From IMG/VR virus record IMGVR_UViG_3300014050_000012, positions 1 to 64,000 of that record: a DNA stretch of 64,000 nucleotides. One strand, given 5' to 3'. The notes under the pieces were generated by a model that saw only the letters and a program-made list of their open reading frames with translations, was not told where the DNA came from and made no database searches. Both the position numbers and the translations under genes were made by a program. Source of the DNA: a virus. The number at the start of each line of letters is the position of its first letter. Positions within the stretch are counted from its first letter, which is position 1. This document shows positions 1 through 64,000 of the stretch, piece by piece.

Positions 1-16
1 CATCATTTTCTCCTTT

Positions 17-208
17 TCAAACAAGATACCACGGATCGCCCGCTTCGTCAAGATACACTTCGTCAAAAATATCGTCAGCACAACCTACAACTTCCGCCCA
101 GTCGAGCGGATGGCAGTCGTTCTCATCAATCGGCTCGACCATCGGCTCTACGATACCAGCGTCGGCCATTTCCGCAAGAATCCGGTTGACATTGTCGAAA
201 TCGTACAT
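17..208 (-). CDS. small acidic hypothetical protein (63 aa)
   Basis: ORF with GGAGGT Shine-Dalgarno just upstream and a TTGACA-N16-TAGAAT promoter at 236-263. Confidence 0.75.
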   Translation of the reverse strand: MYDFDNVNRILAEMADAGIVEPMVEPIDENDCHPLDWAEVVGCADDIFDEVYLDEAGDPWYLV

Positions 209-235
209 GAGAACCTCCGTTGGGGTGATGCGTGG

Positions 236-263
236 ATTCTACACTAATGATCGGCACTGTCAA
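236..263 (-). promoter_or_regulatory. sigma70-type promoter TTGACA-N16-TAGAAT
   Basis: near-consensus hexamers on minus strand upstream of ORF 17..208. Confidence 0.7.
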
Positions 264-318
264 GCAGAAAATCTTAGAAAATCTAAAAATAATCTTGTGC
301 CAAACGAAAAAATTTTTG

Positions 319-334
319 TGGCACACCGTATGCT
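319..334 (+). promoter_or_regulatory. sigma54-type -24/-12 element TGGCAC-ACCGT-ATGCT
   Basis: GG-N10-GC spacing with TGGCAC core. Confidence 0.5.
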
Positions 335-347
335 TAGTCTTTTGTTC

Positions 348-427
348 TAAGTGGTTGATACATAAGCACTTACGTCGCGGCGGGCGGCCCGATTTCGCTG
401 TAAGTCCTTATACGGTAAGAGTTTACG
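348..427. repeat. ~80-bp intergenic element, copy 1 (two TAAG..TT-N7-AA..TTAC boxes 53 bp apart flanking GGCGGCCCGATTTCGC)
   Basis: direct alignment with 1092-1173 and 2460-2542. Confidence 0.9.
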
Positions 428-495
428 CTGACTATGGCACCACTATGCAAACCCGTAGGGTTAGGTGAGACAGTGTGGATGCCTTGTCACCCCCC

Positions 496-693
496 TCAAT
501 TGGTGGCAGTTGCCACGGGTGACCGATATACTATATGACCACACTTATTAGCATAGAGTGAACGATATCCCACATTATAATCATTAATAAGTAGCAAGAT
601 ACCCTTTCCGGGAATGTTACGGATACTCTCAACCGGACCCTCGAAAACTTCGCCGGTCACATATACCACATGAACGATATCACCAATCTTCAT
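496..693 (-). CDS. small hypothetical protein (65 aa), near-identical paralogue of 1757..1954
   Basis: MKIGDIVHVVYVTGEVFEGPVE... occurs twice with mostly synonymous differences; own promoter at 720-747. Confidence 0.85.
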   Translation of the reverse strand: MKIGDIVHVVYVTGEVFEGPVESIRNIPGKGILLLINDYNVGYRSLYANKCGHIVYRSPVATATN

Positions 694-719
694 TTTTCTT
701 TCTCCCTTTGTTTTCTACA

Positions 720-747
720 ATCCTACCAAACTTTTCCGTCGATTCAA
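720..747 (-). promoter_or_regulatory. sigma70-like promoter TTGAAT-N16-TAGGAT
   Basis: same architecture as five other promoters in 236-2913. Confidence 0.6.
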
Positions 748-753
748 CCCCTA

Positions 754-897
754 TTAGGATGGGCAGGTCGGATCGTCGATTTCCTCAATAACGCAGTCGC
801 AGTGTTCCCAGCATCGGGGACACAATTCGAGACCAGCGATATCACCAACAATCTCAACACCACAGCAATCGGAATAGTAAACTTCAATCTTGCTCAT
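754..897 (-). CDS. 47-aa Cys-rich putative Zn-binding protein (MSKIEVYYSDCCG...CPRCWEHCDC...)
   Basis: manual translation (below ORF-track cutoff); purine-rich leader and promoter at 929-956. Confidence 0.7.
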   Translation of the reverse strand: MSKIEVYYSDCCGVEIVGDIAGLELCPRCWEHCDCVIEEIDDPTCPS

Positions 898-928
898 TCT
901 TTTCTCTCTTTCTTTCTCTTATATCGAC

Positions 929-956
929 ATTATACCATGGATTCTTTAGGTTGCAA
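929..956 (-). promoter_or_regulatory. sigma70-type promoter TTGCAA-N16-TATAAT with extended -10 TG
   Basis: consensus -10 plus TGn; upstream of 754..897. Confidence 0.7.
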
Positions 957-1020
957 GAAAAATCTGGAAATTTTTGTGTCAAGAGATTTTGACAAAACTT
1001 TTCATAATTTTCTTCCATAT

Positions 1021-1077
1021 TGGCACACCATATGCTAGAGCAATTGTCATACCAAAAATCATGGCATAGAGTTTGCT
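1021..1077. promoter_or_regulatory. cluster of three sigma54-type -24/-12 elements (1021-1036 +, 1039-1054 -, 1062-1077 +)
   Basis: TGGCACACCATATGCT, TGGTATGACAATTGCT (minus) and TGGCATAGAGTTTGCT, all GG-N10-GC. Confidence 0.55.
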
Positions 1078-1091
1078 ATTAGCATTTGTTG

Positions 1092-1173
1092 TAAGTCGTT
1101 ACCACATAAGCACTTGCGTCACGGCGGGCGGCCCGATTTCGCCGTAAGTCCTTACGGTTCAAGACTTTACGTC
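1092..1173. repeat. ~80-bp intergenic element, copy 2
   Basis: alignment with copies 1 and 3; identical 53-bp box spacing. Confidence 0.9.
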
Positions 1174-1185
1174 GAGCCCATCCCT

Positions 1186-1392
1186 CTACAGGGTGGGGAA
1201 TACCTCGGCAGGGTGGATAGCGCGGGCCGTACCATCATCACGGATAGCATAGTGAACGCCACCCACAGTGTACAAACTAACATCACCACCCAAGTCGCAC
1301 AAGTACATGGCCGAATGTCCATGAATTGCAATCAAACGAAGCAACGTTTTTTCCACCGCAAGTTGAATCGTCATGTGTTCACTCATCTCCAA
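1186..1392 (-). CDS. small hypothetical protein, paralogue of 2548..2697 (likely start MTIQ at 1374)
   Basis: shared MTIQ..TL.RL.A.HG.SA...LY..GG..Y.IR.DGT. Confidence 0.75.
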   Translation of the reverse strand: MEMSEHMTIQLAVEKTLLRLIAIHGHSAMYLCDLGGDVSLYTVGGVHYAIRDDGTARAIHPAEVFPTL

Positions 1393-1696
1393 TAAAGGGA
1401 CTCATTTCATCTTCACTAAGTCTAGCATACTGTTCCGCAAGAGCAACCACCCTTTCGGGGGAACCGGGCTGTCCAACCGGGAAACGCATATGATCTACAG
1501 TACCCACAACGCGAGGATCGACCTTTTCGACCTTACTCTTACCGATCTTTCGTAGGGCTGAACGATTGAACTTCAATACCTTTTCACTTCGAATACTACC
1601 ACCATCAGCGGTACGCTTGTCGCAAGGGATCGCAATGCCGTAGAAGATACCACGCACTGTACGCTTGTACTGTTCAACAATTGGGAACTTTTCCAT
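1379..1696 (-). CDS. hypothetical protein (105 aa)
   Basis: ORF with purine-rich leader and promoter at 1725-1752. Confidence 0.75.
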   Translation of the reverse strand: MEKFPIVEQYKRTVRGIFYGIAIPCDKRTADGGSIRSEKVLKFNRSALRKIGKSKVEKVDPRVVGTVDHMRFPVGQPGSPERVVALAEQYARLSEDEMSPFIGDE

Positions 1697-1724
1697 TTTC
1701 TCTTTCTCTCTTTCTTGTGTGCTG

Positions 1725-1752
1725 ATTCTACCAAACTTTTCCGCTGCCGCAA
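1725..1752 (-). promoter_or_regulatory. sigma70-like promoter TTGCGG-N16-TAGAAT
   Basis: repeated promoter architecture. Confidence 0.6.
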
Positions 1753-1756
1753 CCCC

Positions 1757-1954
1757 TCAATCGGGTGTGACTGCTACGGGTGATCGGTAGACTATATGAC
1801 CACACTTGTTAGCATAGACCGAACGATACCCTACAGTATCGTCGTTGATGAGAAGCAGAATACCCTTTCCGGGAATATTCCGAATTCTCTCAACTGGACC
1901 TTCGAACACTTCACCTGTTACATAGACAACATGGACGATATCGCCAATCTTCAT
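1757..1954 (-). CDS. small hypothetical protein (65 aa), paralogue of 496..693
   Basis: high amino-acid identity to 496..693. Confidence 0.85.
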   Translation of the reverse strand: MKIGDIVHVVYVTGEVFEGPVERIRNIPGKGILLLINDDTVGYRSVYANKCGHIVYRSPVAVTPD

Positions 1955-1978
1955 TTTTTTCTCTCTTTCTTTCCTTCA

Positions 1979-2006
1979 AGTCTACCAAAAAAATTCGCCG
2001 CCGCAA
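1979..2006 (-). promoter_or_regulatory. sigma70-like promoter TTGCGG-N16-TAGACT
   Basis: repeated promoter architecture. Confidence 0.6.
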
Positions 2007-2025
2007 CCCCCCTTATAGGGAAGGA

Positions 2026-2244
2026 TCACTCTTCGATCACAACCCTTTCCAATTCGATAGGACCGTTATCCTTGTAGGACTGCGGAATCTTTGAGAGGGC
2101 TTCACCCTCACTAATTCCACCTACCTTACCGATACGCTTGCCATTCTGGTAAACTATCCACAAGTTAGTACGAACATGACGATGGCGGTTAGACCGCTCA
2201 TCACGATAGGACCGAAGGGCTGAACTGTAACGATTCATTCTCAT
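2026..2244 (-). CDS. small basic hypothetical protein (start probably MRMNRY at 2244)
   Basis: the ORF-track upstream extension runs through the sigma54 promoter and the purine-rich leader, so the later ATG is preferred. Confidence 0.65.
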   Translation of the reverse strand: MRMNRYSSALRSYRDERSNRHRHVRTNLWIVYQNGKRIGKVGGISEGEALSKIPQSYKDNGPIELERVVIEE

Positions 2245-2290
2245 TCTCTTTCTCTCTTTCTTTCTTTCTTTCTTTACTACCCTATATATA

Positions 2291-2445
2291 TGCACTTCCC
2301 ATGCCATTCACCAAAAAATATTTTTTTCTTCCTAAGTCCTTACGCCACAACACTTTACAACTTTCTCATTTTGAGACGGGGGTGTGCCAAGGTGAAGCAT
2401 TTTGCTACAGGTGTTGCATTTTGCTACAGCATTTTGCTACACCAC
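2291..2445 (-). promoter_or_regulatory. sigma54 promoter module 1: -24/-12 (2291-2306), IHF-like box (~2333-2358), TCTCA-N3-TGAGA palindrome, three GCATTTTGC repeats
   Basis: TGGCATGGGAAGTGCA on minus strand; whole module is repeated at 3221-3372. Confidence 0.65.
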
Positions 2446-2459
2446 CTTTGGGGTCGATG

Positions 2460-2542
2460 TAAGTGCTTGATATATAAGGAGTTACGTCAAAAATGGCGGC
2501 CCGATTTCGCCGTAAGTCCTTATACCACAACGGTTTACGTCG
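2460..2542. repeat. ~80-bp intergenic element, copy 3
   Basis: alignment with copies 1 and 2. Confidence 0.9.
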
Positions 2543-2547
2543 AATTC

Positions 2548-2697
2548 TCACAGAATCGTACCATCCCCTCTAATGCGGTACATGATGCCGCCGATACTGT
2601 ACAGACATATACCCTCTCCCATATGCTGTACAAACGTAGCCGAATAACCGTGGTGAGCAACAAGGCGACGAAGCGTATTCTGTATTTGAATCGTCAT
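2548..2697 (-). CDS. 49-aa hypothetical protein, paralogue of 1186..1374
   Basis: manual translation MTIQIQNTLRRLVAHHGYSATFVQHMGEGICLYSIGGIMYRIRGDGTIL. Confidence 0.7.
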   Translation of the reverse strand: MTIQIQNTLRRLVAHHGYSATFVQHMGEGICLYSIGGIMYRIRGDGTIL

Positions 2698-2699
2698 GT

Positions 2700-2861
2700 T
2701 CAAGATACCTTTGCAGATTCTGCTTTGTAAATCGGATAGAACTGTTCGAAGGTAAGGTTAGTGTACTTCAGTATACCAGCAACGTACAGGTCATACCGAT
2801 CATTCTTACCTTCTGTCATCGTCCAAACGATATACCGATAATCTTGTGTCCAACGTTTCAT
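2700..2861 (-). CDS. 53-aa hypothetical protein (MKRWTQDYRYIVW...)
   Basis: manual translation; purine-rich leader and promoter at 2886-2913. Confidence 0.65.
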   Translation of the reverse strand: MKRWTQDYRYIVWTMTEGKNDRYDLYVAGILKYTNLTFEQFYPIYKAESAKVS

Positions 2862-2885
2862 CTTTTTCTCTCTTTCTTTTCTACG

Positions 2886-2913
2886 ATCCTACCAAACTTT
2901 TTTTCTACCACAA
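2886..2913 (-). promoter_or_regulatory. sigma70-like promoter TTGTGG-N16-TAGGAT
   Basis: repeated promoter architecture. Confidence 0.55.
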
Positions 2914-2931
2914 CCCCCCGACTAGGGGCTA

Positions 2932-3162
2932 TTACTGGATCGCATAATCATCGACCACATAACCCATTTCATCAATCTGGATGAATCCACCATCATCACA
3001 GAATCCTAACTCATGATTGATTTCGATCATGTTATCATTCTGGCGAACCCTTTCCAGAAGATCCATTGCAAAAGCAACTCGACCAACAAACGTAGTCATG
3101 GTCGTATTGTTGATCAACTCGCACAACTCACTAACCGTATTCAGCACAATCATGTTTTCCAT
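2932..3162 (-). CDS. small acidic hypothetical protein (start probably MENMIV at 3162)
   Basis: the ORF-track start lies inside the sigma54 element; later ATG has an AAAAGGA leader. Confidence 0.65.
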   Translation of the reverse strand: MENMIVLNTVSELCELINNTTMTTFVGRVAFAMDLLERVRQNDNMIEINHELGFCDDGGFIQIDEMGYVVDDYAIQ

Positions 3163-3220
3163 CTTATCTATCCTTTTTCTACTTGTTTCCGAAACCCCTT
3201 GTTTCGATGCCAGATATATA

Positions 3221-3372
3221 TGCACACCCCGTGCCATTCGAGAAAAAAAATAGGATTTTTCATAAACCCTTGAAAAATATAGGGTTACAGCATTCTCAAT
3301 TTGAGACGGGGGTATCGATCACCGTAGCATTTTGCATCACACTGTAGCATTTTGCACAGCATTTTGCGTCAC
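3221..3372 (-). promoter_or_regulatory. sigma54 promoter module 2: -24/-12 (3221-3236), IHF-like box (~3263-3289), TCTCA-N3-TGAGA, three GCATTTTGC repeats
   Basis: TGGCACGGGGTGTGCA on minus strand; homologous to 2291-2445. Confidence 0.65.
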
Positions 3373-3495
3373 CCGCTCAGTAGGGGGGTTTTTTCATTTT
3401 ATTGAGAACGATTCTCAAAACTGGCGGCGGCCGGGGGTGGTGCAAACACGATCCGAACACCATAAAATAATTGGCCGTATTCCCTAATAACTAAT

Positions 3496-3520
3496 AAAAA
3501 AAGGGAGCATGATGCTCCCC
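3496..3520 (-). terminator. intrinsic terminator
   Basis: GGGAGCAT/ATGCTCCC inverted repeat followed on the minus strand by T7, downstream of 3550..3798. Confidence 0.7.
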
Positions 3521-3549
3521 AATTTTATCTGATACTAACTTCTATATTT

Positions 3550-3798
3550 TCAATTAGAAGCTTGAACACCAGAGCTAACGATACTATCTTGAATAAAGTT
3601 TCTATTTTTGGGTTTCCTTCCGCGACTCTTTTTCAAAGATAGTTTTCGTCTTTGTCTCCTAATCATTGGCGCTGTAATCTGATCATTGCCAGATATTCTG
3701 CTTATGTTTAATGCTAATTCATCATCGCTTAGTATAGCATGATTATCTTTTATATACTGCAACTCTGTTGTGCTCCACTTATGGTAAGATGACCTCAT
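3550..3798 (-). CDS. small HTH-like DNA-binding protein
   Basis: KWS..ELQYIKDN...SDDELA...IRRQRRKL pattern typical of small phage HTH/Myb-like proteins; AAGGAG RBS. Confidence 0.55.
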   Translation of the reverse strand: MRSSYHKWSTTELQYIKDNHAILSDDELALNISRISGNDQITAPMIRRQRRKLSLKKSRGRKPKNRNFIQDSIVSSGVQASN

Positions 3799-3878
3799 AT
3801 TTATCTCCTTGAACTAGACTAAAGGTGTAGTAACCTTATTATTATAATACGATCATAACCGTTAGCAAGGGCCGCTTT

Positions 3879-4040
3879 ATGAATAAAAATTACAATTTTG
3901 TACCGTCAGTATTACATACTACAGCACAAGAAATAGATGTTACAAATGATCTACAGGCCGAATCCACAAAAACAATAGCAGAACTACTGCATGAAAAAAA
4001 AGAAGAAGAAAAAGACCCAAAAGCCTTGTTTACCGAATAA
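3879..4040 (+). CDS. 53-aa hypothetical protein (MNKNYNFVPS...)
   Basis: manual translation; 55 bp downstream of the GGTGTA motif at 3824. Confidence 0.45.
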   Translation: MNKNYNFVPSVLHTTAQEIDVTNDLQAESTKTIAELLHEKKEEEKDPKALFTE

Positions 4041-4623
4041 TGTTCAAGAAGAAGACTTTTTAAAAGCCATAGATAATGTTGCTAAAAAATTAGCACATAA
4101 ATTTAAATTTGGATATCATAGTTTTGAAGATATGAAACAACAAGCTATTATTTTTGGCTTAGAATGCTTAGATAAATACGATAACAAAAGACCCCTAGAA
4201 AACTTCCTATGGACCCACGTTAGAAATAGACTTTTCAATTATAAAAGAGATCACTATCAAAGGCCCGATAAACCTTGTTTTAAATGTCCCGAAAACGATC
4301 CTTACCTTTCCTGCTCAAACAATGGATGTAAAGCATTTTCAAACAAGAGCGATTGCGAACTATACAAATTATGGGAAAAAAGAAATAATAATAAGAAAAA
4401 TTTAATGACTCCACAAAATATAGATGATATGAATATTTTTAGTAATGAATCTAGTATTTGTGGTGATATTGCAAATAAGGAACTATTAGAACTAATAGAC
4501 AAACACATGTTACCATCAGACAGGGCCGTTTATATCAAATTAAAACACGGACAAAAAATACCTAGTGCAGAATTAAACAAACTTAAAGAAACTATACTAA
4601 ATATTATAGCTAATTACCAATGA
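3991..4623 (+). CDS. phage-encoded sigma70/ECF-like sigma factor with Cys-rich insertion
   Basis: region-2-like EDMKQQAIIFGLECLDKYD...ENFLWTHVRNRLFNYKR; C-terminal region-4-like helices. Confidence 0.7.
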   Translation: MKKKKKKKTQKPCLPNNVQEEDFLKAIDNVAKKLAHKFKFGYHSFEDMKQQAIIFGLECLDKYDNKRPLENFLWTHVRNRLFNYKRDHYQRPDKPCFKCPENDPYLSCSNNGCKAFSNKSDCELYKLWEKRNNNKKNLMTPQNIDDMNIFSNESSICGDIANKELLELIDKHMLPSDRAVYIKLKHGQKIPSAELNKLKETILNIIANYQ

Positions 4624-5441
4624 CTATTCCTAAAAAAAGAGGACAACTGAGCTTAGACGAAGAAAAATATATTAAAGATAATATTCATTCTTTATCCGTG
4701 GCCGATATTGCTAATAATCTTAACAGAAACATAGCCCCGATACAAAAATATGCCGAACAAAACTTTTTATTTACTGATCAAGAATCTATAGCAGATCTTG
4801 AATATTTAAAACTTAAACTTCATACTAAGCCGTTTTGGCCCGAAATTACTAAACAATTTGACAACACATCAGGAGAATTAGAATACTTTGAGAATACATG
4901 GGTAAGCTTAATTAAACAATTTAGAGAAGATGTTCTTCCTGCTGAAGAATTACAAATTAAACAATTTATTACTATTGATATTCTTATTAATCGCAGTATG
5001 AAAGAGCGTAAAAGACACATAGCCGACACTGAAAAAATACAAAATGAGGTTGATAAAGAGTATGCTAAAAGTGAAGATCAAAGAGATATTCCGAAATTGG
5101 CCAACCTGGAAACGCAACTATCATTCGCCCGTAACAGTATCGCTAATTATACTAATGAATATACCAAGCTTCTTAACGAACAACAAAAAATTAGTAAAGA
5201 TCTTAAAGCTACTAGGGAGCAAAGAATCAAACGAATAGAAGATGGCAAAAGCTCTTGGGTAGGATTAATACGAATGTTGGAAGACGAAGAATTAAGAGAA
5301 AAACAAGGTCGTGAAATGGAAATATTGAAATTAGCCACTCTTAATCAAAAAAATAAACTTGAGCAACTTCACTCATACTCTAATAATAATATAGACCGCC
5401 CCCTTTTAACACCAGAAAGCGTGGAAAAATATGACAAATAA
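4620..5441 (+). CDS. coiled-coil protein with N-terminal HTH-like segment (possible terminase small subunit)
   Basis: EEKYIKDN...SVADIANNLNR HTH-like start; coiled-coil; position upstream of terL. Confidence 0.35.
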   Translation: MTIPKKRGQLSLDEEKYIKDNIHSLSVADIANNLNRNIAPIQKYAEQNFLFTDQESIADLEYLKLKLHTKPFWPEITKQFDNTSGELEYFENTWVSLIKQFREDVLPAEELQIKQFITIDILINRSMKERKRHIADTEKIQNEVDKEYAKSEDQRDIPKLANLETQLSFARNSIANYTNEYTKLLNEQQKISKDLKATREQRIKRIEDGKSSWVGLIRMLEDEELREKQGREMEILKLATLNQKNKLEQLHSYSNNNIDRPLLTPESVEKYDK

Positions 5442-6471
5442 AACTGCCGTTATTACAGGAATTTCAGGTCAAGACGGATCATACTTGGCCGAATATCTAC
5501 TATCACTATCAGAGTATACTAGAGTAATAGGAATTCACAGAAGACTATCTAACAATAATGGACTATCAAGAACATCCCATCTTCTGCATAATCCTAAATT
5601 CTTGTCAGAAGAAGGTGATCTTACAGATTCTCATTCTGTATGTAATATAATCAAAAAGTATTCTCCACACGAATTTTATAATCTAGCAGCTCAGAGTCAT
5701 GTGGGTACCAGTTTCAAACAGCCCAATTTAACTTTTAGCGTAAATACTAGCGGCGTAGTTAATATACTAGAAAATCTATTAAATTATTCGCCCCACACCA
5801 AACTATATCAGGCTAGCACAAGCGAAATGTTTGGTCAAGAATTTTCAGCAGCCGAAAATCATGATTTAAATGTTATAGAAAAATTTCAAGACGAAAGCAC
5901 ACCCTTTAAACCTCAAAGTCCATACGGCGCTAGCAAATTAGCTAGTCATCACTTGGTAAGAATATATCGTGAAGGATACAATCTATTTGGTTGTTGCGGC
6001 ATACTATTTAATCACGAAAGTCCGCGACGCGGCGTAAATTTTGTTACTAAAAAAATTACTAATTATATAGGTATGCTACAAAATAATCTAACAAATGAAA
6101 AACTCAAACTTGGTAATCTAAATAGTTGCAGAGATTGGGGCCATGCTAAAGATTATGTGCGCGCTATGCATCTTATGTTACAACAAAATATTCCTGATGA
6201 TTTTGTTATCTCCACAGGCTCATCACACTCTATTAAAGAATTTTTATCCATAGCTTTTAATTTGGTTAATAAAAATTATGAAGATTATGTGGAAATTGAT
6301 AGTGAATTTATTAGACCAGCAGAGGTAGACTATTTACGAGGACGATCCACAAAAGCTTATCATATTTTAGGATGGCAACCACAAATATCTTTTGAGCAGC
6401 TAGTACAAGATATGGTGGATTATGATGTTAAACAATACTCCCATAGCAAATATAAAAAAGTTGTTTCATGA
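5431..6471 (+). CDS. gmd: GDP-mannose 4,6-dehydratase
   Basis: TGISGQDGSYLAE, YNLAAQSHV, YQASTSEMFG, SPYGASK, LFNHESPRRG, RDWGHAKDYV, RPAEV motifs. Confidence 0.95.
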   Translation: MTNKTAVITGISGQDGSYLAEYLLSLSEYTRVIGIHRRLSNNNGLSRTSHLLHNPKFLSEEGDLTDSHSVCNIIKKYSPHEFYNLAAQSHVGTSFKQPNLTFSVNTSGVVNILENLLNYSPHTKLYQASTSEMFGQEFSAAENHDLNVIEKFQDESTPFKPQSPYGASKLASHHLVRIYREGYNLFGCCGILFNHESPRRGVNFVTKKITNYIGMLQNNLTNEKLKLGNLNSCRDWGHAKDYVRAMHLMLQQNIPDDFVISTGSSHSIKEFLSIAFNLVNKNYEDYVEIDSEFIRPAEVDYLRGRSTKAYHILGWQPQISFEQLVQDMVDYDVKQYSHSKYKKVVS

Positions 6472-6743
6472 GATTTTTTAATTCTTTAGAATACAAACAG
6501 TGGAGAAAAGAGGTCTATACAAGAGACAACAAAACTTGTCAGTGGCCCAATTGTAATAGCAAGAAAAAGATAAATGCTCATCATATAAAAACGTGGGCAA
6601 ATCATCCTGGATTACGATATGATGTTAACAATGGAATAACACTATGTTATGAACATCATAAAATGATCAGGGGCATTGAAACCTATTACGAAGCAGTTTT
6701 TTTAAAAATAGTAGCGGACAAGAAAAAAGATGACAGATCCTGA
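6468..6743 (+). CDS. HNH endonuclease
   Basis: RD..TCQ...C...AHHIK...NNGITLC..HH. Confidence 0.85.
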   Translation: MRFFNSLEYKQWRKEVYTRDNKTCQWPNCNSKKKINAHHIKTWANHPGLRYDVNNGITLCYEHHKMIRGIETYYEAVFLKIVADKKKDDRS

Positions 6744-7209
6744 ATATACCATAATTATTGATTCTAGAGAACAGCAACCATGGACTTTTAGAAATAAAAT
6801 TACAGCTGTAAATAAATTAGACACTGGAGATTATAGTATACAAGGATTAGAAAACTTGGTAGCAATAGAAAGAAAAAAGAGCGTTAGTGAACTAGCAACT
6901 AACATCACAGAAAGCAGATTTAAGGATGTTATACAAAGATTAAGTGAAACAAAATATGCTTTTATGCTTTTTGAATTTTCTTTAAAAGATATTCTAATAT
7001 ATCCAATAGGATCAAATATTCCTAAAAGCAAGTGGCAATATATCAAAATTACTGCAAATTTTTTACTAAAAAATATAACAGACTGGCAATTAAAACACAA
7101 TATTAAAGTATATTTTTGTGGATCTCATTCTTATGCTGAGAATCTAGCAGGATATCTATTACATAAAATTTATAATCAAGAAAAAGGAAATTTACATAAT
7201 GAAACTTGA
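6730..7209 (+). CDS. ERCC4 (XPF/Mus81)-domain nuclease
   Basis: IIIDSREQ, GDY and IERK motifs. Confidence 0.85.
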   Translation: MTDPEYTIIIDSREQQPWTFRNKITAVNKLDTGDYSIQGLENLVAIERKKSVSELATNITESRFKDVIQRLSETKYAFMLFEFSLKDILIYPIGSNIPKSKWQYIKITANFLLKNITDWQLKHNIKVYFCGSHSYAENLAGYLLHKIYNQEKGNLHNET

Positions 7210-7762
7210 TTTTCCCATAACAATTACTCCTCCGCCATATACTGATCCATCAACTAAAAAAATTACTCAGCCAGAATCTATAACTTTACAAGATTTAAAA
7301 ATAACTTATATTGATAGTCCGGATCAAAAAAAATTAGTAGCAAGAATAGACTCATTACCCTATGTGCTTCCTTTGGTGGAGTCAGATCAAGAATATGATA
7401 ATTTGGGTGATTATTCTAGTTCCATTAGAGAAAAACTAGTTAAAGAAAAACTAGGATCAGATCCGGCAGCTAAAATAAGATCTTTGTTTCCTCCTACGTT
7501 AGAAGAATTTCCAAATGGTCCTGGTACAATACTATCACAAATCATTAAAAGCGTTGGCATATCTATAACACCAACATGCAAATGCATGAAACATGCTAAT
7601 GAAATGAATACTAAAGGAGTACAATGGTGCGAAGATAATATAGAAACAATTATAGAATGGCTTAAACAAGAATGTAAAGAACGAAATATTCCATTTATTC
7701 CAACAGTAGTTCGTATGGTTGTTAATCAAGCTATTAGTAAAGCTAAAAAACATGTCATATAA
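7199..7762 (+). CDS. hypothetical protein with GPGT/CxC/WC domain, paralogue of 34566..35135
   Basis: full-length similarity to 34566..35135. Confidence 0.7.
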   Translation: MKLDFPITITPPPYTDPSTKKITQPESITLQDLKITYIDSPDQKKLVARIDSLPYVLPLVESDQEYDNLGDYSSSIREKLVKEKLGSDPAAKIRSLFPPTLEEFPNGPGTILSQIIKSVGISITPTCKCMKHANEMNTKGVQWCEDNIETIIEWLKQECKERNIPFIPTVVRMVVNQAISKAKKHVI

Positions 7763-10700
7763 TTTTGATGATGCATGGTTAGGTCTAGGAGATTTATCTA
7801 AACTAACTATTAGTCGTAATCTTATGATTAATAGATCCAGAGAAGATATAGAAAATCCAGATAAACATTTATTAAAAATTATGAGAGATCCCAATTATTT
7901 AGGATCAACATGCAAACTACTAATGAACATTGAACTACATCCTATACAGATAGCAATATTACAAGAATTTTGGAATAGAGCTTTTCCAATGTTTGTTGCT
8001 AGTCGTGGTTTTGGTAAAAGTTTTTTATTAGCACTATACGCTACATTAAAATGTATCTTTATTCCCGGAACCAAAATAGTTATAGTTGGTGCAGCATTTC
8101 GTCAAAGCAAAGTGATTTTTGAATACATGGAAACGATTTGGAGAAATAGCCCAATTCTAAGGAGCATATTCAATGGCAATGACGACGGCCCGCGAAGAGA
8201 TGTTGATAGATGCACAATGAGATATGGCGACAGCTGGGCTATTGCTATTCCAATGGGTGATGGATGTCTTACTTCTGATACCATGATAACATTCAGTAAT
8301 TGTTTTTCAACACTAGGATCATTATTTGATTTAGATTACGATGAAGAACTAGATACTGTTAATAACTGTGAAGTTTGGGACAATATTAAGTTTGAAAAAA
8401 GTTTACATAAAAGATATAATGGATTAAAAGATACAATTAAAATCAAAACAAAAAGAGGATTTGTTCTAGAGGGGACACATAATCATGAAATTAAGGTATT
8501 TGATGGAAATAATGTGATTTGGAAAAGATTAGATTCTATCAACATAAATGATAAAATCCTAATAGATGTATCAGAAAGATGGCACGAAGGAACAACAGAA
8601 CTAACAACAGACGAATCTTATGCTTTAGGATTGATGATAGGAGATGGCTGTTGGACCAATAAATATAGATTAAGATATACATCTAATGATCCAGAACTAG
8701 TAATAGCATTAGAAAAAGGCACAGGATATAAATTTTATCAATGTTCTGATGGTATTCATTATAATCATGATAGTATAAAAAATGTTAAAAAATGGATGAA
8801 CAAGTGGCAAATTGATCATACATATACTAAAGACAAGCATTTACCAGAACCTATTCTTCATAGTTCTCAAGAAATAATGAGCGCTTGTTTAAGAGGTATT
8901 TTTGATACAGATGGACATGTTCAAGGGAATAAGGCCAAAGGAGGTATTGGAATAACAATAAGTTTAACCAATACTTCAGAAAAATTAATGAAACAAATTC
9001 ATTATATTTTATTACATTACGGTATTGTCTCTACTCTTAAATCGCGAAAACGCAAAAAACAATGGAATACTATTTATGAGTTATTGATTAATGGTTATAA
9101 CGTCAAAAAATTTGCAGAAAAAATTGGCTTTGGATTAAAACGTAAACAACATTCTCTAATAGAATATATATCAAAAAAACAGAAATGGTTATCTCAAGAA
9201 AAATATTATAATAGTTTTTTATTAGATTATATTACAGATATTAGTTATGATCGTAATTACACATACGATATAGAAGTTGAAAATTCTCATCAATATAATG
9301 CTAATGGTATATGTGTTCATAATAGTAAAATCAGAGGTCTAAGAGCACATATTATTATCGCAGACGAATTTGCGTCAATATCTCCAGATATTTATGAAAC
9401 GGTTGTTTCAGGTTTCGCAGCCGTGAGCGCTAGTCCAATACAAAATGTAAAAGAACAAGCTAAAAAAACAGCGATGCAAGAAATGGGCATATGGAATGAT
9501 GAATTAGAAGCATTAGACACAAAAATGAGCAATCAGGCCATAATAGCAGGAACAGCCGACTATGCTTTTAAGCATTTTGCTAAATATTGGAATAGATATA
9601 AAACTATTATTAATAGTAAAGGAGATATTAATAAACTCAAAGATGTATTTCCAGAAAGTGTTCCAGAAAATTTTAATTGGAAAGACTATAGTATAGTAAG
9701 AATACCATATGAATTAATTCCTAAAGGATTTATGGATGATAAACAAGTTGCTAGAGCAAAAGCCACTATTCATACTGGTATCTATAATATGGAATATGCC
9801 GCTTGTTTTGTTGAGGATAGTGAAGGATTTTTTAGGCGTAGTCTAGTAGAAAGTTGTGTTGTATCAACAGAAAAAAATATCACAGATTCCCAAGGAAGAC
9901 CAATACTTTTTGACGCAACAGTTAAGGGTTCCTCACACAAGCAGTATATATATGGCATCGATCCTGCATCAGAAAATGATAATTTTAGTATAGTTATTTT
10001 AGAATTAAACAATGATCATAATAGAGTAGTATATTGCTGGACAACTAATCGTAGTAATTTTAAAGATCGTCAAAAGACAGGGCTAGTAGAAGATCATGAC
10101 TTCTATGGTTTTTGTGCAAGAAAAATTAGAAATTTAATGAAAACTTTTCCATGCGCTAGAATAGGATTAGATGCTCAAGGAGGAGGTATAGCTATAGAAG
10201 AAGCTTTACATGATCCTGATAAGTTAAATGATGGAGAAATATTAATTTGGCCAACTATAGACTACAGCAAATCCAAAGAAACTGATAATCAGCAAGGATT
10301 GCACATACTTGAACTTATACAATTCGCTAGAGCAGATTGGACTAGTCAAGCTAATCATGGTTTACGAAAAGATATGGAAGATAAAGTATTGCTATTTCCA
10401 AGATTTGATAATCTTACACTAGGTTTAACACTAGCATCAGAGGGACAGGATATATTAACAACAGATCTTAATCCTATTTATGATAATCTTAGCGAATGTG
10501 TTGTAGAAATTGAAGAACTTAAAAACGAATTAACCACAATTGTTATGACACAAACTAGTCAGGGCCCCAATGCTAGAGATAGATGGGATACTCCAGAAGT
10601 AAAACTAACTAGCGGTAAAAAAGGTAGATTAAGAAAAGATAGATATAGCGCATTACTTATTGCTAATATGCTAGCAAGACAAATGACTAGATCATATAAA

Positions 10701-10835
10701 ACTATCGAATATGATGTTGTAGGAGAAAACGCTAAAAATGCTACAAAATTAAATGGTCAAATGTACAAAGGTCCAGAATGGTTTACGTCCAACGCTAATG
10801 ATAATGATATATATTTGGGTATTTATAATAATTGA
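7752..10835 (+). CDS. terL: terminase large subunit, intein-interrupted
   Basis: Walker A ASRGFGKS, Walker B IIIADE, C-terminal nuclease YGIDPA...KDRYSA; start likely MSYNF at 7752 (ORF track 7719). Confidence 0.88.
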   Translation: MSYNFDDAWLGLGDLSKLTISRNLMINRSREDIENPDKHLLKIMRDPNYLGSTCKLLMNIELHPIQIAILQEFWNRAFPMFVASRGFGKSFLLALYATLKCIFIPGTKIVIVGAAFRQSKVIFEYMETIWRNSPILRSIFNGNDDGPRRDVDRCTMRYGDSWAIAIPMGDGCLTSDTMITFSNCFSTLGSLFDLDYDEELDTVNNCEVWDNIKFEKSLHKRYNGLKDTIKIKTKRGFVLEGTHNHEIKVFDGNNVIWKRLDSININDKILIDVSERWHEGTTELTTDESYALGLMIGDGCWTNKYRLRYTSNDPELVIALEKGTGYKFYQCSDGIHYNHDSIKNVKKWMNKWQIDHTYTKDKHLPEPILHSSQEIMSACLRGIFDTDGHVQGNKAKGGIGITISLTNTSEKLMKQIHYILLHYGIVSTLKSRKRKKQWNTIYELLINGYNVKKFAEKIGFGLKRKQHSLIEYISKKQKWLSQEKYYNSFLLDYITDISYDRNYTYDIEVENSHQYNANGICVHNSKIRGLRAHIIIADEFASISPDIYETVVSGFAAVSASPIQNVKEQAKKTAMQEMGIWNDELEALDTKMSNQAIIAGTADYAFKHFAKYWNRYKTIINSKGDINKLKDVFPESVPENFNWKDYSIVRIPYELIPKGFMDDKQVARAKATIHTGIYNMEYAACFVEDSEGFFRRSLVESCVVSTEKNITDSQGRPILFDATVKGSSHKQYIYGIDPASENDNFSIVILELNNDHNRVVYCWTTNRSNFKDRQKTGLVEDHDFYGFCARKIRNLMKTFPCARIGLDAQGGGIAIEEALHDPDKLNDGEILIWPTIDYSKSKETDNQQGLHILELIQFARADWTSQANHGLRKDMEDKVLLFPRFDNLTLGLTLASEGQDILTTDLNPIYDNLSECVVEIEELKNELTTIVMTQTSQGPNARDRWDTPEVKLTSGKKGRLRKDRYSALLIANMLARQMTRSYKTIEYDVVGENAKNATKLNGQMYKGPEWFTSNANDNDIYLGIYNN
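8265..9323 (+). mobile_element. intein (353 aa) with LAGLIDADG homing endonuclease
   Basis: N-terminal CLTSDT, block B GTHNHE, LGLMIGDG and LRGIFDTDG motifs, C-terminal YDIEV...VHN followed by Ser. Confidence 0.92.
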
Positions 10836-10846
10836 GTGTATTATTA
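10834..10846 (+). promoter_or_regulatory. putative late promoter (GAGTGTATTAT)
   Basis: member of recurring GGTGTATW motif; about 52 bp upstream of portal ATG. Confidence 0.55.
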
Positions 10847-10887
10847 AAGTAATCACATCATAATCCTACTGCATTACAATTAATATT

Positions 10888-13086
10888 ATGGCTAAAAAAT
10901 ATCCAAGAAGTGAAACAGCTAATACTACCAATAATTCCGACGAACCAGCTTTTATAGCTTGGGGAGACGACGAAGCTTCTCGACAAGAAGCTATGAAAAT
11001 TTCTGGACAATCATTATCTGAATATACAGTTGTTGAAAAAGCAGGCGCAACCAGACGATATAATCTTGATTATTCTGATCTTGATCGTAATACATCAGGC
11101 AGACCAGGATTAACCAAATCTGACTACTATTATTTTAGACCAGGCGAAGCTATTCCTGTTAGACAAAAACAGATAATGCAAAAGGCCGAAGATATTTATC
11201 AAAGAGTTGGTTTAGTAAAAAATGTTATTGACCTTATGGGCGACTTTGCTTCTCAAGGAGTTAGGTTGGTTCATAAAGATAAAAGAATAGAAAGATTTTA
11301 TAAACAATGGTTTAAAAAGATTAGGGGTAAAGATCGTAGCGAAAGATTTTTAAATAATCTATACAAGACTGGGAACGTTGTTGTTAATAGACAAACAGGT
11401 AAACTAAGCTTAAAAGTAGCTAACGATCTTTATAAAAGCGTATCATCTCCAGATCTCTTGGTAGATAAAATTATAACTCCAATCGTTGAAAAAAGAGAAA
11501 TTCCTTGGAAATATACTTTTATAGATCCTGTTGTAGTAGACATAACAGCCGGCCCAATAGCATCATTTGCACAACAAAAATTACTTGAAATTTCTTTACC
11601 AGCACCAATTAGAAAAGCTATATTAGCTCCAAAAACCGAAATTGAAAAACAGATTGTTAATTCTTTACCACAAAATATTGTCGAGGCAGCAAAACAAAAA
11701 CGTGGATATCCATTAGATCCTAATAAAACTCTAGTCTTTCATTACAAGAAAGATGATTGGCAAAGCTGGGCATATCCTATGATATATGCTATTATGGATG
11801 ATATTACAATTCTTGAAAAATTAAAATTAGCAGATATGTCAGCATTAGATGGCGCGATATCTAATATTCGTATTTTTAAATTGGGTAGCCTAGAACATAA
11901 AATATCTCCTACCAAAGCAGCAACCAGTAAATTAGCACAAATTTTAGGCAATAATGTTGGTGGTGGTACAATGGATCTTATTTGGGGTCCAGATATTGAT
12001 TTGCTAGAAAGTAAAACTAGTGTGCATCAATTTTTAGGAGAAGGTAAATATATCCCTCATTTAAATAGCGTATATGCTGGTCTTGGTATTCCTCCAACGC
12101 TCACCGGCACATTTGGTGCAGCAGGAACAACAAATAATTTTATTAGTCTAAAAACCCTCACACAAAGATTACAATACGGAAGAGATGTATTAACAGAATT
12201 CTGGGAGAATGAAATAGCAATAGTACAAAAAGCTATGGGTTTTAGATATCCTGCTAAAATAGAATTCGATAAAATGGATCTTAGTAATGAAGATTCCGAA
12301 AAGGCTTTACTTATTCAATTAGCAGATCGTAATCTTATTAGTGACGAACTATTACATAGTCGTTTTGGTTTTGATGCCGATATAGAAAAATCAAGACTAT
12401 CAAGAGAATCTAAAGATAGGGCAAAAAATCGTATGGTTAGAAAAGCTGGGCCGTGGCATGATCCTCAATTAGAAAATTCATTAAAGAAAATAGCTCTACA
12501 AAGTGGATTAGTATCTCCTAGTCAAGTTGGACTAGAATTAGAAAAAAAGAAAAATGGCGAAAAAAATGCTATGGAACTTAAACAAGAATTGGCAATGCCT
12601 AAACTTGGTTCGCCAGTAGCACCATCTGTTGGACCAAATTTATCTGGACAACCTAATCAGGGTCGTCCTAAAAATAGTAAAGATACCACCCAAAGAAAGC
12701 AAAAGCAATTTTCTCCCCAAACAGGAGCTAGCTTAAATATATGGGCAAATAATGTTCAGGATAAAATTAGTAATATTATTAATCCTATTATTTTAGACTT
12801 CTATAATAAAAAAAATCTTAGAAGCTTATCTAATGAAGAAAGTAAAGAATTAGAAAAAACTAAAACTAAAATTTTATTCACATTAGATCCTTTTGAAAAT
12901 ATTAGTCATAATTCTGTTGTTAGTAAACTAGAAACTATAAATGATCAAAAAATTCTAGCTACTATGGATATATATAGTGTATGGTTAAATAGATTAAAAT
13001 CTGATTTGCAAGAAGAATTGTCTACTGAAAATATTAAACAAGCTAAATCTTCATTCTATACTACCCTCTATTCTTTAGATAATTAA
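10888..13086 (+). CDS. probable portal protein
   Basis: position directly after terL, size, helical content, GLGIPP and QPNQGRP motifs. Confidence 0.7.
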   Translation: MAKKYPRSETANTTNNSDEPAFIAWGDDEASRQEAMKISGQSLSEYTVVEKAGATRRYNLDYSDLDRNTSGRPGLTKSDYYYFRPGEAIPVRQKQIMQKAEDIYQRVGLVKNVIDLMGDFASQGVRLVHKDKRIERFYKQWFKKIRGKDRSERFLNNLYKTGNVVVNRQTGKLSLKVANDLYKSVSSPDLLVDKIITPIVEKREIPWKYTFIDPVVVDITAGPIASFAQQKLLEISLPAPIRKAILAPKTEIEKQIVNSLPQNIVEAAKQKRGYPLDPNKTLVFHYKKDDWQSWAYPMIYAIMDDITILEKLKLADMSALDGAISNIRIFKLGSLEHKISPTKAATSKLAQILGNNVGGGTMDLIWGPDIDLLESKTSVHQFLGEGKYIPHLNSVYAGLGIPPTLTGTFGAAGTTNNFISLKTLTQRLQYGRDVLTEFWENEIAIVQKAMGFRYPAKIEFDKMDLSNEDSEKALLIQLADRNLISDELLHSRFGFDADIEKSRLSRESKDRAKNRMVRKAGPWHDPQLENSLKKIALQSGLVSPSQVGLELEKKKNGEKNAMELKQELAMPKLGSPVAPSVGPNLSGQPNQGRPKNSKDTTQRKQKQFSPQTGASLNIWANNVQDKISNIINPIILDFYNKKNLRSLSNEESKELEKTKTKILFTLDPFENISHNSVVSKLETINDQKILATMDIYSVWLNRLKSDLQEELSTENIKQAKSSFYTTLYSLDN

Positions 13087-13088
13087 TT

Positions 13089-14618
13089 ATGAATATATTT
13101 ATTGCCGAACAAGAAGATGGTCTAGAAGATATTATCAAATCATCCGCATCCATAACCTATGCATCTATTGCAGAAAAAGCTGATTCTAAAGACGAGCCAG
13201 CAATGAGATGTATGGTAAAAAGCGAAGCATCTGTCAAAGATTCTGACTTATATTATGTTCAATCTATTTTAGTAAGTTCATCTTGGAATAAAAATGATGA
13301 TATTTTTGATAAAACAGAAGTTTGGGCAGCAAAAGATTCTCCAGAAGACAAACCAACAAATCTTGAACACGATGAAAATACTATAATAGGCCACATAACT
13401 GCTAATTGGCCAATTGATGATAGTGGAAATATTATAGATAAAGATATTCCATTAGATCAACTACCAGATAAATATCATATATTAACAGGATCCGTTATTT
13501 ATAGGGGATTTACAGATCCTGAACTTAAAAATAGAGCAGAAACATTAATTTCAGAAATTGAAAATGGAACTAAATTTGTAAGTATGGAATGTTTTTTTAA
13601 AGGATTTGATTATGGATTGCTAAATACTAAAAATGGTAAATATTCTATATTACCAAGAAACGAAAGTACGGCCCATTTAACTAAGTTTTTACGAGCTTAT
13701 GGTGGAGTTGGTCAACATGAGAACTATAAAATTGGTAGAGTTTTACGAAATATTACTTTTTCTGGAAAGGGTTTTGTTAATAAGCCCGCTAATCCTGATA
13801 GTATAATTTTTTCACAAAGTTGTATTTGTGATAAAAAAAATGATTCTTTCGAAGAATTAGGTGTATTACTGAATCAGTCAACCTGTATACCGGAGACAAT
13901 AGATATGAGTTTAGACACAACACAAAATAACGTAGCAACTGAAGTATCGGAGGCATCAGTGGTCACAGAAAACACCAATGAGTCTCCAGTAGCAGAAGTA
14001 GTGACTAACACAACAGAAACCGAAGCTGCTGTTCCAATGAATAAAGATGAAGATACTCTTATGAAAATGGTTGAAGAAAAAGCTATGAAAATGGCTGAAG
14101 AAAGAGCCATGAAAATGGCGGAAGAAAAAGCTATGAAGATGGCCGAAGAGAAAGCTATGAAAATGGCAGAAGAAGTTGCTCTAATGAAAGCTGAGTATGA
14201 ATCAAAATACAAAGCTGCACTAGCAGAACTAGAAGAAGCTAAAGAAGCTATCGCTGCTTATAAGGCCAAAGAAGTTGAAGACATGAAAAAAGAGAAAAAG
14301 AACAAAAGAATGGCCGCTCTTATCGACCTTGGTGTAGCTAAAGAATTAGCTAATGAAACTGTTGATAAGCTAGAAAAAGTTGATGATGACACATTTGAAA
14401 CATTCAAAACACTTTTTACTAACAATTATAAAGCAGAAGAATCAGTAGCTAGCGAAAATGAAGAAGTTACTCCAGAATTGCTTGATACTGTAGAAACTGA
14501 AGAATCAGTTAATTTATCTGTTGGCTCAGAAAGTGTTTCTTCAATAGACACTACCCGTGCCGAACTTGTTGAATTCGTATGTGCTAGACTAGGCAAAAAA
14601 CTTAATAAGGGAGAATAA
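13089..14618 (+). CDS. prohead protease fused to scaffolding domain
   Basis: N-terminal NKNDD.F / NLEHD...IIGH / VSMEC / G.GFVNKPA motifs; acidic coiled-coil C-half; lies between portal and capsid genes. Confidence 0.65.
   Translation: MNIFIAEQEDGLEDIIKSSASITYASIAEKADSKDEPAMRCMVKSEASVKDSDLYYVQSILVSSSWNKNDDIFDKTEVWAAKDSPEDKPTNLEHDENTIIGHITANWPIDDSGNIIDKDIPLDQLPDKYHILTGSVIYRGFTDPELKNRAETLISEIENGTKFVSMECFFKGFDYGLLNTKNGKYSILPRNESTAHLTKFLRAYGGVGQHENYKIGRVLRNITFSGKGFVNKPANPDSIIFSQSCICDKKNDSFEELGVLLNQSTCIPETIDMSLDTTQNNVATEVSEASVVTENTNESPVAEVVTNTTETEAAVPMNKDEDTLMKMVEEKAMKMAEERAMKMAEEKAMKMAEEKAMKMAEEVALMKAEYESKYKAALAELEEAKEAIAAYKAKEVEDMKKEKKNKRMAALIDLGVAKELANETVDKLEKVDDDTFETFKTLFTNNYKAEESVASENEEVTPELLDTVETEESVNLSVGSESVSSIDTTRAELVEFVCARLGKKLNKGE
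13905..14618 (+). CDS. nested in-frame scaffolding protein (237 aa)
   Basis: internal GGTGTATTAC motif at 13860, GGAG RBS at 13892 and in-frame ATG at 13905. Confidence 0.55.
   Translation: MSLDTTQNNVATEVSEASVVTENTNESPVAEVVTNTTETEAAVPMNKDEDTLMKMVEEKAMKMAEERAMKMAEEKAMKMAEEKAMKMAEEVALMKAEYESKYKAALAELEEAKEAIAAYKAKEVEDMKKEKKNKRMAALIDLGVAKELANETVDKLEKVDDDTFETFKTLFTNNYKAEESVASENEEVTPELLDTVETEESVNLSVGSESVSSIDTTRAELVEFVCARLGKKLNKGE
14061..14180 (+). repeat. 5 x 24-nt tandem repeat encoding MKMAEEKA
   Basis: visible tandem units with synonymous variation. Confidence 0.95.
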
Positions 14619-14619
14619 T

Positions 14620-15069
14620 ATGGCTCTTAAACCTGATCGTATCGAAGTACTTACCGATGTATCATTTTTCATGAATACAACTGGCGCTAGGGGCGGTGTT
14701 GTTTGCACTACAACTAGTGGTTCAGGCGTAGCAATGGATGATTCTGCTGCTGTTGTGGCATATGCTGCTGCTGCTAGCGGTTCTCTTCCAGTCGGCGTTC
14801 TATTAAATGACGTAGTCAATTATGATCTAACCAGACAGCACATCAATTGGCACAAAGATGAAGTGCAAGTTGGTGGCAAAGTCACACTATTGCGTGTTGG
14901 TCAAGTTACTACAAATCTGGTTGATGGTACCCCAAGTGCTGGTAGCGGCGCTTATGTTGGTGCTAATGGCCTAATTTCTACCACAAGTACCAACGCTGTG
15001 CAAATTGGCTCATTCTTGAGCAAAGTAGATGCTGATGGTTACGCCAAAGTCTCAGTCAACATTCGATAA
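14620..15069 (+). CDS. capsid decoration/cement protein
   Basis: small beta-rich protein (GVLLNDV motif) immediately upstream of the capsid gene. Confidence 0.6.
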   Translation: MALKPDRIEVLTDVSFFMNTTGARGGVVCTTTSGSGVAMDDSAAVVAYAAAASGSLPVGVLLNDVVNYDLTRQHINWHKDEVQVGGKVTLLRVGQVTTNLVDGTPSAGSGAYVGANGLISTTSTNAVQIGSFLSKVDADGYAKVSVNIR

Positions 15070-15095
15070 TTTTTTAAAATAAGGGAGAAACACTT

Positions 15096-16109
15096 ATGTC
15101 AGAAGTTAATACTAAAGCTTTTAAGCCAACACCAGAACTTACCGATCTTTTGGTAAAATCTGGTTCTGCTAATAGAGAGGTATCTCTTGCTGCTAATGCA
15201 GAATTTGCAAAAGCACTAGAGCTTCCACTTCGTCAAGGTTTGTTGAGTGGTGATATTCTTGATGGTATTTTTGAACCCATTCAATTGGCTCAAAGTGCTA
15301 CTCCTGAATTCCCACTAGATTTCTTAGCTCCTGGAACAGAAAAAGACTTTGTTGCTTATACTGTTCCTAATCACGGCTATATTCCAGAACGTCATGTTGA
15401 AGGCGATTACGTCATGGTTCCAACCTATGACATCGGAGCTAGCATCGACTACTTACTAAAGTATGCTCGTGATGCTCGCTGGGATGTTGTTGGTCGTGCC
15501 ATGGAAGTGCTAGAAGGTTCATTTGTCAAGAAGATGAATGATGACGGCTGGCACACTGTTCTTGCCGCTGGTGTTGATCGCAATATCGTAGTTTACGATA
15601 GCGATGCTACTGCTGGTCAATTTAGCAAGAGATTGGTTTCTTTGATGAAAACAGTCATGAGACGTAATGGTGGTGGTAACTCTGCCAGTAATAATCGTGG
15701 TATGTTAACTGATCTTTATGTTTCACCAGAAGCTATGGAAGATATCCGCAACTGGGGTATCGATCAAGTTGATGAAGTGACTCGTCGTGAAATTTATACC
15801 GCTGCTGACGGTACTCTTAACAGAGTATTCGGCATCAATCTTCACGATCTTGATGAACTTGGTGAAGGTCAAGAGTATCAACTATTCTATAGCAATACTC
15901 TTAGTGGTAGTCTTCCTGGCAGCAAACTAGAAGTTGTTGTTGGTCTTGATCTTCGCAAGAGAGACAGCTTCATTATGCCAGTTCGTCAAGAAGTTCAAAT
16001 TTTTGAAGATGATACTCTTCATCGTCAAAAACGAGCTGGTTTCTATGGTTGGGCAGAACAAGGTTTTGCTGTTCTTGATAATCGTAGAGTGCTACTTGGC
16101 GCTCTATAA
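15096..16109 (+). CDS. major capsid protein (HK97 fold)
   Basis: size, strong RBS, biased codon usage, C-terminal GFYGWAEQGFAVLD, followed by terminator. Confidence 0.8.
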   Translation: MSEVNTKAFKPTPELTDLLVKSGSANREVSLAANAEFAKALELPLRQGLLSGDILDGIFEPIQLAQSATPEFPLDFLAPGTEKDFVAYTVPNHGYIPERHVEGDYVMVPTYDIGASIDYLLKYARDARWDVVGRAMEVLEGSFVKKMNDDGWHTVLAAGVDRNIVVYDSDATAGQFSKRLVSLMKTVMRRNGGGNSASNNRGMLTDLYVSPEAMEDIRNWGIDQVDEVTRREIYTAADGTLNRVFGINLHDLDELGEGQEYQLFYSNTLSGSLPGSKLEVVVGLDLRKRDSFIMPVRQEVQIFEDDTLHRQKRAGFYGWAEQGFAVLDNRRVLLGAL

Positions 16110-16131
16110 TATAACCATAATAACTTGATTA

Positions 16132-16167
16132 TAAAATAGGGCTGGCCTAGTGCCAGCCTTATTTTTT
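16132..16167 (+). terminator. intrinsic terminator after capsid gene
   Basis: AAAATAGGGCTGGC-CTAGT-GCCAGCCTTATTTTTT. Confidence 0.85.
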
Positions 16168-16178
16168 AGGTGTATAAT
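16168..16178 (+). promoter_or_regulatory. putative late promoter AGGTGTATAAT
   Basis: immediately after the terminator, 37 bp before the ATG at 16206. Confidence 0.65.
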
Positions 16179-16205
16179 ACATTAGTATATAACAAAGGAG
16201 ATATT

Positions 16206-16721
16206 ATGGCTTGGCAATCTGATATTATTAATTTAGTTAGAGTTTTAATAAATGATTTATCTGATAATCCTAGTTATAATGATGATAGATTAACGCAAGT
16301 TATAACAGTAGCTGCTAGATATGTTCAGTTTGATGTTCAATTAGAAACAGAATATAATATTGATAGTATAAATAATATAATAACTCCTGATCCAACAGCT
16401 AATAATGACGAGATTTTTCTTTGCTTAGTTAGTTTAAAAGCAGCTTGTATTATTGATCAAAGTAATTTTAGAACCAGAGCAGCACTAGAGGGTGTAAGGG
16501 CCGGTCTTGGTCCTGCTCAGTTAGCAATATCCAATCATTTATCAGGCTTTAAAGAAATTATACAGCACGGTCCGTGTCAGTTATATACCGATTTATCAGA
16601 ACACTGGGATATTCAACAAGCCACATCAGTTGCTGCTATACTTAGTCCTTTTGTTGGTAATAAATTTGATCCATTTATGCTTATCGCCTACGATAATCAT
16701 CGTCATAAAAATATGTTCTAG
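16206..16721 (+). CDS. probable head-tail adaptor (head completion) protein
   Basis: VRVLINDL...YNDDRL motif; follows MCP; start at 16206 after AAAGGAG. Confidence 0.55.
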   Translation: MAWQSDIINLVRVLINDLSDNPSYNDDRLTQVITVAARYVQFDVQLETEYNIDSINNIITPDPTANNDEIFLCLVSLKAACIIDQSNFRTRAALEGVRAGLGPAQLAISNHLSGFKEIIQHGPCQLYTDLSEHWDIQQATSVAAILSPFVGNKFDPFMLIAYDNHRHKNMF

Positions 16722-16732
16722 AAAGGGCATTA

Positions 16733-17161
16733 ATGTCAGCCGCTAACTATAATTTTACTATAGAAAGAGGATCATCTTTTAGAATATCATTAGTATATAA
16801 AGATGCTAATGAAAATCCTATTAATATTACTAATTGGTGTGCTAGATTAACTATGAAAACTGAATATTTATCTGTTAGTAAAAAAAGTCTAGTATCAACA
16901 AAAGTATATACTACGACTAATCTAGATTATTCATTATATAAATTTTATATAGATGGTACTGATGGTAGATTAACCCTATTATTACCGTCTGATACTACCA
17001 ATAATTTTGACTTTGACAGTGCTAAATACGATCTTGAATTACAATCACCAGATGAATTCTATGGAGATGGTGGTAATTATACTATACGATTACTTTATGG
17101 TGTAATTACAATTAAACAACGATATAGTAGTTCTGAAACCGCATTGGATTGTCAGACATGA
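16733..17161 (+). CDS. beta-sandwich fibre-attachment/adaptor protein, paralogue of 35233..35661
   Basis: YNF.IE+G.SF...PIN.TNWCARL...YDLELQ.P shared. Confidence 0.6.
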   Translation: MSAANYNFTIERGSSFRISLVYKDANENPINITNWCARLTMKTEYLSVSKKSLVSTKVYTTTNLDYSLYKFYIDGTDGRLTLLLPSDTTNNFDFDSAKYDLELQSPDEFYGDGGNYTIRLLYGVITIKQRYSSSETALDCQT

Positions 17162-17376
17162 GCAATATTATTGTTATTGAAACCTCTAATGAGGCCAATA
17201 TAGTTACTATTGAAGATCAGGTTTCATTAAATATTGAAGTTGTCAATACAGAAAAATTTTTAATTTCAGATTTACCAGATAATATTCCATTAACAAAAAT
17301 TAAAAAGACTGGAGTTGATGGGTTGGATTATTATTTAGACAATTATTTTTATGAACTAGACTGTGGATCACCATAA
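17149..17376 (+). CDS. small hypothetical virion protein
   Basis: ORF ending in LDCGSP, like the IDGGSP end of the next gene. Confidence 0.6.
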   Translation: MSDMSNIIVIETSNEANIVTIEDQVSLNIEVVNTEKFLISDLPDNIPLTKIKKTGVDGLDYYLDNYFYELDCGSP

Positions 17377-17393
17377 CATTAAAGGTACCAACT

Positions 17394-19130
17394 ATGCCAA
17401 TTAATAATTTAATTCAATTTAGAAGAGGATCAACAACCCAATGGAATAATGCCTCTGGTATTTTAGGACAAGGCATATTATATAATGGTGAATTAGGCTA
17501 CGATACTACAACAAAAAGATTTAAGATAGGCGATGGTTCAACACATTGGGCCAGTGGATTACCATTCACAGCCATAGTACCAAGTGGTTTTTTAAGTAAT
17601 AGTGGTGTTGGATTAATATTAGGAGCAGATGGCTCAACACTTACTATTGGAGTAACAGGAATAGCCGTCTCTCAAGTTAATAATTTTAATCAAGCAGTAT
17701 TGGATCTTGTATCAAGTGCTTCTGTTGACACAGAAGGTGTTCAAGATATTGTTGGTAGTGGAGACCATATAACTACTGGATTTTTACGTAATTGTACTGG
17801 TATAGCTTGGACATATGATGATAATGCTGGAACTTTAAAAGCCTGTGTTACTGGCATACCATCAACTTTGATCACAGATTTTGCAGATGCGGTTTCTGAT
17901 CAAGTAGACACAACTCTTAGTGCTGGTACTGGTATTGTTTTAAGTTATGATAGTAATAGTAATATATTAACTGTTCATACTACAGGATATGCTTACTCCA
18001 ATCATACTCATTTATGGAGTAATATAACAGATGCATCTACCAGAGCCACACTAAATGAGTTGACATATTTATCTGGAGTTATTGCTGGAACAGGATCAGC
18101 TGGTAGGGCCGTAGTATTAGATAGTAGTAAAGATATAACTGGTTTACGAAACTTAACTACTGATGGAAATGTTACCGTTGGAGGTAATCTGGTTGTTCAG
18201 GGTACTACTACTACCGTTAATAGTACAACTGTTGATATTGGAGATAATATCGTACAAGTTAATGTTTCTGGAACAGAAAGTTTAGGCGGATTACAAGTTC
18301 TTGATCATGATAATAGTAAACTTCATCAAATAGTTTGGGATATTAATGATAGTAGATGGGAATTTATTAGTAATTCTGGTTCGTCTCCCAATGTTTATAC
18401 TAGCGGAAACATTACAGCCAATACTATCACATCCACAGTGCCTAATGGTACTGCGCCACTATCAGTATCGTCTTCAACTTTAGTTAATAATTTAAATGCT
18501 GATTTGTTAGATGGTCAGCATGGTAGTTATTATAGAAATTTTGTTAATCTAAGTGGTTTACCAAGTCCAGTAATTACCGGTACATTAACAGGAGATGTTA
18601 CTGGTACTAGCAGTGTTACTCTTACAGAACTTGGTAATGGTATCTTAACCATTAATACAACCATAGCAAATAATAGTGTTGCTCTTGGTACAGATACGAC
18701 TGGTCAATATGCTAGTACAATTACTGTGGTCGGAACAGGATTATCAGCAACATCACCTGGTGTTGATGATGGTACTGCATATACAATTACTAGTAATGCT
18801 ACTCATGCTAATGCTACTGGTACTATCGTGGCGAGAGATGCTAATGGAGATTTTTATGCTGGTACTATATATGCTACATTTAATGGAAATGGTTCTAATG
18901 TTACTAATTTAAATGCTAGTAATATTAATACTGGTACTATTGGAGTAGCTTATTTACCAACTAATATTCCAGTAACAAATTTAGCTAGTAGTGGCGTAAC
19001 GCTAGGTTCCACAACAGTAAATCTTGGTCAAACTAGCACAGTTATTGATGGATTAACAAGAATTAGTGGCGTTAGTGCTCTTAATCCAACTTATATATAC
19101 TATGCTGTAATTGATGGTGGTTCTCCATAA
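17394..19130 (+). CDS. fibre protein with Mtd-N/hyaluronidase-like N-terminal domain
   Basis: IQFRRG....W...GELGYDTTTKRFKIGDG; LNADLLDGQH motif; S/T/G-rich. Confidence 0.7.
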   Translation: MPINNLIQFRRGSTTQWNNASGILGQGILYNGELGYDTTTKRFKIGDGSTHWASGLPFTAIVPSGFLSNSGVGLILGADGSTLTIGVTGIAVSQVNNFNQAVLDLVSSASVDTEGVQDIVGSGDHITTGFLRNCTGIAWTYDDNAGTLKACVTGIPSTLITDFADAVSDQVDTTLSAGTGIVLSYDSNSNILTVHTTGYAYSNHTHLWSNITDASTRATLNELTYLSGVIAGTGSAGRAVVLDSSKDITGLRNLTTDGNVTVGGNLVVQGTTTTVNSTTVDIGDNIVQVNVSGTESLGGLQVLDHDNSKLHQIVWDINDSRWEFISNSGSSPNVYTSGNITANTITSTVPNGTAPLSVSSSTLVNNLNADLLDGQHGSYYRNFVNLSGLPSPVITGTLTGDVTGTSSVTLTELGNGILTINTTIANNSVALGTDTTGQYASTITVVGTGLSATSPGVDDGTAYTITSNATHANATGTIVARDANGDFYAGTIYATFNGNGSNVTNLNASNINTGTIGVAYLPTNIPVTNLASSGVTLGSTTVNLGQTSTVIDGLTRISGVSALNPTYIYYAVIDGGSP

Positions 19131-19163
19131 TTTATAATACTGGTAGGTTTTTGAGGATATTTT

Positions 19164-21560
19164 ATGCCAGTAAATGATATTATTTTACTTAGAAAAGGCT
19201 CCAGTACGGAATGGAGTACTACTAATCCAGTATTAGGTAGTGGTGAACCAGGATTTGATACAACTAATAATCTTTTAAAGATGGGAAATGGAATATCCAA
19301 TTGGGCATCATTATCTGGGGTAAATATTGGGAATTCTGTTTTTAATAGTGCCGTAAGTGGTCTTTTACCTGTTAAGGATATTATCTCTGGATCTGGAATT
19401 TCCATAGGAGCAACTAGTGGAATTTATACTATAACCGCAGAAGGTGTCGCAGCATCTAGCGCATCATCTCTTGTGACTCGATGTTCTAATCGCACAGGAT
19501 CTACTATTCCAAAAATGACAGCGGTTTATATTAATGGTGGTCATGGAAATTTACCAACCATAACTCCGGCACAAGCTAATAATGAAGCTGGTTCTAGTAA
19601 AACATATGGAATAACACAAACTCAAATATCGGATAATAATACTGGTAATGTTGTTGTGTTCGGAGCTTTGATTGATGTTGATACTAATCAATTTGGCGCT
19701 AACGAGGGTGATGTATTATATCTTAGTCCAACAACTGCTGGAACAATAACGGCAACAAAACCAAGCGCCCCAAATCACATGGTCAGTGTTGGTAAAATAG
19801 TAAGAAATCATAATAATCAAGGTATTATTGAGGTTGTTATTCAAAACGGTTTTGAATTACAAGAATTACATAATGTTGCTATTGATGGAGTAACTAATGG
19901 ACAATTTTTACAATATAACTCTGCTAGTGGATTGTGGTTAGCTAGTAGTAGTGGTAATTTTACATCACTAAGTGTTAATGGAACTGATGTTAGCGTTAAT
20001 GGACACACACATACTAGTAGCGATATAACCAATTTTAACTCATCTGTTAGTGGTTTGGTCAACGGTATATATGCTCCATTAACAGGAACATTAAATCAAT
20101 TTGCAAATACCACATCATCTCAATTAAGCTCAATAATATCTGATGAGACAGGATCGGGATTATTAGTATTTAATAATAGTCCAACTTTTACAGGAGTTCC
20201 ATTAGCTCCAACAGCAACTAGCGGCACCAATACTAATCAAATAGCTAGTACCTCATTTGTAAGAACAGAAATTAGCAATCTTGTAAATTCTGCTCCATCA
20301 ACACTAGATACTTTAAATGAGCTTGCGGCGGCACTAGGAAATGATGCTAATTTTAGCACAACAATCACAAATACTTTAGCTGGTAAAGCAAATCTTAGTG
20401 GAGCAACTTTTACAGGAACTATAAGTGCTCCTAGTGGTAACTTTACCCAGAGTCTACAAGTTAATGGTACAGGAGTGAGTTTGAATGGACATACTCATAC
20501 GGTTTCACAAATTACAGATTTCAATAGTGGCATTAGCGGTTTATTGCCAGTTAAAAATATAGTGTCTGGAACAGGAATTTTCTTATCATCAAGCGATGGT
20601 ATTTTTACTATTCATGCTACCGGTACTACTGGCGGATCTAATTTAAATACAGAAGATGTAATGGATATTATTGGTACGGGTATTATTGGAGGTACAGGAA
20701 TAAGCGTTAGCTATGATGATACTAATGGCAGTGTTAGCGTTAATCTATACTCATCCTCAATAACTGGCTATGAAATACTATCAACAACAAAAAATACCTT
20801 TAGTGTTAGTCCAAATTATTTAGTTGGTAATTTATCAGTATATTATAATGGATTTAAATTATTATATGGCGAAGATTATACTGCGACCGATGGATCAACC
20901 TTTGTATTATCTAGTCCGGGTAATTCTGGAGATGTTGTAGAATGGGCAGGACTAGGAGGTCCGGCACAATATTCCACAATAAATCATTCTCATGGTAATA
21001 TAACCAATAGTGGTACAATAGGATCAACCAGCGGACTAGTTTTAGTAACAAAATCTAGCGGATCCATAGATGTCGGATCTGGTTTGTATTATGATATTAA
21101 TAAATTAGGAATTGGTACTAATAGTTTAAGTGGAGTTTTATCATTAAGTAATGGTTATTTTAATAATGATGGTGATTCTAAGCAGACTTTATTAACTTTG
21201 CGTAATAGCACATCTAATGCTTCTACAACAACATTATATACTGACGGATCCTCTAGTAAACTAGTTTTACCAGTTAGCGGAGTTTGGAACTTTAATATTA
21301 ATTTGACCTGTTTGAGTATATCCAACAGTGGTGCTGCTGGATGGAATTTTAAAGGGTGTATTAAAAGAAATAGTAGCACTACAGCTCTAGTTGGATCAAT
21401 TATAGAAGAAAACTTTATTGATAGTAGTCTGAACGGAGTAGCGGCAACCGTTGTGGCTAACACCGGCACATCTAGTTTGGATATCAATGTTAATGGATTG
21501 GTTAGCAATAATATTCGTTGGACAGCAGCGGTTAATTTAGTTCAAACTTATTATGGTTAA
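19164..21560 (+). CDS. fibre protein with Mtd-N-like N-terminus
   Basis: LLRKG...W...NPVL.SGEPGFDT...LKMGNG; APSTLDTLNELAAALGND motif; HTH-type fibre repeats. Confidence 0.75.
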   Translation: MPVNDIILLRKGSSTEWSTTNPVLGSGEPGFDTTNNLLKMGNGISNWASLSGVNIGNSVFNSAVSGLLPVKDIISGSGISIGATSGIYTITAEGVAASSASSLVTRCSNRTGSTIPKMTAVYINGGHGNLPTITPAQANNEAGSSKTYGITQTQISDNNTGNVVVFGALIDVDTNQFGANEGDVLYLSPTTAGTITATKPSAPNHMVSVGKIVRNHNNQGIIEVVIQNGFELQELHNVAIDGVTNGQFLQYNSASGLWLASSSGNFTSLSVNGTDVSVNGHTHTSSDITNFNSSVSGLVNGIYAPLTGTLNQFANTTSSQLSSIISDETGSGLLVFNNSPTFTGVPLAPTATSGTNTNQIASTSFVRTEISNLVNSAPSTLDTLNELAAALGNDANFSTTITNTLAGKANLSGATFTGTISAPSGNFTQSLQVNGTGVSLNGHTHTVSQITDFNSGISGLLPVKNIVSGTGIFLSSSDGIFTIHATGTTGGSNLNTEDVMDIIGTGIIGGTGISVSYDDTNGSVSVNLYSSSITGYEILSTTKNTFSVSPNYLVGNLSVYYNGFKLLYGEDYTATDGSTFVLSSPGNSGDVVEWAGLGGPAQYSTINHSHGNITNSGTIGSTSGLVLVTKSSGSIDVGSGLYYDINKLGIGTNSLSGVLSLSNGYFNNDGDSKQTLLTLRNSTSNASTTTLYTDGSSSKLVLPVSGVWNFNINLTCLSISNSGAAGWNFKGCIKRNSSTTALVGSIIEENFIDSSLNGVAATVVANTGTSSLDINVNGLVSNNIRWTAAVNLVQTYYG

Positions 21561-21565
21561 TTATT

Positions 21566-24553
21566 ATGAGTATTAATTTTAACAATCATGATATTACGAC
21601 TAGTGGAAATTTTACTGCAAATAGTGGTAATTTTAATAGCTTAAGTGTTAATAATACACCAGTTAGTATTGTTGGTCATTCTCATACCTCTAGTCATATT
21701 ACTAATTTTAACTCTTCTGTTAGTGGTTTAGTTAGTGGAATATTTGCTCCATTATCTGGTTCTCTTAATCAATTTGCTACCACCTCCTCATCTCAATTAG
21801 CAAGTGTTATTAGCGATGAAACAGGATCAGGATCTCTTGTTTTTTCTAATAGTCCAACCCTAACCGGTATTCCATTAGTTCCAACAGCATTAAGTGGAAC
21901 AAATACTAATCAAATTGCTAGCACAAGTTTTGTACGAACCGAAATTAGCAATCTTGTAAACTCTGCACCAAGCGCTCTTGATACATTAAATGAACTAGCT
22001 GTTGCTTTGGGTAATGATGCTAATTTTAGTACTACAGTAACCAATAGCTTAGCCAATAAAGCTAATCTTAGTGGATCCTCTTTTACAGGTTCAATATCAG
22101 CACCAAGTGGTAATTTTACTCAAAGTTTACAAGTTAATAATACTGGAGTAAGCTTAAGTGGTCATACGCATACTAGTAGTTATATTACAAATTTTAATAG
22201 TAGCGTTAGTGGATTACTTCCAACTATAGCTAATAGTGGAAATAATAGAGTTCTTACTAGTACAGGAAGCACTGTTGGAATTAATGCTGAAAGTAATTTA
22301 ACTTTTGATGGTGAGACATTAGTTATTGGAGAGTATACTGATGACATTGGCGGAAAAATTGTGCTATATAATGGTACTTCTAGCGATGGATTGCCATCTA
22401 TTACTTTTATAGACAATAATGGATATGATACTTTCAAAATATATATGGATGATTCGAACAATAAAAGTTATATAAACACTAATTATGATCACGATTTAAT
22501 TATTAGCGGATCTAACAATAATTCTATTACATTAGATGCTTTTAGTGGAAAAATTGATATTGTTTCTAGTGGAGTTACTATTAGTTCTAGTGGAACAAAT
22601 GTTCCACTCACTATTACTAATGATGGTACTGGTAATAGTTTTGTTGTTAATGATGTTACTGGTGATACGACACCGTTTGTTATTGATAGTTCTGGAAATG
22701 TTGGAATAGGAACAACCACCCCAACGTTTGTAAATAATACTTACTCTGGATTACATATACACGCAGCAACCGCTACTTCATTAAAACTAACAAATACTAC
22801 TACGGGACAAACATCTACGGATGGGTTTGAGTTATTACAGGATTCTGCTGGTAATGCTTATATATGGAATCGAGAAAGTACTAATATATCTATCGGTACT
22901 TCTGGAACGTCGCGTATTATAATAACTAGTGCTGGAAATGTTGGAATAGGAACAATTAGCCCTCAAGCTAGACTACACGTATCTAGTACAAATGATGGAG
23001 TACAAGCAATATTTACTGGAGCGCAAACAGCAAATACACAATCTATATTATTTAGAAGTGCTTATCATACTAATAATGGAACAGCAGGTTTTGCTAATAT
23101 AGGATGGATAGACAATGCATCTCAAGGGGGACATTTAACATTTGGCACAACAACTAGTAATAGTGGCACTACTGGTACTCCAACAGAAAGAATGAGAATA
23201 ACTAGTGCTGGAGACATTGGAATAGGAACAAGTTCAGTCAGTAGTGGATTTAAAGTTGATATTAGAGGTCGTATATTATCCTATACAACAGCTAGTGATG
23301 GACTGATAACAACCCAAGGTTTACAAACAACAAGTGGTGGTACTGGCAAAGCTGCTATTCAAATTGATGTTAATGGAAAAGGTGGCTTTGCATGGCAAAA
23401 CGATGCTTCAAGTGGCACAAGATCTCTAAAATTAATAGAAAATAATGGTTATGGAGCTAGTGAAAGCACATTATGGACAGTACAAAGTGGCGGTAATACT
23501 GGACTCGGAGCATCTCCCTCTAATGATTATAAATTAGTTATTGGTGGTGGAACAAGAACAGATTCATATACTACAAATCCATCTTTAGTAGCTATAAAAG
23601 ATTTTACCAATACCAATACTGGAGATAATCTATCAAGCGCCACATATAGTTATGCTACAACTAATGGTAATTATGCTGTTAGAAATGTAGCTATAAATAC
23701 ATATTTTAAGATTAATTCTGGAATAACAAATAGTGGTAGTAGTATTGGTATAGCTAATAATAATCTACGTAATTATGCATTAACCAATGATATTGGCACA
23801 TTAACTTCATTATATGGTATATATAATCAATATGGTCATTATAATACTTCTGCTGTTTCGCCAGTAACTACAACGGCAATTGGAATACAACATATACTAT
23901 GGAGAGCCGCTGGAACAATAACAAATGCTTTTGATATTTATTGTAGCGATGCTAGTTCTGGCGCTACAGTTACTAACAGATGGGGTATATATGTAGAACA
24001 TACTGGTAAAAATTATTTTGGTGGTAATACTGGCATTGGTGTATCGCCAACATATCGTTTTGAGGTAAGAGGATCTGGAGCTACTAGTTCAACAGTTTCT
24101 TTTTATGTTTCGAACAGTAGTGGCACAGCTCTTTTATATACAAGAGATGACGGAGCCATAAATACTGGAACAGCATCAGTTTCTCCATATAATAATCTAA
24201 CATCTACTGCTGCTAATGTGGTAGTTGGTAGTGATGGATTTTTATATAGATCAACATCATCACTAAGATATAAAACCAACATAAATGATGCCACTCATGG
24301 ACTAAATGAAGTTTTACAATTAAGAAGTGTAACATTTAAAAGCCATAACGATGGAGACAAAATATTTGGTGGTTTAATTGCCGAAGAAGTAGATGAAATA
24401 GGATTAACAGAATTTGTACAATATGATAATCAAAATAGGCCAGATGCTATACATTATAGCAATATGGTTTCACTTTTGATTAAAGCTATACAAGAACAAC
24501 AAATTATGATCAATAACTTAAAAGACCGTTTATCCATTCTAGAGGGAAATTAA
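21566..24553 (+). CDS. tail fibre/spike with C-terminal intramolecular chaperone (peptidase S74-like)
   Basis: GNVGIGT repeats; C-terminal SSLRYKTNI...GLIAEEV...LLIKAIQEQQ. Confidence 0.85.
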   Translation: MSINFNNHDITTSGNFTANSGNFNSLSVNNTPVSIVGHSHTSSHITNFNSSVSGLVSGIFAPLSGSLNQFATTSSSQLASVISDETGSGSLVFSNSPTLTGIPLVPTALSGTNTNQIASTSFVRTEISNLVNSAPSALDTLNELAVALGNDANFSTTVTNSLANKANLSGSSFTGSISAPSGNFTQSLQVNNTGVSLSGHTHTSSYITNFNSSVSGLLPTIANSGNNRVLTSTGSTVGINAESNLTFDGETLVIGEYTDDIGGKIVLYNGTSSDGLPSITFIDNNGYDTFKIYMDDSNNKSYINTNYDHDLIISGSNNNSITLDAFSGKIDIVSSGVTISSSGTNVPLTITNDGTGNSFVVNDVTGDTTPFVIDSSGNVGIGTTTPTFVNNTYSGLHIHAATATSLKLTNTTTGQTSTDGFELLQDSAGNAYIWNRESTNISIGTSGTSRIIITSAGNVGIGTISPQARLHVSSTNDGVQAIFTGAQTANTQSILFRSAYHTNNGTAGFANIGWIDNASQGGHLTFGTTTSNSGTTGTPTERMRITSAGDIGIGTSSVSSGFKVDIRGRILSYTTASDGLITTQGLQTTSGGTGKAAIQIDVNGKGGFAWQNDASSGTRSLKLIENNGYGASESTLWTVQSGGNTGLGASPSNDYKLVIGGGTRTDSYTTNPSLVAIKDFTNTNTGDNLSSATYSYATTNGNYAVRNVAINTYFKINSGITNSGSSIGIANNNLRNYALTNDIGTLTSLYGIYNQYGHYNTSAVSPVTTTAIGIQHILWRAAGTITNAFDIYCSDASSGATVTNRWGIYVEHTGKNYFGGNTGIGVSPTYRFEVRGSGATSSTVSFYVSNSSGTALLYTRDDGAINTGTASVSPYNNLTSTAANVVVGSDGFLYRSTSSLRYKTNINDATHGLNEVLQLRSVTFKSHNDGDKIFGGLIAEEVDEIGLTEFVQYDNQNRPDAIHYSNMVSLLIKAIQEQQIMINNLKDRLSILEGN

Positions 24554-24554
24554 T

Positions 24555-24878
24555 ATGTTACCAGTTTTAAGTCCAGCAATAGTATCCACAGTTCCAGCAA
24601 AAACATATGATAAATTATGGGTTGAAGAAATAATTATTAGTGCGGGAACTTTGGGCGGTGAGGCTACCGCTAGAGTTCGTTTGAAAAAATTTGGAGTATT
24701 TGATGGTGTGGCAGAATATATGCCCGGCGATAATGGAACTTGGTTAGTTATTGATAATTTATTAAGTAAAAGTGAACAAGATAGTGACCTTGCAAATATA
24801 GTGCAATCATTACTATTATATATAGGAAAAGCCGGGGCAGAACAGGGTGTTATTGCTCCAATTAACAGTCCAGAATAA
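24555..24878 (+). CDS. hypothetical protein (possible fibre chaperone)
   Basis: ORF directly after fibre gene. Confidence 0.5.
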   Translation: MLPVLSPAIVSTVPAKTYDKLWVEEIIISAGTLGGEATARVRLKKFGVFDGVAEYMPGDNGTWLVIDNLLSKSEQDSDLANIVQSLLLYIGKAGAEQGVIAPINSPE

Positions 24879-24889
24879 GGGGAAAAATC

Positions 24890-25060
24890 ATGGAATTAAA
24901 TCAAGGCGATATTCAGAATCTAATGGTGGTTATTGATCTTGCTACTCAAAGGGGCGTTTTTAAGGCCAGTGATTTGGTAGCGATTGGTCAACTTTATGAA
25001 AAACTAAGTGGTATTAATAAGAATTTAACAGAACAGAATAAAGATAAAACTACTAGTTAA
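24890..25060 (+). CDS. 56-aa hypothetical protein (MELNQGDIQNLMVVIDLATQRGVF...)
   Basis: manual translation; AAGGGG RBS; fills the intergenic gap. Confidence 0.7.
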   Translation: MELNQGDIQNLMVVIDLATQRGVFKASDLVAIGQLYEKLSGINKNLTEQNKDKTTS

Positions 25061-25068
25061 GGATATCT

Positions 25069-28000
25069 ATGGTTAAAATATTAAATTATGCACAAAATAT
25101 TACCAGAAGCAGTAATGATAATCTATTAATAAACGGCAATTTTGACGTTTGGCAAAGAGGATCTCCATTTTTTGCTGGTGGATTTACCGCAGACAGATGG
25201 TATATGATTAGTAATGGTGGCAATCAAGCTTCACGGTTAGCTGGTAATATTGGGTTGGACAACGCATCTAATTGTATAAGACTAAAAACACTATCTTCAG
25301 GATCGTATCCGGTTTTGAGTCAAGCTATTGATAGTGATACTACACTAGATATTAGGGGCAAAACTCTAACATTTAGTTTTTATGCTAAAAAACCTTCTGA
25401 TAGCAATTGGAGTGGTCCGGTATATGGTAACGTATATTATAGTCCTAATTTTGATAACATAAGCAATGGTAAAATAGAGATTATAGATGCTAAATTTAGT
25501 GGTTCTTTAACTTCCGCCGATACTTGGACACTGTTTAAAAATTCTTTTAGTGTTCCGACCAATGCTTCTACATTATTGGTAGAAATATATCCTAGTGGTG
25601 GATTAGCTAATAATTCTATTATTGATATAGGTAGAGCTAAATTGGAAATTGGTAATGTTGTGAGTAATTTTAAGCCTATTACGTATAATGAAGAATTAAC
25701 TAAATGCAAAAGATTTTACCAAAAAGTTGATGCTACTCTAAAAGCTGGCACCGGAGCTGGTAAAAGTAGTAGAAAATTTGGAATCAACATACCGTTACCT
25801 GTACCACCACGATCATCTAATCCAAAAATTAGTATATCTCAAAATAATAATATTTTAATAGATAGTTTTAGTGCAAGTATTACCGAAAACTCTTATCTTA
25901 ATCTTGTTGCTGATACCAAAAATCTATATTCTGAACTAAATTTACAACTAATTATTGATGATGAAATTCTTTATGGTAAAGAACCAGGAGTTATTAATAG
26001 CGCTAGTATTATAAGAGGTAGTGGTAAAGTTGATATCGATTGGAATGCCCCAACTAATAGTGATACAACAATAAGCTATGCTATACTATATGGTAATACT
26101 CCGAATAATATTATTAATATAGCTACTTTTAGTGATTCATCAGGATCAATAACGGGCTTAAGTGATAGTAGTCCATATTACTTTAAATTATATAGTGTTA
26201 ATTCCTATGGCCAATCACCACTATCTAATATTTTTGAGGTTGCTCCGGCTTATAATGTTCCTTCTGGATTAACATCATTAATAGGAGTTTGGGGATTTGA
26301 CACAACCTATCTATCTTGGGATGGACCAAATAATAATGGAGGATCACCAGTAACAGGATATCGAATAGATCGATCAATGTATAGTAATTTTCCTGATGTT
26401 GAGGATGTTCCAAACTATAATTCTACTTTTTATGTTTCTGGTTCATTAAGAAACTTTAATATTAGCAAGTTTAATCCCGAATTAACAACTACTGGTAATT
26501 ATTATTTTAGAGTAGCAGCAATGAATTTGGCCGGTACTGGCACTCCATCATCTTTCACACTAAGAAAAACAACACCGTCCGCTCCCACAGGATTATCATC
26601 TCTTGTTGGTAATGCTTCTGTTACTCTTAATTATTTACCACCCAGTGGTAATGGTGGATTAATAATAGATCATGTTAGTGTTGAAAAAAGCTCATCAAGT
26701 TCTTTCGCCTCAACAACCGGCTCTTTGCATGTGGCAAATTATCAGCCAATTACTCTGAGTGGCTTAACAAATAGTGTTAATTACTATTTTAGAATGAGAG
26801 CATATAATGCTTCTGGATATGGACCATATTCATCAACAATATTAGCTATGCCAAACAAGCCCGTTACTGTTCCTAATGCTCCTCAAACTATTAGTGCTTC
26901 ATGGGTAGATGACGATACTGTTCAAGTATTAATGTCGGCCCCAACAGATGACGGCGGAACCCCTATAATAAATTATACCGTATATTCATCATCCGGATCA
27001 GCATTTGCTACAAATTTAACAACTAGTATAACACAAAACAGCATTCCTAATATAAGTTTTGATGTACCAATAACTGGTAATTATAATACTTTTTATTTTA
27101 GAGCTAAAGCTAATAATAGTGTTGGCTCTAGTACGTATAGTCCTACTGGTTCGTTAGCTAAACAAAGTCCAAATGCTCCAACATTAACCAATATTTTACC
27201 AGGAGACGCATCTGCTACGCTATTATATTCTCAACCCATATCAAGAGGATCAGCAATAACCGGTTATCTTATTGATTATAGCACAAGTAGTAATTTCTCT
27301 TCTAGTACCACTACAACATCAACAACTCTTAGTAAAGTTATTACAGGATTAACTAATAATACTCTTTACTATAGTAGAGTAAGAGCAGCTAATATTATTG
27401 GTACTGGTAGTTATTCTAACATAATCAGTTTTATACCAGTAAGTCCTTATTCTGCACCCACAGCCCCGACTAATCTTACGGTTGGAGAATTAAATTACGG
27501 TTCTGTCTCAAACCCTTTACCTATAAATACTTCAAGTTTTTATGGTTATACACTATATGCTGGATGGATATATTCGGTAATAATAAATAATTCTTATCAA
27601 ACTGCTAATTTTAATTATGGAAACACAGCATTTACTGGACAAGTTTATGGATCTAATCCATATATGAGTTTTTCTGATTTTAGACGAGCAGCTGTTCATG
27701 CTGGAGTATTTTCATCATTATCTTCTACTGGAATATTGTATATTTATGGTGGTATCATTAATGACTTTTTGGTTGGTTCTACTAAAAATAATATATCTTC
27801 ATTAAATTCATTATCAACAATATCTCTACAACAAACATTTAATATTATTGGAGCATCAACTAATACTGGATGTTATTATACTAAAGGAAATGTTGCTGGA
27901 GTTACTACTAATACTCATTCTCCAATATTAAACTGGTCTGGACCGTCTAATAATGGAGGATTACCTATTACGGGTTATGAAATTCAATATGCTGCCAACA

Positions 28001-28905
28001 GTTCATTCTCTAGTCAATTAACAACATTATCTGTTCCTGGTAAACTTAATTATCATACTCAATGTATATCTCATAGTGGAGTAGATTTATATGCTAGAAT
28101 AAGAGCATATAATGCTACTGGCGTATCTCCATGGTCAGATACTGCCTTTATACTAGGCAAAGGTTTAGGCGCTCCACAACCACCAACTTCTGTAACAGCA
28201 GCAGCAATTGGAACAACAGGGATATTTTTATCTTGGTCAGCTCCTAGCAATCCTATTGGCAGTGGTTTTGATAGTCCATCGAATATTACTTATCGTTTAC
28301 AATATTGGAACCAGACTACTCCAACAGTTCAAACGGCAATTAATTATAGTGGAGTAACATCAGCAGCAGTTCCTATTAATGGACCAGGTACATATACACT
28401 ACAATTACAAACAAAAAATAGTATTTATTTTAGTAATAGTAATAATACTGTATTAATTGTTACGGCAAACACTTCTACTCCAACAACTTGGACTTTATCT
28501 ACTAGTACTCCTTGTTGTGGTACCGCTACTCCTGATATTTTAGTATCTAAATTAAGAGATAATCTTAATGAAAATGGTAGTACTTTTAGCAGTTGTGCTG
28601 GACCTAGTGGTCTTGCTTTTATAACTGCTGATTTTGGAGGAGTTAAAAAAGTAACAAATATTTCTATTCGTCCACATTATTTCTATGGACCATACTATTT
28701 AAATCATACCTTATTAGAAGGTAGTGTGGATGGTATTAATTGGACTACTATTTGGAATTTTGGAAACTACACAGGTTCTGCATCTATTTTTACTGATAAT
28801 ACAACCACACAAACCACAAGCGGTGGCTGGATGAATTTTAGATATATTAGATTAAAATCTGGTAATGTAGGATGTATAGATTTATCGGAATTTAAATTCT
28901 CATGA
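25069..28905 (+). CDS. multi-FN3 virion adhesin with N-terminal CBM-like, internal LCCL-like and C-terminal discoidin (F5/8)-like domains
   Basis: NLLINGNFDVWQRG; repeated W..P..NGG.P+TGY and YYFRV.A.N..G; VYGS.PY...SD...AAVHAG; LEGSVDGINWT...FRYIRL. Confidence 0.8.
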   Translation: MVKILNYAQNITRSSNDNLLINGNFDVWQRGSPFFAGGFTADRWYMISNGGNQASRLAGNIGLDNASNCIRLKTLSSGSYPVLSQAIDSDTTLDIRGKTLTFSFYAKKPSDSNWSGPVYGNVYYSPNFDNISNGKIEIIDAKFSGSLTSADTWTLFKNSFSVPTNASTLLVEIYPSGGLANNSIIDIGRAKLEIGNVVSNFKPITYNEELTKCKRFYQKVDATLKAGTGAGKSSRKFGINIPLPVPPRSSNPKISISQNNNILIDSFSASITENSYLNLVADTKNLYSELNLQLIIDDEILYGKEPGVINSASIIRGSGKVDIDWNAPTNSDTTISYAILYGNTPNNIINIATFSDSSGSITGLSDSSPYYFKLYSVNSYGQSPLSNIFEVAPAYNVPSGLTSLIGVWGFDTTYLSWDGPNNNGGSPVTGYRIDRSMYSNFPDVEDVPNYNSTFYVSGSLRNFNISKFNPELTTTGNYYFRVAAMNLAGTGTPSSFTLRKTTPSAPTGLSSLVGNASVTLNYLPPSGNGGLIIDHVSVEKSSSSSFASTTGSLHVANYQPITLSGLTNSVNYYFRMRAYNASGYGPYSSTILAMPNKPVTVPNAPQTISASWVDDDTVQVLMSAPTDDGGTPIINYTVYSSSGSAFATNLTTSITQNSIPNISFDVPITGNYNTFYFRAKANNSVGSSTYSPTGSLAKQSPNAPTLTNILPGDASATLLYSQPISRGSAITGYLIDYSTSSNFSSSTTTTSTTLSKVITGLTNNTLYYSRVRAANIIGTGSYSNIISFIPVSPYSAPTAPTNLTVGELNYGSVSNPLPINTSSFYGYTLYAGWIYSVIINNSYQTANFNYGNTAFTGQVYGSNPYMSFSDFRRAAVHAGVFSSLSSTGILYIYGGIINDFLVGSTKNNISSLNSLSTISLQQTFNIIGASTNTGCYYTKGNVAGVTTNTHSPILNWSGPSNNGGLPITGYEIQYAANSSFSSQLTTLSVPGKLNYHTQCISHSGVDLYARIRAYNATGVSPWSDTAFILGKGLGAPQPPTSVTAAAIGTTGIFLSWSAPSNPIGSGFDSPSNITYRLQYWNQTTPTVQTAINYSGVTSAAVPINGPGTYTLQLQTKNSIYFSNSNNTVLIVTANTSTPTTWTLSTSTPCCGTATPDILVSKLRDNLNENGSTFSSCAGPSGLAFITADFGGVKKVTNISIRPHYFYGPYYLNHTLLEGSVDGINWTTIWNFGNYTGSASIFTDNTTTQTTSGGWMNFRYIRLKSGNVGCIDLSEFKFS

Positions 28906-30071
28906 TATGTAACTATGCCAATATATACGACTATTGCTGTAATAAATATTCATATGCATATGCTAGCTTTATCACTAATAATAATTATGTAATAGCAAAT
29001 ACTGGATACGATGGATCAGTTTACCGAACAGACAAAACTACTAATGAAACAGTTTTATTACAACCTAATTCATCATTACAAATAAAAACTTGCGACCTTA
29101 ATGACGAAAGTCCTGAGCTTAATGCGTGGGAATGTTACTTATGGTATAAAAATAATAATTGCGGATTAGTTAGTGATCCTCCGTTAGAAGATTACCAATT
29201 AGCTCAGATTGATCTTATTAATAGTAACTATGATAGTGCTCTAGATAATGGTTTATTAATCACAATATCTAATTTTGCTACTAATATTAGTTTATCAGTA
29301 AACGGAGCATATTCTAACACTACCATTTCTGAAACTACAAATTTTAGTATAGTATTACCAGCAAAAAAAGATGACGTTATTAACTTTAGCAATATACTAT
29401 CACTAGCCACACTACTAAATGCTAATGATGATTCGTCTCCGTTGCCACCATTGATAGACTACTATAATAATGCTCATTTTTTAAACTATTATAATCTAAC
29501 CAATATTTTATCTAACTATTTTAATAAACTAAAGTCTTATAAGATCATAAAAGATAACTTGATAAATAATATATTAAACTCTAGCACAATATCTGATATT
29601 CAAAAACAAACTTTTGCTCCGTCTTACACATCAACCTTAACTTCTGATAAAAATACAAACTTATCAAGTAAAAATAGTATTATTGTTAAATTTAGTTCAT
29701 TAAGTTGTGAAGAAAAAGAAAAATTGTGCGATCCTCCATGCGATCCAACTAATTGCCAAAGTTGCGTGGATGGAGAGTGTGTGAGTAATTGCTCAGAAGG
29801 ACAGTGTTGTAGTAATGGAGTATGTGTAGAAGAATGTGATCGAACAGTTTGTACAGATAGCGGTACATGTAGCGAAATATCTTGCGATGACTGTGACTGT
29901 CCAATAGGATACGATTGTGTCTTTTCTGGTTTAACATTTGCATGTATTAAATACTACGAGGTTCCAGACAATGTTGATAATTGTCAAGATTATCTAGGTT
30001 CTCCATCCTATAATTGGACAGGACCCACCACACAAAATGGTACATGCGTTAATGGGCAATGTGAGTACTAA
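28902..30071 (+). CDS. MICNY-family paralogue 1 with Cys-rich C-terminal tip
   Basis: shares N-terminus and CDPPCDP..C.SCV.GECVS.CSE linker with the next two genes. Confidence 0.8.
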   Translation: MICNYANIYDYCCNKYSYAYASFITNNNYVIANTGYDGSVYRTDKTTNETVLLQPNSSLQIKTCDLNDESPELNAWECYLWYKNNNCGLVSDPPLEDYQLAQIDLINSNYDSALDNGLLITISNFATNISLSVNGAYSNTTISETTNFSIVLPAKKDDVINFSNILSLATLLNANDDSSPLPPLIDYYNNAHFLNYYNLTNILSNYFNKLKSYKIIKDNLINNILNSSTISDIQKQTFAPSYTSTLTSDKNTNLSSKNSIIVKFSSLSCEEKEKLCDPPCDPTNCQSCVDGECVSNCSEGQCCSNGVCVEECDRTVCTDSGTCSEISCDDCDCPIGYDCVFSGLTFACIKYYEVPDNVDNCQDYLGSPSYNWTGPTTQNGTCVNGQCEY

Positions 30072-30073
30072 TT

Positions 30074-31144
30074 ATGATATGTAACTATCAAAATATAACT
30101 GATTATTGTTTAAATAAGTTTACTTATCAGTATGCTAGTGTTCCCACAGCAACTAGTGGAGATTTAATTACCAGTGTTATTCGCACAGATAAAGATTCTG
30201 GTGAAATTATAACTATTGGTCCAAATACTGAGCTATATGTTTTACCATGCGATAGCAATGATTTAGTAGAAGTAATATCAGTATGGGAATGTTATCAAAT
30301 TTTTGTTAATAATAATAATCTAGTTAATAAAGTAGACACAAGTATTATTAAAAATAATAAACAAGCAGAAATTACTAATAATTATGATCTTAATCTTCAA
30401 GATAGTATAAGTATAAATTTAAATAATTTTAATACCATAATGCTAGACAGCTCTACTGAAAATCAAATTCATCTTGGCAACATATTTTGTTTAGCTAATA
30501 TACTATACAACGAAGATGTTAATAGTGTTATGCCATATATATTAGACATTAATAATATAGCCTATTATTTTAGCTATAATGATTTAAAAAGCTTGCTAAA
30601 AACTTATTTTTATAAAGTAGCTAAAGTTAAAAATATAAAAGATGATTTGTTGTTTCAAGTATCATCAGATACTAATAGTGAAGATATAAATAGTAAATCG
30701 TTGTGTAAAAATAAAGTAGCAGTTAATATATTTAAGGAAAATAAAACTATTGATATTTCAACATATAAAAATCCAATACTAGTTAGTTTACCACCAGAAA
30801 TTTGTGATCCTCCGTGTGATCCAGCTAATTGCCAAAGTTGCGTGGATGGAGAGTGTGTGAGTAATTGCTCAGAAGAACAGTGCTGTAACGACGGCGTATG
30901 CGGGGAGTGCTCGGAGCCATGTGAGACAGACGCAGACTGCGGCATCTGTCGCTGTTGCGTAAACGGCTTTTGCCAGGACCCCGGAGGTGTTGAACTGTTT
31001 ACTTTTGAGCCAGGAGGCGCAAACGTATGTCCTGATGGGCGTGACTACGCAGGCGGTCCGGAAGGCACTTCGGATTACTACTGTTGCGTTGGCAACGGTA
31101 GAGCGTTGAATCCATTCCTGTGCCCTGGTGCTTGTTGCCCGTGA
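30074..31144 (+). CDS. MICNY-family paralogue 2 with GC-rich Cys-rich tip
   Basis: as paralogue 1; last ~270 nt are markedly GC-rich. Confidence 0.8.
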   Translation: MICNYQNITDYCLNKFTYQYASVPTATSGDLITSVIRTDKDSGEIITIGPNTELYVLPCDSNDLVEVISVWECYQIFVNNNNLVNKVDTSIIKNNKQAEITNNYDLNLQDSISINLNNFNTIMLDSSTENQIHLGNIFCLANILYNEDVNSVMPYILDINNIAYYFSYNDLKSLLKTYFYKVAKVKNIKDDLLFQVSSDTNSEDINSKSLCKNKVAVNIFKENKTIDISTYKNPILVSLPPEICDPPCDPANCQSCVDGECVSNCSEEQCCNDGVCGECSEPCETDADCGICRCCVNGFCQDPGGVELFTFEPGGANVCPDGRDYAGGPEGTSDYYCCVGNGRALNPFLCPGACCP

Positions 31145-31177
31145 AGTACCCGATATCTTTGATTTGTAAGGTTTTAT

Positions 31178-32323
31178 ATGATATGTAACTATCAAAATAT
31201 AAATGACTACTGCTTAAACCAATACTCTTATCAATTTATTGGTACAATATCTAATAATGGAGTGGTATCCATAGACAAATCGGAAACTGCTCCAGTATTA
31301 CGTACTGATAAAACTACTGGAGAAAATAAAGTTATCTCACAGTTTTCTAGCAATATCATCAAACCGTGCTCTAGCACAGACGACAACGAAAGTACGACAG
31401 AATGGGAATGTTACATTATATATAGATACATAGGAAGCGGATATATTAGTGATCCTCCACTAGATACCTTAAAAAATGCCCAAATAGATATTATTAATAA
31501 CTCTTATGATAGTTCTTTAGATGAAGGTATTTTAGTAAATATTAATAATACAAATGTTATATTAGGATCAACCATCGAAGATCAGATATACTATCAAAGT
31601 ATTTTAAATTATTCTCAAGCACTATACGACGACGACTCTGATGCTGTTATGCCATCTTTTAGTGATTCTCAAAATAAAGTATATTCAGTATCATATAATA
31701 CTTTAGTTTCTATTTTTAAAACCTACTTTAATAAAGTAATATATTACAAAAATCTCAAAGAATCTCTAGTCTCTCAATGCTTAAATTGTAACACATTATC
31801 AGATATAGAAACTTTAAATTGGTGCGATACTAAGGTTTTGATTAGTAATATACAATCTACAAAAATAGTAACTAATGTAGAAAAAACTAGCGTTCAGAAT
31901 TGTGAAGATATCGCGATTAGTGGACCACTGTGTGATCCTCCGTGCGATCCGGACAGTTGTGAAAGTTGTGTGAATGGAGAATGTGTTAGCTATTGTTCAG
32001 AAGGAGAGTGTTGTATTAATGGAGAGTGTACAATAAATAGTTCTTGTTATTATTGTTACCATGAAACCGGAGCACCTGATGCAGCAACTTGCTATAGCTT
32101 ATATTCTGTGCCCGGACTAGAATTTTTGTTTTGTCCTCCATCACCAGAATCTCCTCCTGGAAGTTATGGAGACTGTCATATGTGGGTACTCGGAGACGCG
32201 TCATTAACTACACAACAAGATAGAGATAATTACTGTACATATGATTCCGGTATTCCATCAATACCTACATCTGGTAATTGTAATACAGGATCTTGTGTAT
32301 TTGACGTTAGTAATTTATGTTAA
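31178..32323 (+). CDS. MICNY-family paralogue 3 with Cys-rich tip
   Basis: as paralogue 1. Confidence 0.8.
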   Translation: MICNYQNINDYCLNQYSYQFIGTISNNGVVSIDKSETAPVLRTDKTTGENKVISQFSSNIIKPCSSTDDNESTTEWECYIIYRYIGSGYISDPPLDTLKNAQIDIINNSYDSSLDEGILVNINNTNVILGSTIEDQIYYQSILNYSQALYDDDSDAVMPSFSDSQNKVYSVSYNTLVSIFKTYFNKVIYYKNLKESLVSQCLNCNTLSDIETLNWCDTKVLISNIQSTKIVTNVEKTSVQNCEDIAISGPLCDPPCDPDSCESCVNGECVSYCSEGECCINGECTINSSCYYCYHETGAPDAATCYSLYSVPGLEFLFCPPSPESPPGSYGDCHMWVLGDASLTTQQDRDNYCTYDSGIPSIPTSGNCNTGSCVFDVSNLC

Positions 32324-32908
32324 TTAGATCTTATAATTAAATTTTTTAGCATCAGGTTCCCACCAATTTTTTAATTTTTCTATCATTTCAACCGTTAATA
32401 CATCTTGATATTTTGGGGTGCTAGAGCCCATACCCGGATCAAACTGATTACTACTTAATAGTTGTCCTTTATGTTGTAATATTTTAAGATTAATCAAATG
32501 ATCTTCTAAAAATTCATTTTTAATAATATAATCATATTCTAGATCTTTAATAATATCACATTGATTAGATCTATAAAAATAAAATTCATACCATTCATTT
32601 GCTACAGCATCAACAAAGTGTTTTAGTTGTGTTACTGGTTGAAAAGTCATTACTTGTTCTTTTGCCATATGAGCCCATAAACTCACCAATCTTTGTAGCG
32701 GATGTCTCACCACAACAACCACCTTCCACTTGAAGGGTGCTTGTGGTAAAATTATTGAATGATGATCATAATATTTTGGATCATTTCCGCTAGGTCCAAT
32801 ACAGAAAACTCCTCTATAAGGAACTCTACACAACGTTTCAAATAGTGCGGTACTACCGGTTTTTGGTAAAGTAATAATTGCGGTTTGTTGAGCATATAAT
32901 AATATCAT
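32324..32908 (-). CDS. PAPS-dependent sulfotransferase (Sulfotransfer_2-like)
   Basis: 5'-PSB LPKTGST and 3'-PB VRHPLQRLVSLW motifs. Confidence 0.8.
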   Translation of the reverse strand: MILLYAQQTAIITLPKTGSTALFETLCRVPYRGVFCIGPSGNDPKYYDHHSIILPQAPFKWKVVVVVRHPLQRLVSLWAHMAKEQVMTFQPVTQLKHFVDAVANEWYEFYFYRSNQCDIIKDLEYDYIIKNEFLEDHLINLKILQHKGQLLSSNQFDPGMGSSTPKYQDVLTVEMIEKLKNWWEPDAKKFNYKI

Positions 32909-34503
32909 GATAATATTCTTATATTTTTACGTTTTTCCCATAATGAATGTACAACACTATCGGTATATGTGGCTTTATTCATTAGTTTCATTAGTATCTG
33001 AGTTAAATCTTCTTCCCCATTAATACGATCTCTATATAATATACACCCTTGTATAGCAGACTTTATACAGTTGTCAAATATCTTACAAATGGTCTGATTG
33101 TGCTCGCTCTTTTTTCGAATAGCTTCTCCACCCCATCCTACCATCGGCCCAAGATCCGGAGCAATATTAAATTTTTCTAAAATTGTGCCACAACAACACT
33201 TTAAACCATTTTTAGAAGCTAATCTATTATGATTAAATCTGGTATTTTCTAATGTTTCTGGAAATATTCTATCAAAACACATTATAAAATTTTGCACATT
33301 AATATTTTTAATATTATTATCAGCATGTTCAGTAACGAATAATATTTTTTGCTCCACGCCCTGTTGTTTAAAAAAATGTCCGGAACTATATCCTGTTCCG
33401 TGTAGATCCACAATTGTTTTATTATTAGTTGTATTTAATACATATTCTTTATATTCGTCACTATATGGATAATAGTAACTATTTCTACAAGACTCCAAAA
33501 CTGGCACATTAGTATCAAAAATACTATCATATATTTGTTTCCAAAAATAACAATCTCTATAAGAAAAAACTATATTTTTAGGTAATAAATAACTACTATT
33601 AATAAGTAAGGGAATATTATATGATGCTTGCTCTGTCCATAATATGTACTCATCAAATCTGGATGTGTTAATGGGTTGATCAATCCATTGTGCAGATATA
33701 TCTTTTTTATTATATTCGTTTAGTACAGTGATACTGTTTTGATTTTTATACAGATAATAGGTCGTCTCTGAAAAAGTATCCTCTAATATAATTTTTTCAC
33801 TATTTTCATTAAGTTGATTTAATAAAGATATTTCTCCATTTTTTTCTAGAATCCAATAAACACCATAACAGCGGCTCAATGATCCATTATCAAATATTAT
33901 TTCTTTATATGGAATAAAATATGGATTGGATAATCTAATATATTTAATCCAATATGCTAAATAGGGGGAATATCTCTCTATAATTTTTTCAGTATTTGTT
34001 AAATAAGAAGATCCATAATATATAGTATTTATTCCATAATTTCTTGGAGTAATAACATCAGAATGAATACTATCTCCTATATGAAACTTAATATCATACT
34101 TTTCTCTTAGTTCATTCCATATGCTACCATTTGCTTTTCTTCCATATGTGGAATATACTTTTACGTCCTTGTCTAAACCATGATATCTTAAAATATCTAA
34201 AATTTCTTCTGATGATAAATACATATCAGAAACGATAATATCACCATCTTTTATTCTATTAAAATTTTCTTTTATAGGATAACTATATTTTTTTTCTAGT
34301 TCTAATTCTAGTAAGCTGTCATGGCCCGATAAATGTTCGTATATTCCTTGTAAAGTTTTATTACTAGTTATTTTTTCAGCACGGATTCTTTTTTGCACAA
34401 AATCACTATCGTTTGTATAGTGTGCTATAAGTTCAAAAATACTTTTTGGATAATGATAATATCTTGATATTAAAGTATCAAAACAATCCCACGAAACTAT
34501 CAT
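32905..34503 (-). CDS. HAD-superfamily hydrolase of the type found in polysaccharide loci
   Basis: SWDCFDTLISR, IVSDMYL, K, HIGDSIHSD motifs. Confidence 0.75.
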   Translation of the reverse strand: MIVSWDCFDTLISRYYHYPKSIFELIAHYTNDSDFVQKRIRAEKITSNKTLQGIYEHLSGHDSLLELELEKKYSYPIKENFNRIKDGDIIVSDMYLSSEEILDILRYHGLDKDVKVYSTYGRKANGSIWNELREKYDIKFHIGDSIHSDVITPRNYGINTIYYGSSYLTNTEKIIERYSPYLAYWIKYIRLSNPYFIPYKEIIFDNGSLSRCYGVYWILEKNGEISLLNQLNENSEKIILEDTFSETTYYLYKNQNSITVLNEYNKKDISAQWIDQPINTSRFDEYILWTEQASYNIPLLINSSYLLPKNIVFSYRDCYFWKQIYDSIFDTNVPVLESCRNSYYYPYSDEYKEYVLNTTNNKTIVDLHGTGYSSGHFFKQQGVEQKILFVTEHADNNIKNINVQNFIMCFDRIFPETLENTRFNHNRLASKNGLKCCCGTILEKFNIAPDLGPMVGWGGEAIRKKSEHNQTICKIFDNCIKSAIQGCILYRDRINGEEDLTQILMKLMNKATYTDSVVHSLWEKRKNIRILS

Positions 34504-34565
34504 AAAAAGTTGCCTCTTGTAATTTTACTACTACTATATAGTAGTCTATTTATAGGAGATAGCAA

Positions 34566-35135
34566 ATGAATTTAGATCATGAAATTACTATTCAACCACC
34601 ACCTTTTACAGATAATAATGGTAAATTAGTAGAACCAAAACCATTAGTTTTTAATAGTCTAAATGTAAGTTATATTGATAATCCATCTTCAAAAACAGTA
34701 TTTGCACATATTCAAAATATACCGAATAGGATTTTGTTATTAAGTCCAACAGAATATGAAACTTTTGGTGATTATACTCAAAATCAGATAGAAAATAAAT
34801 TACGAGAAAAATTAGGTGAAAATATAGCTAGTACTTTACGATCATTATTTCCTCAAACACTAGAAGAAAATCCTAATGGTCCTGGTACTATTCTTGCCGG
34901 AATGTTTAGTTCTTTAGGTATCAAAACCAGCCCAACGTGTTCGTGCAAGAGACATGCATTAGAAATGAATAGAAACGGTGTTGATTGGTGCGAACAAAAT
35001 ATATCTACTATTGTTGGTTGGCTAAAGGAAGAAAGCTCCAAGCGCAAAATTCCTTTTGTAGAAAGTTTAGCTATTTTAGTTGTTAAAAGAGCAATTCGTA
35101 AATCAAAACAAGCCACATATTCTGTTCAAAAATAA
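34566..35135 (+). CDS. hypothetical protein, paralogue of 7199..7762
   Basis: PNGPGTIL...GI...PTC.C..HA.EMN..GV.WCE.NI. Confidence 0.75.
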   Translation: MNLDHEITIQPPPFTDNNGKLVEPKPLVFNSLNVSYIDNPSSKTVFAHIQNIPNRILLLSPTEYETFGDYTQNQIENKLREKLGENIASTLRSLFPQTLEENPNGPGTILAGMFSSLGIKTSPTCSCKRHALEMNRNGVDWCEQNISTIVGWLKEESSKRKIPFVESLAILVVKRAIRKSKQATYSVQK

Positions 35136-35166
35136 ATATTATCAATTTAACCTGTTGCTTTTTTGG

Positions 35167-35184
35167 AGACTAAAGGTGTATAAT
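35167..35184 (+). promoter_or_regulatory. putative late promoter AGACTAAAGGTGTATAAT
   Basis: 14-mer AGACTAAAGGTGTA is identical to 3816-3829. Confidence 0.65.
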
Positions 35185-35232
35185 TCTTTTAGTTCTAAAT
35201 AGATATGGCTATATTTTCATTAGGATGCCATT

Positions 35233-35661
35233 ATGCCAGCAGCAGACTATAATTTTCAAATAGAAAAAGGTACTAGTTTTTATATATCATTTGATTATAA
35301 AAGCGATGATGGCACTCCAATAAATTTAACCAATTGGTGCGCTAGATTACGATGGTCCGATAGCAATAATACTACAAAAACTTTTACAACAAATACAACA
35401 AACTCCGAATATCAATTTACAATTGATCCATTAATTGGTCGATTAATTTATAGACTTCCAGCTAGCACAACAGCGGCATTTACTTTTACTAGCGCTAATT
35501 ATGATTTAGAACTTCAAGAACCTAACGATCTGTATGATGGTGGCGGTAAAAAAGTCTTTAGAATATTAAAAGGTGTTATTACTCTAGTCACAAGGAATGT
35601 ACCCGGAGACGATGCGTTCTCATGCTCATACGATCCACAGGACCCATGCAACACATGCTAA
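35233..35661 (+). CDS. beta-sandwich adaptor protein, paralogue of 16733..17161
   Basis: sequence similarity. Confidence 0.65.
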   Translation: MPAADYNFQIEKGTSFYISFDYKSDDGTPINLTNWCARLRWSDSNNTTKTFTTNTTNSEYQFTIDPLIGRLIYRLPASTTAAFTFTSANYDLELQEPNDLYDGGGKKVFRILKGVITLVTRNVPGDDAFSCSYDPQDPCNTC

Positions 35662-35667
35662 TATCAT

Positions 35668-38600
35668 ATGACTATAGTAAATATACTAGAAGATTCTAAT
35701 AATCCTAATAAATACCTTATTATTAGTAGTCAGGACGGAACTAGCGAAAGCATTGTAACTACTAATGTTTTTGTAACCAGTACTTCTAATAATAGATTAG
35801 ATCTTATAGAAATTACTAAGATTCCAGGAGATAAAGGCGATAAGGGAGACAAAGGAGATATAGGACCACCGGGACAAGATGGTCTAGTATTCACAGTTTT
35901 GCCGGTATCTAGCGGAGGTACTAGTAACACATCTTTTATAACAGATAAAGTTATATATTATGATGGTACTCAATTAGTAAGTTCTGATTTAGATATTAAT
36001 AGTATTCAAACAGATATTATTAGTAATATTAATGCTGGTAATGGCTTATCTAAAGTACAAAATGGAGATGAGGTTACTCTTAATACTAATTTGGGTAATG
36101 GATTAACAATAGTTGGAGATAATCAAATAGGCGTCGATACCAATGTTGTTATTACCAAATCCACTTTTGATTTATCTAATACTAGTTTTTATCAAGGTAT
36201 TTTACCAATAGCTTATGGTGGTACAAATAATACATTTTTTGGCCTCAATTCTTTGATTTACTACGATGGATCAAAGTTAGCCACATATCCTATACCAACC
36301 GGAGGTATTGTTCATAGTGGACAACAAATTAATATTATTGCCGGGTCGGGATTAGTAGGTGGCGGAGATATAACTCTTCCAAATGGCTCTGTGGTTATTA
36401 AACTACAAAATTCTGATGATATTACCGTTTTTGATGATCGTATAGAACTGTCTGAAATTATTACAACTGGCACATTTACTAAAGTTAATGTTAATAGTAA
36501 AGGCAGGGTTATTGGTGGCTCAAATATTACATTAAATGATGTGGTTACAGCACTTGGTGGAATGCCCTGGACATCTTCAACAGATGGTTCTGGATCAGGA
36601 ATGGATGCTGATTTATTAGATGGTCAGCACGGATCTTTTTATAGAGATGCTGCTAATATTAGCGGAACAATATCCACTGGAGTATTACCAAATATAGTAT
36701 CTCCAGCAACCGCATCTAAAGTTCAATTTAATGCTAAAGGATTAATTATAGGTACAGATTTTCTTACTGATACTGAGATTACAGATGCTTTGGGATATGT
36801 CCCATTTGATGAGAGTGGCGGTACTATTTTCAGTAATGTAGAAATATTAGGAAATTTAATAGCTGATAGCGCTACTTTTGATAATAATACTATAACTATT
36901 GGATCACCTACTAATACTAATGATATTAGAGGTATAAGATTCAGATACAATGACGTTCCCGCTAAACATGCAGTATTAGCTTATTATCCAGCAGAAGGAT
37001 TATTCCGTATCTCTGCTGAAAGTCCAGGTACTAGTGGCATAATACTCACACAAGAAAAAGCAGACTCTAAATATGTTGCTGTTACTGGCGAACAACAAAT
37101 TAGTGGAATAAAAACATTTCTGGATAACTTAAATGTTTATTCAAGAATAATTATCAGAAATCCTTATCCTGAGCTTTCTCCTTTAGATATTGGATCTAAT
37201 TCTACTCTAGTACAGTTTTTAAATGCGGATCTATTGGATGGTCAACATATATCTTATTATAGAAATGCCGTAAATCTAACAGGAATATTAAATACTGGTG
37301 TTATTATTCCTCATATTCAAAATAGAGCAACAGTAACATATTCAAATATTAATAATCCAGATGATGGTTTTGTAGAATATTTTCCTGTTTTTCATAGGCC
37401 ATCTTCTGGTCATCCTATGGTATTAAGATCGAGTAATGTATATCATACTGGATATAATATACATATGAAAGATAGTAGTTTATCTGTTGGCTTCAATATA
37501 TTAGATGATAATATTTCTAATTCTTTAGTTGTAGGAACTAATAATAGCGGTTCTGCTTTAGCAACAAATAGTTTAGCAGTTGGTAGTCAAAATATTATTT
37601 CTGGAGAAAATTCTATAGCATTAAACTATAGAAGCTCTGCTGGTACTTCTAATAGTATTGCTCTAGGTAGATATGGAGAAACATGGCTGGATGACCAAAT
37701 ATCTATTGGTGGATTCAAAAATTTTAATGTTGGTCAAGACAACATACCAAGAAAAGATTCTCATGGACAATTATCTTATATACCATTGAAATATCACGGA
37801 GAAGCTGGTGGATATGTTAATATTTTAAGTTTTACTCTACCAGAAAATAAAACATTAGAATATGAAGCTAGTTTATTATTTACTAAACAAATTAATACTG
37901 GAGTAGCTTCATTTAATATTAGTCCTGGTATAGTTAAAAATTATGGATACAGAGATCCATCTCGCGGATATGCTGCATATAAAAAAGCTACTATGGTAAC
38001 GCATCATAATGTTACCGAAGTCTATAATAATTCTCAAGAAAGAATATATAATTTGGCTGTTGAATTAGATAACTCATACGATGCAAACTTTAAAGCTAAT
38101 GATTTGGAAGTAACTGCCAAGCCATATCAGTACAATACTCTTGATATACAGTCTTATGGAACCCCAATTGTTATAACTCCTAAGTCTGATCATAGTAGTA
38201 AATTAAAAGTTACAAGAGGCTCTTCTGATTTAGAAGATACATATCGAGATAATTATGTTATTAAAATAGAACCATATAATAGATCTCCATATAATACTGG
38301 TGCTCCTATTACTTTAGGACGTAATATTAATCATATTACAGAATGTTTATATTACAGACCTTCTGGCAGTACAACTGGTATTATCAAGTTTAGCAATCAT
38401 GGATTTTCACCAAGTTGTCCATTTGAAATATCTCAATATATTGGTACTGGAAATATTAAAATATTAGCAAGAAAAGATAGTGTTTTTGATTTTGGACTAC
38501 CTACTATTCAAAAAACTGGTACTACAATAAATTCGTTTTATAAAGAAAATAATTCTAATAATGAAATAATATATCGTACCTATATAGATAAAAATATTTT

Positions 38601-41600
38601 TGGTACTATTACTGGTACAGTATCTTTTGATATATATAAAACTAGTGGCGTTTCCTCTTCTGATCCTTTGTTACCCCCAGTTAAACTAACAGGATCTTAT
38701 GATTGGAATCCAATATTTTCTGGTACCCATTCTGTTTATGAAACTACATTATCATTTAATTTTAAAGCAACTTCTCTACAGCTATCTAATAAAAATTGGT
38801 CTGATTTAGATAATCAAAAGATTAGTTTGAGTATTGTTAAAAATAATAGTGCCAATTGGACCACTTATGGATTATCAAATAATATTACGGCATATATCCA
38901 TCCACACCTAGGCTTATTAGAATTTGATCTTAATGCTACTTTACCATTATCTGGACCCAATATTTATTTGTATACATCGGAGCCTGTTTATCCAGATTTT
39001 TATGGACAGCCCGTATATTTTTATCCAGGTTACTACATAAATGATACCACAGCATCTATAAATATAGAACCATACTCTTATATAAATTATATATATGATA
39101 ACTTTAAATATATAGATTCTAATACTTTGGGCTTTGAACAGAAACAACTATGTTACACAACCGGTACGGATATGATTCTTATCTCTTATCCTTCGATTCT
39201 AAAACATAGAACCAATCTGATAGCAGACGAAAATGAGCCTTTATTTCTACAAATTGGCGACAGTATTAAAATAAATAATACAAACGATACTATTACTAAT
39301 ATTTATATAGATAATAGTGGTCAAAAACATTATTCTGTATCTAATTCTTATAGCGCTAATACAGGATATGTTTATTTAACAAGTTCTATTTCTGGAGTAG
39401 GTTTTTCTAGTCAAAGATCTTTTAATAGCATAACAGGATCTTATACTTTTTCTAGATCATCTAATAGTGATTACTCTAGTACTCTAGAAGGCCAGACTTT
39501 TGCACCATTAATAAGTTTGCCTATTCCTGGATGTGTTATTAATGAACCACCATTTTATAGTCCAAACTGTTTATATTCTGTACCAACAGGATATAATTTT
39601 ACTTTTACATTTAATAGTGGATTATATCCAAATGGTCAAGATTATTTATCTAGTAATGTATGGTCTTCTTTTAGTTCAAATGCTCTAATAGTATCTTCTT
39701 CGATAATTCTTTCTTCTGGGCAAAATTATGTAGATTTACCACCACTTTTAGTTCCAAATGGATTTTTAAACAGTACCGGAGTTAATGTTGCTAAATACTC
39801 ATCATCTATTTTTGATTTTAGACTAAATAATTTAAGAATGTCAGACTCCACATATAAGATTAGATATAGTGGGTATGATCCAAATAATAATACAGGAATA
39901 AATAGTACATTTAATGGCTTACCGGCAATATTAATTAGTGGAGACTATAATAGATTTTATTTTGATACTGCTAGTACCGGGAATGAAATTTTTGCATATA
40001 AATTTTTAACTATTTTAGATAGCAATAATCAACACTATATTTCCAATACCTTTAGATCTCAAATTAATAATACTAATCCAACTATAGACAATTATGGAAA
40101 TAAATTAATAAGATGTTCTGATTGGGGATTATTATCAGACTCAAGATGGACGGGTGAAGTAGAGTGTAATAACTTTAATCTTGACTTTAGTGTTTCGTTG
40201 CCTCTTGATCTTAATAATAACTTTATAGAAAATTTTACACAAAATACCAGTACAACAGGAACATTTATTATAGCCTCTGGAACTGGACTAATTTTACCAG
40301 CAGATACTGGCACTTGGACAGCTTATGGTTTATCTGGTATAAATAATATATATGGAGATATTGTTTTATATCTAAAATGTAGAGAAAATTATAATTATAC
40401 AAATTTTAGTGGCGTTTTATCAACAGGTCAATTAGCCCAGCAATCAATATATAATCGTGGATTTACAGTAACTGAAATTTATCCAGAAATAGACTGTAAT
40501 ATTTATTCTGCTAATGGTACAAATACTGGAATATTTTCTATCTCTCTAAGTAATAAGCAAAATTATCATACACTAACAGTAAATTATCCTGACACATATC
40601 TAGATTATTTTAGACTACTACAATCATCGAATACTATAGATATACATAATAATCTAAACTTATCTTTTGCGTTATTAAATGGATCAAATACCACTATAGT
40701 TTCTGGTATATTTTTACCAAATACACAATGCAATAAACATATCATAAACAAACCTTTTAGTAAAATTTATAATGTTAACTCGAATACTTTTAATATTGCT
40801 GTTGTTAGCGGCTATATACCATCTGGATTACCAAGTTCAGGACCAATTATATTAACTATTCCAAAAATTTATGATTTGGTTCCATCAGATCAGATGCCTA
40901 GCTATCACACAGAATCTAGGGGAGTATTTGACTTTTCTTCCAGCAATGCAATCTTATCTAATGGTATTTATACCATAGAAAAACTAGATGATTATAATAT
41001 ATATTTATATGATTTCCCCAGATCTTTCGTCACAGGAGCTGATAGCGGAGAAAGTACTATTAGATATAATAATATAGGATTTAATATTACAGATGATAAG
41101 TTTAGTTTGTGGGGTAAAAATTTTGCTGGCGACACTATATTACATCCGTGGAGAGATGTGCCAACATTTGTTTCGGATTCTCCTGGCATTTGCGAATCTG
41201 GGAAATTATGTATTAGATTTTCTGGTATTCCAAATTATTTTCAAGAAAAAGATAATTTTTGGGTAGATATTATTCCAGATATTTATCCTCAATCTACAGG
41301 ACTAGTATATGCTACGGGATATTATGTAACTGGATTAAGCGGAATTAATGATAGTACTGTTTATATAAGATGTACTGGAGCATCTTCTTTAGGCGTTGTA
41401 CTGGGCATGAATATTTATTCAACAAATAATTGGACACCAAATAACTCTTACATATCCAGCTTAGTTAGTGGACAAGTTATAAAACTTAATACAAATATTA
41501 CCAGCGCATCGCCCGGAATATATACTAATATACACTCTAATTCATTCGCATATCCGTATCTATTTGCTTTTAATAAAGAAACCTCCTCACAAAATGCTGA

Positions 41601-44600
41601 GACAGATATTCTAAGAGAAGCTTGGAGAACTTTCATTTCTGGAGCATATTCTATACATAGAGATGAGGTTGCGCCAACAGTTGTTAGTATTTTAACTAAA
41701 ATTCCACCATTTTACTATAATGCTAATCATCCATATTATTCTGCATGGAATAGTTCTCAGGCCACTAGAGGAGTAAATGTTTGGAAAAATACTGGGTCTA
41801 CTGGTATATCGATGATGATTACGGGTGTTGAAAATATTCAAACCGATAAAAATCCTAACTATGGCTATAGATTTGTAAATACATCGCCATCCATATCATT
41901 CCAACCATCTATCACAGGATACGGCACATCTGGCAACATAGCAAATACTGGAAATAATAGTAAATTTAGATTTGCTCTAGATGAACTTAATAAATATTTA
42001 TGTGTTACTAGTATAAGTGGCATACATAGACCAACACTATCTTCTGGGCTTTTGGGTGCAAATGTTAATTTCCTTTCTGCATCAGATTGGACTATGAATA
42101 GTTCAAAAACAGAAAATACTAATTTATTAGTAAAAGATATAGATAATTTTACACTATTAGGCATAGATACTATTTCATTAAATAATACCCATAACGTAAT
42201 TTACAATTCTGGAAATAATATTTTTATAGCATCAGGATTACCACAAAATAGTGGATTAAAATTTAGATTTGGTTTGTGTGGCGGAGCATCAATACCATCA
42301 TTACCACCGGAAATTCAAGTTTTTGGTATTAATTCAAACTTTAACTATACAACAAAACATGTTTATGGTCTACCAACCGGAGATCAAGGATTATCTTCAT
42401 ATAGCAATCTCATTACTCCTTATAGTAATGTTTGGTATATTGATTTATATGTTAATGAGCTTAATAATATTCCTTCTTTTTCTTATAGTTTTAAAGATAT
42501 ACTTTACAATAAAGTAACCGGTATTATTTATAACAATAACCAAGCTGCGAATCATTATTATATTAATAATTTTACCACAACAACATATTCTAATGGAACT
42601 TTACCGTGGGTAGCTTCGTTTGATTTAGAAAATGTCAGTAGTGGTACTAACATAGGCATTAGTGGTGGTAGTGGAAACAATGTATTAATTCTAAGTAGTG
42701 GATTGGTATATAATCCTTATATTAGTAAGTGGCAAGGCTATATTTTTGGAAGTGGTACAGGTATAAATACCACATACAGCAATTTACCGGTTGGTATTAC
42801 TGGCGCTATAAATCTAGTACATACTGGTAATTTATTAGTAACAGGAGTGAATGCTGCGTATTCTCCAAGAATTAGTAATCTTTTAGATACAATTAAATTT
42901 AGAAATACAGGATTAGATCCCATAGTGCTCTACTTTAATTACCAAAAAGCTATTGGAGAAATAGATAGTCCATCTATTCAATTAAGTAATTATCCATCTG
43001 GCGCCACTATTAGCACAAATAAAATATCAGATATTAATTTAAATGCTTTTGCTCAAGCAACGAACAAGGAATTATGGAAAATAACTATAGGTAATATTGG
43101 AGCCACAGGATATACTCTTAATGGAGTGGCTTCGTTGTCTCCATATATAGATAATTTTAGTAGTAAAATTATTTCTTATGATTTATTTGGTATAAGTAAT
43201 GTATTATCTCCTGATCCTATTAATTTAACTAATACTAATTGGTTAATACAGTTAAGCGTTGATGGTGGAGGAGGACCAAATTATCCACCAAATATACAAC
43301 TGTTCAACACCCCTTCTGTGTATCAAACCGGAACATTAGCTTATGACTATACTAATAGTCAATGGGATATATCTTTAATAGGTAAGATTGATGATTTACA
43401 AAGATATAATATCGCTACAGGATTATACAATATTCAAATATATGGCCGAGATACTACAGGATATGCAACCAGCAGTACTAGCTTCACTTATTTATGCAAT
43501 CCAGAAATTCTAAATTTGAGAAAATGGTATGCTGTTAAAGATAAATCATATTTAATAAATTATGAAGTAAATAATTGTTGTAGAAATGAATACAATGTAA
43601 ATTCTAATACTTTTATAACTGATCCAAATTTACCAACATCAGAAACTCTACTATATAAAAAATATAATCCACTAATTAATACTTATGAATTGAGATATTT
43701 AGGAGATGCACCAGTAGATAAATGGGGAGCTAGATTAGAAATTTCTAATATTGATACAGAATATGCTTATGATGCTGTTAATGCTAATACTTTTACCATA
43801 GATGTAAAGGGATTAGACTCTGATGTGATTAGTGTTGTTGGACTATTAAAACTTAAAGAACTAGAAACGATTAATTCTGATTATCCGCCAATAGATATTA
43901 TTAATGTTAATCCAGAAGAGGATAAAACAAAAGCATTAACACAAGGAGATAACTGGTCTTTAAGCTTTAATGTTGTTGGTGGTTTATCTAATATTAATTT
44001 TCCTCCTACAATATTATTAAGCGGCTTACCATCTGTATGTAGTGGATATTTTCCTGATATTGAACCTAATGGTCCGCCATGTTTATCATCATTCTCTTTT
44101 AATAATAGTACATTACGTTGGACATTTAATTTTGCTGGACAAAGCAATTGTACAACTGGATTATATAATATTAGCATTAAAGCTTTTGACTCCACAGGAG
44201 AAGACACAGCATATACCAATCTATTCTTTGAACCATTACCGATACCTGGACCATCAGTTGTTTCTAAACTAACATCAAATTCTTTATTTCCTAACTGTTT
44301 GCCATTTTCTGGAGATATTCATGTTATTTCTCCAAGAAGAGGTTCTCCATGCCCATATATAACTGGTATTAAAGGATGGGAATTAATAGGTTCATTACCA
44401 AACGGTCTAGCTTTAGTATCAAACGAACTAGCTGGACTAAGTGCTCCTCATTACGTTGGTACTGGTATAGTTTCGATTACAGGAACAGCAACACAATTTG
44501 CTCCAGATAATGTTTATCCTGCGTTTATAATTAGAGCAACAGGATTTAATGATAAAACAGCTCAAACTGTTATTACTCTTAATAGTGCTGGAATAGTTCC

Positions 44601-46794
44601 TATCGATGAATATCCTCTTGGCTTTACTTTATATTTTCCACATTCTGGATATATGCTACCAACCTATAAACCGAATCCCAATGACACTCCACGAATAAGA
44701 TCAGCGAATCAAAGTGTTTATAAACCATATCCTGGTACTGGAGCGATGATTTGTCGTAGTTCATTATCTGATAATAATTGTCCAATATATTATACTGGAA
44801 TATATACTTTGCCAACATTTTCTATTACAGGATACGAAATAGCATCAATAAATAATCAAACAAACTTTTATGTGACAGGATCATATGGTTATATACCAGG
44901 ATATCTAAGTGTATGGAAAAATAATACGCTGTTAACTAACAATACAGATTTTACTGCTACTGGAAGTCCATTAATAACTTTGTCTGTTTCTGTTAATCAA
45001 AATGATGAAATTAGATGGAGTGGATTAGCATCTACCGGAACTGGATTAATTATAGATTTTGGCACAGAATCCATTTCTAGTTCGAATGTATACAGTGTAT
45101 TTGATTTTAATTTAACTAATAATAAGAATAATATTTATCAATTAATTAATATTAGTAATGAAGAATTTTTTGATGAAAAAACGCAACAATTCTACTATAA
45201 GTATGGTGGAGAATTATCTAATGTTTGCGATTCTAATCTACTCTTTTCTGGATTATCTCCAATATCTGGACATATACAACTTATGCCATTTGGCGTAGAG
45301 TCTATGAATATGCCAAACAGTTTTAATCTTAAAGGCGTTCCTGCATCAACTATGAACTGTAAAACATGCTTATTGGGTAATGGTGAGTTCGACACGTCTG
45401 GACCTAATCCTATACTTATTGGTAAAATGAGACCATCTATGATGTTAAATATTACAGGAAATATATATCCATTACAAGAATACGATTCAACAAATACTTG
45501 TATATCCAATAATTATTATATGGGTGGCGGCGTACAAAATCTGACCCTAATAAGCGGCGTATCTATAAGCTTACTACCAGGATTTTCTAGTGGAGAAATA
45601 GAGGAAATTTGCTATAAAAATTGTTATGAAAGTGGTGTTTCGTATCTTAGTGGCATAGTGGTACCAACTCCAGTAATAGAAATTACTGACCCGATACCTT
45701 ATGTTCGTAATTCACAAAATGTAGCATATGCCCTAAGATGTTCTTTTGGCGACACTAGTGTAAAAAGAGATAATATACAAAACTATAGAGGGGTAGATAT
45801 CAAATATTATATTAAACATTTAAATAGTGGATTATACTGGAATAATTCAGAAAATAAATTTGTATCTACAAAAACATTTTTTACACAATCTACAACAACG
45901 AATCTATCATTACCACAATCCATACCTTACTCAGCGCCAATTTTAACTAGTGGAGCGACATATGAACTATTTATGGAAAGAGCATCAGATGAATTTCCAA
46001 CTGTAAATATTAATTCTTATCCGTATATGAGTAATGCTATTTATTGGATACATCAGGCAAATGACGGAAATTCCTATCCTGCAACATCATCAACATATCC
46101 TGGATTTATGCCTATTCGATATAATAGTGGTATATTTATTGAGACCGGAGTTCCATTTAGAATACCTGCTCAAATTATAGGTGGTAGTGGATCGTATCAA
46201 CCAACAATAACCGGTTATTTAAGTCTTATTGATAGTAATACGGAAGTCTTGGATATTAATGGATTATCTCATAATCTAGCTGTTAGTACTAGTGGATCTA
46301 TTGTTAATGATGGATTATGGAATATTCAAATTACTGGTAATATTACTGGATTATTAAATTCTTATTTATCAAATTATGACTTACATATAGATATTACAGA
46401 AAATATTTTAGCTCCATTTGGTAAAACTACTAATAATATTATTCCAGTAACCATGCTTAGTCCTTTGTCATTTGCTATAACTAGCGATGGAGGATCCACC
46501 GTTTCTGCGACAATCGGATCAGTATGGAGCATATCTTTTACTGTTACAGGTGGAAATAGGCCACCAAGATATCATACTAATACTACTCAATGGGCAATTG
46601 ATAATGAGCCTATAGTAGAAATTGATGGCGAAATTTGTAATCATATATTTACTAAGTCTTATAATATGTCTAATAATACTTGGTCATATACTGTAACTTC
46701 TGCAAATATAGTTTTGGGCAATGAAATCCATACGATAAAATATATTGATAAAATGGGATATAGTATTTCTCAAGTTATTAACATACAAGTGTAA
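35668..46794 (+). CDS. giant (3708 aa) fibre/adhesin-like virion protein
   Basis: collagen-like GDKGDKGDKG, two DLLDGQH motifs, KV.VNSKGR fibre repeats, repeated Ig-like W.L.F.V.GG....PP.I units. Confidence 0.7.
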   Translation: MTIVNILEDSNNPNKYLIISSQDGTSESIVTTNVFVTSTSNNRLDLIEITKIPGDKGDKGDKGDIGPPGQDGLVFTVLPVSSGGTSNTSFITDKVIYYDGTQLVSSDLDINSIQTDIISNINAGNGLSKVQNGDEVTLNTNLGNGLTIVGDNQIGVDTNVVITKSTFDLSNTSFYQGILPIAYGGTNNTFFGLNSLIYYDGSKLATYPIPTGGIVHSGQQINIIAGSGLVGGGDITLPNGSVVIKLQNSDDITVFDDRIELSEIITTGTFTKVNVNSKGRVIGGSNITLNDVVTALGGMPWTSSTDGSGSGMDADLLDGQHGSFYRDAANISGTISTGVLPNIVSPATASKVQFNAKGLIIGTDFLTDTEITDALGYVPFDESGGTIFSNVEILGNLIADSATFDNNTITIGSPTNTNDIRGIRFRYNDVPAKHAVLAYYPAEGLFRISAESPGTSGIILTQEKADSKYVAVTGEQQISGIKTFLDNLNVYSRIIIRNPYPELSPLDIGSNSTLVQFLNADLLDGQHISYYRNAVNLTGILNTGVIIPHIQNRATVTYSNINNPDDGFVEYFPVFHRPSSGHPMVLRSSNVYHTGYNIHMKDSSLSVGFNILDDNISNSLVVGTNNSGSALATNSLAVGSQNIISGENSIALNYRSSAGTSNSIALGRYGETWLDDQISIGGFKNFNVGQDNIPRKDSHGQLSYIPLKYHGEAGGYVNILSFTLPENKTLEYEASLLFTKQINTGVASFNISPGIVKNYGYRDPSRGYAAYKKATMVTHHNVTEVYNNSQERIYNLAVELDNSYDANFKANDLEVTAKPYQYNTLDIQSYGTPIVITPKSDHSSKLKVTRGSSDLEDTYRDNYVIKIEPYNRSPYNTGAPITLGRNINHITECLYYRPSGSTTGIIKFSNHGFSPSCPFEISQYIGTGNIKILARKDSVFDFGLPTIQKTGTTINSFYKENNSNNEIIYRTYIDKNIFGTITGTVSFDIYKTSGVSSSDPLLPPVKLTGSYDWNPIFSGTHSVYETTLSFNFKATSLQLSNKNWSDLDNQKISLSIVKNNSANWTTYGLSNNITAYIHPHLGLLEFDLNATLPLSGPNIYLYTSEPVYPDFYGQPVYFYPGYYINDTTASINIEPYSYINYIYDNFKYIDSNTLGFEQKQLCYTTGTDMILISYPSILKHRTNLIADENEPLFLQIGDSIKINNTNDTITNIYIDNSGQKHYSVSNSYSANTGYVYLTSSISGVGFSSQRSFNSITGSYTFSRSSNSDYSSTLEGQTFAPLISLPIPGCVINEPPFYSPNCLYSVPTGYNFTFTFNSGLYPNGQDYLSSNVWSSFSSNALIVSSSIILSSGQNYVDLPPLLVPNGFLNSTGVNVAKYSSSIFDFRLNNLRMSDSTYKIRYSGYDPNNNTGINSTFNGLPAILISGDYNRFYFDTASTGNEIFAYKFLTILDSNNQHYISNTFRSQINNTNPTIDNYGNKLIRCSDWGLLSDSRWTGEVECNNFNLDFSVSLPLDLNNNFIENFTQNTSTTGTFIIASGTGLILPADTGTWTAYGLSGINNIYGDIVLYLKCRENYNYTNFSGVLSTGQLAQQSIYNRGFTVTEIYPEIDCNIYSANGTNTGIFSISLSNKQNYHTLTVNYPDTYLDYFRLLQSSNTIDIHNNLNLSFALLNGSNTTIVSGIFLPNTQCNKHIINKPFSKIYNVNSNTFNIAVVSGYIPSGLPSSGPIILTIPKIYDLVPSDQMPSYHTESRGVFDFSSSNAILSNGIYTIEKLDDYNIYLYDFPRSFVTGADSGESTIRYNNIGFNITDDKFSLWGKNFAGDTILHPWRDVPTFVSDSPGICESGKLCIRFSGIPNYFQEKDNFWVDIIPDIYPQSTGLVYATGYYVTGLSGINDSTVYIRCTGASSLGVVLGMNIYSTNNWTPNNSYISSLVSGQVIKLNTNITSASPGIYTNIHSNSFAYPYLFAFNKETSSQNAETDILREAWRTFISGAYSIHRDEVAPTVVSILTKIPPFYYNANHPYYSAWNSSQATRGVNVWKNTGSTGISMMITGVENIQTDKNPNYGYRFVNTSPSISFQPSITGYGTSGNIANTGNNSKFRFALDELNKYLCVTSISGIHRPTLSSGLLGANVNFLSASDWTMNSSKTENTNLLVKDIDNFTLLGIDTISLNNTHNVIYNSGNNIFIASGLPQNSGLKFRFGLCGGASIPSLPPEIQVFGINSNFNYTTKHVYGLPTGDQGLSSYSNLITPYSNVWYIDLYVNELNNIPSFSYSFKDILYNKVTGIIYNNNQAANHYYINNFTTTTYSNGTLPWVASFDLENVSSGTNIGISGGSGNNVLILSSGLVYNPYISKWQGYIFGSGTGINTTYSNLPVGITGAINLVHTGNLLVTGVNAAYSPRISNLLDTIKFRNTGLDPIVLYFNYQKAIGEIDSPSIQLSNYPSGATISTNKISDINLNAFAQATNKELWKITIGNIGATGYTLNGVASLSPYIDNFSSKIISYDLFGISNVLSPDPINLTNTNWLIQLSVDGGGGPNYPPNIQLFNTPSVYQTGTLAYDYTNSQWDISLIGKIDDLQRYNIATGLYNIQIYGRDTTGYATSSTSFTYLCNPEILNLRKWYAVKDKSYLINYEVNNCCRNEYNVNSNTFITDPNLPTSETLLYKKYNPLINTYELRYLGDAPVDKWGARLEISNIDTEYAYDAVNANTFTIDVKGLDSDVISVVGLLKLKELETINSDYPPIDIINVNPEEDKTKALTQGDNWSLSFNVVGGLSNINFPPTILLSGLPSVCSGYFPDIEPNGPPCLSSFSFNNSTLRWTFNFAGQSNCTTGLYNISIKAFDSTGEDTAYTNLFFEPLPIPGPSVVSKLTSNSLFPNCLPFSGDIHVISPRRGSPCPYITGIKGWELIGSLPNGLALVSNELAGLSAPHYVGTGIVSITGTATQFAPDNVYPAFIIRATGFNDKTAQTVITLNSAGIVPIDEYPLGFTLYFPHSGYMLPTYKPNPNDTPRIRSANQSVYKPYPGTGAMICRSSLSDNNCPIYYTGIYTLPTFSITGYEIASINNQTNFYVTGSYGYIPGYLSVWKNNTLLTNNTDFTATGSPLITLSVSVNQNDEIRWSGLASTGTGLIIDFGTESISSSNVYSVFDFNLTNNKNNIYQLINISNEEFFDEKTQQFYYKYGGELSNVCDSNLLFSGLSPISGHIQLMPFGVESMNMPNSFNLKGVPASTMNCKTCLLGNGEFDTSGPNPILIGKMRPSMMLNITGNIYPLQEYDSTNTCISNNYYMGGGVQNLTLISGVSISLLPGFSSGEIEEICYKNCYESGVSYLSGIVVPTPVIEITDPIPYVRNSQNVAYALRCSFGDTSVKRDNIQNYRGVDIKYYIKHLNSGLYWNNSENKFVSTKTFFTQSTTTNLSLPQSIPYSAPILTSGATYELFMERASDEFPTVNINSYPYMSNAIYWIHQANDGNSYPATSSTYPGFMPIRYNSGIFIETGVPFRIPAQIIGGSGSYQPTITGYLSLIDSNTEVLDINGLSHNLAVSTSGSIVNDGLWNIQITGNITGLLNSYLSNYDLHIDITENILAPFGKTTNNIIPVTMLSPLSFAITSDGGSTVSATIGSVWSISFTVTGGNRPPRYHTNTTQWAIDNEPIVEIDGEICNHIFTKSYNMSNNTWSYTVTSANIVLGNEIHTIKYIDKMGYSISQVINIQV

Positions 46795-46796
46795 TT

Positions 46797-47459
46797 ATGG
46801 CTACAATTTTACCAACAGCACAACCCAATCATATTGTTAGCGTATTATCCTATAATCCTGTCGATACGGGAGTATTAATGGGAGTAGATCTTACTATAAG
46901 AGACTTATTGGGTAGTCAAGTATCTATTATAGAAACCACAAGAGGCTTGCAAGGATATACGGGACCAAGAGGTAGCGGATTTAGATATTTTACAGATAGC
47001 GATAATCCATTATCCTTTATTGAAGCAAGTGGAACATCTGATACTTTATTTATTAATTCTTCTGGTAATACTCAGATATTTTTTGATAATACTACAAAAA
47101 CACTTACAATAGGATCAACCCCGCTAGATACTGGTAATATCCCATTTTCCATAGATGTTGGCGGAACGAATAATACAACTTATGATACCAATTATTTAAT
47201 TTATTATGATGGCAACAAATTAACCAGCTCAACAGTAGACGAAACGATGATATCGAATTTTATGTCTACTGGAACAAGTTTGAAAATTGGTGACGGTACG
47301 AATGTTGTTATTTCTTACAATATGAAAGATAAGCTTAATATTGTCAGCTCAAGTGGTATTGAAATTATATATGATGATATTACTAATACTATTTCTATAG
47401 GCTCTAGCGGAACCAAAAAAACAATGTCTCCGTTAGTTTCTTCATTAATTTTCGGATAG
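46797..47459 (+). CDS. virion/fibre-associated protein
   Basis: GGTNNT....LIYYDG.KL motif shared with the 3708-aa protein. Confidence 0.55.
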   Translation: MATILPTAQPNHIVSVLSYNPVDTGVLMGVDLTIRDLLGSQVSIIETTRGLQGYTGPRGSGFRYFTDSDNPLSFIEASGTSDTLFINSSGNTQIFFDNTTKTLTIGSTPLDTGNIPFSIDVGGTNNTTYDTNYLIYYDGNKLTSSTVDETMISNFMSTGTSLKIGDGTNVVISYNMKDKLNIVSSSGIEIIYDDITNTISIGSSGTKKTMSPLVSSLIFG

Positions 47460-47468
47460 GAGATACTT

Positions 47469-47828
47469 ATGGCAGATCCAAATATTGTTGATACTACAAT
47501 TGTTAAAGGTAAAACCGCTGTAATAGCTAATATAGCAACAACAGGTACCACATTATTAACTAATACCACAAGTAATTCTGTATATAAAATTGGAACATTA
47601 ATTATTAGTAATATTGATGGCGTTGCTCCATATGATGTGAGCGTGAGTTTTGTGCGTAGTACTACTCCTTATAAACTTATTAGTACCGTATCTATTCCTC
47701 AAGATTCTAGTTTAGTAGTTATAAGTCGAGACACTAGTATATATTTACAAGAAAATGATACGCTACAAGCAACAGCAAGTTCTGGAAATGTACTACAAGC
47801 TATTTGTAGTTATGAGGAAATTTTATGA
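47469..47828 (+). CDS. small beta-sandwich virion protein
   Basis: MA.PNIV...IISNIDG...IYLQEND....ICSYEEI pattern common in aquatic phage structural modules. Confidence 0.6.
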   Translation: MADPNIVDTTIVKGKTAVIANIATTGTTLLTNTTSNSVYKIGTLIISNIDGVAPYDVSVSFVRSTTPYKLISTVSIPQDSSLVVISRDTSIYLQENDTLQATASSGNVLQAICSYEEIL

Positions 47829-48847
47829 GATATACTAATGGTGGCTATATTGGCACCGGAATACTCCCACTATCATCTGGAGAATTTGATGGTATTTGGA
47901 GATATTATACTGATGTTACGAGAAATATTCGTAATAATAAATGGTGTGTAAGTACTGTTCCAGCCAATGCTAGAGTATCACCGTCTAGTGTTGTTGAAAC
48001 TACCGGAACTTTAATCACTTTAAATTGTTTGTATGATGATGATCCTTATGGTTTTATAGAATCTTTTCAGTGGCAAATATCTTCTAATAATATTACTTGG
48101 TCTAATATTTCTGGCGCTATTTCTGGTTCTTATATTTTTACTATGACATCTGGTAACAATAACACATATTATAGATGTAAAATAGATAGAGCTTTTAAAA
48201 ATGTTTTTAGCGTTTCGTCTTCAATATCTGTTGGTTTGAATACTATCACAATTAGTGATCATCCAGATGATACGACTGTATATGCCGGAGAACAAACTAC
48301 ATTTTATGTAATAGCAAGCGTAGATGGTGGAGCAACTATTAATTATCAGTGGCAAGTATCAACTAATGGTGGATCATCATGGTCTAATGCTCCGGGATCT
48401 TCTACTTCAGCATCATACAGCGTCACTCCTCCGTATAGTAGTAATGGATACTTATATCGATGTTATTTAACCGCTGCTGGCGCCACACCAGCAACATCAA
48501 ATTCTGCAACATTAACAGTAAACGATAATTCTATTTATATTTATTATCAGCCAAGTCCAGGATATTGCTTATATTCTAGTCCTGTATTTTTCTATATTAG
48601 TGCATATATTTACTATGGATCTCCACTATCTTATCAGTGGTATAAATCGTCTTCACAAGGTGGTCCATTTACGGCCATTACGAACGATTCTGGGTTTAGT
48701 GGTGGGGATACTAGTTCTCTAACTATAGATTGTACTCAACAAACCAGTAATCTATATATTAAGTGTAAGGTGTATTGGAGTATAATAGAACAATATAGCG
48801 ATACTGTTCTTTACGACGCTACCGTATACACGCCTCCGCCGCCATAA
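47825..48847 (+). CDS. Ig-like domain virion protein (three YQW/FQW...C units)
   Basis: FQWQIS...YYRC; YQWQVST.GG..W...YLYRC; YQWYKS...YIKC. Confidence 0.75.
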   Translation: MRYTNGGYIGTGILPLSSGEFDGIWRYYTDVTRNIRNNKWCVSTVPANARVSPSSVVETTGTLITLNCLYDDDPYGFIESFQWQISSNNITWSNISGAISGSYIFTMTSGNNNTYYRCKIDRAFKNVFSVSSSISVGLNTITISDHPDDTTVYAGEQTTFYVIASVDGGATINYQWQVSTNGGSSWSNAPGSSTSASYSVTPPYSSNGYLYRCYLTAAGATPATSNSATLTVNDNSIYIYYQPSPGYCLYSSPVFFYISAYIYYGSPLSYQWYKSSSQGGPFTAITNDSGFSGGDTSSLTIDCTQQTSNLYIKCKVYWSIIEQYSDTVLYDATVYTPPPP

Positions 48848-48862
48848 ACTAGCGAGAATACC

Positions 48863-49396
48863 ATGAATATATTTGATAGTGTGTTAACGCCACAATATAA
48901 ACAAGTTTATAAAGATGCTATTGATAGTTTAATATCATCTAACGGTTTGGGTACTCAGTGTAAATTATCATATAACAGTAATATAACATCAGCTACAGAT
49001 TGTAATAATTGTTTAATAGATCCTATATATAAAAAATCTATGGGCAAATATAATGGTTCTGGACCAAGAAGTTTTCCAGAAGGAGCCGTTTGTCCAGTGT
49101 GTAATGGGGCTGGATTTTTGGTTGTAAATAATAGTGAAACCATATATATGGCCGTACTAGTATCTGAAAAAAACTGGATAAATATAGGTCTTGATCCTGT
49201 TAAAATACCCCAAGGATCTTTACAAACTATTAGCAAGGCTGATACATTTAATAAAATTATGAATAGTTATTCTATGGCCATATCTGATCAAAATGGTACA
49301 AATAATAATTTATTATATGAAAGAGATAGTGATCCAACATATGTTGGTTTTGGTAATAATGATTATATCATTACAATGTGGAAAAGAATAATATGA
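48863..49396 (+). CDS. probable head closure protein with Zn-finger insert
   Basis: CNNC and CPVCNGAG; position before neck/tail-tube genes. Confidence 0.45.
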   Translation: MNIFDSVLTPQYKQVYKDAIDSLISSNGLGTQCKLSYNSNITSATDCNNCLIDPIYKKSMGKYNGSGPRSFPEGAVCPVCNGAGFLVVNNSETIYMAVLVSEKNWINIGLDPVKIPQGSLQTISKADTFNKIMNSYSMAISDQNGTNNNLLYERDSDPTYVGFGNNDYIITMWKRII

Positions 49397-50028
49397 AATA
49401 TCATATTAATTTAGTAGAGTCTGATTCTACAATTAATAAATTAATTTTACAAAATTTATTGCCTTTAGTTAATAAGAAATTAGATGGTGCTATTACTCAA
49501 ATTATTCGTCTTATTAATCTTGGATTAGAAAACTCTATACGAAACCAAAATGAATACGGCTCTTTAACTATGCCAAATGGTAAACTAAGAGCTGAATTTG
49601 GTATAAGCGATATTGGCTTAGTTGATGGTGCAATTAATGCTATTCTGGATAGTGTGTATGTACAAAGAAAGCCATTGAGAGCTTCTAAAAATGGATTAGT
49701 TGGTGGTTTTTTACTAGGATTTATGCCCAATAATGTGCTTTTGAGCGTAGCGGATCAGTTTAGTGTAATTACTGAAAAGGGACAGTCATTACCGTGGTTA
49801 AAATGGCTATTATTTGAAGGAACATCTTCGATAGTAAAAGACTATGATGTAAAATTTGGACCCAACACAAAATCACGAACTGGCGAAGCTATTATGGTAC
49901 AAACTAACAGATCATGGAGAGTGCCACCAGAATTTGCTGGAACAATAGCTGATAATTGGTTTACTAGAGCTATTGATAGTATTGATGATAGTATAGAGAC
50001 TATTATAATAAAATCTATGAAAGAATAA
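49378..50028 (+). CDS. probable neck/tail-completion protein
   Basis: LPWLKWLL.EG...WRVPPEFAGT..DNWFTRAI; synteny. Confidence 0.45.
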   Translation: MEKNNMKYHINLVESDSTINKLILQNLLPLVNKKLDGAITQIIRLINLGLENSIRNQNEYGSLTMPNGKLRAEFGISDIGLVDGAINAILDSVYVQRKPLRASKNGLVGGFLLGFMPNNVLLSVADQFSVITEKGQSLPWLKWLLFEGTSSIVKDYDVKFGPNTKSRTGEAIMVQTNRSWRVPPEFAGTIADNWFTRAIDSIDDSIETIIIKSMKE

Positions 50029-50030
50029 TT

Positions 50031-50957
50031 ATGTCTGATTGTGGCTTCGGTAATACATTTGATAAAATAGATAGTTTTAACGAATATTCCTTAATGGCAC
50101 AAACAGAGGAAAATCTTAAAGCTTATCTAGATTGGGGATTTTTAAACCTGGGTGGTTTTGTTAATTGTACAGGACTAGATACCAATCTTTATCAATCTCA
50201 AGATACTAAAGCAATACATTATGAAACTCCCCAGTATGCTACTGGCAGAGCATGGAGAACACTACATAAATCTTGGGTTTATGAAAGTGGTATTAATTAT
50301 GATGGAAATATTCCAGTATCAATAAGCGGAGTTAAGGTCAATAATACCTTTTTACCTGCACCAACAGGTAGTGGAAATTATGCATATAAATTAGACTATA
50401 ATAATGGACAAATTATTTTTAATAAACCTATACCCACAGGATCACGAGTTAATATTGATCATTCATACAAAAAATGCCAAGTCTACAAAAGTAGCAGCTG
50501 CAATTGGTGGTCAGAGTTTAAAAATGCCATATATTCTAATTTGCCAAATGAATACTCTTTGCAAACTCCAGCTATTGTTATAGAACCCATAAATACGGCC
50601 ACAATGATTCCGTATCAAATTGGAGATAGATCATTTTTTATTAATCAAGATTTTTTACTTTATATTTTTTCTGACTCTGCTGTTGAAAGAAATAATTTAG
50701 CCGATATAATTAGATTACAAAAAGAAAAAACTATTTTTTCATATGATATTAATAAAGTTATAAAAGATAATGTGTATATATTAACGTACAATGGAGAACT
50801 TAATCCTAGTGGTTTGGCTTATCAATCTTTGATAACTAATAATTCCTATAAATATAAAAATATTTTTCTATACAACGTGAATTTAATGGGATTAGAAAGC
50901 TATAGCAAAAAATTATTTTGGTGTATTCTTAGATTAACCACACAAACAATACATTAA
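50031..50957 (+). CDS. probable tail terminator/completion protein
   Basis: PAIVIE...ERNNLADII; directly upstream of tail tube. Confidence 0.5.
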   Translation: MSDCGFGNTFDKIDSFNEYSLMAQTEENLKAYLDWGFLNLGGFVNCTGLDTNLYQSQDTKAIHYETPQYATGRAWRTLHKSWVYESGINYDGNIPVSISGVKVNNTFLPAPTGSGNYAYKLDYNNGQIIFNKPIPTGSRVNIDHSYKKCQVYKSSSCNWWSEFKNAIYSNLPNEYSLQTPAIVIEPINTATMIPYQIGDRSFFINQDFLLYIFSDSAVERNNLADIIRLQKEKTIFSYDINKVIKDNVYILTYNGELNPSGLAYQSLITNNSYKYKNIFLYNVNLMGLESYSKKLFWCILRLTTQTIH

Positions 50958-50970
50958 AGGGAGAATCCTC

Positions 50971-52074
50971 ATGGCCAATTCCAGAATTTATTATGCTGTT
51001 CAATCCGTAAGACTTCGTGGCCCATCTGGTACAGAGGTTACGCCAATAAATACCGACTGGGATCGCGTTAGAGGCTTACAAACAGTAGGTATTAATACCA
51101 ATTTTAACCTTGAACCAATTTATCAAATGGGTCAGTTAGAGTTGTATGATAATTTCGAAGAAGTGCCTGATGTTGAAGTTACTCTAAACAAAGTACTTGA
51201 CGGTTTTCCTTTAATCTATGGTATGGCCCAAGGTACTGGTACTCTTAATGAAATTGCTAACAATAGATGTGGTGTGCAACTTGGTATATTTAAAGATTCT
51301 GCTGCTGCTGCTACTGGAACCACAGAACAGCTATTACAAATCGAACCCGCATATGTATCAACAGCCACATATACTTTTAGCACAGATGGCAATTTCACAG
51401 AAGATGTTACTCTTGTTGCTAATGATAAAGAATGGCTAACAACTCAAGCAGATTTTGGTTCCTATGGCGATAATGATACATTCTGGACAACTAGTCCAAC
51501 AGGGTTTGGTATTGCTCGTAGACAACAATTTAATCTTGGCGCAAGCATTTTACCAAATAGCGGAAATAATGCTGGCCCTCTAGTCCGCTATACAAATGGC
51601 GGTATTGCTCCGGGTTCTCGCATTACTAGCTTAACTATAACAGCTAATCTTAATCGCGAAGAAATCAGAGAACTTGGCCAAAGACGACCATTTATTCGCT
51701 ATATTAATTTCCCAGTTGAAATTACTTGCGAAATTGAAGTTACTGCTGCTAGTGGAGACCTTGTGGGCGTTAATAATACTAATGCGGCTTGTGCTAATCC
51801 CAAAGCTCTAGAAAATAAACAAATTAAAGTTGTATTATGCGACGGCACAACTTTTGATCTTGGCACCAAGAATAAACTTACCACAGTAAACTATCAAGGT
51901 GGTGATACTGGTGGTGGTAATGCTACTGTTACATATAGTTACCAGAACTTTAATGACTTTACATTTATTCAAGGTACTGGATATGATGGTAGTACTGCCA
52001 TTTCCAATAAGATTTGGGAAAGTATGGGTGGTGGTCAAGACTTTAATTTTAATGATGGTAGTAATCCAGGTTAG
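50971..52074 (+). CDS. major tail tube protein
   Basis: strong RBS, late-promoter motif at 50920, GLQTVGINTNFNLE..YQMGQL and REEIRELG...FPVEITCEIE; synteny with chaperones and TMP. Confidence 0.7.
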   Translation: MANSRIYYAVQSVRLRGPSGTEVTPINTDWDRVRGLQTVGINTNFNLEPIYQMGQLELYDNFEEVPDVEVTLNKVLDGFPLIYGMAQGTGTLNEIANNRCGVQLGIFKDSAAAATGTTEQLLQIEPAYVSTATYTFSTDGNFTEDVTLVANDKEWLTTQADFGSYGDNDTFWTTSPTGFGIARRQQFNLGASILPNSGNNAGPLVRYTNGGIAPGSRITSLTITANLNREEIRELGQRRPFIRYINFPVEITCEIEVTAASGDLVGVNNTNAACANPKALENKQIKVVLCDGTTFDLGTKNKLTTVNYQGGDTGGGNATVTYSYQNFNDFTFIQGTGYDGSTAISNKIWESMGGGQDFNFNDGSNPG

Positions 52075-52098
52075 TAAATACTAAGGATTCAAATAGGG

Positions 52099-52227
52099 AT
52101 GGATGATATATTTATACTTATAGGTAAATTATATTTGGAATTGTATCAAGCTCAAAAGCTGATCGAGATACAAAACCAAAAAATACAATCACTATCTAAC
52201 GGCACTTCTGTTTCTAGCAATGATTAG
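52099..52227 (+). CDS. 42-aa hypothetical protein (MDDIFILIGKLYLEL...)
   Basis: manual translation; fills the gap and overlaps the next start. Confidence 0.45.
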   Translation: MDDIFILIGKLYLELYQAQKLIEIQNQKIQSLSNGTSVSSND

Positions 52228-53254
52228 AAATATTAGTGCCGTTATTGATAGGATAATTAGTAAAAAAATTTATTTTATCTATCAGGACAATGTCTATTAT
52301 TATAAGTATCCAAATTCTGATATTAAACTACAATCTAGCTTAATATACGAAGAACATTATGACAAAATAAAATACGATAATTTTATACAAGAGGATATTG
52401 ATTTTTATTTACAAGATTTTGATATTGCGGATGCTTCGCTAAAACAATTTTTAGAAGGCAAATATAAACAAATAGATAATCTTAAAGTAGAATTATATCA
52501 AAACTTTTGGAAAACTAAAGAGAGCAAAGCGGCTCGCAATAAGCTTAAAATAGTAAGAAAAACTGTTCAGGATACTGAAAATCAATTACATTATTTAGAT
52601 TCATTAACTACAGAATTTTTGTGTGCTCAAAGACAAAATGAATTTTTATTTATTAATGGTATCTATGATAAAAATCATCAATTAATTTTTGACTATAATA
52701 AAATAGATACTATTAGTGAACATATGTTTAATGGTATGATTACAGTAATAAATAGTAAATTGTTAAAATCAGCAGATTTTAGATATATTGCTAGATCGTA
52801 CGATTGGCGATCAATATGGAATATTAAAAATCATCATATTTTTAACGAACCAATAGTAGAGTGGAGCGAAGAACAAAAGAGCTTAGTAGCATTTTCTCAA
52901 ATGTATGATAATATACATCAACATTTAGATTGTCCAGATGATAAACTTATAGAAGATGACGATGCTTTGGATGGTTGGTCTATTTATCAAAACAGAAAAT
53001 TAGAACAAGAAAAAAAGAAAAAGGGTGTAAATAGTATTGCGGATAAGTATGATAAAGCTCAGGAAATTTTTCTAGTGGCTAATGATGCTCAGGAATTTAA
53101 TAATATTATGGATATGAATGATGATGTTGCTAAGAGTAAAATGAGTAATAGATTTGATTTTGTACAACAGCATGGACGAGTAACAGAAGATAATTTACCG
53201 GATGTTAGAGCAGATATTAGACAACAATATGCTAATATGAATAAAAGGAAATAA
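52220..53254 (+). CDS. tail assembly chaperone-like protein
   Basis: YDNIHQHLDCPDDKLIEDDDALDGW; lies between tube and TMP. Confidence 0.45.
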   Translation: MIRNISAVIDRIISKKIYFIYQDNVYYYKYPNSDIKLQSSLIYEEHYDKIKYDNFIQEDIDFYLQDFDIADASLKQFLEGKYKQIDNLKVELYQNFWKTKESKAARNKLKIVRKTVQDTENQLHYLDSLTTEFLCAQRQNEFLFINGIYDKNHQLIFDYNKIDTISEHMFNGMITVINSKLLKSADFRYIARSYDWRSIWNIKNHHIFNEPIVEWSEEQKSLVAFSQMYDNIHQHLDCPDDKLIEDDDALDGWSIYQNRKLEQEKKKKGVNSIADKYDKAQEIFLVANDAQEFNNIMDMNDDVAKSKMSNRFDFVQQHGRVTEDNLPDVRADIRQQYANMNKRK

Positions 53255-53256
53255 TA

Positions 53257-53544
53257 ATGCAAAATAAGAATATAGAAGACTTGTTTGAGAAAAGAATGAC
53301 AACTATAATGATAGGGGCCTTAGCAAGATTCGAAGAAAATTTTGATTATTTATGGGAAGATAACAAAGCTAATGCGGATTATTTTTTATCATTATGGCAA
53401 AAGGCTAGACAAGAAGTTTTGGACTATGGAAACAATCAAATAAGATTAGCGCAAAAGGATTTGGAAAAATTATACAATCAGAAACACACCAAATATAAAT
53501 ATCAATATAAATTTGATATGAGGAGATTTAATGATGAGTACTAA
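53257..53544 (+). CDS. hypothetical protein
   Basis: ORF in operon. Confidence 0.65.
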   Translation: MQNKNIEDLFEKRMTTIMIGALARFEENFDYLWEDNKANADYFLSLWQKARQEVLDYGNNQIRLAQKDLEKLYNQKHTKYKYQYKFDMRRFNDEY

Positions 53545-54421
53545 AACTAAGACTTTTAAAGTTGAGTTAGATGGTAAAGATGTTGAGTTTATTATTAGGA
53601 CACCATCGTTGTCTGAACAAAGGGAAGGACAAAAGGTTTATAATCAATCTTTTAGCGATGCTGTCAAAGCTAAGGCTATCGTTAGAGCCAGAATGGACGA
53701 TCTTTTAGAAGAGCAGGGATTATGGGATAGTTCTAAACAAAAAAGACTCACAGAACTACAGCAAATAGTTTTGGATAACGAAAGAGCATTGGCCAAAGGT
53801 GGTATCCCATTGAAAAAGGCTAAAGAACTTGCTATGGAAATGAAAAATACCAGATTAAAAATTAGAGAACTAATAGCCGATAAAACATCTTTAGATAATC
53901 ATAGCGCAGAAGGACAAGCTGATAATGCTAGATTCAACTACTTGGTAAGTGTGTGTTTGGTGTATAATGAAACTAAACAGCCATATTTTAAAAACTTGGA
54001 AGATTATTTATCGAGATCAAATGAGCCGGTAGCGATTTTGGCCGCTCAACATTTAGCGAACATGCTTTATGGTCTAGATAATGATTATGAGAAAAATTTA
54101 CCAGAAAACAAATTCTTGAAAAAATTTAAATTTGTTGATGATAATCTAAGACTTATTAACGATAAAGGAAAACTGGTTGATGAAGAAGGAAGACTGGTAG
54201 ATGAAAATGGTAGATATATAAATGAGGCTGGAGAATTTATTGATAGGCATGGTAATAGAGTTGATGACAAGGGAGAATATGTTGTTGAACATAAACCATT
54301 CTTAGATGATGATGGCAACCCTATTGCAGAAATTCAAAATGAACTACCAGAAACTAAAGTACAAGAAGAAGATGTTGTTAAGGAAAGCGTTGATTCTACT
54401 CCAGTTGAGTCAGAAGCTTAA
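53531..54421 (+). CDS. probable tail assembly chaperone with (L/Y)(V/I)DxxG repeats
   Basis: directly upstream of TMP; repeats LINDKGKLVDEEGRLVDENGRYINEAGEFID. Confidence 0.5.
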   Translation: MMSTKTKTFKVELDGKDVEFIIRTPSLSEQREGQKVYNQSFSDAVKAKAIVRARMDDLLEEQGLWDSSKQKRLTELQQIVLDNERALAKGGIPLKKAKELAMEMKNTRLKIRELIADKTSLDNHSAEGQADNARFNYLVSVCLVYNETKQPYFKNLEDYLSRSNEPVAILAAQHLANMLYGLDNDYEKNLPENKFLKKFKFVDDNLRLINDKGKLVDEEGRLVDENGRYINEAGEFIDRHGNRVDDKGEYVVEHKPFLDDDGNPIAEIQNELPETKVQEEDVVKESVDSTPVESEA

Positions 54422-54455
54422 TCCGATATATAAATATTATTATAGTTTTGTGTGT

Positions 54456-54492
54456 CAAAGGTTCAGTCTTTATCGGCTGGACCTTTGTTTTT
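54456..54492 (+). terminator. intrinsic terminator-like hairpin just before the TMP gene
   Basis: CAAAGGTTCAGTC/GGCTGGACCTTTG stem followed by TTTTT. Confidence 0.7.
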
Positions 54493-54503
54493 AGGGAATA
54501 AAT

Positions 54504-57500
54504 ATGGCAGCATTTAATCTAACAGCACAATTAAATCTTGTTGGACCAACAAATATTAGGCAAATTGTTGGAGATATTAGAAAACAATTAGGAACCATTA
54601 AGGGAACTATTAATGTTGGTATTGATCCACAATCAGCTAAGGCTATAGCACAAGCACAATCTCAAGCTGCTCAATTAAGTTCCGGACTAAATAACGTAGC
54701 AAAATCTGGAAATACTGCCGCAGCTGGCATGAGAGATTTAAATGACGCTGCTGCAAAAAATCAGTTAGGATCTACAGCTAAAAATGCTGCATCGGCCGCT
54801 GATGCTGCTACAAATCTTGGTAAACAAAGTTCCAGAGCTGCTAAAGATGTTAAGGTGCTAGGTAATGAGTTAGCTGAGTTCGGTAGGCAGTCTGGTTTAG
54901 CTATTAGACGTTTTGCTGCTTTTAGTTTGGTATCAGGAGTTATGTATAAACTTAATAGTGCTATTAATCAAGCATTATCTCAATATATAGATTTTGATAG
55001 AGAATTAGTAAGAGTTTCACAAGTTACGGGAAAAAGTGTTCAAGAATTAGGTAGTTTGGTAGATGAAATATCTTCGTTGGCAGGCAGTACTGGCGTAGCA
55101 TCTAAAGAATTAATACAAGTATCATCAACCTTAGCACAAGCTGGTTTGAGTGCCAGAGAAGCAGAACAGGCCCTAAAAGCTTTGGCGCTTAGTGCTAATG
55201 CGCCGTCTTTTGATAATCTTAATGATACTGTAGAAGGTAGTATCGCTTTAATGAGACAGTTTGGTATTAGGGCAAATGAACTAGAATCAGCACTAGGTAG
55301 CATTAATGCTGTGGCCGCAGCATTTGCTGTTGAAGCTAGTGACTTAATTACCGCAATTAGTAGAACTGGTGGTGTGTTTGCTAGTGCTAGTAGAGGAGTT
55401 AGTGAAGGAACGCAAGCACTAAATGAATTTATTGCTGTATTCACAAGTGTTCGTGCTACAACTCGTGAAAGTGCCGAAACTATTGCTACTGGTTTAAGAA
55501 CTATTTTTACTCGTATTCAGAGAGAGTCCACAATTACTGCTCTAAGAGAGCTGGGTGTGGAACTTAGAGATGTGGAAGGAAAGTTCGTTGGTCCGTATGA
55601 GGCCGTTAGAAGACTAAGCGAAGGATTGGGACAACTAGATCCTAGATCTCAAGTATTTGCTAATATCATAGAAGAACTTGGTGGTTTTCGCCAAATTGGT
55701 AAGGTTATTCCGCTTATTCAACAATTCGCTACAGCAGAAGCGGCTTTGCAAGTAGCGCTCAAGGGTGGAGATTCACTAGCAGAAGCTAATAGACAAGCCC
55801 AACAATCTTTAGCTGTACAACTAGCTAAAACTAGAGAAGAGTTTGTGGCATTAGTAAGAGATTTTGCTAATAATTCTGTATTTAGAGGATTTTTAACAAC
55901 TACAATTAGTATAACAAAAAGCATATTAAGTTTAGCAAGAGCGGGAAAATCATTATTTCCCTTACTAACTATACTTGGTGGATTTAAAGCATTCTCTGCT
56001 GCTACTCAGTTTGCTGGTGGATTTTTAAAGGGTGTGCGACCAACAGGAGGAAGACCTGGTGGTTCTGCTAGTAGGGGTATAGGACAAAATCTTGGTGAGG
56101 TAATTAGTGGTTCCAAAAGCGAAAGACAATCAGCATCGTTAGACAAGATAGCTAAAGTTTTAGAAAGTAATGCTGGAAATTTTAATACCAGTGTATCATC
56201 TTTAATTCAACCTATCACACAACTATCTACAGCTATACAACAAAATATAGTTAGTCTTACAGATAATACTGGAGCTTTGACAGCAAATACAGCTGCTATT
56301 AATAATTTAACTGCTGCATTGGGTATGAAGGGAACAACATTAGCTGGTGGTGGCAAGGTTTTAGGCTTCGCCAAGGGAGGAACTGTTCCTGGCAGCGGAA
56401 AAGGAGACAAAGTTCCAGCATTATTAGAGCCTGGCGAAGTTGTAATGAGCAATAGAGCTGTTAATAAGTATGGAAGAGGTAATTTGGTTAATATGAATAA
56501 AAGATATTTTAAAGGAGGTATAGCCCAAGAAAAGCTTCAAACACTAGTTGAAAAAAGCAATAGTATTAAAAAATATATTAATGACACTATCAATCCAGAT
56601 GATGAAGCATTAACAAAGATAGTTCCATTTCGTGTTGATCTTGATGATAATGATTTCAGAGAAATGAAACAAATCATGATAGATACTGAAAGGCAAAGAC
56701 TTAGATATTTAGAAACATATCGTGATGATCCCAAAGCAAATAAACAAGTGCAACAGAGAGCCAGAAGCAGCAAAGACCCTAGAACAGTTGTTGGATTTCT
56801 TGGTCTGAAAAAACCAGAATCTCATTGGGGTCCAGGTAATGCTTTTCAACAGCATTTAATTAAAAGACTAAATATTTCACCAAGCGATATGCCCCCTAAT
56901 CTTGGCACACCACAAGAACAATTTAAAGATATTATAGACGAACATTATGCTGTTTTAGACTACCAAGACGGTGATGCTAAATTTTGGAAAGATCTAAGTT
57001 ATTTTGATACACAACCCGGAAAAATAGACATACTAAATAAACAATTTAAAAATGTAGTCAATAATAATCAACTAAAACCAAAACCAACCCCAAATTATGA
57101 ACTTTTTACTTTACCGGATACGCGAGTTTATTATCCTGAGATTGGCACAAAAGAACAATTTATGCGAGATTATGCGGCGTTTACCACAGCAGATTATGCA
57201 AAAACACATCTTCCAGCAGGAGCTTATTCTATTGGTGGAAAAATTCAAAAATTTGCTGGTGGAGGAGAAGCACTACAATCTAAATTATCAACCATAAGAA
57301 CTCTTTTAGGCGAATTTTATGGAAACGATGAACAACTGATATCAAAATCAATTTCTAATTCTATGATAATCGATGAGGCTCGTGCTGATAAAATTATTGC
57401 TAATTTAGAATCATCTAGATCACAGTTACCATTATTTAGAAAATTATTATCAGAAAAATCGTCTTCTGTTGGTGTTTTAAATGGATTTCCAATAGCCAGG

Positions 57501-60500
57501 TATGGTGCTATTGGTGGTATTGAGACTATGAGATTTGATGAACTAAAAGATGAAGAAACCATTAGAGAGTTTATAAAAAGAGGAAAATTAGCAACACAAG
57601 CTTCGCGTGGTCCAGTTGGTAAACGCATAGTTTACAGTGATCAAAAAGCAGCAAGACGAAGGTTTGCGGTTGGCGGAACAGTAGAGGGCATAGCTGCTAA
57701 AGAAAAAAAATCTATTGAAACTGTAATTTTAGAACAATTATCCAGTTTTGGAGATGCTAGCGGAGTTAAAAAAATACTAGGATTAGGAGCTGGAGAAAGA
57801 GAGATTAGCTCTATATTGAATGCTAGTAATATTAGAGCCGGTAAAAACATAGAAAAAGCTATTAAATTTATAAATAGGGCGCTAGCTAAGACAGGAAAAC
57901 AAGATGCTGCTAGAGAAGCAAAAGAAGCAGCCATGAGAAAAGTTGCAATTGCCGGATTATTTCCATTAGATTATAATAAAGATTTTTCAGACTGGAAGTT
58001 GGAAGATGGTAGAGAAATTTATGGTTATGTTAGAGGATTTCAATCTAGCTTTTTACCACAAATAGAAGCTATGCAAGAGGCTAATAGAGCTACTCGTCAA
58101 AAATTTGCTGAAGATATTCAAGATACGGCAGCATTAGGCGGATTAGGTAATAGAAATATTCAGGGGCCAATTCAACCATTAGCAATAGATTTTGATGAAA
58201 CATTGGCTCTTGGAACAAAAATGTTAAAAGTTAACAAAGAGGGTAAAGAAGAAGAAGATTTACCAGCCTATGCGGATAGAAAAAAAGTTATGGAAAGTCT
58301 AGCCCAAGCTAGACCAACCTCACTAGCTAAAAGATTGGCTAGTATAGAACAAAAAAATCCCGGATATGTTAGGATGTATAGTCGTATCTTAACGGCCCGT
58401 CCTCAAAGCACAGCAGATATTATAGCATCTACTCTTAATAGATTCGGATTACCGTATTTAGAACAAGATGTTACTGGAGTTAGTCAAGGATTAGGAACAA
58501 ATATAGCAAAAGCTAAAGCTGCTAATGTTGCAGCAGCGGAAAAATTGATCGATGATAGTGAAGAAAATATTAGAGCAACAATGGCTGCTGGTAAAAGCAC
58601 TTTTCGTTATGGCGAAGTTCCAGAACTCAAAGGACCAGCAGAAGAAAAATTTGGACAATCTAATATTGAAGGAGGCTTGTTAGAAGCGGCACTATCGCAA
58701 TTATTGGGTTATAATATAAATGTTGATGCTTTAGAAAGAAATAGGGCGATTGATTTTCCACAAGGACTAGGTAGAGGTGCTCAACTTTTTGGATTACCTC
58801 CGAATATTGAAACAGAAGTAAAAAGAACTTTGGACGGAGATAGTTTTTCAAAAGCCAGAGAAGAATTTAGTAGATACTTTACAGAAAATCCACAAGCCTA
58901 TGCTAAAGGAGGAGCAGCAACATTTGGCTCTGGATCATTTAAATTTCCCAAAAGAATAAGTAATGCTTATGTTCGGGAAATGGAAAAATTATTAGAACAA
59001 GAACAAATGGAGAAGGTTTTTTCAACGTATCCTGGTAATGAAAGAATGATTGTAGACGAAGAGGCTGTGAAAAAAGGTTACGAATCTCCTTTTAGTAGAG
59101 AACTATTCATAAATTCGTTTAAGGATAAAATAAATAGAAATACAGTTTTTGAAAGAATGGGGCAATTTGCGCGAGTTATAGGATTGCCACCCGCCGATCT
59201 TTTATCTGCAATACCAACTCAATTAGACTTTGGTGTTAATTATCCTGCTACAGCATTATTTAGCAAGGATCCTTCTGGCCCAGGAACCAGGGGACTACAA
59301 GGGGTGGATCTGACACCATATGGTTATACTGAACAAGATAAACAAGATTTATTCGGATATACTAAACTAATAGAAGAAAAAAAGAAACAAATATTAAAAA
59401 CAATTAAAACTCCTGTTACAACATATGAAGATGGTAGTTTTGGTTATGATGTGGCTCTAACAGAAAAATTAAGAGCAGAATTAGACGATTTACAAAAACA
59501 ACAAAGATCTCTTATTGATAAAAACAATGCGGCTATTAAAGCTGCAAAAGAATCCAGATTACAATCCGCAAATCAGAGTGGTCGAGGTAGCGTTGGTATA
59601 GCTACTAATCCGTTCAATACAAGTCAACGTCAAGACTATAGTATTTTATATCATGAATTAACTCATCAACTTTTTAATAGTCTTAGAACTAAAAATGCTC
59701 AATCATTTGAAGCATACAAGGCAAAAGTTTCTAGTTTATTCGATGGAAACAATGATGATGTGGCAGATGCTTTTGATACTCTGGTAGGAAATAGTGGATA
59801 TAATAGTGCTGATGTTGCTTATGGAAGAAGTTATAAACTTAATGGACTAAGTAGTTTAATGATAGGCTCCGCTAAAAAAGAGTCGTTTGAAAAATATGTT
59901 AATAGTGATCCAGAATATGTTCCAGAATTAAGAAAAACTTGGGCCGAAACAAATTCCACCACAAAGGCCAAAGCCTTTAAGCCACTTAATCCTAGAGTTA
60001 ATGATGTTTTATTAAGAGGTAAAATAAGTCAAGATGTTATAGATAAATATGAAGATAATGGTAAAGAAGAATTTTTAACCACACTAGTACAAAAATTACC
60101 ATTATTAGATGAAAATTTAAGTGGAATTTTGGATAGTACTCTGGATGAGTTGTTGGGAGGTGCTGAAATAAGTAGACAAAAATTTGCTATAGGTGGTAAA
60201 GTTAATTTATATCATGGTTCGACAACAGGAATAGATGATAATCAATTAAAGAAATTTAAAGAACAAGGAGCTTTATCTAATATAGCTCAAGGATATGGTC
60301 AGGGTGCTGGATTTTATGTCTGGACTGATAAATTAACCGCTATTAAACATGCGGATATGAGGATCAAAGCAGCAAAAGAAGGTATAAATAGTATTATGGG
60401 AGGAGATACTGGTGGAAAAGGAATGATCTTAGAATTCCAAGAATCTTTGGATCCATCCTTATGGGATCTTGATTATGAAATATCTAAAGGGCCAGTTATC

Positions 60501-63500
60501 AAATGGATAGCCGATAATTATGAAACTTTAAAAGATAAAGTTGCCGCATCTGAAGGAATAGCCGGCGTTACCGAAGTCGAAAAATATGATCCTAAAGTTG
60601 CCAAAGAAACTGGATTATTATATGGCGGCGCTAATATTATGACACAAACAGCTACTGGATCCAAAAAATATATAGATGCAGATTCAGCTGGAGATATACG
60701 AGAGGGCGAAATTCTTGGACAAATTATGAATAGGCTTCAGTCTAATGATCCTAGTCTTGTTCACTCATTTGAAAATAGTTTTTTCGGTCAACAATCTTTT
60801 CCAAAAGGATCGGCTCTAAAATATGTTGGATCGTCGCCATTAATACCAGTAAATATTGAAACATTCGCTTCTGGTGGTAAGGCTGGACTAGCAGATGTTA
60901 ATAAAGTTGGAGAACAACTATCTAGTGATTTTAAATTAATGAAAGGAAAAAATGCATGGAATCAATTAGAAAATAATTGTTTAAGTATTGCTAATAAGGT
61001 ATCCGATATGTTTGGCTATGTTGTAGAACCAGATAAAATTAGACAACAACTTGATACTTTCCAAAAATTAAGACTTGGTAAAACTAGCGCATTTGGATTA
61101 AAGCCGACAGAAGAAGTATTAAAGAAAATGCCATCATTGAATAGAATGCTTAATAATCCAACTTTAGCTGCTAGTACTGGTAATATAGTAGTTAGAGAAG
61201 GCGAAGAAATGATGAAACATGTATCATTTGAACATATGAATAAGGAATATAATTTTGGAGCAGCTGGTCCTGACTGGCCCATAGTGTTAAGAATACCTTT
61301 AAAAAAGAAAGATGCTGAGCAAAAACGCTATGGAGGTATGCTTAATAAATTCACTTCGGGAGGAACCATACCAGCACTAGTAAGTAACGGTGAGGCTTAT
61401 GTGCCTCCGAAGCTTGCTAAACGCATTGGATATGGAACACTAAGTCGTATGAATATGGCCGATAAAAATGGCATGGGGAGATTTAGTGATGGTGGAATTA
61501 GTGTATTTAAGGGTCCAGGTAGTGGAACTAGTGATAGTATACCAACAAGTTTACCAGTAGGAAGTTTTATAATAAGAGAAAAGGCTACTAAAGCTTTGGG
61601 ATTAAATAAGGGTGGGAGCGTAGGCATTCAAAAATTTCAAGACGGAGGCGCCCCAACAAATAGCGGAGACCTATATTTTACCACCTTGTCATCTGCTCAA
61701 ATACAAGATATAGTTGGTAAAGGATCATCTAGAACAGGAATAGATGTTGAATCTTTAGATTTATTAACAAGATATGCTACAGATGCAGGCATGAGCATAG
61801 AAGATTTTTCTAGCGGACTAATAAGAGCTAGAGATACTGCAATTGAATCTGCTTTAGCACAAGGACAAAGTTTTAAAGAAGCAGCATTAGCTGGACAACA
61901 AGCTGCTATTGCGATGGCAGATATTCCAAATATACAAGTTACAGGAGAAAATCCGTTAGACGTACTAAGATCCTTAACAGCATCGTCCACTAGAGTACAA
62001 GCAAATGTCGAACAACGTAGAGAAATATTAAGTGATCCTGAAATTATTGCTGCTATTAATGAAACTAATGATTTAATGAGTAAACTAACTCCTGCTGAAC
62101 AATTTTCTGTTCAAACAGGAACCGGACCAATGACCCCACAAATGGAAGAAGCAGCAGCATCTAGAAGAAGACAAAAAAATATTGTTGGATATAAAATAGA
62201 AGAAAGACAAACTCAAGCCAATCAACCAGGATTTGTACCACCAACTATACAACAACCAACTAATTTAATGGATATTGATGGTATTAATAATCAATTGAAG
62301 GAAGCTCAAAATAATGCTGCATTATATGCGTCATCTCTTAGGGATCAAGCTAATGCTATTCGCGCACAACAAGAAATTACCATAGATCCTGGCACCTTTG
62401 CTGGATTAGAAGCTAAAGCACAAGCTCTAGAAGAAAAAGCAGCAGCAACCGAAAAAGCTTATCAAGATTTGGCAGATAGTACACAAGAGAGTGTGTCTTG
62501 GTTTGATACAGAATATCAGGCGGCTATAGATAGTATGAGAATACGAGCAGAGTCTGTAGCTAAAGCAACACAAGATGTTGAAAAAGCTATGGTAACAAGA
62601 GCTAAAGAAATAGCCTCTGCAAATCCAGAATTAACAGCTGAAGAAATTGGACAACAGATTAGCACAGAAAAAACAGGAATAGTAGCAGAAGCTAGGGCTC
62701 AACAAACAGAAGCCGAAACAAAATTTGGTAGAGCACAAAGTAGGGTTGATACACTAGCGGGCAAAGCTGGTGCTGGAGCAGATATTTTAGCGGCTGATAA
62801 TAAAGCTAAGGCAGAAGCACAAGCTAAAGCAGATGCTGAAAAAGCCTTAGAGGCTCGTAAACAACAAGCGCGTGACCTTGGGGCGAAACGTGCGGCTATT
62901 GCTGTACCAGAAAAAAGAGAGTACGAAACAGAACAAGAATTTAACGATAGACGACAAAAGGCAACAGAAAGATTTACCAGACAATCAGCACGAGAATTGG
63001 GTCTTAGTAAAACTAGATTTGTTAGCTCAAGACAAAAAAAAGCTATAGAAGAAGAAGAAGCTAAAAAAACTAAAGTTGAGAGAGAAAAAACAGATGTTGC
63101 TATTCAAAGCACAGATACTAAAGCTACACTATTATTAGTACAAGCTATTAATGCAAATACTGTAGCACAAACTGGTTCGGCAGATTCTGTGAAATCATTA
63201 ACCGAACAAACAAATGGTCTCATTGCTACAAATGAACAACTAACTAATGCAAAAAATGCTGATATTGAACAGGCTAATGCTTCTCCTGAGAGAAGCGACC
63301 TATCTAAAGACACCCTAAGAGAAATTCCATTCTTAGACAAACTTGAAACATTAGGATCAGCAGTTGGTGACTTTGCTAATAATTTTGCAGCATCTACTAC
63401 TGATATTGATGGCAATATTGGTAAATTTGGTAGTGTTCTTCAGGGCGGTGCTTCTAGATTAGAATCTGGTATCAAAAAACTAGCTGATGGTATCAGAAAT

Positions 63501-64000
63501 GCTAATACGGCATTTGCAGATACTAAAATAGGAAAGTTTGCGGATTCATTTAGTCAATATGGCACAGCAATAGGTACTGGTGTAACAAGCGTACTACAAT
63601 ATATGGCCGACCAATCTAATGGTTATGAAACACTAACAGGATCAATACTACAAGCAGGATCAACAATAGCTAGTACAGCAACCATATTCGGTACTTTTGG
63701 TGCTCAATTCGGTCCGCTTGGTGGATTATTGGGAACACTTGCTGGCGTAGGGGCTGGAGCAGTACAAAGCATAAGAGATTATGTAGAAGCTCAGAATAAG
63801 GCCGCGGCAGAATTGTTAGAGACACAACGAACAGATGCTTTAGAAAAAGCATCATCAGATATTGCTGTATTTTTAGATAATGTCAATCCGTCTGCGAAAG
63901 ATCTTGAAAGCGCTCTTAGTAATTTGGCTCAGGTAGTAAATATTGAAAAAGAACAAATGTCTACTAATACAGAAGCTAGCAGATATAAATCAACTTATGG
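54504..64000 (+). CDS. tape-measure protein (TP901-type core) with embedded multi-enzyme region; 3'-truncated, at least 3165 codons
   Basis: manual translation from ATG 54504 (MAAFNLTAQLNL...); core FDRELVRVSQVTG...LAQAGLSA...ETIATGLRTIFTRI; no stop found in the parts translated, and its absence from the ORF track is consistent with it running off the window. Confidence 0.88.
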   Translation, partial: MAAFNLTAQLNLVGPTNIRQIVGDIRKQLGTIKGTINVGIDPQSAKAIAQAQSQAAQLSSGLNNVAKSGNTAAAGMRDLNDAAAKNQLGSTAKNAASAADAATNLGKQSSRAAKDVKVLGNELAEFGRQSGLAIRRFAAFSLVSGVMYKLNSAINQALSQYIDFDRELVRVSQVTGKSVQELGSLVDEISSLAGSTGVASKELIQVSSTLAQAGLSAREAEQALKALALSANAPSFDNLNDTVEGSIALMRQFGIRANELESALGSINAVAAAFAVEASDLITAISRTGGVFASASRGVSEGTQALNEFIAVFTSVRATTRESAETIATGLRTIFTRIQRESTITALRELGVELRDVEGKFVGPYEAVRRLSEGLGQLDPRSQVFANIIEELGGFRQIGKVIPLIQQFATAEAALQVALKGGDSLAEANRQAQQSLAVQLAKTREEFVALVRDFANNSVFRGFLTTTISITKSILSLARAGKSLFPLLTILGGFKAFSAATQFAGGFLKGVRPTGGRPGGSASRGIGQNLGEVISGSKSERQSASLDKIAKVLESNAGNFNTSVSSLIQPITQLSTAIQQNIVSLTDNTGALTANTAAINNLTAALGMKGTTLAGGGKVLGFAKGGTVPGSGKGDKVPALLEPGEVVMSNRAVNKYGRGNLVNMNKRYFKGGIAQEKLQTLVEKSNSIKKYINDTINPDDEALTKIVPFRVDLDDNDFREMKQIMIDTERQRLRYLETYRDDPKANKQVQQRARSSKDPRTVVGFLGLKKPESHWGPGNAFQQHLIKRLNISPSDMPPNLGTPQEQFKDIIDEHYAVLDYQDGDAKFWKDLSYFDTQPGKIDILNKQFKNVVNNNQLKPKPTPNYELFTLPDTRVYYPEIGTKEQFMRDYAAFTTADYAKTHLPAGAYSIGGKIQKFAGGGEALQSKLSTIRTLLGEFYGNDEQLISKSISNSMIIDEARADKIIANLESSRSQLPLFRKLLSEKSSSVGVLNGFPIARYGAIGGIETMRFDELKDEETIREFIKRGKLATQASRGPVGKRIVYSDQKAARRRFAVGGTVEGIAAKEKKSIETVILEQLSSFGDASGVKKILGLGAGEREISSILNASNIRAGKNIEKAIKFINRALAKTGKQDAAREAKEAAMRKVAIAGLFPLDYNKDFSDWKLEDGREIYGYVRGFQSSFLPQIEAMQEANRATRQKFAEDIQDTAALGGLGNRNIQGPIQPLAIDFDETLALGTKMLKVNKEGKEEEDLPAYADRKKVMESLAQARPTSLAKRLASIEQKNPGYVRMYSRILTARPQSTADIIASTLNRFGLPYLEQDVTGVSQGLGTNIAKAKAANVAAAEKLIDDSEENIRATMAAGKSTFRYGEVPELKGPAEEKFGQSNIEGGLLEAALSQLLGYNINVDALERNRAIDFPQGLGRGAQLFGLPPNIETEVKRTLDGDSFSKAREEFSRYFTENPQAYAKGGAATFGSGSFKFPKRISNAYVREMEKLLEQEQMEKVFSTYPGNERMIVDEEAVKKGYESPFSRELFINSFKDKINRNTVFERMGQFARVIGLPPADLLSAIPTQLDFGVNYPATALFSKDPSGPGTRGLQGVDLTPYGYTEQDKQDLFGYTKLIEEKKKQILKTIKTPVTTYEDGSFGYDVALTEKLRAELDDLQKQQRSLIDKNNAAIKAAKESRLQSANQSGRGSVGIATNPFNTSQRQDYSILYHELTHQLFNSLRTKNAQSFEAYKAKVSSLFDGNNDDVADAFDTLVGNSGYNSADVAYGRSYKLNGLSSLMIGSAKKESFEKYVNSDPEYVPELRKTWAETNSTTKAKAFKPLNPRVNDVLLRGKISQDVIDKYEDNGKEEFLTTLVQKLPLLDENLSGILDSTLDELLGGAEISRQKFAIGGKVNLYHGSTTGIDDNQLKKFKEQGALSNIAQGYGQGAGFYVWTDKLTAIKHADMRIKAAKEGINSIMGGDTGGKGMILEFQESLDPSLWDLDYEISKGPVIKWIADNYETLKDKVAASEGIAGVTEVEKYDPKVAKETGLLYGGANIMTQTATGSKKYIDADSAGDIREGEILGQIMNRLQSNDPSLVHSFENSFFGQQSFPKGSALKYVGSSPLIPVNIETFASGGKAGLADVNKVGEQLSSDFKLMKGKNAWNQLENNCLSIANKVSDMFGYVVEPDKIRQQLDTFQKLRLGKTSAFGLKPTEEVLKKMPSLNRMLNNPTLAASTGNIVVREGEEMMKHVSFEHMNKEYNFGAAGPDWPIVLRIPLKKKDAEQKRYGGMLNKFTSGGTIPALVSNGEAYVPPKLAKRIGYGTLSRMNMADKNGMGRFSDGGISVFKGPGSGTSDSIPTSLPVGSFIIREKATKALGLNKGGSVGIQKFQDGGAPTNSGDLYFTTLSSAQIQDIVGKGSSRTGIDVESLDLLTRYATDAGMSIEDFSSGLIRARDTAIESALAQGQSFKEAALAGQQAAIAMADIPNIQVTGENPLDVLRSLTASSTRVQANVEQRREILSDPEIIAAINETNDLMSKLTPAEQFSVQTGTGPMTPQMEEAAASRRRQKNIVGYKIEERQTQANQPGFVPPTIQQPTNLMDIDGINNQLKEAQNNAALYASSLRDQANAIRAQQEITIDPGTFAGLEAKAQALEEKAAATEKAYQDLADSTQESVSWFDTEYQAAIDSMRIRAESVAKATQDVEKAMVTRAKEIASANPELTAEEIGQQISTEKTGIVAEARAQQTEAETKFGRAQSRVDTLAGKAGAGADILAADNKAKAEAQAKADAEKALEARKQQARDLGAKRAAIAVPEKREYETEQEFNDRRQKATERFTRQSARELGLSKTRFVSSRQKKAIEEEEAKKTKVEREKTDVAIQSTDTKATLLLVQAINANTVAQTGSADSVKSLTEQTNGLIATNEQLTNAKNADIEQANASPERSDLSKDTLREIPFLDKLETLGSAVGDFANNFAASTTDIDGNIGKFGSVLQGGASRLESGIKKLADGIRNANTAFADTKIGKFADSFSQYGTAIGTGVTSVLQYMADQSNGYETLTGSILQAGSTIASTATIFGTFGAQFGPLGGLLGTLAGVGAGAVQSIRDYVEAQNKAAAELLETQRTDALEKASSDIAVFLDNVNPSAKDLESALSNLAQVVNIEKEQMSTNTEASRYKSTY

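Follow-up and report, generated by a model that had tools for sequence, protein, structure and literature searches.

The locus examined here raises the question of what switches on two operons of small genes, each lying behind a copy of the same ~155-bp non-coding segment, in a phage found in lake and pond metagenomes (lake water in 11 studies; genome G+C 33.7%). The window, by which we mean the whole 64,000-nucleotide stretch that was analysed, is part of an 88.9-kb record, and searches with its DNA and with its capsid and portal proteins returned no relative among isolated phages. The two segments, modA (3372-3221) and modB (2445-2291), are paralogous and lie on the minus strand. A first-pass annotation had described them as duplicated modules with the same order of elements, namely three near-palindromic repeats, a TCTCA-N3-TGAGA palindrome, a TAA-N4-TT IHF-like box and a TGGCA(T/C)-N5-GTGCA -24/-12 box ahead of small genes, and with the exception of the IHF-like box all of these elements are indeed present in both copies. 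We consider it likely, judging from the sequence and its conservation, that in modA and modB an uncultured freshwater phage lineage carries enhancer-dependent sigma-54 (RpoN) promoters on a portable cassette.

Element order and geometry are identical in the two cassettes. Each contains three dyads with a GCAAAATGC core, a TCTCA-N3-TGAGA dyad, an A-run/T-run tract and a TGGCAY-N5-GTGCA box (Table 1), and when modA and modB are aligned, which is possible from end to end, the conserved islands are exactly these elements. Every modA enhancer site is the centre of a 17-bp near-dyad with 7-3-7 geometry, of the type TGTAGCA-AAA-TGCTACA, and modA and modB alike have three such near-dyads in the region ~80-150 bp upstream of the -24/-12 element, where several would be expected of an enhancer. 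In both boxes the GG and GC are 10 nt apart, the spacing of the sigma-54 consensus TGGCACG-N4-TTGCW. Element positions are counted from a predicted start 12 nt past the C of the -12 element.

The IHF-like box fared differently. Only modA has a one-mismatch match to WATCAANNNNTTR (3275-3263), none is found at the homologous place in modB, and such matches occur at 3.3 per kb in this AT-rich window. Of the RpoN layout with activator and IHF proposed initially, the enhancer-dependent RpoN-type grammar is upheld and the IHF part is not supported; what is conserved instead is the A-run/T-run tract, a probable intrinsic bend.

Neither the enhancer core nor the box is expected at this frequency. The GCAAAATGC core occurs seven times in the window, and also seven times in the whole record, against a chance expectation of 0.67; six of the seven are the two triplets, and none of 100 shuffles reached this number. 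IUPAC consensus scans for the box found three matches to TGGCAY-N5-KTGCW in the window (0.13 expected), two of which are those of modA and modB. With the looser TGGCAY-N5-NTGCW there are seven matches in 88.9 kb, five of them in the first 3.5 kb, where all are intergenic, both orientations occur and some boxes stand face to face. A perfect-consensus box at 72007 lies within a 1564-aa ORF and has no enhancer; it was treated as a chance match or an intragenic site. The TGGCA motif also recurs in this arm of the genome in face-to-face and palindromic arrangements that look more operator-like than promoter-like, and TGCCA-N3-TGGCA dyads and face-to-face TGGCA...TGCT pairs are seen in the arm and in relatives.

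Table 1. Predicted regulatory elements and genes at the two cassettes and in the surrounding arm
Feature	Position	Strand	Details
modA enhancer, three GCAAAATGC-core sites	3367-3359, 3355-3347, 3335-3327	-	centres ~-153, -141, -121 from predicted start
modA second dyad, TCTCA-AAT-TGAGA	3306-3294	-	centre ~-90
modA A-run/T-run tract, AAAAA-TCCTA-TTTTTTTT	3260-3243	-	ends 6 nt before -24 box
modA -24/-12 box, TGGCACGGGGTGTGCA	3236-3221	-	GG-N10-GC, then TATATAT; predicted start near 3210
Operon 3' of modA	3162-2548	-	ORFs 3162-2932 (76 aa), 2861-2700 (53 aa), 2697-2548 (49 aa)
modB enhancer, three GCAAAATGC-core sites	2437-2429, 2424-2416, 2405-2397	-	centres ~-153, -140, -121 from predicted start
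modB second dyad, TCTCA-AAA-TGAGA	2376-2364	-	centre ~-90
modB A-run/T-run tract, AAAAAAA-TA-TTTTTT	2327-2313	-	ends 6 nt before -24 box
modB -24/-12 box, TGGCATGGGAAGTGCA	2306-2291	-	GG-N10-GC, then TATATAT; predicted start near 2280
Operon 3' of modB	2244-1186	-	ORFs 2244-2026 (72 aa), 1954-1757 (65 aa), 1696-1379 (105 aa), 1374-1186 (62 aa)
Intrinsic terminator	3502-3520	-	8-bp GC-rich stem and T-run; closes upstream 82-aa gene
Sigma-70-type promoter, TTGCTA-16-TATAAT	3868-3841	-	serves 82-aa ORF 3798-3550
Further sigma-70-like sites	956-929, 263-236	-	consensus scan

The cassette is found in 14 close relatives, mostly as two copies 970-1000 bp apart, with two to three copies per genome. 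All 15 distinct close copies keep the GG and the GCAT unchanged, with zero indels between them, and the seven bases that separate GGCAY from GCAT vary (GGGGTGT, GGGAAGT, GACATTC, GGAAAGT, AGTAAGT, GGCATTC). In a wider viral family the site pair occurs at 99 viral loci against ~3.5 expected by a rough estimate, a box stands at a fixed distance in 41 of 79 unique windows, and 28 different box sequences accompany the same enhancer sites across 51 loci, counts that do not represent independent events, as most copies are related by descent. The filter used to recognize boxes left some positions free, and when these were scored for the sigma-54 consensus, G was found after TGGCAC in 32 of 39 wider-family boxes and T before GC in 34 of 39; the information content of the N4 spacer is 0.1-0.8 bit. 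The distance from GG to GC is constant in the 15 close and the 41 wider copies.

The spacing of the enhancer is similarly constrained. By the positions of their site centres, 41 module variants divide into two classes, (-153, -140, -121) and (-130, -118, -98), and all retain inner spacings of 12-13 and 19-20 bp. The shift of ~22 bp between the classes amounts to two helical turns, an indication that the enhancer-promoter distance is held in helical phase. Moreover, module identity between relatives is 0.92, compared with 0.70-0.74 at third codon positions of the adjacent ORF; the non-coding module changes at a lower rate than the synonymous sites next to it, and purifying selection acts on it. 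The genes around it are exchanged: relatives L015 and G001 have an unrelated ORF joined to this modA, other ORFs accompany it elsewhere, and three different upstream flanks of modA are found among relatives. The -90 dyad varies with lineage, and an A/T-only stretch follows the GC in every copy.

This A/T-only stretch lends itself to another explanation, in which phage-specific factors would use the cassettes as promoters or operators. The TATATAT-like stretch would then be a -10-type element, perhaps overlapping the box, read by a phage sigma-like protein in the manner of T4 gp55 or by host sigma-70, and the dyads and TGGCA box would bind phage regulators such as the 82-aa protein encoded upstream. 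Indeed, the phage encodes a small sigma-70-family protein (3991-4623) that consists of region 2 only (Pfam Sigma70_r2 20.4 bits, below the cut-off; PHROG 1740 'RNA polymerase sigma factor', E 1.6e-6), the 82-aa gene, which has a sigma-70 promoter and a terminator to itself, lies directly upstream of modA, and the TGCCA-N3-TGGCA dyads and facing TGGCA...TGCT pairs could serve as operators. We nevertheless judge this explanation unlikely, given that the conserved positions spell the full sigma-54 consensus, filter-free bases included, at an invariant GG-to-GC distance. There is no conserved -35 partner or TG extension (relatives have TCGCAT), no GCATATATAT-type stretch was seen in the inspected gaps before structural genes, and the 82-aa gene is not kept beside modA in relatives, where the upstream flank takes three forms.

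The repetition of the sites might instead have a non-transcriptional purpose. Public assemblies contain alternative joints between repeated intergenic elements of this arm (for example 755 to 2934 and 2358 to 2507), and the contigs of many relatives end at or near the modules. Three same-orientation repeats beside an A/T tract resemble the iterons of a replication origin, and the joints and contig ends could mark recombination or packaging sites that also shuffle small-gene cassettes. Recombination at repeats is expected, however, for any duplicated sequence, and an origin or packaging role is highly improbable in that it leaves unexplained the GG-N10-GC box with its exact spacing and sigma-54 consensus, its fixed phase to the repeats, its placement before genes and the presence of two to three copies in each genome.

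Returning to the sigma-54 reading, we found no other promoter for the two operons: a minus-strand consensus scan yielded no sigma-70-type promoter within modA or modB, and the terminator upstream of modA is predicted to shield it from read-through. Sigma-70-type promoters at the three other positions given in Table 1 indicate that the arm also uses ordinary host promoters. Searches of Pfam and PHROGs with ten small ORFs, those of both operons included, gave no useful family match, and no Rfam match was found in 1-4200; the first ORF downstream of modA, which is protein-coding, is under purifying selection. Given that closed complexes of sigma-54 are stable even when no activator is present and that many E. 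coli sites are non-productive and intragenic (PMC4591121), the boxes could conceivably bind the holoenzyme without consequence for transcription, as sinks or roadblocks for host polymerase or as insulators between gene cassettes, and the cluster of five boxes in 3.5 kb, in both orientations and partly face to face, is compatible with such a role. It is very unlikely for modA and modB, whose distance from three activator-type dyads is fixed and whose boxes lie 36-48 nt before ribosome-binding leaders and start codons as the only promoter-like element of their operons, a layout hard to explain as a decoy.

Sigma-54 promoters are silent until a signal switches on a specific ATP-driven activator. 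The first-pass annotation had allowed for a bacterial enhancer-binding protein (bEBP) of either host or phage origin. No Sigma54_activat gene was found in the contig or in nine relatives checked, two of which are rated 100% complete, and no Sigma54_DBD in the contig or in five relatives checked; reliance on a non-phage activator is upheld. Weak Sigma54_activat matches in relatives G001, G917 and G920 correspond to AAA+ ORFs of 297-309 aa and were rejected as bEBPs; the one inspected, in G001, resembles RuvB, with 37-48% identity to the bacterial proteins. As no phage gene for sigma-54 or its activator was found, the host must supply both, and expression of the two operons is probably confined to times at which one particular signalling protein of the host is active.

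On this basis the following mechanism can be proposed. At the TGGCAY-N5-GTGCA box the host's sigma-54 RNA polymerase would form a closed complex, and the three 7-3-7 dyads at ~-153, -140 and -121 would serve as the assembly platform for an NtrC-family activator, also of the host. A bend introduced by the A-run/T-run tract, possibly together with a factor bound to the TCTCA-N3-TGAGA dyad at -90, would let the activator ATPase touch the polymerase, and the promoter would open ~12 nt past the GC. The outcome would be conditional expression of two operons, of three and four small proteins, that have no other promoter. The core of the reading was upheld by every test applied (GG-N10-GC conservation with a free spacer, consensus at unfiltered positions, phasing, selection, and the lack of a sigma-70-type promoter and of a phage bEBP or sigma-54 in the searches above); the first-pass interpretation as a whole is partly supported. 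We infer the use of host RpoN, the kind of activator, the bending by the A/T tract and the reading of the host's signalling state; the phage may, as was first suggested, sense host physiology through the cassettes.

The arrangement has close parallels in bacteria. NtrC sites are 17-bp dyads of 7-3-7 geometry. Like the NtrC-family/sigma-54 promoters glnAp2 and zraP/zraSR, the cassettes combine a GG-N10-GC -24/-12 box with near-consensus flanks and several 17-bp 7-3-7 dyads 100-150 bp upstream, and have no -35/-10 hexamers. The TCGC variant of the -12 element of glnAp2 recurs in phage relatives, and relative L166 has exactly the box of E. coli zraP, TGGCACGGAAGATGCA (PMC4591121 Table 1). The -12 variants GTGCA and TCGCA both occur at E. 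coli sites bound by sigma-54 in vivo, examples of bound sites being glnA TTGGCACAGATTTCGCT and the intragenic ..GATGTGCA (PMC4591121 Table 1). The phage cassettes differ from bacterial NtrC-type promoters in that they are phage-borne without a sigma-54 or activator gene of their own, are portable and joined to different small genes, have an A-run/T-run tract in a place often taken by an IHF site and possess an extra, lineage-variable dyad at ~-90.

A second likeness is to the qrr promoters of Vibrionaceae, which are activated by LuxO and, in V. fischeri, by SypG (PMC10162802, PMC10328515). The enhancer motifs of these sigma-54 activators are TTGCAWWWTGCAA (UAS_LuxO) and TTCTCANNNTGMDWN (UAS_SypG) (PMC10162802), and ChIP sites are available for V. 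cholerae (PMC10328515). The V. cholerae qrr1 LuxO site ttgcaaaatgcaa has the phage core GCAAAATGC as its own. By inspection, the sites in the window match the 13-bp LuxO motif at 9 of 9 core positions and about 9 to 12 of 13 overall, and the exact 13-mer is present in wider-family modules, whose first site reads TTGCAAAATGCAA without deviation. At 11 of 12 specified positions the second dyad, GTCTCA-AAW-TGAGAA, agrees with the SypG motif, and sigma-54 promoters that combine both motif types are common to the LuxO/SypG systems and the phage cassettes. In contrast to qrr, the downstream products here are small proteins and not Qrr sRNAs, the habitat is lake or pond, and the sites number three, spaced 12-13 and 19-20 bp apart; no signs of a Vibrio host were seen. 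Given the lake or pond origin, the lack of an Rfam match and the protein-coding ORFs downstream, we do not class the cassettes with the LuxO/SypG systems, and the likeness is best taken as a lead on how the cassette may work and not on which protein binds it.

As to the host, an early guess had been a sigma-54-rich group such as Planctomycetota or Deltaproteobacteria, and sigma-54 is found in 41 of 41 sampled Planctomycetota genomes. In 401 Planctomycetota the composite pattern (a site, 70-100 nt, a box) gave four single-site matches against one in the control, and no enhancer-plus-promoter regulon with these sites was found among them; 151 Burkholderiales genomes gave no match. In a scan of all genomes for two GCAAAATGC sites 3-11 nt apart, 101 of the 142 matches listed are 7-bp tandem repeats of the GCAAAAT type, mostly, among the matches listed, in gut Clostridia MAGs, and the remaining ones listed include Alphaproteobacteria flagellin leaders and isolated clusters without a sigma-54 box. 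The auxiliary gene Gmd gave no host signal. The host-like DUF1501 gene of relative G001 has orthologues of 48-58% identity in 16 of 121 Planctomycetota and 2 of 121 Verrucomicrobiota, with none in 121 Bacteroidota or 121 Pseudomonadota, and its Atlas neighbours are mostly Planctomycetota. This one gene in one relative is a weak hint at a planctomycetal host and speaks for the early guess, against which stand the lack of a regulon in the genomes sampled and a phage G+C content that fits the phylum poorly. G001 is labelled a provirus, and its contig was considered as a source of host flank; with a uniform G+C of ~32% and a divergent RuvB-like gene, no host flank was recognised.

The region is represented in two metatranscriptome runs as assembled contigs. 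One RNA contig spans 2934-5005 and includes genes of both strands; as it crosses divergent genes, DNA carry-over is possible.

A broader scenario is conceivable, if doubtful. A widespread lineage of large freshwater phages may have copied a LuxO/SypG-like two-component enhancer grammar from their hosts as a swappable cassette, so that small take-over proteins would be made only when the pathway is on; plus-strand boxes at 319, 1021 and 1062 would drive antisense or small RNAs from 80-bp structured elements, and the arm as a whole would be a sigma-54-wired decision circuit. The host signals that come with such a pathway would be cell density, surface or nutrient state.

In the searchable literature, use of sigma-54 by phages is described for a single one, YuA of Pseudomonas aeruginosa, which has a sigma-54-like promoter (Ceyssens et al. 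2008, cited and re-mapped in PMC10914365). The accessible text of PMC10914365 describes no enhancer array for YuA, which has no sequence relationship to the present phage; here the enhancer-promoter grammar is complete and duplicated, and its conservation, phasing and portability extend over at least 51 loci of uncultured viruses found in lakes in many studies. By placing genes behind sigma-54 promoters without a sigma factor or activator of its own, such a phage would hand their timing to a host sensory pathway. If confirmed, the cassettes would constrain host prediction, as the host would need rpoN and an activator that binds sites of the TTGCA-W3-TGCAA type, and they would provide a defined example, open to experimental test, of phages that use borrowed enhancers to read host physiology.

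Element order is identical in the two minus-strand cassettes, modA and modB. Each opens with three GCAAAATGC cores, every one centring a 17-bp near-dyad of 7-3-7 layout (TGTAGCA-AAA-TGCTACA type), and continues with a TCTCA-N3-TGAGA dyad, an A-run/T-run tract, a -24/-12 element (TGGCAY-N5-GTGCA) followed by TATATAT, and a purine-rich leader that precedes a small ORF. The whole record holds seven copies of GCAAAATGC, six of them cassette sites, where 0.67 would be expected, and the -24/-12 pattern is matched three times against an expectation of 0.13. If initiation occurs 12 nt past the -12 C, transcription is predicted to start at ~3210 (modA) and ~2280 (modB); counted from these starts, the three sites lie near -153, -140 and -121 in either cassette, with the dyad at -90. 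The modules are thus duplicated as the first-pass annotation had described, with the exception of its IHF-like box: a one-mismatch IHF match is present in modA only, and at background frequency. Without the IHF part, its proposal that these are sigma-54 enhancer-promoters is the best-supported explanation of the sequence and probably correct. Upstream of modA, at 3401-3430 (-), lies TTGAGAA-TCG-TTCTCAA, with the half-sites of the TCTCA-N3-TGAGA dyad in inverted order; other relatives keep a single TTCTCAA half-site at this position.

The second dyad, used as a scan pattern, is found in 14 viral contigs; the majority have two copies, spaced 970-1000 bp, and some relatives carry a third cassette copy. 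Among 15 distinct module sequences, GG and GCAT are invariant with zero indels between them, and the seven bases separating GGCAY from GCAT are swapped wholesale (GGGGTGT, GGGAAGT, GACATTC, GGAAAGT, AGTAAGT, GGCATTC); single changes in the box, such as TGGTAC or CGGCAC, leave GG intact. The cassette stays the same while the ORF behind it differs among relatives. Between relatives, the modules are 92% identical and neighbouring synonymous sites only 70-74%, and we therefore infer that the non-coding cassette is under purifying selection. In some relatives a perfect TGGCACAGATTTTGCA box in the opposite orientation lies 42 nt from the modA sites.

The arrangement extends to a wider viral family. 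Two sites 3-4 nt apart occur at 99 viral loci, where roughly 3.5 would be expected, and TGG[CT]A[CT]-N5-NNGC[AT] is found at a fixed distance in 41 of 79 unique windows, the remainder being mostly unrelated coding repeats. The boxes are diverse (28 different sequences at 51 loci), and the positions left free by the filter fit the sigma-54 consensus TGGCACG-N4-TTGCW, with G after TGGCAC in 32/39, T before GC in 34/39 and a nearly free N4 spacer. Site centres fall into two distance classes that differ by ~22 bp, equal to two turns of the helix. Many of these modules start with TTGCAAAATGCAA, conservation of the A-run/T-run tract ahead of the box is widespread, and the second dyad varies by sub-lineage (TCTCA-N3-TGAGA, TGCCA-N3-TGGCA and others).

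Both -12 variants of the phage boxes also appear among the sites that sigma-54 occupies in vivo in E. coli, for example glnA TTGGCACAGATTTCGCT and intragenic ..GATGTGCA sites (PMC4591121 Table 1), and the box of one viral relative, L166, is letter for letter that of E. coli zraP (PMC4591121). The site core is identical to the core of the LuxO site at V. cholerae qrr1 (PMC10328515), the published LuxO motif being TTGCAWWWTGCAA (PMC10162802), and the second dyad agrees with the published SypG motif TTCTCANNNTGMDWN at 11/12 specified positions (PMC10162802). These likenesses to Vibrionaceae activators may indicate how the DNA is read rather than membership: unlike Vibrio qrr, the phage cassettes lead to proteins, not Qrr RNAs, Rfam gave no match, and the habitat and base composition of the phage do not suggest a Vibrio host. 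Among phages, P. aeruginosa YuA uses sigma-70 plus sigma-54 promoters (PMC10914365), and the literature searched gave no other published precedent for sigma-54 use.

The leftward arm (~3870 to 1) comprises at least four transcription units (see table), and no sigma-70-type promoter lies inside modA or modB. Of the ORFs behind modA, the first is a genuine gene, because its protein is 93-95% identical to those of relatives while third codon positions are 70-74% identical. The first 3.5 kb is crowded, with five sigma-54-type boxes. The minus-strand box outside the cassettes, TGGTATGACAATTGCT, faces the 1021 box with -12 ends abutting; these two persist in relatives, some of which lack the 1062 box. 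The 319 and 1062 boxes each stop ~13-14 nt short of a copy of an 80-bp repeat (at 348 and 1092, respectively), and the 1021 box lies ~55 nt before the copy at 1092. The four extra boxes could function as promoters for antisense transcripts or sRNAs, as sigma-54 sinks, or as operators. Within the 80-bp repeat is a long inverted repeat (ATAAGSASTTRCG ... YGTAAGTCCTTA) flanking a GC-rich core. Of the three copies, the third alone gives a better fold than its shuffles (z ~-3.3, both strands), and every copy in the relatives has as its neighbour a site triplet or else a sigma-54-type box on the plus strand. Paralogous small genes are also present (1954-1757 / 693-496 and 2697-2548 / 1374-1186). In public assemblies from several lakes, repeated intergenic elements of window 1-3200 are joined in alternative ways (for example 755 to 2934, 1075 to 2528 and 2358 to 2507); it follows that natural populations shuffle their small-gene cassettes.

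Features of the leftward arm and the adjoining sigma-like gene
Feature	Position	Strand	Remarks
Unit with sigma-70-type promoter	3868-3841	-	82-aa gene; strong terminator 3520-3502
Unit with modA	3372-3221 (modA)	-	three ORFs
Unit with modB	2445-2291 (modB)	-	four ORFs
Two further units, sigma-70-type promoters	956-929; 263-236	-	
Sigma-54-type boxes	319-334; 1021-1036; 1062-1077	+	GG-N10-GC
Sigma-54-type box	1054-1039	-	GG-N10-GC
80-bp repeat, three copies	348-430; 1092-1175; 2460-2545		
Sigma-70-family-like protein, 210 aa	3991-4623	+	region 2 only; Pfam below cut-off; PHROG 'RNA polymerase sigma factor'

A promoter for a phage sigma factor, in place of sigma-54, is an alternative that we retain for the cassettes: a TATATAT-like stretch follows the box, and the phage has a sigma-like gene of its own. 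The product of this gene is possibly a late sigma factor; its transcription is directed away from the small-gene arm.

The window covers the first 64 kb of an IMG/VR virus record of 88,908 bp (CheckV completeness 59%). G+C is 33.7%, and GGAG-type ribosome sites precede several structural genes. Tail fibres and a GDP-mannose dehydratase are encoded, and the large terminase gene (7719-10835, +) is split by an intein, in which a LAGLIDADG homing endonuclease domain is present. The phage DNA occurs in the freshwater metagenomes (lakes, ponds and others) of 11 studies, and no relatives were found among isolated phages. The earlier suggestion of a sigma-54-rich host such as Planctomycetota receives a weak hint from one gene in one relative. 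The host-like DUF1501 gene of G001, a 178-kb viral relative (L036, 160-178 kb), has its closest orthologues in Planctomycetota (16/121 sampled), also a few in Verrucomicrobiota, and none was found among 121 each of Bacteroidota and Pseudomonadota. The Atlas neighbours point the same way, and sigma-54 is present in 41/41 sampled Planctomycetota genomes. Low G+C fits the phylum poorly, and no matching enhancer regulon turned up among 401 genomes of Planctomycetota and 151 of Burkholderiales. G001 also encodes a volactin-family actin homologue, a subtilase, a trypsin-like protease, a divergent RuvB-like ATPase and one tRNA-Leu(CAA). A broad genome scan for the sites was swamped, among the matches listed, by tandem repeats. 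Among these matches (bacterial genomes L037-L156), 7-bp GCAAAAT-type imperfect tandem repeats occur commonly in MAGs, those of gut Clostridia among them, often as inverted pairs ~100-200 bp apart. In Alphaproteobacteria, flagellin leaders have a pair of GCAAAATGC copies at a 9-nt distance, downstream of a sigma-54 box.

A gene with the activator domain Sigma54_activat was found neither in the contig nor in nine relatives checked, two of them rated 100% complete; the only weak matches lie in AAA+ ORFs of 297-309 aa, the one inspected being RuvB-like. Sigma54_DBD was likewise not found in the contig or in five relatives checked. Provided that the boxes function as their sequence suggests, the host would supply both sigma-54 and its activator.

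Follow-up and report, generated by a model that had tools for sequence, protein, structure and literature searches.

The tape measure gene and its repeated joint

The window analysed here is a stretch of 64,000 nucleotides from an uncultured freshwater phage. A single open reading frame (ORF) of the TP901 tape measure protein (TMP) family is still open at its end and encodes a whole array of inserted cassettes. Read beyond the window, in the 88.9-kb contig, this ORF ends at 68624 and specifies 4,706 amino acids (aa), with zero stops over 14.1 kb. All features lie on the plus strand:

54504..64000 (+), TMP ORF, open at the window end
55065..55685 (+), PhageMin_Tail (TP901-type) TMP core domain, aa 188-394; PF10145, E 6.2e-24, passing the Pfam threshold
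56340..56519 (+), T0, first conserved TMP unit (LAGGG, FAKGG ... DKVPALLEPGEVV ... YFKGG); start of the array, present in 101 of 119 relatives
56520..57224 (+), cassette S1, aa 673-907; rare, four relatives
57225..57266 (+), joint doublet YSIGGKIQKFAGGG; start of a 95% DNA block common to L001, L006 and L008
57267..57662 (+), cassette S2, aa 922-1053; rare, two relatives
57663..57677 (+), joint FAVGG; start of a block common to L003, L004, L005, L007 and L009; pLDDT below 50
57678..58148 (+), S3a, aa 1059-1215; predicted helices, three-stranded sheet and long helix
58149..58622 (+), S3b, modelled HAD phosphatase domain, aa 1216-1373; motifs kept in relatives, pLDDT 85-95
58623..58898 (+), S3c, small conserved module, aa 1374-1465; NIEG..E, AIDFP and invariant TEVKRT
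58899..58913 (+), joint YAKGG; pLDDT below 50 (model residues 411-419)
58914..60182 (+), cassette S4, aa 1471-1893; N-terminal sub-domain and zincin-like putative catalytic half
60183..60197 (+), joint FAIGG; high-identity blocks end here, loose end at 60196, pLDDT below 50
60198..60863 (+), cassette S5, aa 1899-2120; ADP-ribosyltransferase (ART) fold of the H-Y-E type, from structure and motif matches
60864..60878 (+), joint FASGG; pLDDT below 50 (model residues 229-243)
60879..61349 (+), cassette S6, aa 2126-2282; very rare, putative Cys module
61350..61649 (+), T unit, a pair of conserved TMP repeats that holds four GG motifs, aa 2283-2382; end of the array
61650..64000 (+), TMP body after the array, A/E/Q/K-rich

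The integrity of the gene and its identity as a TMP were both computed directly. Besides the PF10145 match, which bears out the TMP call of the original prediction, the ORF matches the TMP families phrog_1533 and phrog_28, and the closest cultured core is that of SPbeta YomI at 23% identity. The TMP body resumes past 61650, as had been proposed; there A/E/Q/K/L/R are again abundant and aromatic residues scarce.

All 13 GG motifs on which the original prediction was built were found at their nucleotide positions in this one ORF, in the frame from 54504 (aa 613, 622, 668, 908, 917, 1054, 1466, 1894, 2121, 2283, 2327, 2367 and 2378). Between aa 613 and 2385, [FYL]xxGG occurs 14 times against 2.56 expected (5,000 shuffles; maximum 10), the fourteenth copy being LLYGG at aa 2038 within the ART module. 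The 612-aa core has no copy and the 2,321 aa downstream have one; no enrichment was found in the other giant ORFs of the contig. Across the TMP family the count is 1,893 against 579 expected, and the motifs are frequently paired as doublets of the form GGx[VI]x[KG]FAxGG. Each cassette ends in a [KR][FY]AxGG joint. At all four joints covered by models the pLDDT is below 50, and the joints are modelled as unstructured seams between the cassettes. The codons of the joint vary, so selection acts on the peptide level. A passive linker would not need a consensus as specific as aromatic-Ala-x-Gly-Gly, which points to a recognition role.

A correction to the original prediction concerns aa 622-672 and 2283-2382, which are not cargo but copies of a conserved TMP unit bounded by the motif at both ends, with the consensus [FY]AxGG - ..VPAxLxxGExV..IGxGxL..MN.. 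- [FY]AxGG. The T unit is 70-96% conserved between relatives that have about 50% identity in their cores, and weak matches to it lie inside annotated TMPs of 171 cultured phages. Residues 733-782 of lambda gpH, in its Gly-rich region, form one T unit (FATGG at 733, YATGG at 778); the hhalign score is weak (E 0.004, probability 8%), so the assignment depends chiefly on the pattern of motifs that can be seen. Judged by sequence, the T unit appears to be an old TMP element of which the joint peptide is a part.

Cassette content and exchange

The original prediction counted six modules. The count must be raised to at least eight evolutionary units, since S3 divides into S3a, the HAD domain and S3c, and S4 into two sub-domains. 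The array comprises about 1,650 aa of independent cassettes. Besides a HAD domain and an ART, these include one module with HExxH, a small one with D...ExK, and four units without a fold assignment, among them S1 (a candidate PD-(D/E)xK-like module in the original prediction), S2 and S3a.

The HAD and ART calls were confirmed at fold level. S3b carries motif I (DFDETL, 58188-58205), motif II (ILTARP, 58386-58403) and motif IV (LIDDSE, 58545-58562). Its model matched AphA in Foldseek (probability 1.0), the 3'-phosphatase of T4 Pnkp in VIA (Z 11.3, rmsd 3.4, 125 aa) and phage PNKP phosphatase domains in BFVD; the modelled fold is that of a HAD phosphatase, nearest to the T4 Pnkp 3'-phosphatase. 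In S5 the H-Y-E triad is intact (LYHGS, 60207-60221; GYGQGAGFY, 60291-60317; DLDYE, 60465-60479), and ART-fold proteins make up about 45 of the 50 VIA rows, the highest Z being 8.0. Nine of ten members match PF13151 weakly and two match PF18760 ART-PolyVal; the S5 matches to ART-PolyVal and DUF3990 are below threshold. The model and these matches identify S5 as an ADP-ribosyltransferase fold of the H-Y-E type.

For S4, the zincin call stands as zincin-like at motif level. YHELTHQ (59649-59669) is placed by prediction in a helix after a strand and is followed by SADVAYGRSYK (59805-59837), which contains the downstream SADxxYG; the motif residues are invariant in 16 sequences at 40-47% identity. 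A profile search with S4 matched only 43 proteins, nearly all giant. The part of S3 that had been called nuclease-like, S3c, resembles PD-(D/E)xK at motif level only: it is smaller than the canonical nuclease core, and confidence in its model is moderate to low (block means 49-68, with dips below 50 at model residues 350-362). S3c is near-universal across the giant-TMP family and also occurs without S3a and the HAD domain, or in reversed order relative to the latter. S6 has a conserved Cys (ENNCLS, 60969-60986) and His (MKHVSFEH, 61212-61235), and its model has pLDDT values of 30-60. Only three distinct relatives are known from giant TMPs, plus a short fragment and a near-identical locus; with only these three, S6 was rejected as a general GG protease. 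Because the array modules are almost confined to giant TMPs, they come without independent functional annotation.

Comparison of related TMPs upheld the proposal that the segments between motifs are discrete cassettes which are gained, lost and swapped at GG motifs. About 120 giant TMPs bear the modules in differing sets and orders, with presence and absence independent of each other; clustering of 864 array-size segments gave 316 clusters, and the architectures are distinct in 120 of 120. Alignments end within 15 aa of a motif in 73% of cases, against 17% at random. DNA blocks that are 93-95% identical span aa 910-1893, 614-1897 or 1054-1897, whereas the TMP cores are only about 52% identical, and the high-identity blocks shared by close relatives terminate exactly at motifs. 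In relative L011, on a backbone that is 92-94% identical, about 416 other residues replace S5 and S6. Lake contigs have loose ends at 60196 and 61378. In an X9 contig, S2 is missing in frame, from FAGGG to FAVGG; an X9 contig with a short side of 26 letters jumps from 56501 to 57230, so that S1 may have been replaced rather than lost. A copy of S1 (99% identical) was found in L002 only.

The cassettes are real proteins under purifying selection: S3 and S4 gave dN/dS values of 0.05-0.29, and the catalytic motifs do not vary between sequences that are 35-50% identical.

Proposed delivery of enzymes by the tail and competing readings

We favour, with moderate confidence, a reading in which one TP901-family TMP carries the array between two copies of the T unit, recombination takes place at the joints, and the cassettes are delivered into the host. 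The tail probably takes ready-made enzymes into the cell. Recombination between related phages would insert, delete and reorder cassettes at the joints and leave the folds undamaged, which would account for the hundreds of cassette types in the family. The array would be incorporated into the tail lumen within the TMP, extended or partly unfolded. Two points weigh against this: a lumen of about 4 nm is too narrow for three or six copies of cassettes of 150-420 aa in their folded state, so they would have to be unfolded in the virion, and gain or loss of cassettes would shift tail length by hundreds of nanometres if all residues count. TMPs are ejected and form a trans-envelope channel (PMC12617516), and the array would leave before the DNA and enter the cell envelope and cytoplasm. 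There the cassettes would refold and act immediately, perhaps on host RNA or DNA ends or nucleotides, NAD-dependent targets and proteins, either while attached to the TMP channel, the state proposed for the P23-45 RNA polymerase, or once cut apart. Of the effector array originally predicted, the TMP, the exchangeable cassettes and the HAD and ART folds are retained.

The self-processing polyprotein of the original prediction is possible though rather unlikely. In this model a protease would recognise [FY]AxGG and release the enzymes of the array, at tail maturation or after ejection. The protease could be built into the array (S4 or S6), be another phage protein or belong to the host. The specificity of the motif beyond that of a linker, the peptide-level selection and the low-confidence, probably exposed segments speak for such a site. 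TMP cleavage itself is established in two cases: T5 pb2 is cut after R1127, which splits off its enzymatic domain (PMC10038345), and in lambda gpH about 14 kDa are removed from the Gly-rich C-terminal region, at an unmapped site (PMC12617516). That region contains the single T unit of gpH. Likewise, TP901-1 Tal is processed at a Gly-rich junction preceding its catalytic domain (PMC11409707), and metallopeptidases were proposed to separate polyvalent proteins (PMC5512222). HExxH modules occur in only 42 of the 120 relatives, yet far above chance. However, the other 78 lack one and S6 is rare, whereas the motif is present in all members, so a built-in protease is not general. The residue following GG is not conserved as Ser, Thr or Cys, which argues against acyl-shift autoproteolysis, and the mapped T5 cut follows Arg rather than GG. 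The motif also flanks the T units, which are structural TMP parts, and the P23-45 enzyme is proposed to be active while fused to its TMP.

It is improbable that the array serves the virion only, in tail assembly or the setting of tail length, by binding a chaperone or the tube, or in penetrating the envelope, with no cytoplasmic targets and the motif as a hinge or a contact site for tube or chaperone. The age and conservation of the T unit and its motif, present in lambda gpH and in the 171 cultured phages, would fit this role, as would the near-universal S3c, which behaves as expected of a structural part. Known enzyme inserts in TMPs are mostly muralytic, e.g., T5 pb2 (PMC10038345), and YomI is annotated as a transglycosylase. 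A search for muralytic families in the array, however, detected none, and the substrates of a Pnkp-like 3'-phosphatase and of an NAD-using ART are cytoplasmic, neither enzyme being known to take part in assembly or wall lysis. Arms-race cargo also explains better than an assembly part why cassettes differ on a nearly identical backbone.

An artefact (assembly chimera, genes fused by error, or non-functional filler) is hardly credible: although the contig is metagenomic and its neighbouring genes are largely unannotatable, contigs from other studies (2013-2019) span every junction with 0-7 differences, freshwater runs of 2011-2019 contain at least 0.84 of the sampled words of the array, a near-identical locus from another metagenome (L055) is identical over S5-S6-T, and the stop-free frame, low dN/dS and invariant catalytic motifs are those of a functional gene.

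Comparison with known systems

The original prediction knew of no described system with this architecture, but partial precedents exist. The closest published one comes from Thermus phage P23-45, whose gp96 (also in P74-26, G20c and TSP4) is a TMP of 5,002 aa with a fused virion RNA polymerase (Chaban et al., 2024, PMC10770324). The polymerase transcribes pre-early genes in the host; metallopeptidase and transmembrane domains were also noted in this TMP (PMC10770324). Both are giant TMPs; gp96 carries an enzyme that acts in the cytoplasm at the onset of infection, as is predicted for the enzymes of the array. Unlike the array, gp96 has one N-terminal enzyme in a fixed architecture, and no series of unrelated cassettes, repeated joint motif or shuffling is described for it (PMC10770324). 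No sequence similarity between gp96 and the array TMP was seen.

Polyvalent proteins of phages and conjugative elements (Iyer, Burroughs, Anand, de Souza and Aravind, 2017, PMC5512222) are the second precedent. These giant multi-enzyme polypeptides share ART and zincin-like domains and extensive mosaicism with the array, and were proposed to enter the host alongside DNA (PMC5512222). They are, however, packaged in the head or transferred by conjugation; the paper does not mention tape measure proteins and describes no common joint motif (PMC5512222). In a Pfam search of the array domains, none reached the threshold for polyvalent-associated families.

T4 Pnkp, whose phosphatase domain is structurally nearest to S3b, is a free protein, and the HAD domain of the array has no adjoining kinase domain. 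An injected ART is a known phage strategy: T4 Alt is a virion-injected ART, but it is a free protein of the R-S-E type, whereas S5 is H-Y-E. MARTX toxins and polymorphic toxins (Rhs, CdiA) also hold effector-domain arrays or exchangeable tips in one polypeptide, and their domains swap by recombination at conserved junction peptides. Bacteria secrete these toxins, which bring translocation repeats of their own, whereas delivery here would go through a phage tail. In MARTX a cysteine protease within the toxin frees the effectors; the array yielded no identifiable CPD-like domain.

Among TMPs that are cut, lambda gpH releases gpHC from its Gly-rich region (PMC12617516), where its one T unit lies, and in T5 pb2 the cut parts an enzymatic domain from the ruler (PMC10038345); each has one unit and one cut, without a cargo array. 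Sle1-type TMP-related effectors of actinobacterial contractile injection systems (PMC13277306) have a single C-terminal functional domain, lack a repeated joint and belong to a bacterial nanomachine rather than a virus, but they share with the array a TMP-derived platform inside a tail-like tube and a functional domain that is variable and experimentally swappable.

The tape measure protein and its motif-rich region

The reading frame that starts at 54504 is still open at the end of the window and reaches 68624 in the 88,908-bp contig, where it encodes one protein of 4,706 aa. The PhageMin_Tail core domain (PF10145) matches aa 188-394 with an E-value of 6.2e-24 and 85 bits vs a cut-off of 33, and the N-terminal part also matches the tape measure PHROGs 1533 and 28. 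As judged from composition and from the C-terminal sequence, the body of the protein is long, helical and rich in A, E, Q and K, with Gly-rich hydrophobic stretches and the ..PAxLxxGExV.. unit of other tape measure proteins (TMPs). By its core domain, body composition and this unit, the predicted product belongs to the TP901-family tail TMPs. Pfam and PHROGs searches with the whole protein and with each segment found nothing beyond the TMP core, and a tblastn search of cultured phages with the whole array gave no match.

The array occupies aa 613-2385 and is built as follows (positions in the protein):

aa 613-672, first copy of the T unit, a conserved TMP unit bounded by [FY]AxGG, which opens the array
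aa 673-907, cassette S1
aa 922-1053, cassette S2
aa 1059-1215, 1216-1373 and 1374-1465, cassette S3 with its parts S3a, S3b (HAD) and S3c
aa 1471-1893, cassette S4
aa 1899-2120, cassette S5
aa 2126-2282, cassette S6
aa 2283-2382, closing T unit copies

All 13 GG motifs of the original prediction were recovered in the frame from 54504, at the coordinates given there, and after 61650 the composition is again A/E/Q/K-rich, in agreement with the helical TMP sequence predicted there. Between aa 613 and 2385 the motif [FYL]xxGG occurs 14 times vs 2.56 in shuffles (5,000 shuffles, maximum 10). Elsewhere in the TMP it is absent from the 612-aa core and occurs once in the 2,321 aa after the array. The enrichment is not present in the other giant ORFs of the contig. 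Outside the TMP gene, the following features were observed:

7719-10835, + strand, probable large terminase subunit with a sub-threshold N-terminal match to Terminase_6N, split by an intein that includes a LAGLIDADG homing endonuclease
17394-19130 and 19164-21560, + strand, two proteins with an N-terminal Mtd_N domain
25069-28905, + strand, protein of 1,278 aa, probably an adhesin or fibre, in which four fibronectin type III repeats occur together with an LCCL-like region and an F5/8 type C domain
35668-46794, + strand, second giant ORF of 3,708 aa, which lies upstream of the tail genes
68657-88908 of the full contig, after the TMP gene, ORFs of 1,564, 656 and 2,234 aa, followed by another of 2,282 aa or more

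Mtd_N forms the N-terminal part of the major tropism determinant, a protein known from targets of diversity-generating retroelements. The 3,708-aa ORF has no Pfam match at E <= 0.001, no HExxH and no enrichment of the GG motif (4 copies), and the three ORFs scanned downstream of the TMP gene (1,564, 656 and 2,234 aa) gave no Pfam match.

Cassette exchange at the joints

The array is not an assembly chimera. This is ruled out by L055, a locus from another metagenome that is identical to the window over S5, S6 and the T unit, and by contigs of three other runs that bridge every junction with 0-7 differences. Of the words sampled from the array, a fraction of at least 0.84 was present in freshwater runs from 2011 to 2019. 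The contigs are also contained in a metatranscriptome run, where presence does not show transcription. Filler sequence is ruled out by the dN/dS of 0.05-0.29 found for S3 and S4 when the window was compared with relatives having 93-95% identical DNA. In alignments of cassette fragments, based on loci retrieved with a degenerate DNA pattern for PTEVKRT, catalytic-type residues are invariant at 35-55% identity. The dN/dS of S3 and S4 and these invariant residues indicate that the cassettes are functional proteins.

Recent exchange is apparent from blocks of 93-95% identical DNA that the window shares with IMG/VR relatives whose TMP cores are about 52% identical at the protein level. The blocks cover aa 910-1893 in two loci (L001 and L008), aa 614-1897 in L002, and aa 1054 or 1057 to 1897 in five others (L003, L004, L005, L007 and L009), and all block ends lie at GG motifs of the array. 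Beyond FAIGG, the relatives sharing a block continue either directly with the T unit or with about 217 unrelated residues first. In locus L011, the remaining backbone is 92-94% identical up to the C-terminus and S5+S6 are replaced by about 416 different residues. The homology of lake-water contigs to the window stops at 60196 and 61378, i.e., at the edges of S5+S6, and one lake-water contig misses S2 in frame, from FAGGG to FAVGG. The original prediction had proposed a comparison of related TMPs as a check, and the gain, loss and swap of modules that it anticipated at GG motifs are indeed seen in the shared blocks, L011 and the lake contigs. Because the codons of the motif vary between copies, the motif is conserved as a peptide and not as DNA, and a function of the joint as a DNA-level recombination site is ruled out by the same variation. 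Inside S4, at window positions 59837-60051, an abundant relative (three runs) has 231 other letters in place of 213 bases; there is no GG motif at this place.

The same mosaic structure is present across a family of giant TMPs. A search with the array gave 126 proteins with lengths of about 1,900-5,500 aa. PF10145 is present in nearly all of them, and array coverage was only 3-57%. BLAST of the full protein vs 119 relatives revealed that each cassette is present or absent independently. Cassette order is also shuffled, with S4 before S3 in relative P0005, S6 before S5 in P0034, and S5 about 2,500 aa downstream in P0016. The median distance from an alignment end to the nearest motif was 7 aa vs 60 aa at random, and 73% of the ends were at most 15 aa from a motif vs 17% at random. 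Family-wide, 1,893 motifs were counted vs 579 in shuffles. Cutting the proteins at the motif gave 864 array-size segments with a median of 216 aa, which form 316 clusters; with a median of 7 such segments per protein, the architectures are all different (120/120). In P0006, one motif-bounded segment contains a Pfam-significant C3-like ART (PF03496).

Two further observations concern single members. EF-hand calcium-binding Pfam domains occur in the TMP of P0027 and represent another cassette type. Five relatives that carry S4 (P0130-P0134) have lengths of 6,201-7,279 aa, and we know of no cultured-phage TMP that is as long.

The four inter-cassette motifs that were modelled (FAVGG, YAKGG, FAIGG and FASGG) all have a pLDDT below 50 and are flanked by confident domains. 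The motif is frequently doubled (GGx[VI]x[KG]FAxGGxV). The T unit copies that open and close the array follow the pattern [FY]AxGG, ..VPAxLxxGExV..A..IGYGxL..MN.., [FY]AxGG, and the unit is 70-96% identical among relatives with cores down to about 50%. Weak matches to it were found inside annotated TMPs of 171 cultured phages, and its core peptide is matched by at least 598 stretches in IMG/VR. A single T unit (aa 733-782) is present in lambda gpH, with FATGG at the start, the core GE.V..A..IG.G.L, and YATGG at the end; the hhalign match is weak (E 0.004) and the pattern is plain by eye in the sequence. Since the T unit occurs in other TMPs and in lambda gpH, the joint is an old TMP element that was multiplied in the giant-TMP family and not invented for cargo.

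Folds and conserved residues of the cassettes

Cassette S3 consists of three units: S3a, a HAD domain (S3b) and S3c. The HAD motifs DFDETL (DFDxTL), ILTARP and LIDDSE (LIDDN) are conserved in full-length S3 relatives of 29-52% identity, and they correspond, in order, to motifs I, II and IV of the HAD series (I DxDx[TV], II [ST], III K and IV DD). The AlphaFold model of aa 1054-1898 has a mean pLDDT of 76.9, reaching 85-95 in the HAD part. Foldseek with S3b returned AphA and HAD hydrolases (probability 1.0, TM 0.44-0.47), and the best match in a wide structural search was the 3'-phosphatase domain of T4 Pnkp (Z 11.3, rmsd 3.4 Å over 125 residues). Many phage PNKP phosphatase domains were among the BFVD matches of the HAD part, and the ESM Atlas gave only weak (0.83) viral HAD clusters with S3. 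Both the motifs and the modelled fold assign S3b to the HAD superfamily phosphatases, with a predicted Rossmannoid HAD fold.

In S3c, the residues NIEG..E and ID[FY]P are conserved and TEVKRT is invariant. This unit frequently occurs alone, and it is located ahead of the HAD domain in loci L037 and L042. The unit has only about 90 aa, and its model comprises a helix, two short strands and a helix, at a block-mean pLDDT of 49-68. Because this two-strand model is weak, the PD-(D/E)xK reading of S3c holds at the motif level only. Of the module proposed as HAD plus nuclease-like, the HAD part is borne out by motifs and fold, and the other part is a candidate nuclease by its motif residues. When profiles of S3, S4 and S5 were searched against PDB sequences, nothing meaningful emerged.

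S4 has an invariant YHE[LM]THQ on a predicted helix (659-677) that is preceded by a strand (643-646). A second invariant sequence, SADxxYGRSYK, is similar to the third-ligand motif GTxDxxYG of aspzincins, and SADxxYG may provide a third metal ligand. In the fold searches that covered S4, both lists were filled by HAD and helical-hairpin matches, and Pfam gave weak single-member matches to M91, M57, SprT and M78. A profile search of 1.84 billion representatives found 43 proteins, nearly all giants of 2.7-7.3 thousand aa, among which there were no known peptidase families, and a search for homologues of near-equal length returned TMP fragments only. The zincin module that had been proposed is a candidate by its HExxH on a predicted helix and a putative downstream ligand.

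For S5, [LI][YW]HG[ST], GYGQGxGFY and DLDYE are invariant in 10 sequences, and the context of an H-Y-E triad is found in the invariant H11/G12, G37-Y45 and D97/Y98/E99 (n=10). The wide structural search gave ART folds in about 45 of 50 VIA rows. The Z values, individually middling, were 8.0 for KptA, 7.1 for PARP13, 6.6 for the Rhs toxin TreX and 6.2 for pertussis toxin S1; Arr, DarT and diphtheria toxin were also matched by the S5 model, which has a pLDDT of 55-86. No Pfam family scored above its gathering score. Sub-threshold matches were to PF13151 (DUF3990) in 9 of the 10 members (best E 0.017) and to PF18760 (ART-PolyVal) in 2 of the 10. The ART fold and the intact triad support the ART-like module of the original prediction, with Pfam matches that are sub-threshold.

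The remaining cassettes are rare. In S6, the putative GG-specific Cys peptidase (PPPDE/DeSI, C39 or similar), Cys2159 and His2239 are kept in the four known sequences, and the pLDDT of the model is 30-60. No S6 relatives were found in Pfam and no usable ones in the ESM Atlas; the near-length search gave one GOS fragment, and a metagenome pattern search only the near-identical L055. S1, proposed as PD-(D/E)xK-like, has four relatives only, and S2 is likewise rare. A model of S5+S6 (window 60183-61373) had chain B of the cyanophage A4 pre-ejectosome as its best Foldseek PDB match (E 7e-4, poor TM-score and rmsd), which may hint at an ART-like part in the ejection proteins of cyanophage A4.

Proposed delivery, possible cleavage and related systems

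The reading that we favor, and consider somewhat probable, is that the ruler has the cassettes built in as cargo. They would be kept extended or unfolded within the tail lumen, leave it before the DNA as part of TMP ejection, and be active in the host at once. For the Pnkp-like phosphatase, plausible roles are the healing of RNA or DNA ends or a reaction on nucleotides. The ART would act with NAD on some target in the host, and the HExxH module would cleave either proteins of the host or the array. Between the cassettes, the joints would act as unstructured seams, each cassette folding separately, and such seams would ease cassette exchange because recombinants joined there stay functional. 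Delivery is supported by published work on two phages: in P23-45, the 5,002-aa TMP has a fused virion RNA polymerase by which pre-early genes are transcribed in the host (PMC10770324), and in lambda, gpH* has been directly visualised as a trans-envelope channel (PMC12617516).

It is doubtful in our view that the joints are cut as well, as a self-processing polyprotein would demand. The specificity of the motif speaks for cutting, and two processed tail proteins point the same way: T5 pb2, in which the cut splits off an enzymatic domain (PMC10038345), and TP901-1 Tal, which is processed at a Gly-rich site (PMC11409707). However, T5 pb2 is cut behind an Arg, the position that follows GG is variable, and a candidate protease is absent from most relatives, the HExxH module being present in 42/120 and S6 in three distinct relatives. 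Lambda offers a coincidence in favor of cutting: conversion of gpH to gpH* removes a fragment of about 14 kDa from the Gly-rich C-terminal region, with site and protease unknown (PMC12617516), and the lambda T unit falls within this region. The shared joint is a concrete candidate for the unmapped gpH cleavage site. Autoproteolysis by an N-O acyl shift is rejected, since GG is not followed by a conserved Ser, Thr or Cys.

A wider scheme is more speculative still, and we regard it as unlikely. The T unit would serve the TMPs of long-tailed phages as a general signal for both processing and docking, and gpH would be cut to gpH* and gpHC at this very element. In the giant TMPs of aquatic phages, the unit would have been multiplied to provide plug-in sites, which accept a repertoire of hundreds of lumen cargo enzymes. 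These enzymes would be threaded unfolded and cut free in the host, giving a phage-borne, MARTX-like injection that evolves by cassette exchange.

If the favored reading of delivery by the TMP is right, the tail lumen is a route of protein injection with a large and fast-evolving payload. The arrays would then be a new source of early host-takeover and counter-defence enzymes (RNA/DNA end-healing phosphatases, ARTs, peptidases and many unknown folds), and the 3,000-7,000-aa TMPs of uncultured aquatic phages would be explained. Delivery would also pose two puzzles: how tail length is set while hundreds of residues are added to the ruler or lost from it, and how enzymes survive unfolded passage. 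With its seams, the design could also be a natural scaffold on which foreign proteins are loaded into phage tails.

What we find is a TMP-borne, seam-delimited and cassette-shuffled enzyme array. No account of TMPs that contain ART or multi-enzyme arrays came up in full-text literature searches, and the paper on polyvalent proteins does not mention tape measures (Iyer et al., 2017). The array resembles polyvalent proteins in combining HAD, ART and HExxH modules in one ORF and in its mosaic, all-distinct architectures. Of the domain families defined for polyvalent proteins (MPTase, ART-PolyVal and large associated domains), the array shows sub-threshold ART-PolyVal matches and one weak BFVD row. 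Besides polyvalent proteins, the nearest published cases are the TMP-polymerase fusion of P23-45, which is a single fusion, muralytic inserts in TMPs, and the TMP-derived Sle1 effectors of contractile injection systems (PMC13277306); MARTX and polymorphic toxins are near by analogy.

What the first reader, a model, noticed from the sequence alone, without database searches (positions are those of the whole stretch)
57678..58898. Complete HAD phosphatase fused to a PD-(D/E)xK-like domain inside the TMP
Seen: all four HAD motifs, namely AIDFDETLA (58182), ILTARP (58386), a candidate Lys in AKAKAA, and LIDDSEENI (58545). This pattern resembles the PNKP/RNA-repair type. It is followed by GGLLEAAL...AIDFPQG...TEVKR, a restriction-endonuclease-like E...D...ExK arrangement. 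Inference: an end-healing or nucleotide phosphatase plus nuclease pair delivered with the DNA, possibly countering anticodon nucleases or nucleotide signalling.
Basis: partly seen in the sequence, partly recalled or inferred. Interest (0 to 1): 0.7.

Follow-up and report, generated by a model that had tools for sequence, protein, structure and literature searches.

The report
Phosphatase cassette inside giant tape measure
A 407-residue cassette inside the 4,706-residue tail tape-measure protein of an uncultured freshwater phage holds an apparently intact HAD-type phosphatase. The phosphatase is related to phage T5's dNMP phosphatase and T4's polynucleotide 3'-phosphatase and sits between two conserved flanking pieces, so the "fused nuclease" is unproven and the enzyme probably enters the host ready-made.

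Summary
That frame starts with a tape-measure domain (PF10145) and runs 4,706 aa.

- **HAD phosphatase: real.** D171, D173, T175, [T/S]239, R241, K280 and D293 are kept in 72 of 72 relatives, down to about 30% identity. AlphaFold gives a Rossmannoid HAD fold (pLDDT above 90). T4 Pnkp 3'-phosphatase is the best solved match (Z 11.1-11.6). Relatives hit phrog_415, which holds T5 Dmp and T4 Pnkp. dN/dS is 0.09-0.19.
- **Not capless.** A flap and a small four-helix cap follow motif I. The motif I-to-II spacing fits T5 Dmp (67 aa) rather than T4 (49 aa). I therefore favour a nucleotide monophosphatase over an end-healing enzyme, weakly.
- **Nuclease claim: not established.** E336, D359 and [E/D]380-x-K382 are almost invariant. 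However, the predicted C piece has one strand only. It matches no nuclease family.
- **N and C pieces.** They adjoin directly in relatives that lack the HAD domain, so HAD looks nested in a two-piece domain of unknown fold.
- **Distribution.** The family was found only in giant tape-measure proteins, as a cassette bounded by [F/Y]xxGG.

This scan had already found the HAD domain in other genomes.

The parts
54504..64000 (+). Tape-measure protein ORF. It is open at the window end and continues to base 68624 of the record, 4,706 aa in all.
   Evidence: PF10145 matches aa 188-394 at E 6e-24. PHROG tape-measure families match. Relatives are named 'TP901 family phage tail tape measure protein' by JGI.
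57663..57677 (+). Upstream linker FAVGG (aa 1054-1058 of the ORF).
   Evidence: 33 of 51 N-H-C cassettes in relatives have [FYLMW]xxGG within 60 aa upstream.
57678..58148 (+). N piece of the cassette (module aa 1-157). It has seven helices, a three-stranded meander (87-95, 100-107, 113-120) and a long helix (123-153). Conserved residues are G93, P96, D98, Y99, K101, R119 and G120.
   Evidence: AlphaFold model, pLDDT 92-97. HMM hits in 58 of 88 relatives. Consensus. dN/dS about 0.2.
58149..58628 (+). HAD phosphatase domain (module aa 158-317).
   Evidence: AlphaFold pLDDT above 90 in two models. T4 Pnkp 3'-phosphatase 5uj0_B gives Z 11.6, rmsd 3.3 over 125 aa and Z 11.1. All top-50 matches are HAD proteins.
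58188..58202 (+). HAD motif I, D171-F-D173-E-T175 (nucleophile Asp and general acid/base Asp).
   Evidence: D171, D173 and T175 are 72/72. They lie at the end of strand 168-170.
58206..58379 (+). Flap hairpin (183-185, 191-193) and a small four-helix C1-type cap (195-234), between motif I and motif II.
   Evidence: Secondary structure of the model. hhalign places this stretch in register with the T5 Dmp cap.
58392..58400 (+). HAD motif II, T239-A240-R241.
   Evidence: T/S 72/72, A 72/72, R 72/72. The same 'TAR' occurs in T5 Dmp; T4 Pnkp has 'SGR'.
58515..58517 (+). HAD motif III, Lys K280.
   Evidence: 72/72. It lies in helix 276-283.
58551..58556 (+). HAD motif IV, D292-D293.
   Evidence: D292 is 71/72 (one E) and D293 is 72/72. 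They lie at the end of strand 289-292.
58629..58898 (+). C piece (module aa 318-407). It has helix 327-341 (E336), a loop with D359-F-P-x-G-L-G, helix 365-370, strand 378-384 (T-E380-V-K382-R-T) and helix 387-403.
   Evidence: Conservation. pLDDT 83-97 in the whole-cassette model but about 50 when folded with HAD alone. It occurs without HAD in at least 14 relatives.
58899..58913 (+). Downstream linker YAKGG (aa 1466-1470).
   Evidence: 51 of 51 N-H-C cassettes are followed by [FYLMW]xxGG within 30 aa.

Best explanation
The stretch is one swappable cargo cassette of a giant TP901-type tape-measure protein, bounded by [F/Y]xxGG linkers.

Its core is a catalytically competent, Mg2+-dependent HAD phosphomonoesterase. 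It belongs to the phage clade that holds T5 Dmp (dNMP 5'-phosphatase) and the T4 Pnkp 3'-phosphatase. It carries a small C1-type cap.

The HAD domain is nested between two conserved pieces, N and C. In my reading they fold together into a second domain with its own conserved charged site: D98, Y99, K101 and R119 from N; E336, D359, E/D380, K382 and R383 from C.

The most likely mechanism is this. The tape-measure protein leaves the tail at infection. The cassette folds, or is cut free at the GG linkers. The HAD then removes phosphate from nucleotides, most likely (d)NMPs as T5 Dmp does. A less likely substrate is 3'-phosphate ends of nucleic acid. All of this happens before any phage gene is expressed.

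What is shown: the motifs, their conservation, the fold, the clade and purifying selection. What is inferred: activity, substrate, delivery, cleavage, and the packing and role of the N and C pieces.

My rough odds:
- Active phosphatase: 0.9.
- Substrate is a free nucleotide: about 0.45.
- Substrate is a polynucleotide 3'-phosphate end: about 0.25.
- Some other phospho-ester: about 0.3.
For: **Open frame and tape-measure identity:**

**Homologues:** 88 were found, nearly all of 2,000-7,900 aa.

**Catalytic residues:** invariant in 72/72.

**Structure:**
- AlphaFold gives the whole cassette a mean pLDDT of 94.7 and pTM of 0.78, with HAD strand order, flap and cap.
- The HAD part also scores above 90 in a separate model.
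- T4 Pnkp phosphatase gives Z 11.6 and 11.1, Pnkp1 Z 10.3-10.4 and AphA Z 9.2-9.7. Every one of the top 50 rows is a HAD protein.
- Foldseek on PDB and on BFVD returns HAD phosphatases and phage 'PNKP phosphatase domain' proteins.

**Sequence link to known phage enzymes:**
- 9 of 24 relatives hit phrog_415, best E 2.9e-5.
- phrog_415 matches T5 Dmp at E 8e-59 and the T4 Pnkp HAD at E 9e-26.
- hhalign of the family against T5 Dmp aligns 144 columns with all four motifs in register, P 0.004. It gives nothing for T4 Pnkp.
- The motif I-to-II distance is 67 aa in T5 Dmp and in most relatives, against 49 aa in T4.

**Selection:** dN/dS is 0.09-0.19 in HAD and 0.07-0.23 in the N and C pieces wherever the compared pair has enough substitutions to judge. 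The N-piece values against L001 (1.09) and L002 (0) rest on almost no synonymous change (dS about 0.01) and say nothing.

**Cassette behaviour:**
- Architectures are N-H-C 50, H-C 16, C alone 11, N-C 2, C-N-C 1 and C-H 1.
- 51 of 51 cassettes are followed by a GG linker.
Against: - The window's own sequence hits no Pfam, PHROG, NCBIfam or PDB profile. The links to T5 Dmp and T4 Pnkp are through relatives, or are weak (P 0.004), or are structural with margins of only 1-2 Z units over acid phosphatases.
- No substrate can be read from the sequence.
- The better confidence of the C piece in the whole-cassette model is confounded by a deeper alignment (58 rows against 24). Packing of N with C is therefore not proven.
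- 16 relatives show H-C without a detectable N piece, and one shows C before H.
- Ejection and folding of a 407-aa globular cassette from a tail lumen are assumed, not shown.
Confidence: 0.8

Rival explanations
1. The C piece, alone or together with N, is a PD-(D/E)xK-type metal-dependent nuclease. The HAD works with it as an injected pair. Either the nuclease degrades host nucleic acid and the HAD clears the nucleotide products, as T5 A1 and Dmp do, or the HAD heals 3'-phosphate ends.
For: - E336 (79/86), D359 (86/86), [E/D]380 (86/86) and K382 (85/86) form a conserved E...D...(D/E)xK pattern. 'TEVKRT' resembles the h-E-V-K-[ST] strand of Hjc/YraN-like enzymes; that resemblance is from my own knowledge.
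- The N piece supplies a beta-beta-beta-alpha unit and the C piece a strand plus a helix.
- The C piece is under strong purifying selection, dN/dS 0.07-0.21.
- T5 encodes Dmp next to the host-DNA-degradation gene A1 in its first-step-transfer DNA.
Against: - There is no hit to any nuclease family by Pfam, NCBIfam, PHROG, PDB sequence profile, the Atlas or fold search.
- In the confident model D359 sits in a loop, not at the start of a strand. The stretch between D359 and E380 holds a helix, not a hairpin.
- The C piece has a single strand.
- No chain aligned to the N or C parts at Z 7.4 or more.
Confidence: 0.2
2. The HAD is a polynucleotide 3'-phosphatase like T4 Pnkp. It repairs tRNA or other RNA cut by host anticodon nucleases, or trims 3'-phosphate ends of the entering DNA.
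For: - T4 Pnkp phosphatase and Pnkp1 are the top structural matches in two searches.
- Phage 'polynucleotide kinase/phosphatase' proteins lead the named BFVD matches, ranks 4-6.
- About 20 related tape-measure proteins also carry a P-loop module, GVAGSGKT.
Against: - This protein has no Walker A motif in 4,706 aa and no ligase.
- The HAD has a cap of about 45 residues. From my own knowledge of the HAD classification of Burroughs et al. 2006, caps usually go with small substrates.
- hhalign aligns T5 Dmp but not T4 Pnkp.
- The P-loop modules of relatives sit with a HIGH-type nucleotidyltransferase signal. That points to nucleotide metabolism rather than a 5'-kinase for end healing.
Confidence: 0.25
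3. The HAD acts outside the cytoplasm, on a phosphorylated envelope component or periplasmic nucleotide, while the tape-measure protein crosses the envelope. This would resemble the peptidoglycan hydrolase motifs of other tape-measure proteins.
For: - Periplasmic class B (AphA) and outer-membrane class C acid phosphatases are the longest structural alignments (146-170 aa, Z 8.6-9.7).
- There are faint hits to the lipin-like LNS2 family (E 0.078) and to the Nir2 LNS2 domain (Z 8.2).
Against: - These matches rank below the Pnkp matches and reflect the shared HAD fold.
- The sequence links go to phage cytoplasmic enzymes.
- Other cassettes of the same protein were read in earlier notes as cytoplasm-type effectors, including an ART-like one. 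I did not test that.
Confidence: 0.12
4. The cassette is an inactive structural spacer, a pseudo-enzyme that only adds length or bulk to the tape measure.
For: Its position inside a ruler protein. No family model recognises the window's own sequence.
Against: - All catalytic residues are invariant in 72/72 relatives at down to 30% identity.
- dN/dS is 0.09-0.19.
- The module comes and goes as a unit between relatives, which is not expected of a ruler segment.
Confidence: 0.05

Closest known systems
Phage T5 Dmp, deoxynucleoside-5'-monophosphatase (member of phrog_415)
   Same: - HAD phosphatase with DxDxT, 'TAR', K and 'IDD' motifs.
- The motif I-to-II spacing is the same, 67 aa.
- The cap segment has a similar D-x-x-G-x-x-D-[IL]-x-x-Y pattern.
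- Relatives of the cassette hit phrog_415, which T5 Dmp matches at E 8e-59.
- It acts at the very start of infection, as a product of the first-step-transfer DNA.
   Different: - T5 Dmp is a free 244-aa protein made after DNA entry. It is not part of a virion protein.
- It has no N or C flanking pieces.
- Similarity to the window's own sequence is weak (hhalign P 0.004; no direct phrog_415 hit).
- The substrate of the cassette is untested.
Phage T4 Pnkp 3'-phosphatase domain (PDB 5uj0, 1ltq) and Pnkp1 of the Pnkp1/Rnl/Hen1 repair complex (4xru, 4xrp)
   Same: - Best solved structural matches: Z 11.1-11.6, rmsd 3.2-3.3 over 125-126 aa; Pnkp1 Z 10.3-10.4.
- Same catalytic motifs, including the Arg of motif II.
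- The T4 Pnkp HAD is also in phrog_415.
   Different: - Those enzymes are fused to a P-loop 5'-kinase. This tape-measure protein has no Walker A motif.
- T4's insertion after motif I is shorter, 49 aa against 67-71 aa.
- hhalign finds no alignment.
- The margin over acid phosphatases is only 1-2 Z units.
Class B acid phosphatase AphA (PDB 2b82, 1z5g)
   Same: HAD fold with a small helical cap and a T-x-R motif II. It gives the longest alignments, 146-170 aa at Z 9.2-9.7. It is a nucleotidase.
   Different: It is a periplasmic homotetramer of bacteria. There is no sequence-level link, and it ranks lower than Pnkp.
Enzyme-bearing tape-measure proteins (TM4 peptidoglycan hydrolase motif) and phage/plasmid polyvalent proteins (Iyer et al. 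2017, PMC5512222)
   Same: Enzymatic cargo built into a protein that leaves the virion at infection. Many swappable domains sit in one polypeptide.
   Different: A text search of the polyvalent-protein paper finds neither 'phosphatase' nor 'tape measure'. Here the carrier is a 4,706-aa tape measure with GG-bounded cassettes, and the HAD is nested in another domain.
PD-(D/E)xK nucleases (Hjc/YraN-like minimal forms)
   Same: A conserved E...D...(D/E)xK pattern, with 'TEVKRT' on a strand.
   Different: No alpha-beta-beta-beta-alpha-beta core is predicted inside the C piece, and D359 lies in a loop. No profile or fold match was found. I do not file it as a member.

Membership tests
HAD superfamily, phosphatase type | Motif I DxDx[TV] at the end of strand 1, with the second Asp present | tested here: met
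   D171-F-D173-E-T175. D, D and T are 72/72. The motif follows strand 168-170.
HAD superfamily, phosphatase type | Motif II Ser/Thr at the end of strand 2 | tested here: met
   T239 (T 64, S 8 of 72) at the end of strand 235-239.
HAD superfamily, phosphatase type | Motif III Lys, and motif IV acidic pair (DD) | tested here: met
   K280 is 72/72. D292 is 71/72 and D293 is 72/72.
HAD superfamily, phosphatase type | Rossmannoid fold with a flap after strand 1 | tested here: met
   AlphaFold pLDDT above 90. The hairpin is at 183-185/191-193. All top-50 structural matches are HAD proteins, best Z 11.6.
HAD superfamily, phosphatase type | Mg2+-dependent phosphoryl transfer through an aspartyl-phosphate intermediate | not testable with these tools
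   Needs an enzyme assay.
T4 Pnkp-type polynucleotide 3'-phosphatase | Closest fold to the Pnkp phosphatase domain | tested here: met
   5uj0_B gives Z 11.6 and 11.1. The margin over AphA is only 1-2 Z units.
T4 Pnkp-type polynucleotide 3'-phosphatase | Partner 5'-kinase (P-loop) in the same protein | tested here: not met
   No Walker A motif in the 4,706-aa protein. About 20 relatives have a P-loop module elsewhere in the protein.
T4 Pnkp-type polynucleotide 3'-phosphatase | Activity on 3'-phosphate ends of nucleic acid | not testable with these tools
   Needs an assay.
phrog_415 (T5 Dmp / T4 Pnkp HAD clade) | Significant match to the family profile | tested here: inconclusive
   The window's own sequence has no hit at E <= 1. 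9 of 24 relatives hit, best E 2.9e-5 for L025, which is 65% identical to the window. hhalign against T5 Dmp gives P 0.004.
PD-(D/E)xK nuclease | Conserved acidic residues and Lys in the order E...D...(D/E)xK | tested here: met
   E336 is 79/86, D359 is 86/86, [E/D]380 is 86/86 and K382 is 85/86.
PD-(D/E)xK nuclease | alpha-beta-beta-beta-alpha-beta core, with D at the start of strand 2 and (D/E)xK on strand 3 | tested here: inconclusive
   The C piece alone has one strand, and D359 is in a loop. The N piece adds a three-stranded meander and a helix, so a composite core is not excluded. No nuclease appears in the fold searches, which the HAD domain dominates.
PD-(D/E)xK nuclease | Match to a nuclease family profile | tested here: inconclusive
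   No hit in Pfam, PHROGs, NCBIfam or the PDB profile search. Minimal PD-(D/E)xK families are often beyond such searches.
Phage tail tape-measure protein (TP901 type) | PhageMin_Tail domain at the N-terminus of one long helical protein in the tail gene block | tested here: met
   PF10145 at E 6e-24. phrog_1533 and phrog_28 match. Tail-fibre genes lie upstream. Relatives are so named by JGI.

The most novel reading that the evidence does not exclude
The N and C pieces together form a new, two-piece enzyme or nucleic-acid-binding domain that occurs only in giant tape-measure proteins. It would have its own conserved acidic/basic site. A T5-Dmp-like phosphatase has been inserted into it. The cassette would then be a ready-made injected unit that cuts host nucleic acid and dephosphorylates the products, a protein-level version of the T5 pre-early A1/Dmp programme.
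Probability: 0.2. Interest if true: 0.75.

Novelty: new variant of a known kind. Interest (0 to 1): 0.55.

Why it matters
Phage counter-measures and host take-over functions are usually thought of as early genes. Here a metabolic enzyme of the T5 Dmp / T4 Pnkp clade is built into the protein that leaves the tail first, so it could act before any transcription.

The family is confined to 2,000-7,900-aa tape-measure proteins of uncultured, mostly freshwater phages, and it moves as a GG-bounded cassette. This gives a testable system for three questions:
- How globular enzymes travel through a tail.
- Whether they are cut free at the linkers.
- What an injected phosphatase is for.

The conserved N/C frame is a further domain of unknown function with a clear set of candidate active-site residues.

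Tried and rejected
**Single-sequence searches with the cassette found nothing**
- Pfam, PHROGs, PDB phmmer and tblastn against 50,697 phage records.
- A PDB profile search with the HAD+C alignment gave only spurious LexA rows.
- With the C alignment it gave only UvrB rows, caused by a UVR domain in the tail of one added relative.
- NCBIfam on 24 members gave nothing meaningful. Pfam on 24 members gave only a faint LNS2 hit.
- The ESM Atlas gave no usable hit for the C piece, or for an N-C unit of a relative without HAD.

**Tests of the T5 Dmp lead**
- PF26880, named in earlier notes, is not in the Pfam copy at hand.
- phrog_415 does not ring on the window's own record.
- A profile of the family does not ring on the T4 or T5 genomes.

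I fetched diverse loci through the search for related loci instead. The scan with P0080 found nothing.
- Fold searches with the whole cassette list only HAD proteins, so they say little about N and C.

**Ideas considered and dropped**
- A ligase-type KxDG motif in 'KLEDGR': K107 and D110 are not conserved.
- A helix-hairpin-helix reading of 'ILGLGAGEREISSIL': the consensus does not keep GhG.
- A second C-like copy elsewhere in this protein: none was found, even without filters.
Full report
**What is there**

The window carries the structural genes of a tailed phage with about 32% G+C. These include a large terminase, tail-fibre genes and a 3,708-aa fibre-like ORF. The frame 54504..63998+ is open to the window's end. 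On the 88,908-base virus record it continues to base 68624, giving 4,706 aa. CheckV rates the record 59% complete.

The N-terminus of this ORF matches PF10145 PhageMin_Tail (E 6e-24) and PHROG tape-measure families. Public sources name its relatives 'TP901 family phage tail tape measure protein'.

Between residues 620 and 2,380 the protein is cut into blocks by recurring [F/Y]xxGG linkers. The finding's coordinates, 57678-58898, are exactly one block of 407 residues, between FAVGG and YAKGG.

**Check of the observation**

A full phmmer scan of 1.84 billion representative proteins found 88 relatives. 42 had E below 1e-30. Almost all are 2,000-7,900 aa long, and the few short ones look like contig-end fragments.

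In an alignment of 72 HAD segments, down to about 30% identity, conservation is as follows:
- D171, D173, T175, A240, R241, K280 and D293 are invariant.
- Residue 239 is T or S in all.
- D292 is D in 71 and E in one.

**Fold**

I gathered diverse loci from viral and metagenome contigs and built alignments.

- AlphaFold on HAD plus the C piece gave pLDDT above 90 for residues 10-160 of that model, but about 50 for the C piece.
- AlphaFold on the whole cassette with 58 rows gave a mean pLDDT of 94.7 and pTM of 0.78.

The HAD part shows, in order:
- strand 1 ending in motif I;
- a flap hairpin;
- four short helices forming a small C1-type cap;
- strand 2 ending in T239;
- a helix carrying K280;
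- a strand ending in D292-D293;
- a last strand.

Structure searches agree:
- Foldseek against PDB returned only HAD phosphatases.
- VIA-align ranked the T4 Pnkp 3'-phosphatase first (5uj0_B, Z 11.6, rmsd 3.3, 125 aa). Pnkp1 followed at Z 10.4 and AphA at Z 9.7.
- An independent search of 48,161 representative chains gave the same order: Z 11.1, 10.3 and 9.2.
- In BFVD the first two matches are large uncharacterised proteins of uncultured viruses. The named matches that follow (ranks 4-6 and many below) are phage proteins labelled polynucleotide kinase or PNKP phosphatase domain.

The second refutation test, no HAD fold, is also passed.

**Which HAD clade**

The window's own sequence reaches no family threshold. 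Its relatives do:
- 9 of 24 hit phrog_415. The best is E 2.9e-5, for a sequence 65% identical to the window. A hit at E 0.011 covers the whole domain.
- Two relatives hit a 5'-3' deoxyribonucleotidase PHROG at about 1e-3.

I checked what phrog_415 holds. It matches T5 Dmp over its full length (E 8e-59) and the HAD half of T4 Pnkp (E 9e-26).

hhalign of the family alignment against T5 Dmp aligns 144 columns with all four motifs in register, including the cap (P 0.004). It finds nothing for T4 Pnkp.

The distance from motif I to motif II is 67 residues in T5 Dmp and in most relatives. It is 71 in the window, which has a four-residue insertion, and 49 in T4. Motif II reads TAR in T5 Dmp and in this family, but SGR in T4.

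Together with the cap, this tilts me towards a mononucleotide phosphatase rather than an end-healing enzyme. The evidence is thin, and the structural ranking favours T4 only because no T5 Dmp structure is among the solved chains.

This tape-measure protein has no Walker A motif anywhere, so there is no Pnkp-like kinase partner.

**The 'nuclease' part**

The C piece (module residues 318-407) keeps the following:

| Residue | Conservation |
|---|---|
| G332 | 85 of 87 rows |
| E336 | 79/86 (Q in the rest) |
| D359 | 86/86 |
| G363 | 85 of 87 rows |
| T379 | 84 of 87 rows |
| [E/D]380 | 86/86 |
| K382 | 85/86 |
| R383 | 80 of 87 rows |

So the E...D...(D/E)xK pattern is real and under selection (dN/dS 0.07-0.21).

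The confident model, however, gives this piece a helix with E336, a long loop with D359, a short helix, one strand with T-E-V-K-R-T and a final helix. That is not an autonomous alpha-beta-beta-beta-alpha-beta core.

No nuclease family appears in any profile or fold search. The fold searches are dominated by the HAD domain and so test the flanks poorly. All I can say is that no chain aligned to them at Z 7.4 or more.

**The N/C frame**

HMMs of the three parts gave these architectures in the 88 relatives:

| Architecture | Number of relatives |
|---|---|
| N-HAD-C | 50 |
| N-HAD-C with an extra copy of one part | 3 |
| HAD-C | 16 |
| C alone | 11 |
| N-C, pieces directly adjoining | 2 |
| C-N-C | 1 |
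| C-HAD | 1 |

In the N-C forms the two pieces are 12-16 residues apart. In the N-HAD-C forms the HAD begins a few residues (mostly 2-10, up to about 15) after N ends, and ends about 5-12 residues before C begins.

The N piece has a helical part, a three-stranded meander with conserved G93, P96, D98, Y99, K101, R119 and G120, and a long helix.

I read this as a two-piece domain into which HAD is inserted. The rise in confidence of the C piece when N is present fits that reading, but it is confounded by the deeper alignment. The reading is an inference.

All three parts show dN/dS of about 0.1-0.2 against relatives 92-97% identical, wherever there are enough substitutions to judge. All 51 complete cassettes in relatives are followed by a [FYLMW]xxGG linker within 30 residues.

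**How it probably works**

From published work on tape-measure proteins, these proteins leave the tail at infection and enter the envelope (reviewed in PMC13277306). The cassette would then fold, or be cut free at the linkers. The HAD would hydrolyse a phosphomonoester before any phage gene is read.

T5 makes Dmp from its first-step-transfer DNA, next to the host-DNA-degradation gene A1. An injected Dmp-like enzyme would move that step one stage earlier.

The rivals are end healing, an envelope or periplasmic target, and a true nuclease-phosphatase pair. They are scored in their own sections.

**Comparison and novelty**

The HAD is a new member of a known phage clade, in an unusual carrier and nested in an unknown domain. 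A text search of the survey of polyvalent proteins finds neither 'phosphatase' nor 'tape measure'. My literature searches found no description of a HAD in a tape measure.

This scan had already noted the same HAD domain in tape-measure proteins of several other genomes. Two earlier follow-ups named T5 Dmp and T4 Pnkp as closest. I reproduced that lead in part. What I add:
- the cap;
- the spacing argument;
- the N/C frame;
- the negative result on the nuclease reading.

**Limits**

Noticed in passing
Relatives P0005, P0008, P0011, P0012, P0014, P0017, P0023, P0039, P0045, P0047, P0049, P0051, P0054, P0065, P0072, P0073, P0078, P0079, P0085 (positions): About 20 related giant tape-measure proteins carry a P-loop module ('YGVAGSGKTTLARG'). 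Several also give a weak hit to the HIGH-type cytidyltransferase-associated family PF16581 (P0040, E 8.8e-5). This suggests a NadR-like kinase plus nucleotidyltransferase cassette. The window's own protein lacks it.
   Followed up: partly
P0083 residues about 100-150: A UvrB-C-terminal-like UVR domain ('DLDFERAAELRDEIERLR') follows a GG linker after the C piece in one relative (E 4e-4 to UvrB chains). It is another cargo type.
   Followed up: no
window 56367-56510, 61350-61480, 61482-61610: A short motif, 'GG-x-VP(A/S)-L-x-PGE-x-V' followed by 'G-x-G-x-L', recurs three times next to GG linkers. It is strongly conserved in relatives (consensus DTVPAMLTPGEFVINKKA).
   Followed up: no
window 59640-59660: A HExxH motif ('YHELTHQ') in the next cassette (aa 1471-1894) suggests a zincin-type metallopeptidase. 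I did not test this.
   Followed up: no
window 7719-10835: The large terminase ORF is 1,038 aa long. Terminase hits are split around a stretch that matches an endonuclease PHROG (aa 295-467). This may be an intein or a homing-endonuclease insertion.
   Followed up: no
window 35668-46794: A second giant ORF of 3,708 aa has only short tail-fibre PHROG hits near its N-terminus.
   Followed up: no
window 1-4000: G+C is 41-46% in the first 4 kb and about 30-33% after that. This may be a different genome module or acquired DNA.
   Followed up: no
P0008 (7,122 aa): One relative carries two HAD domains: a lone one at 2293-2430 and a full N-HAD-C cassette at 3355-3726.
   Followed up: no
P0096, P0098, P0099, P0019: Precomputed Pfam lists for some relatives add PF03496 (ADP-ribosyltransferase exotoxin family) and PF28597 to PF10145. 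This is in line with an ART-type cassette in this protein family.
   Followed up: no
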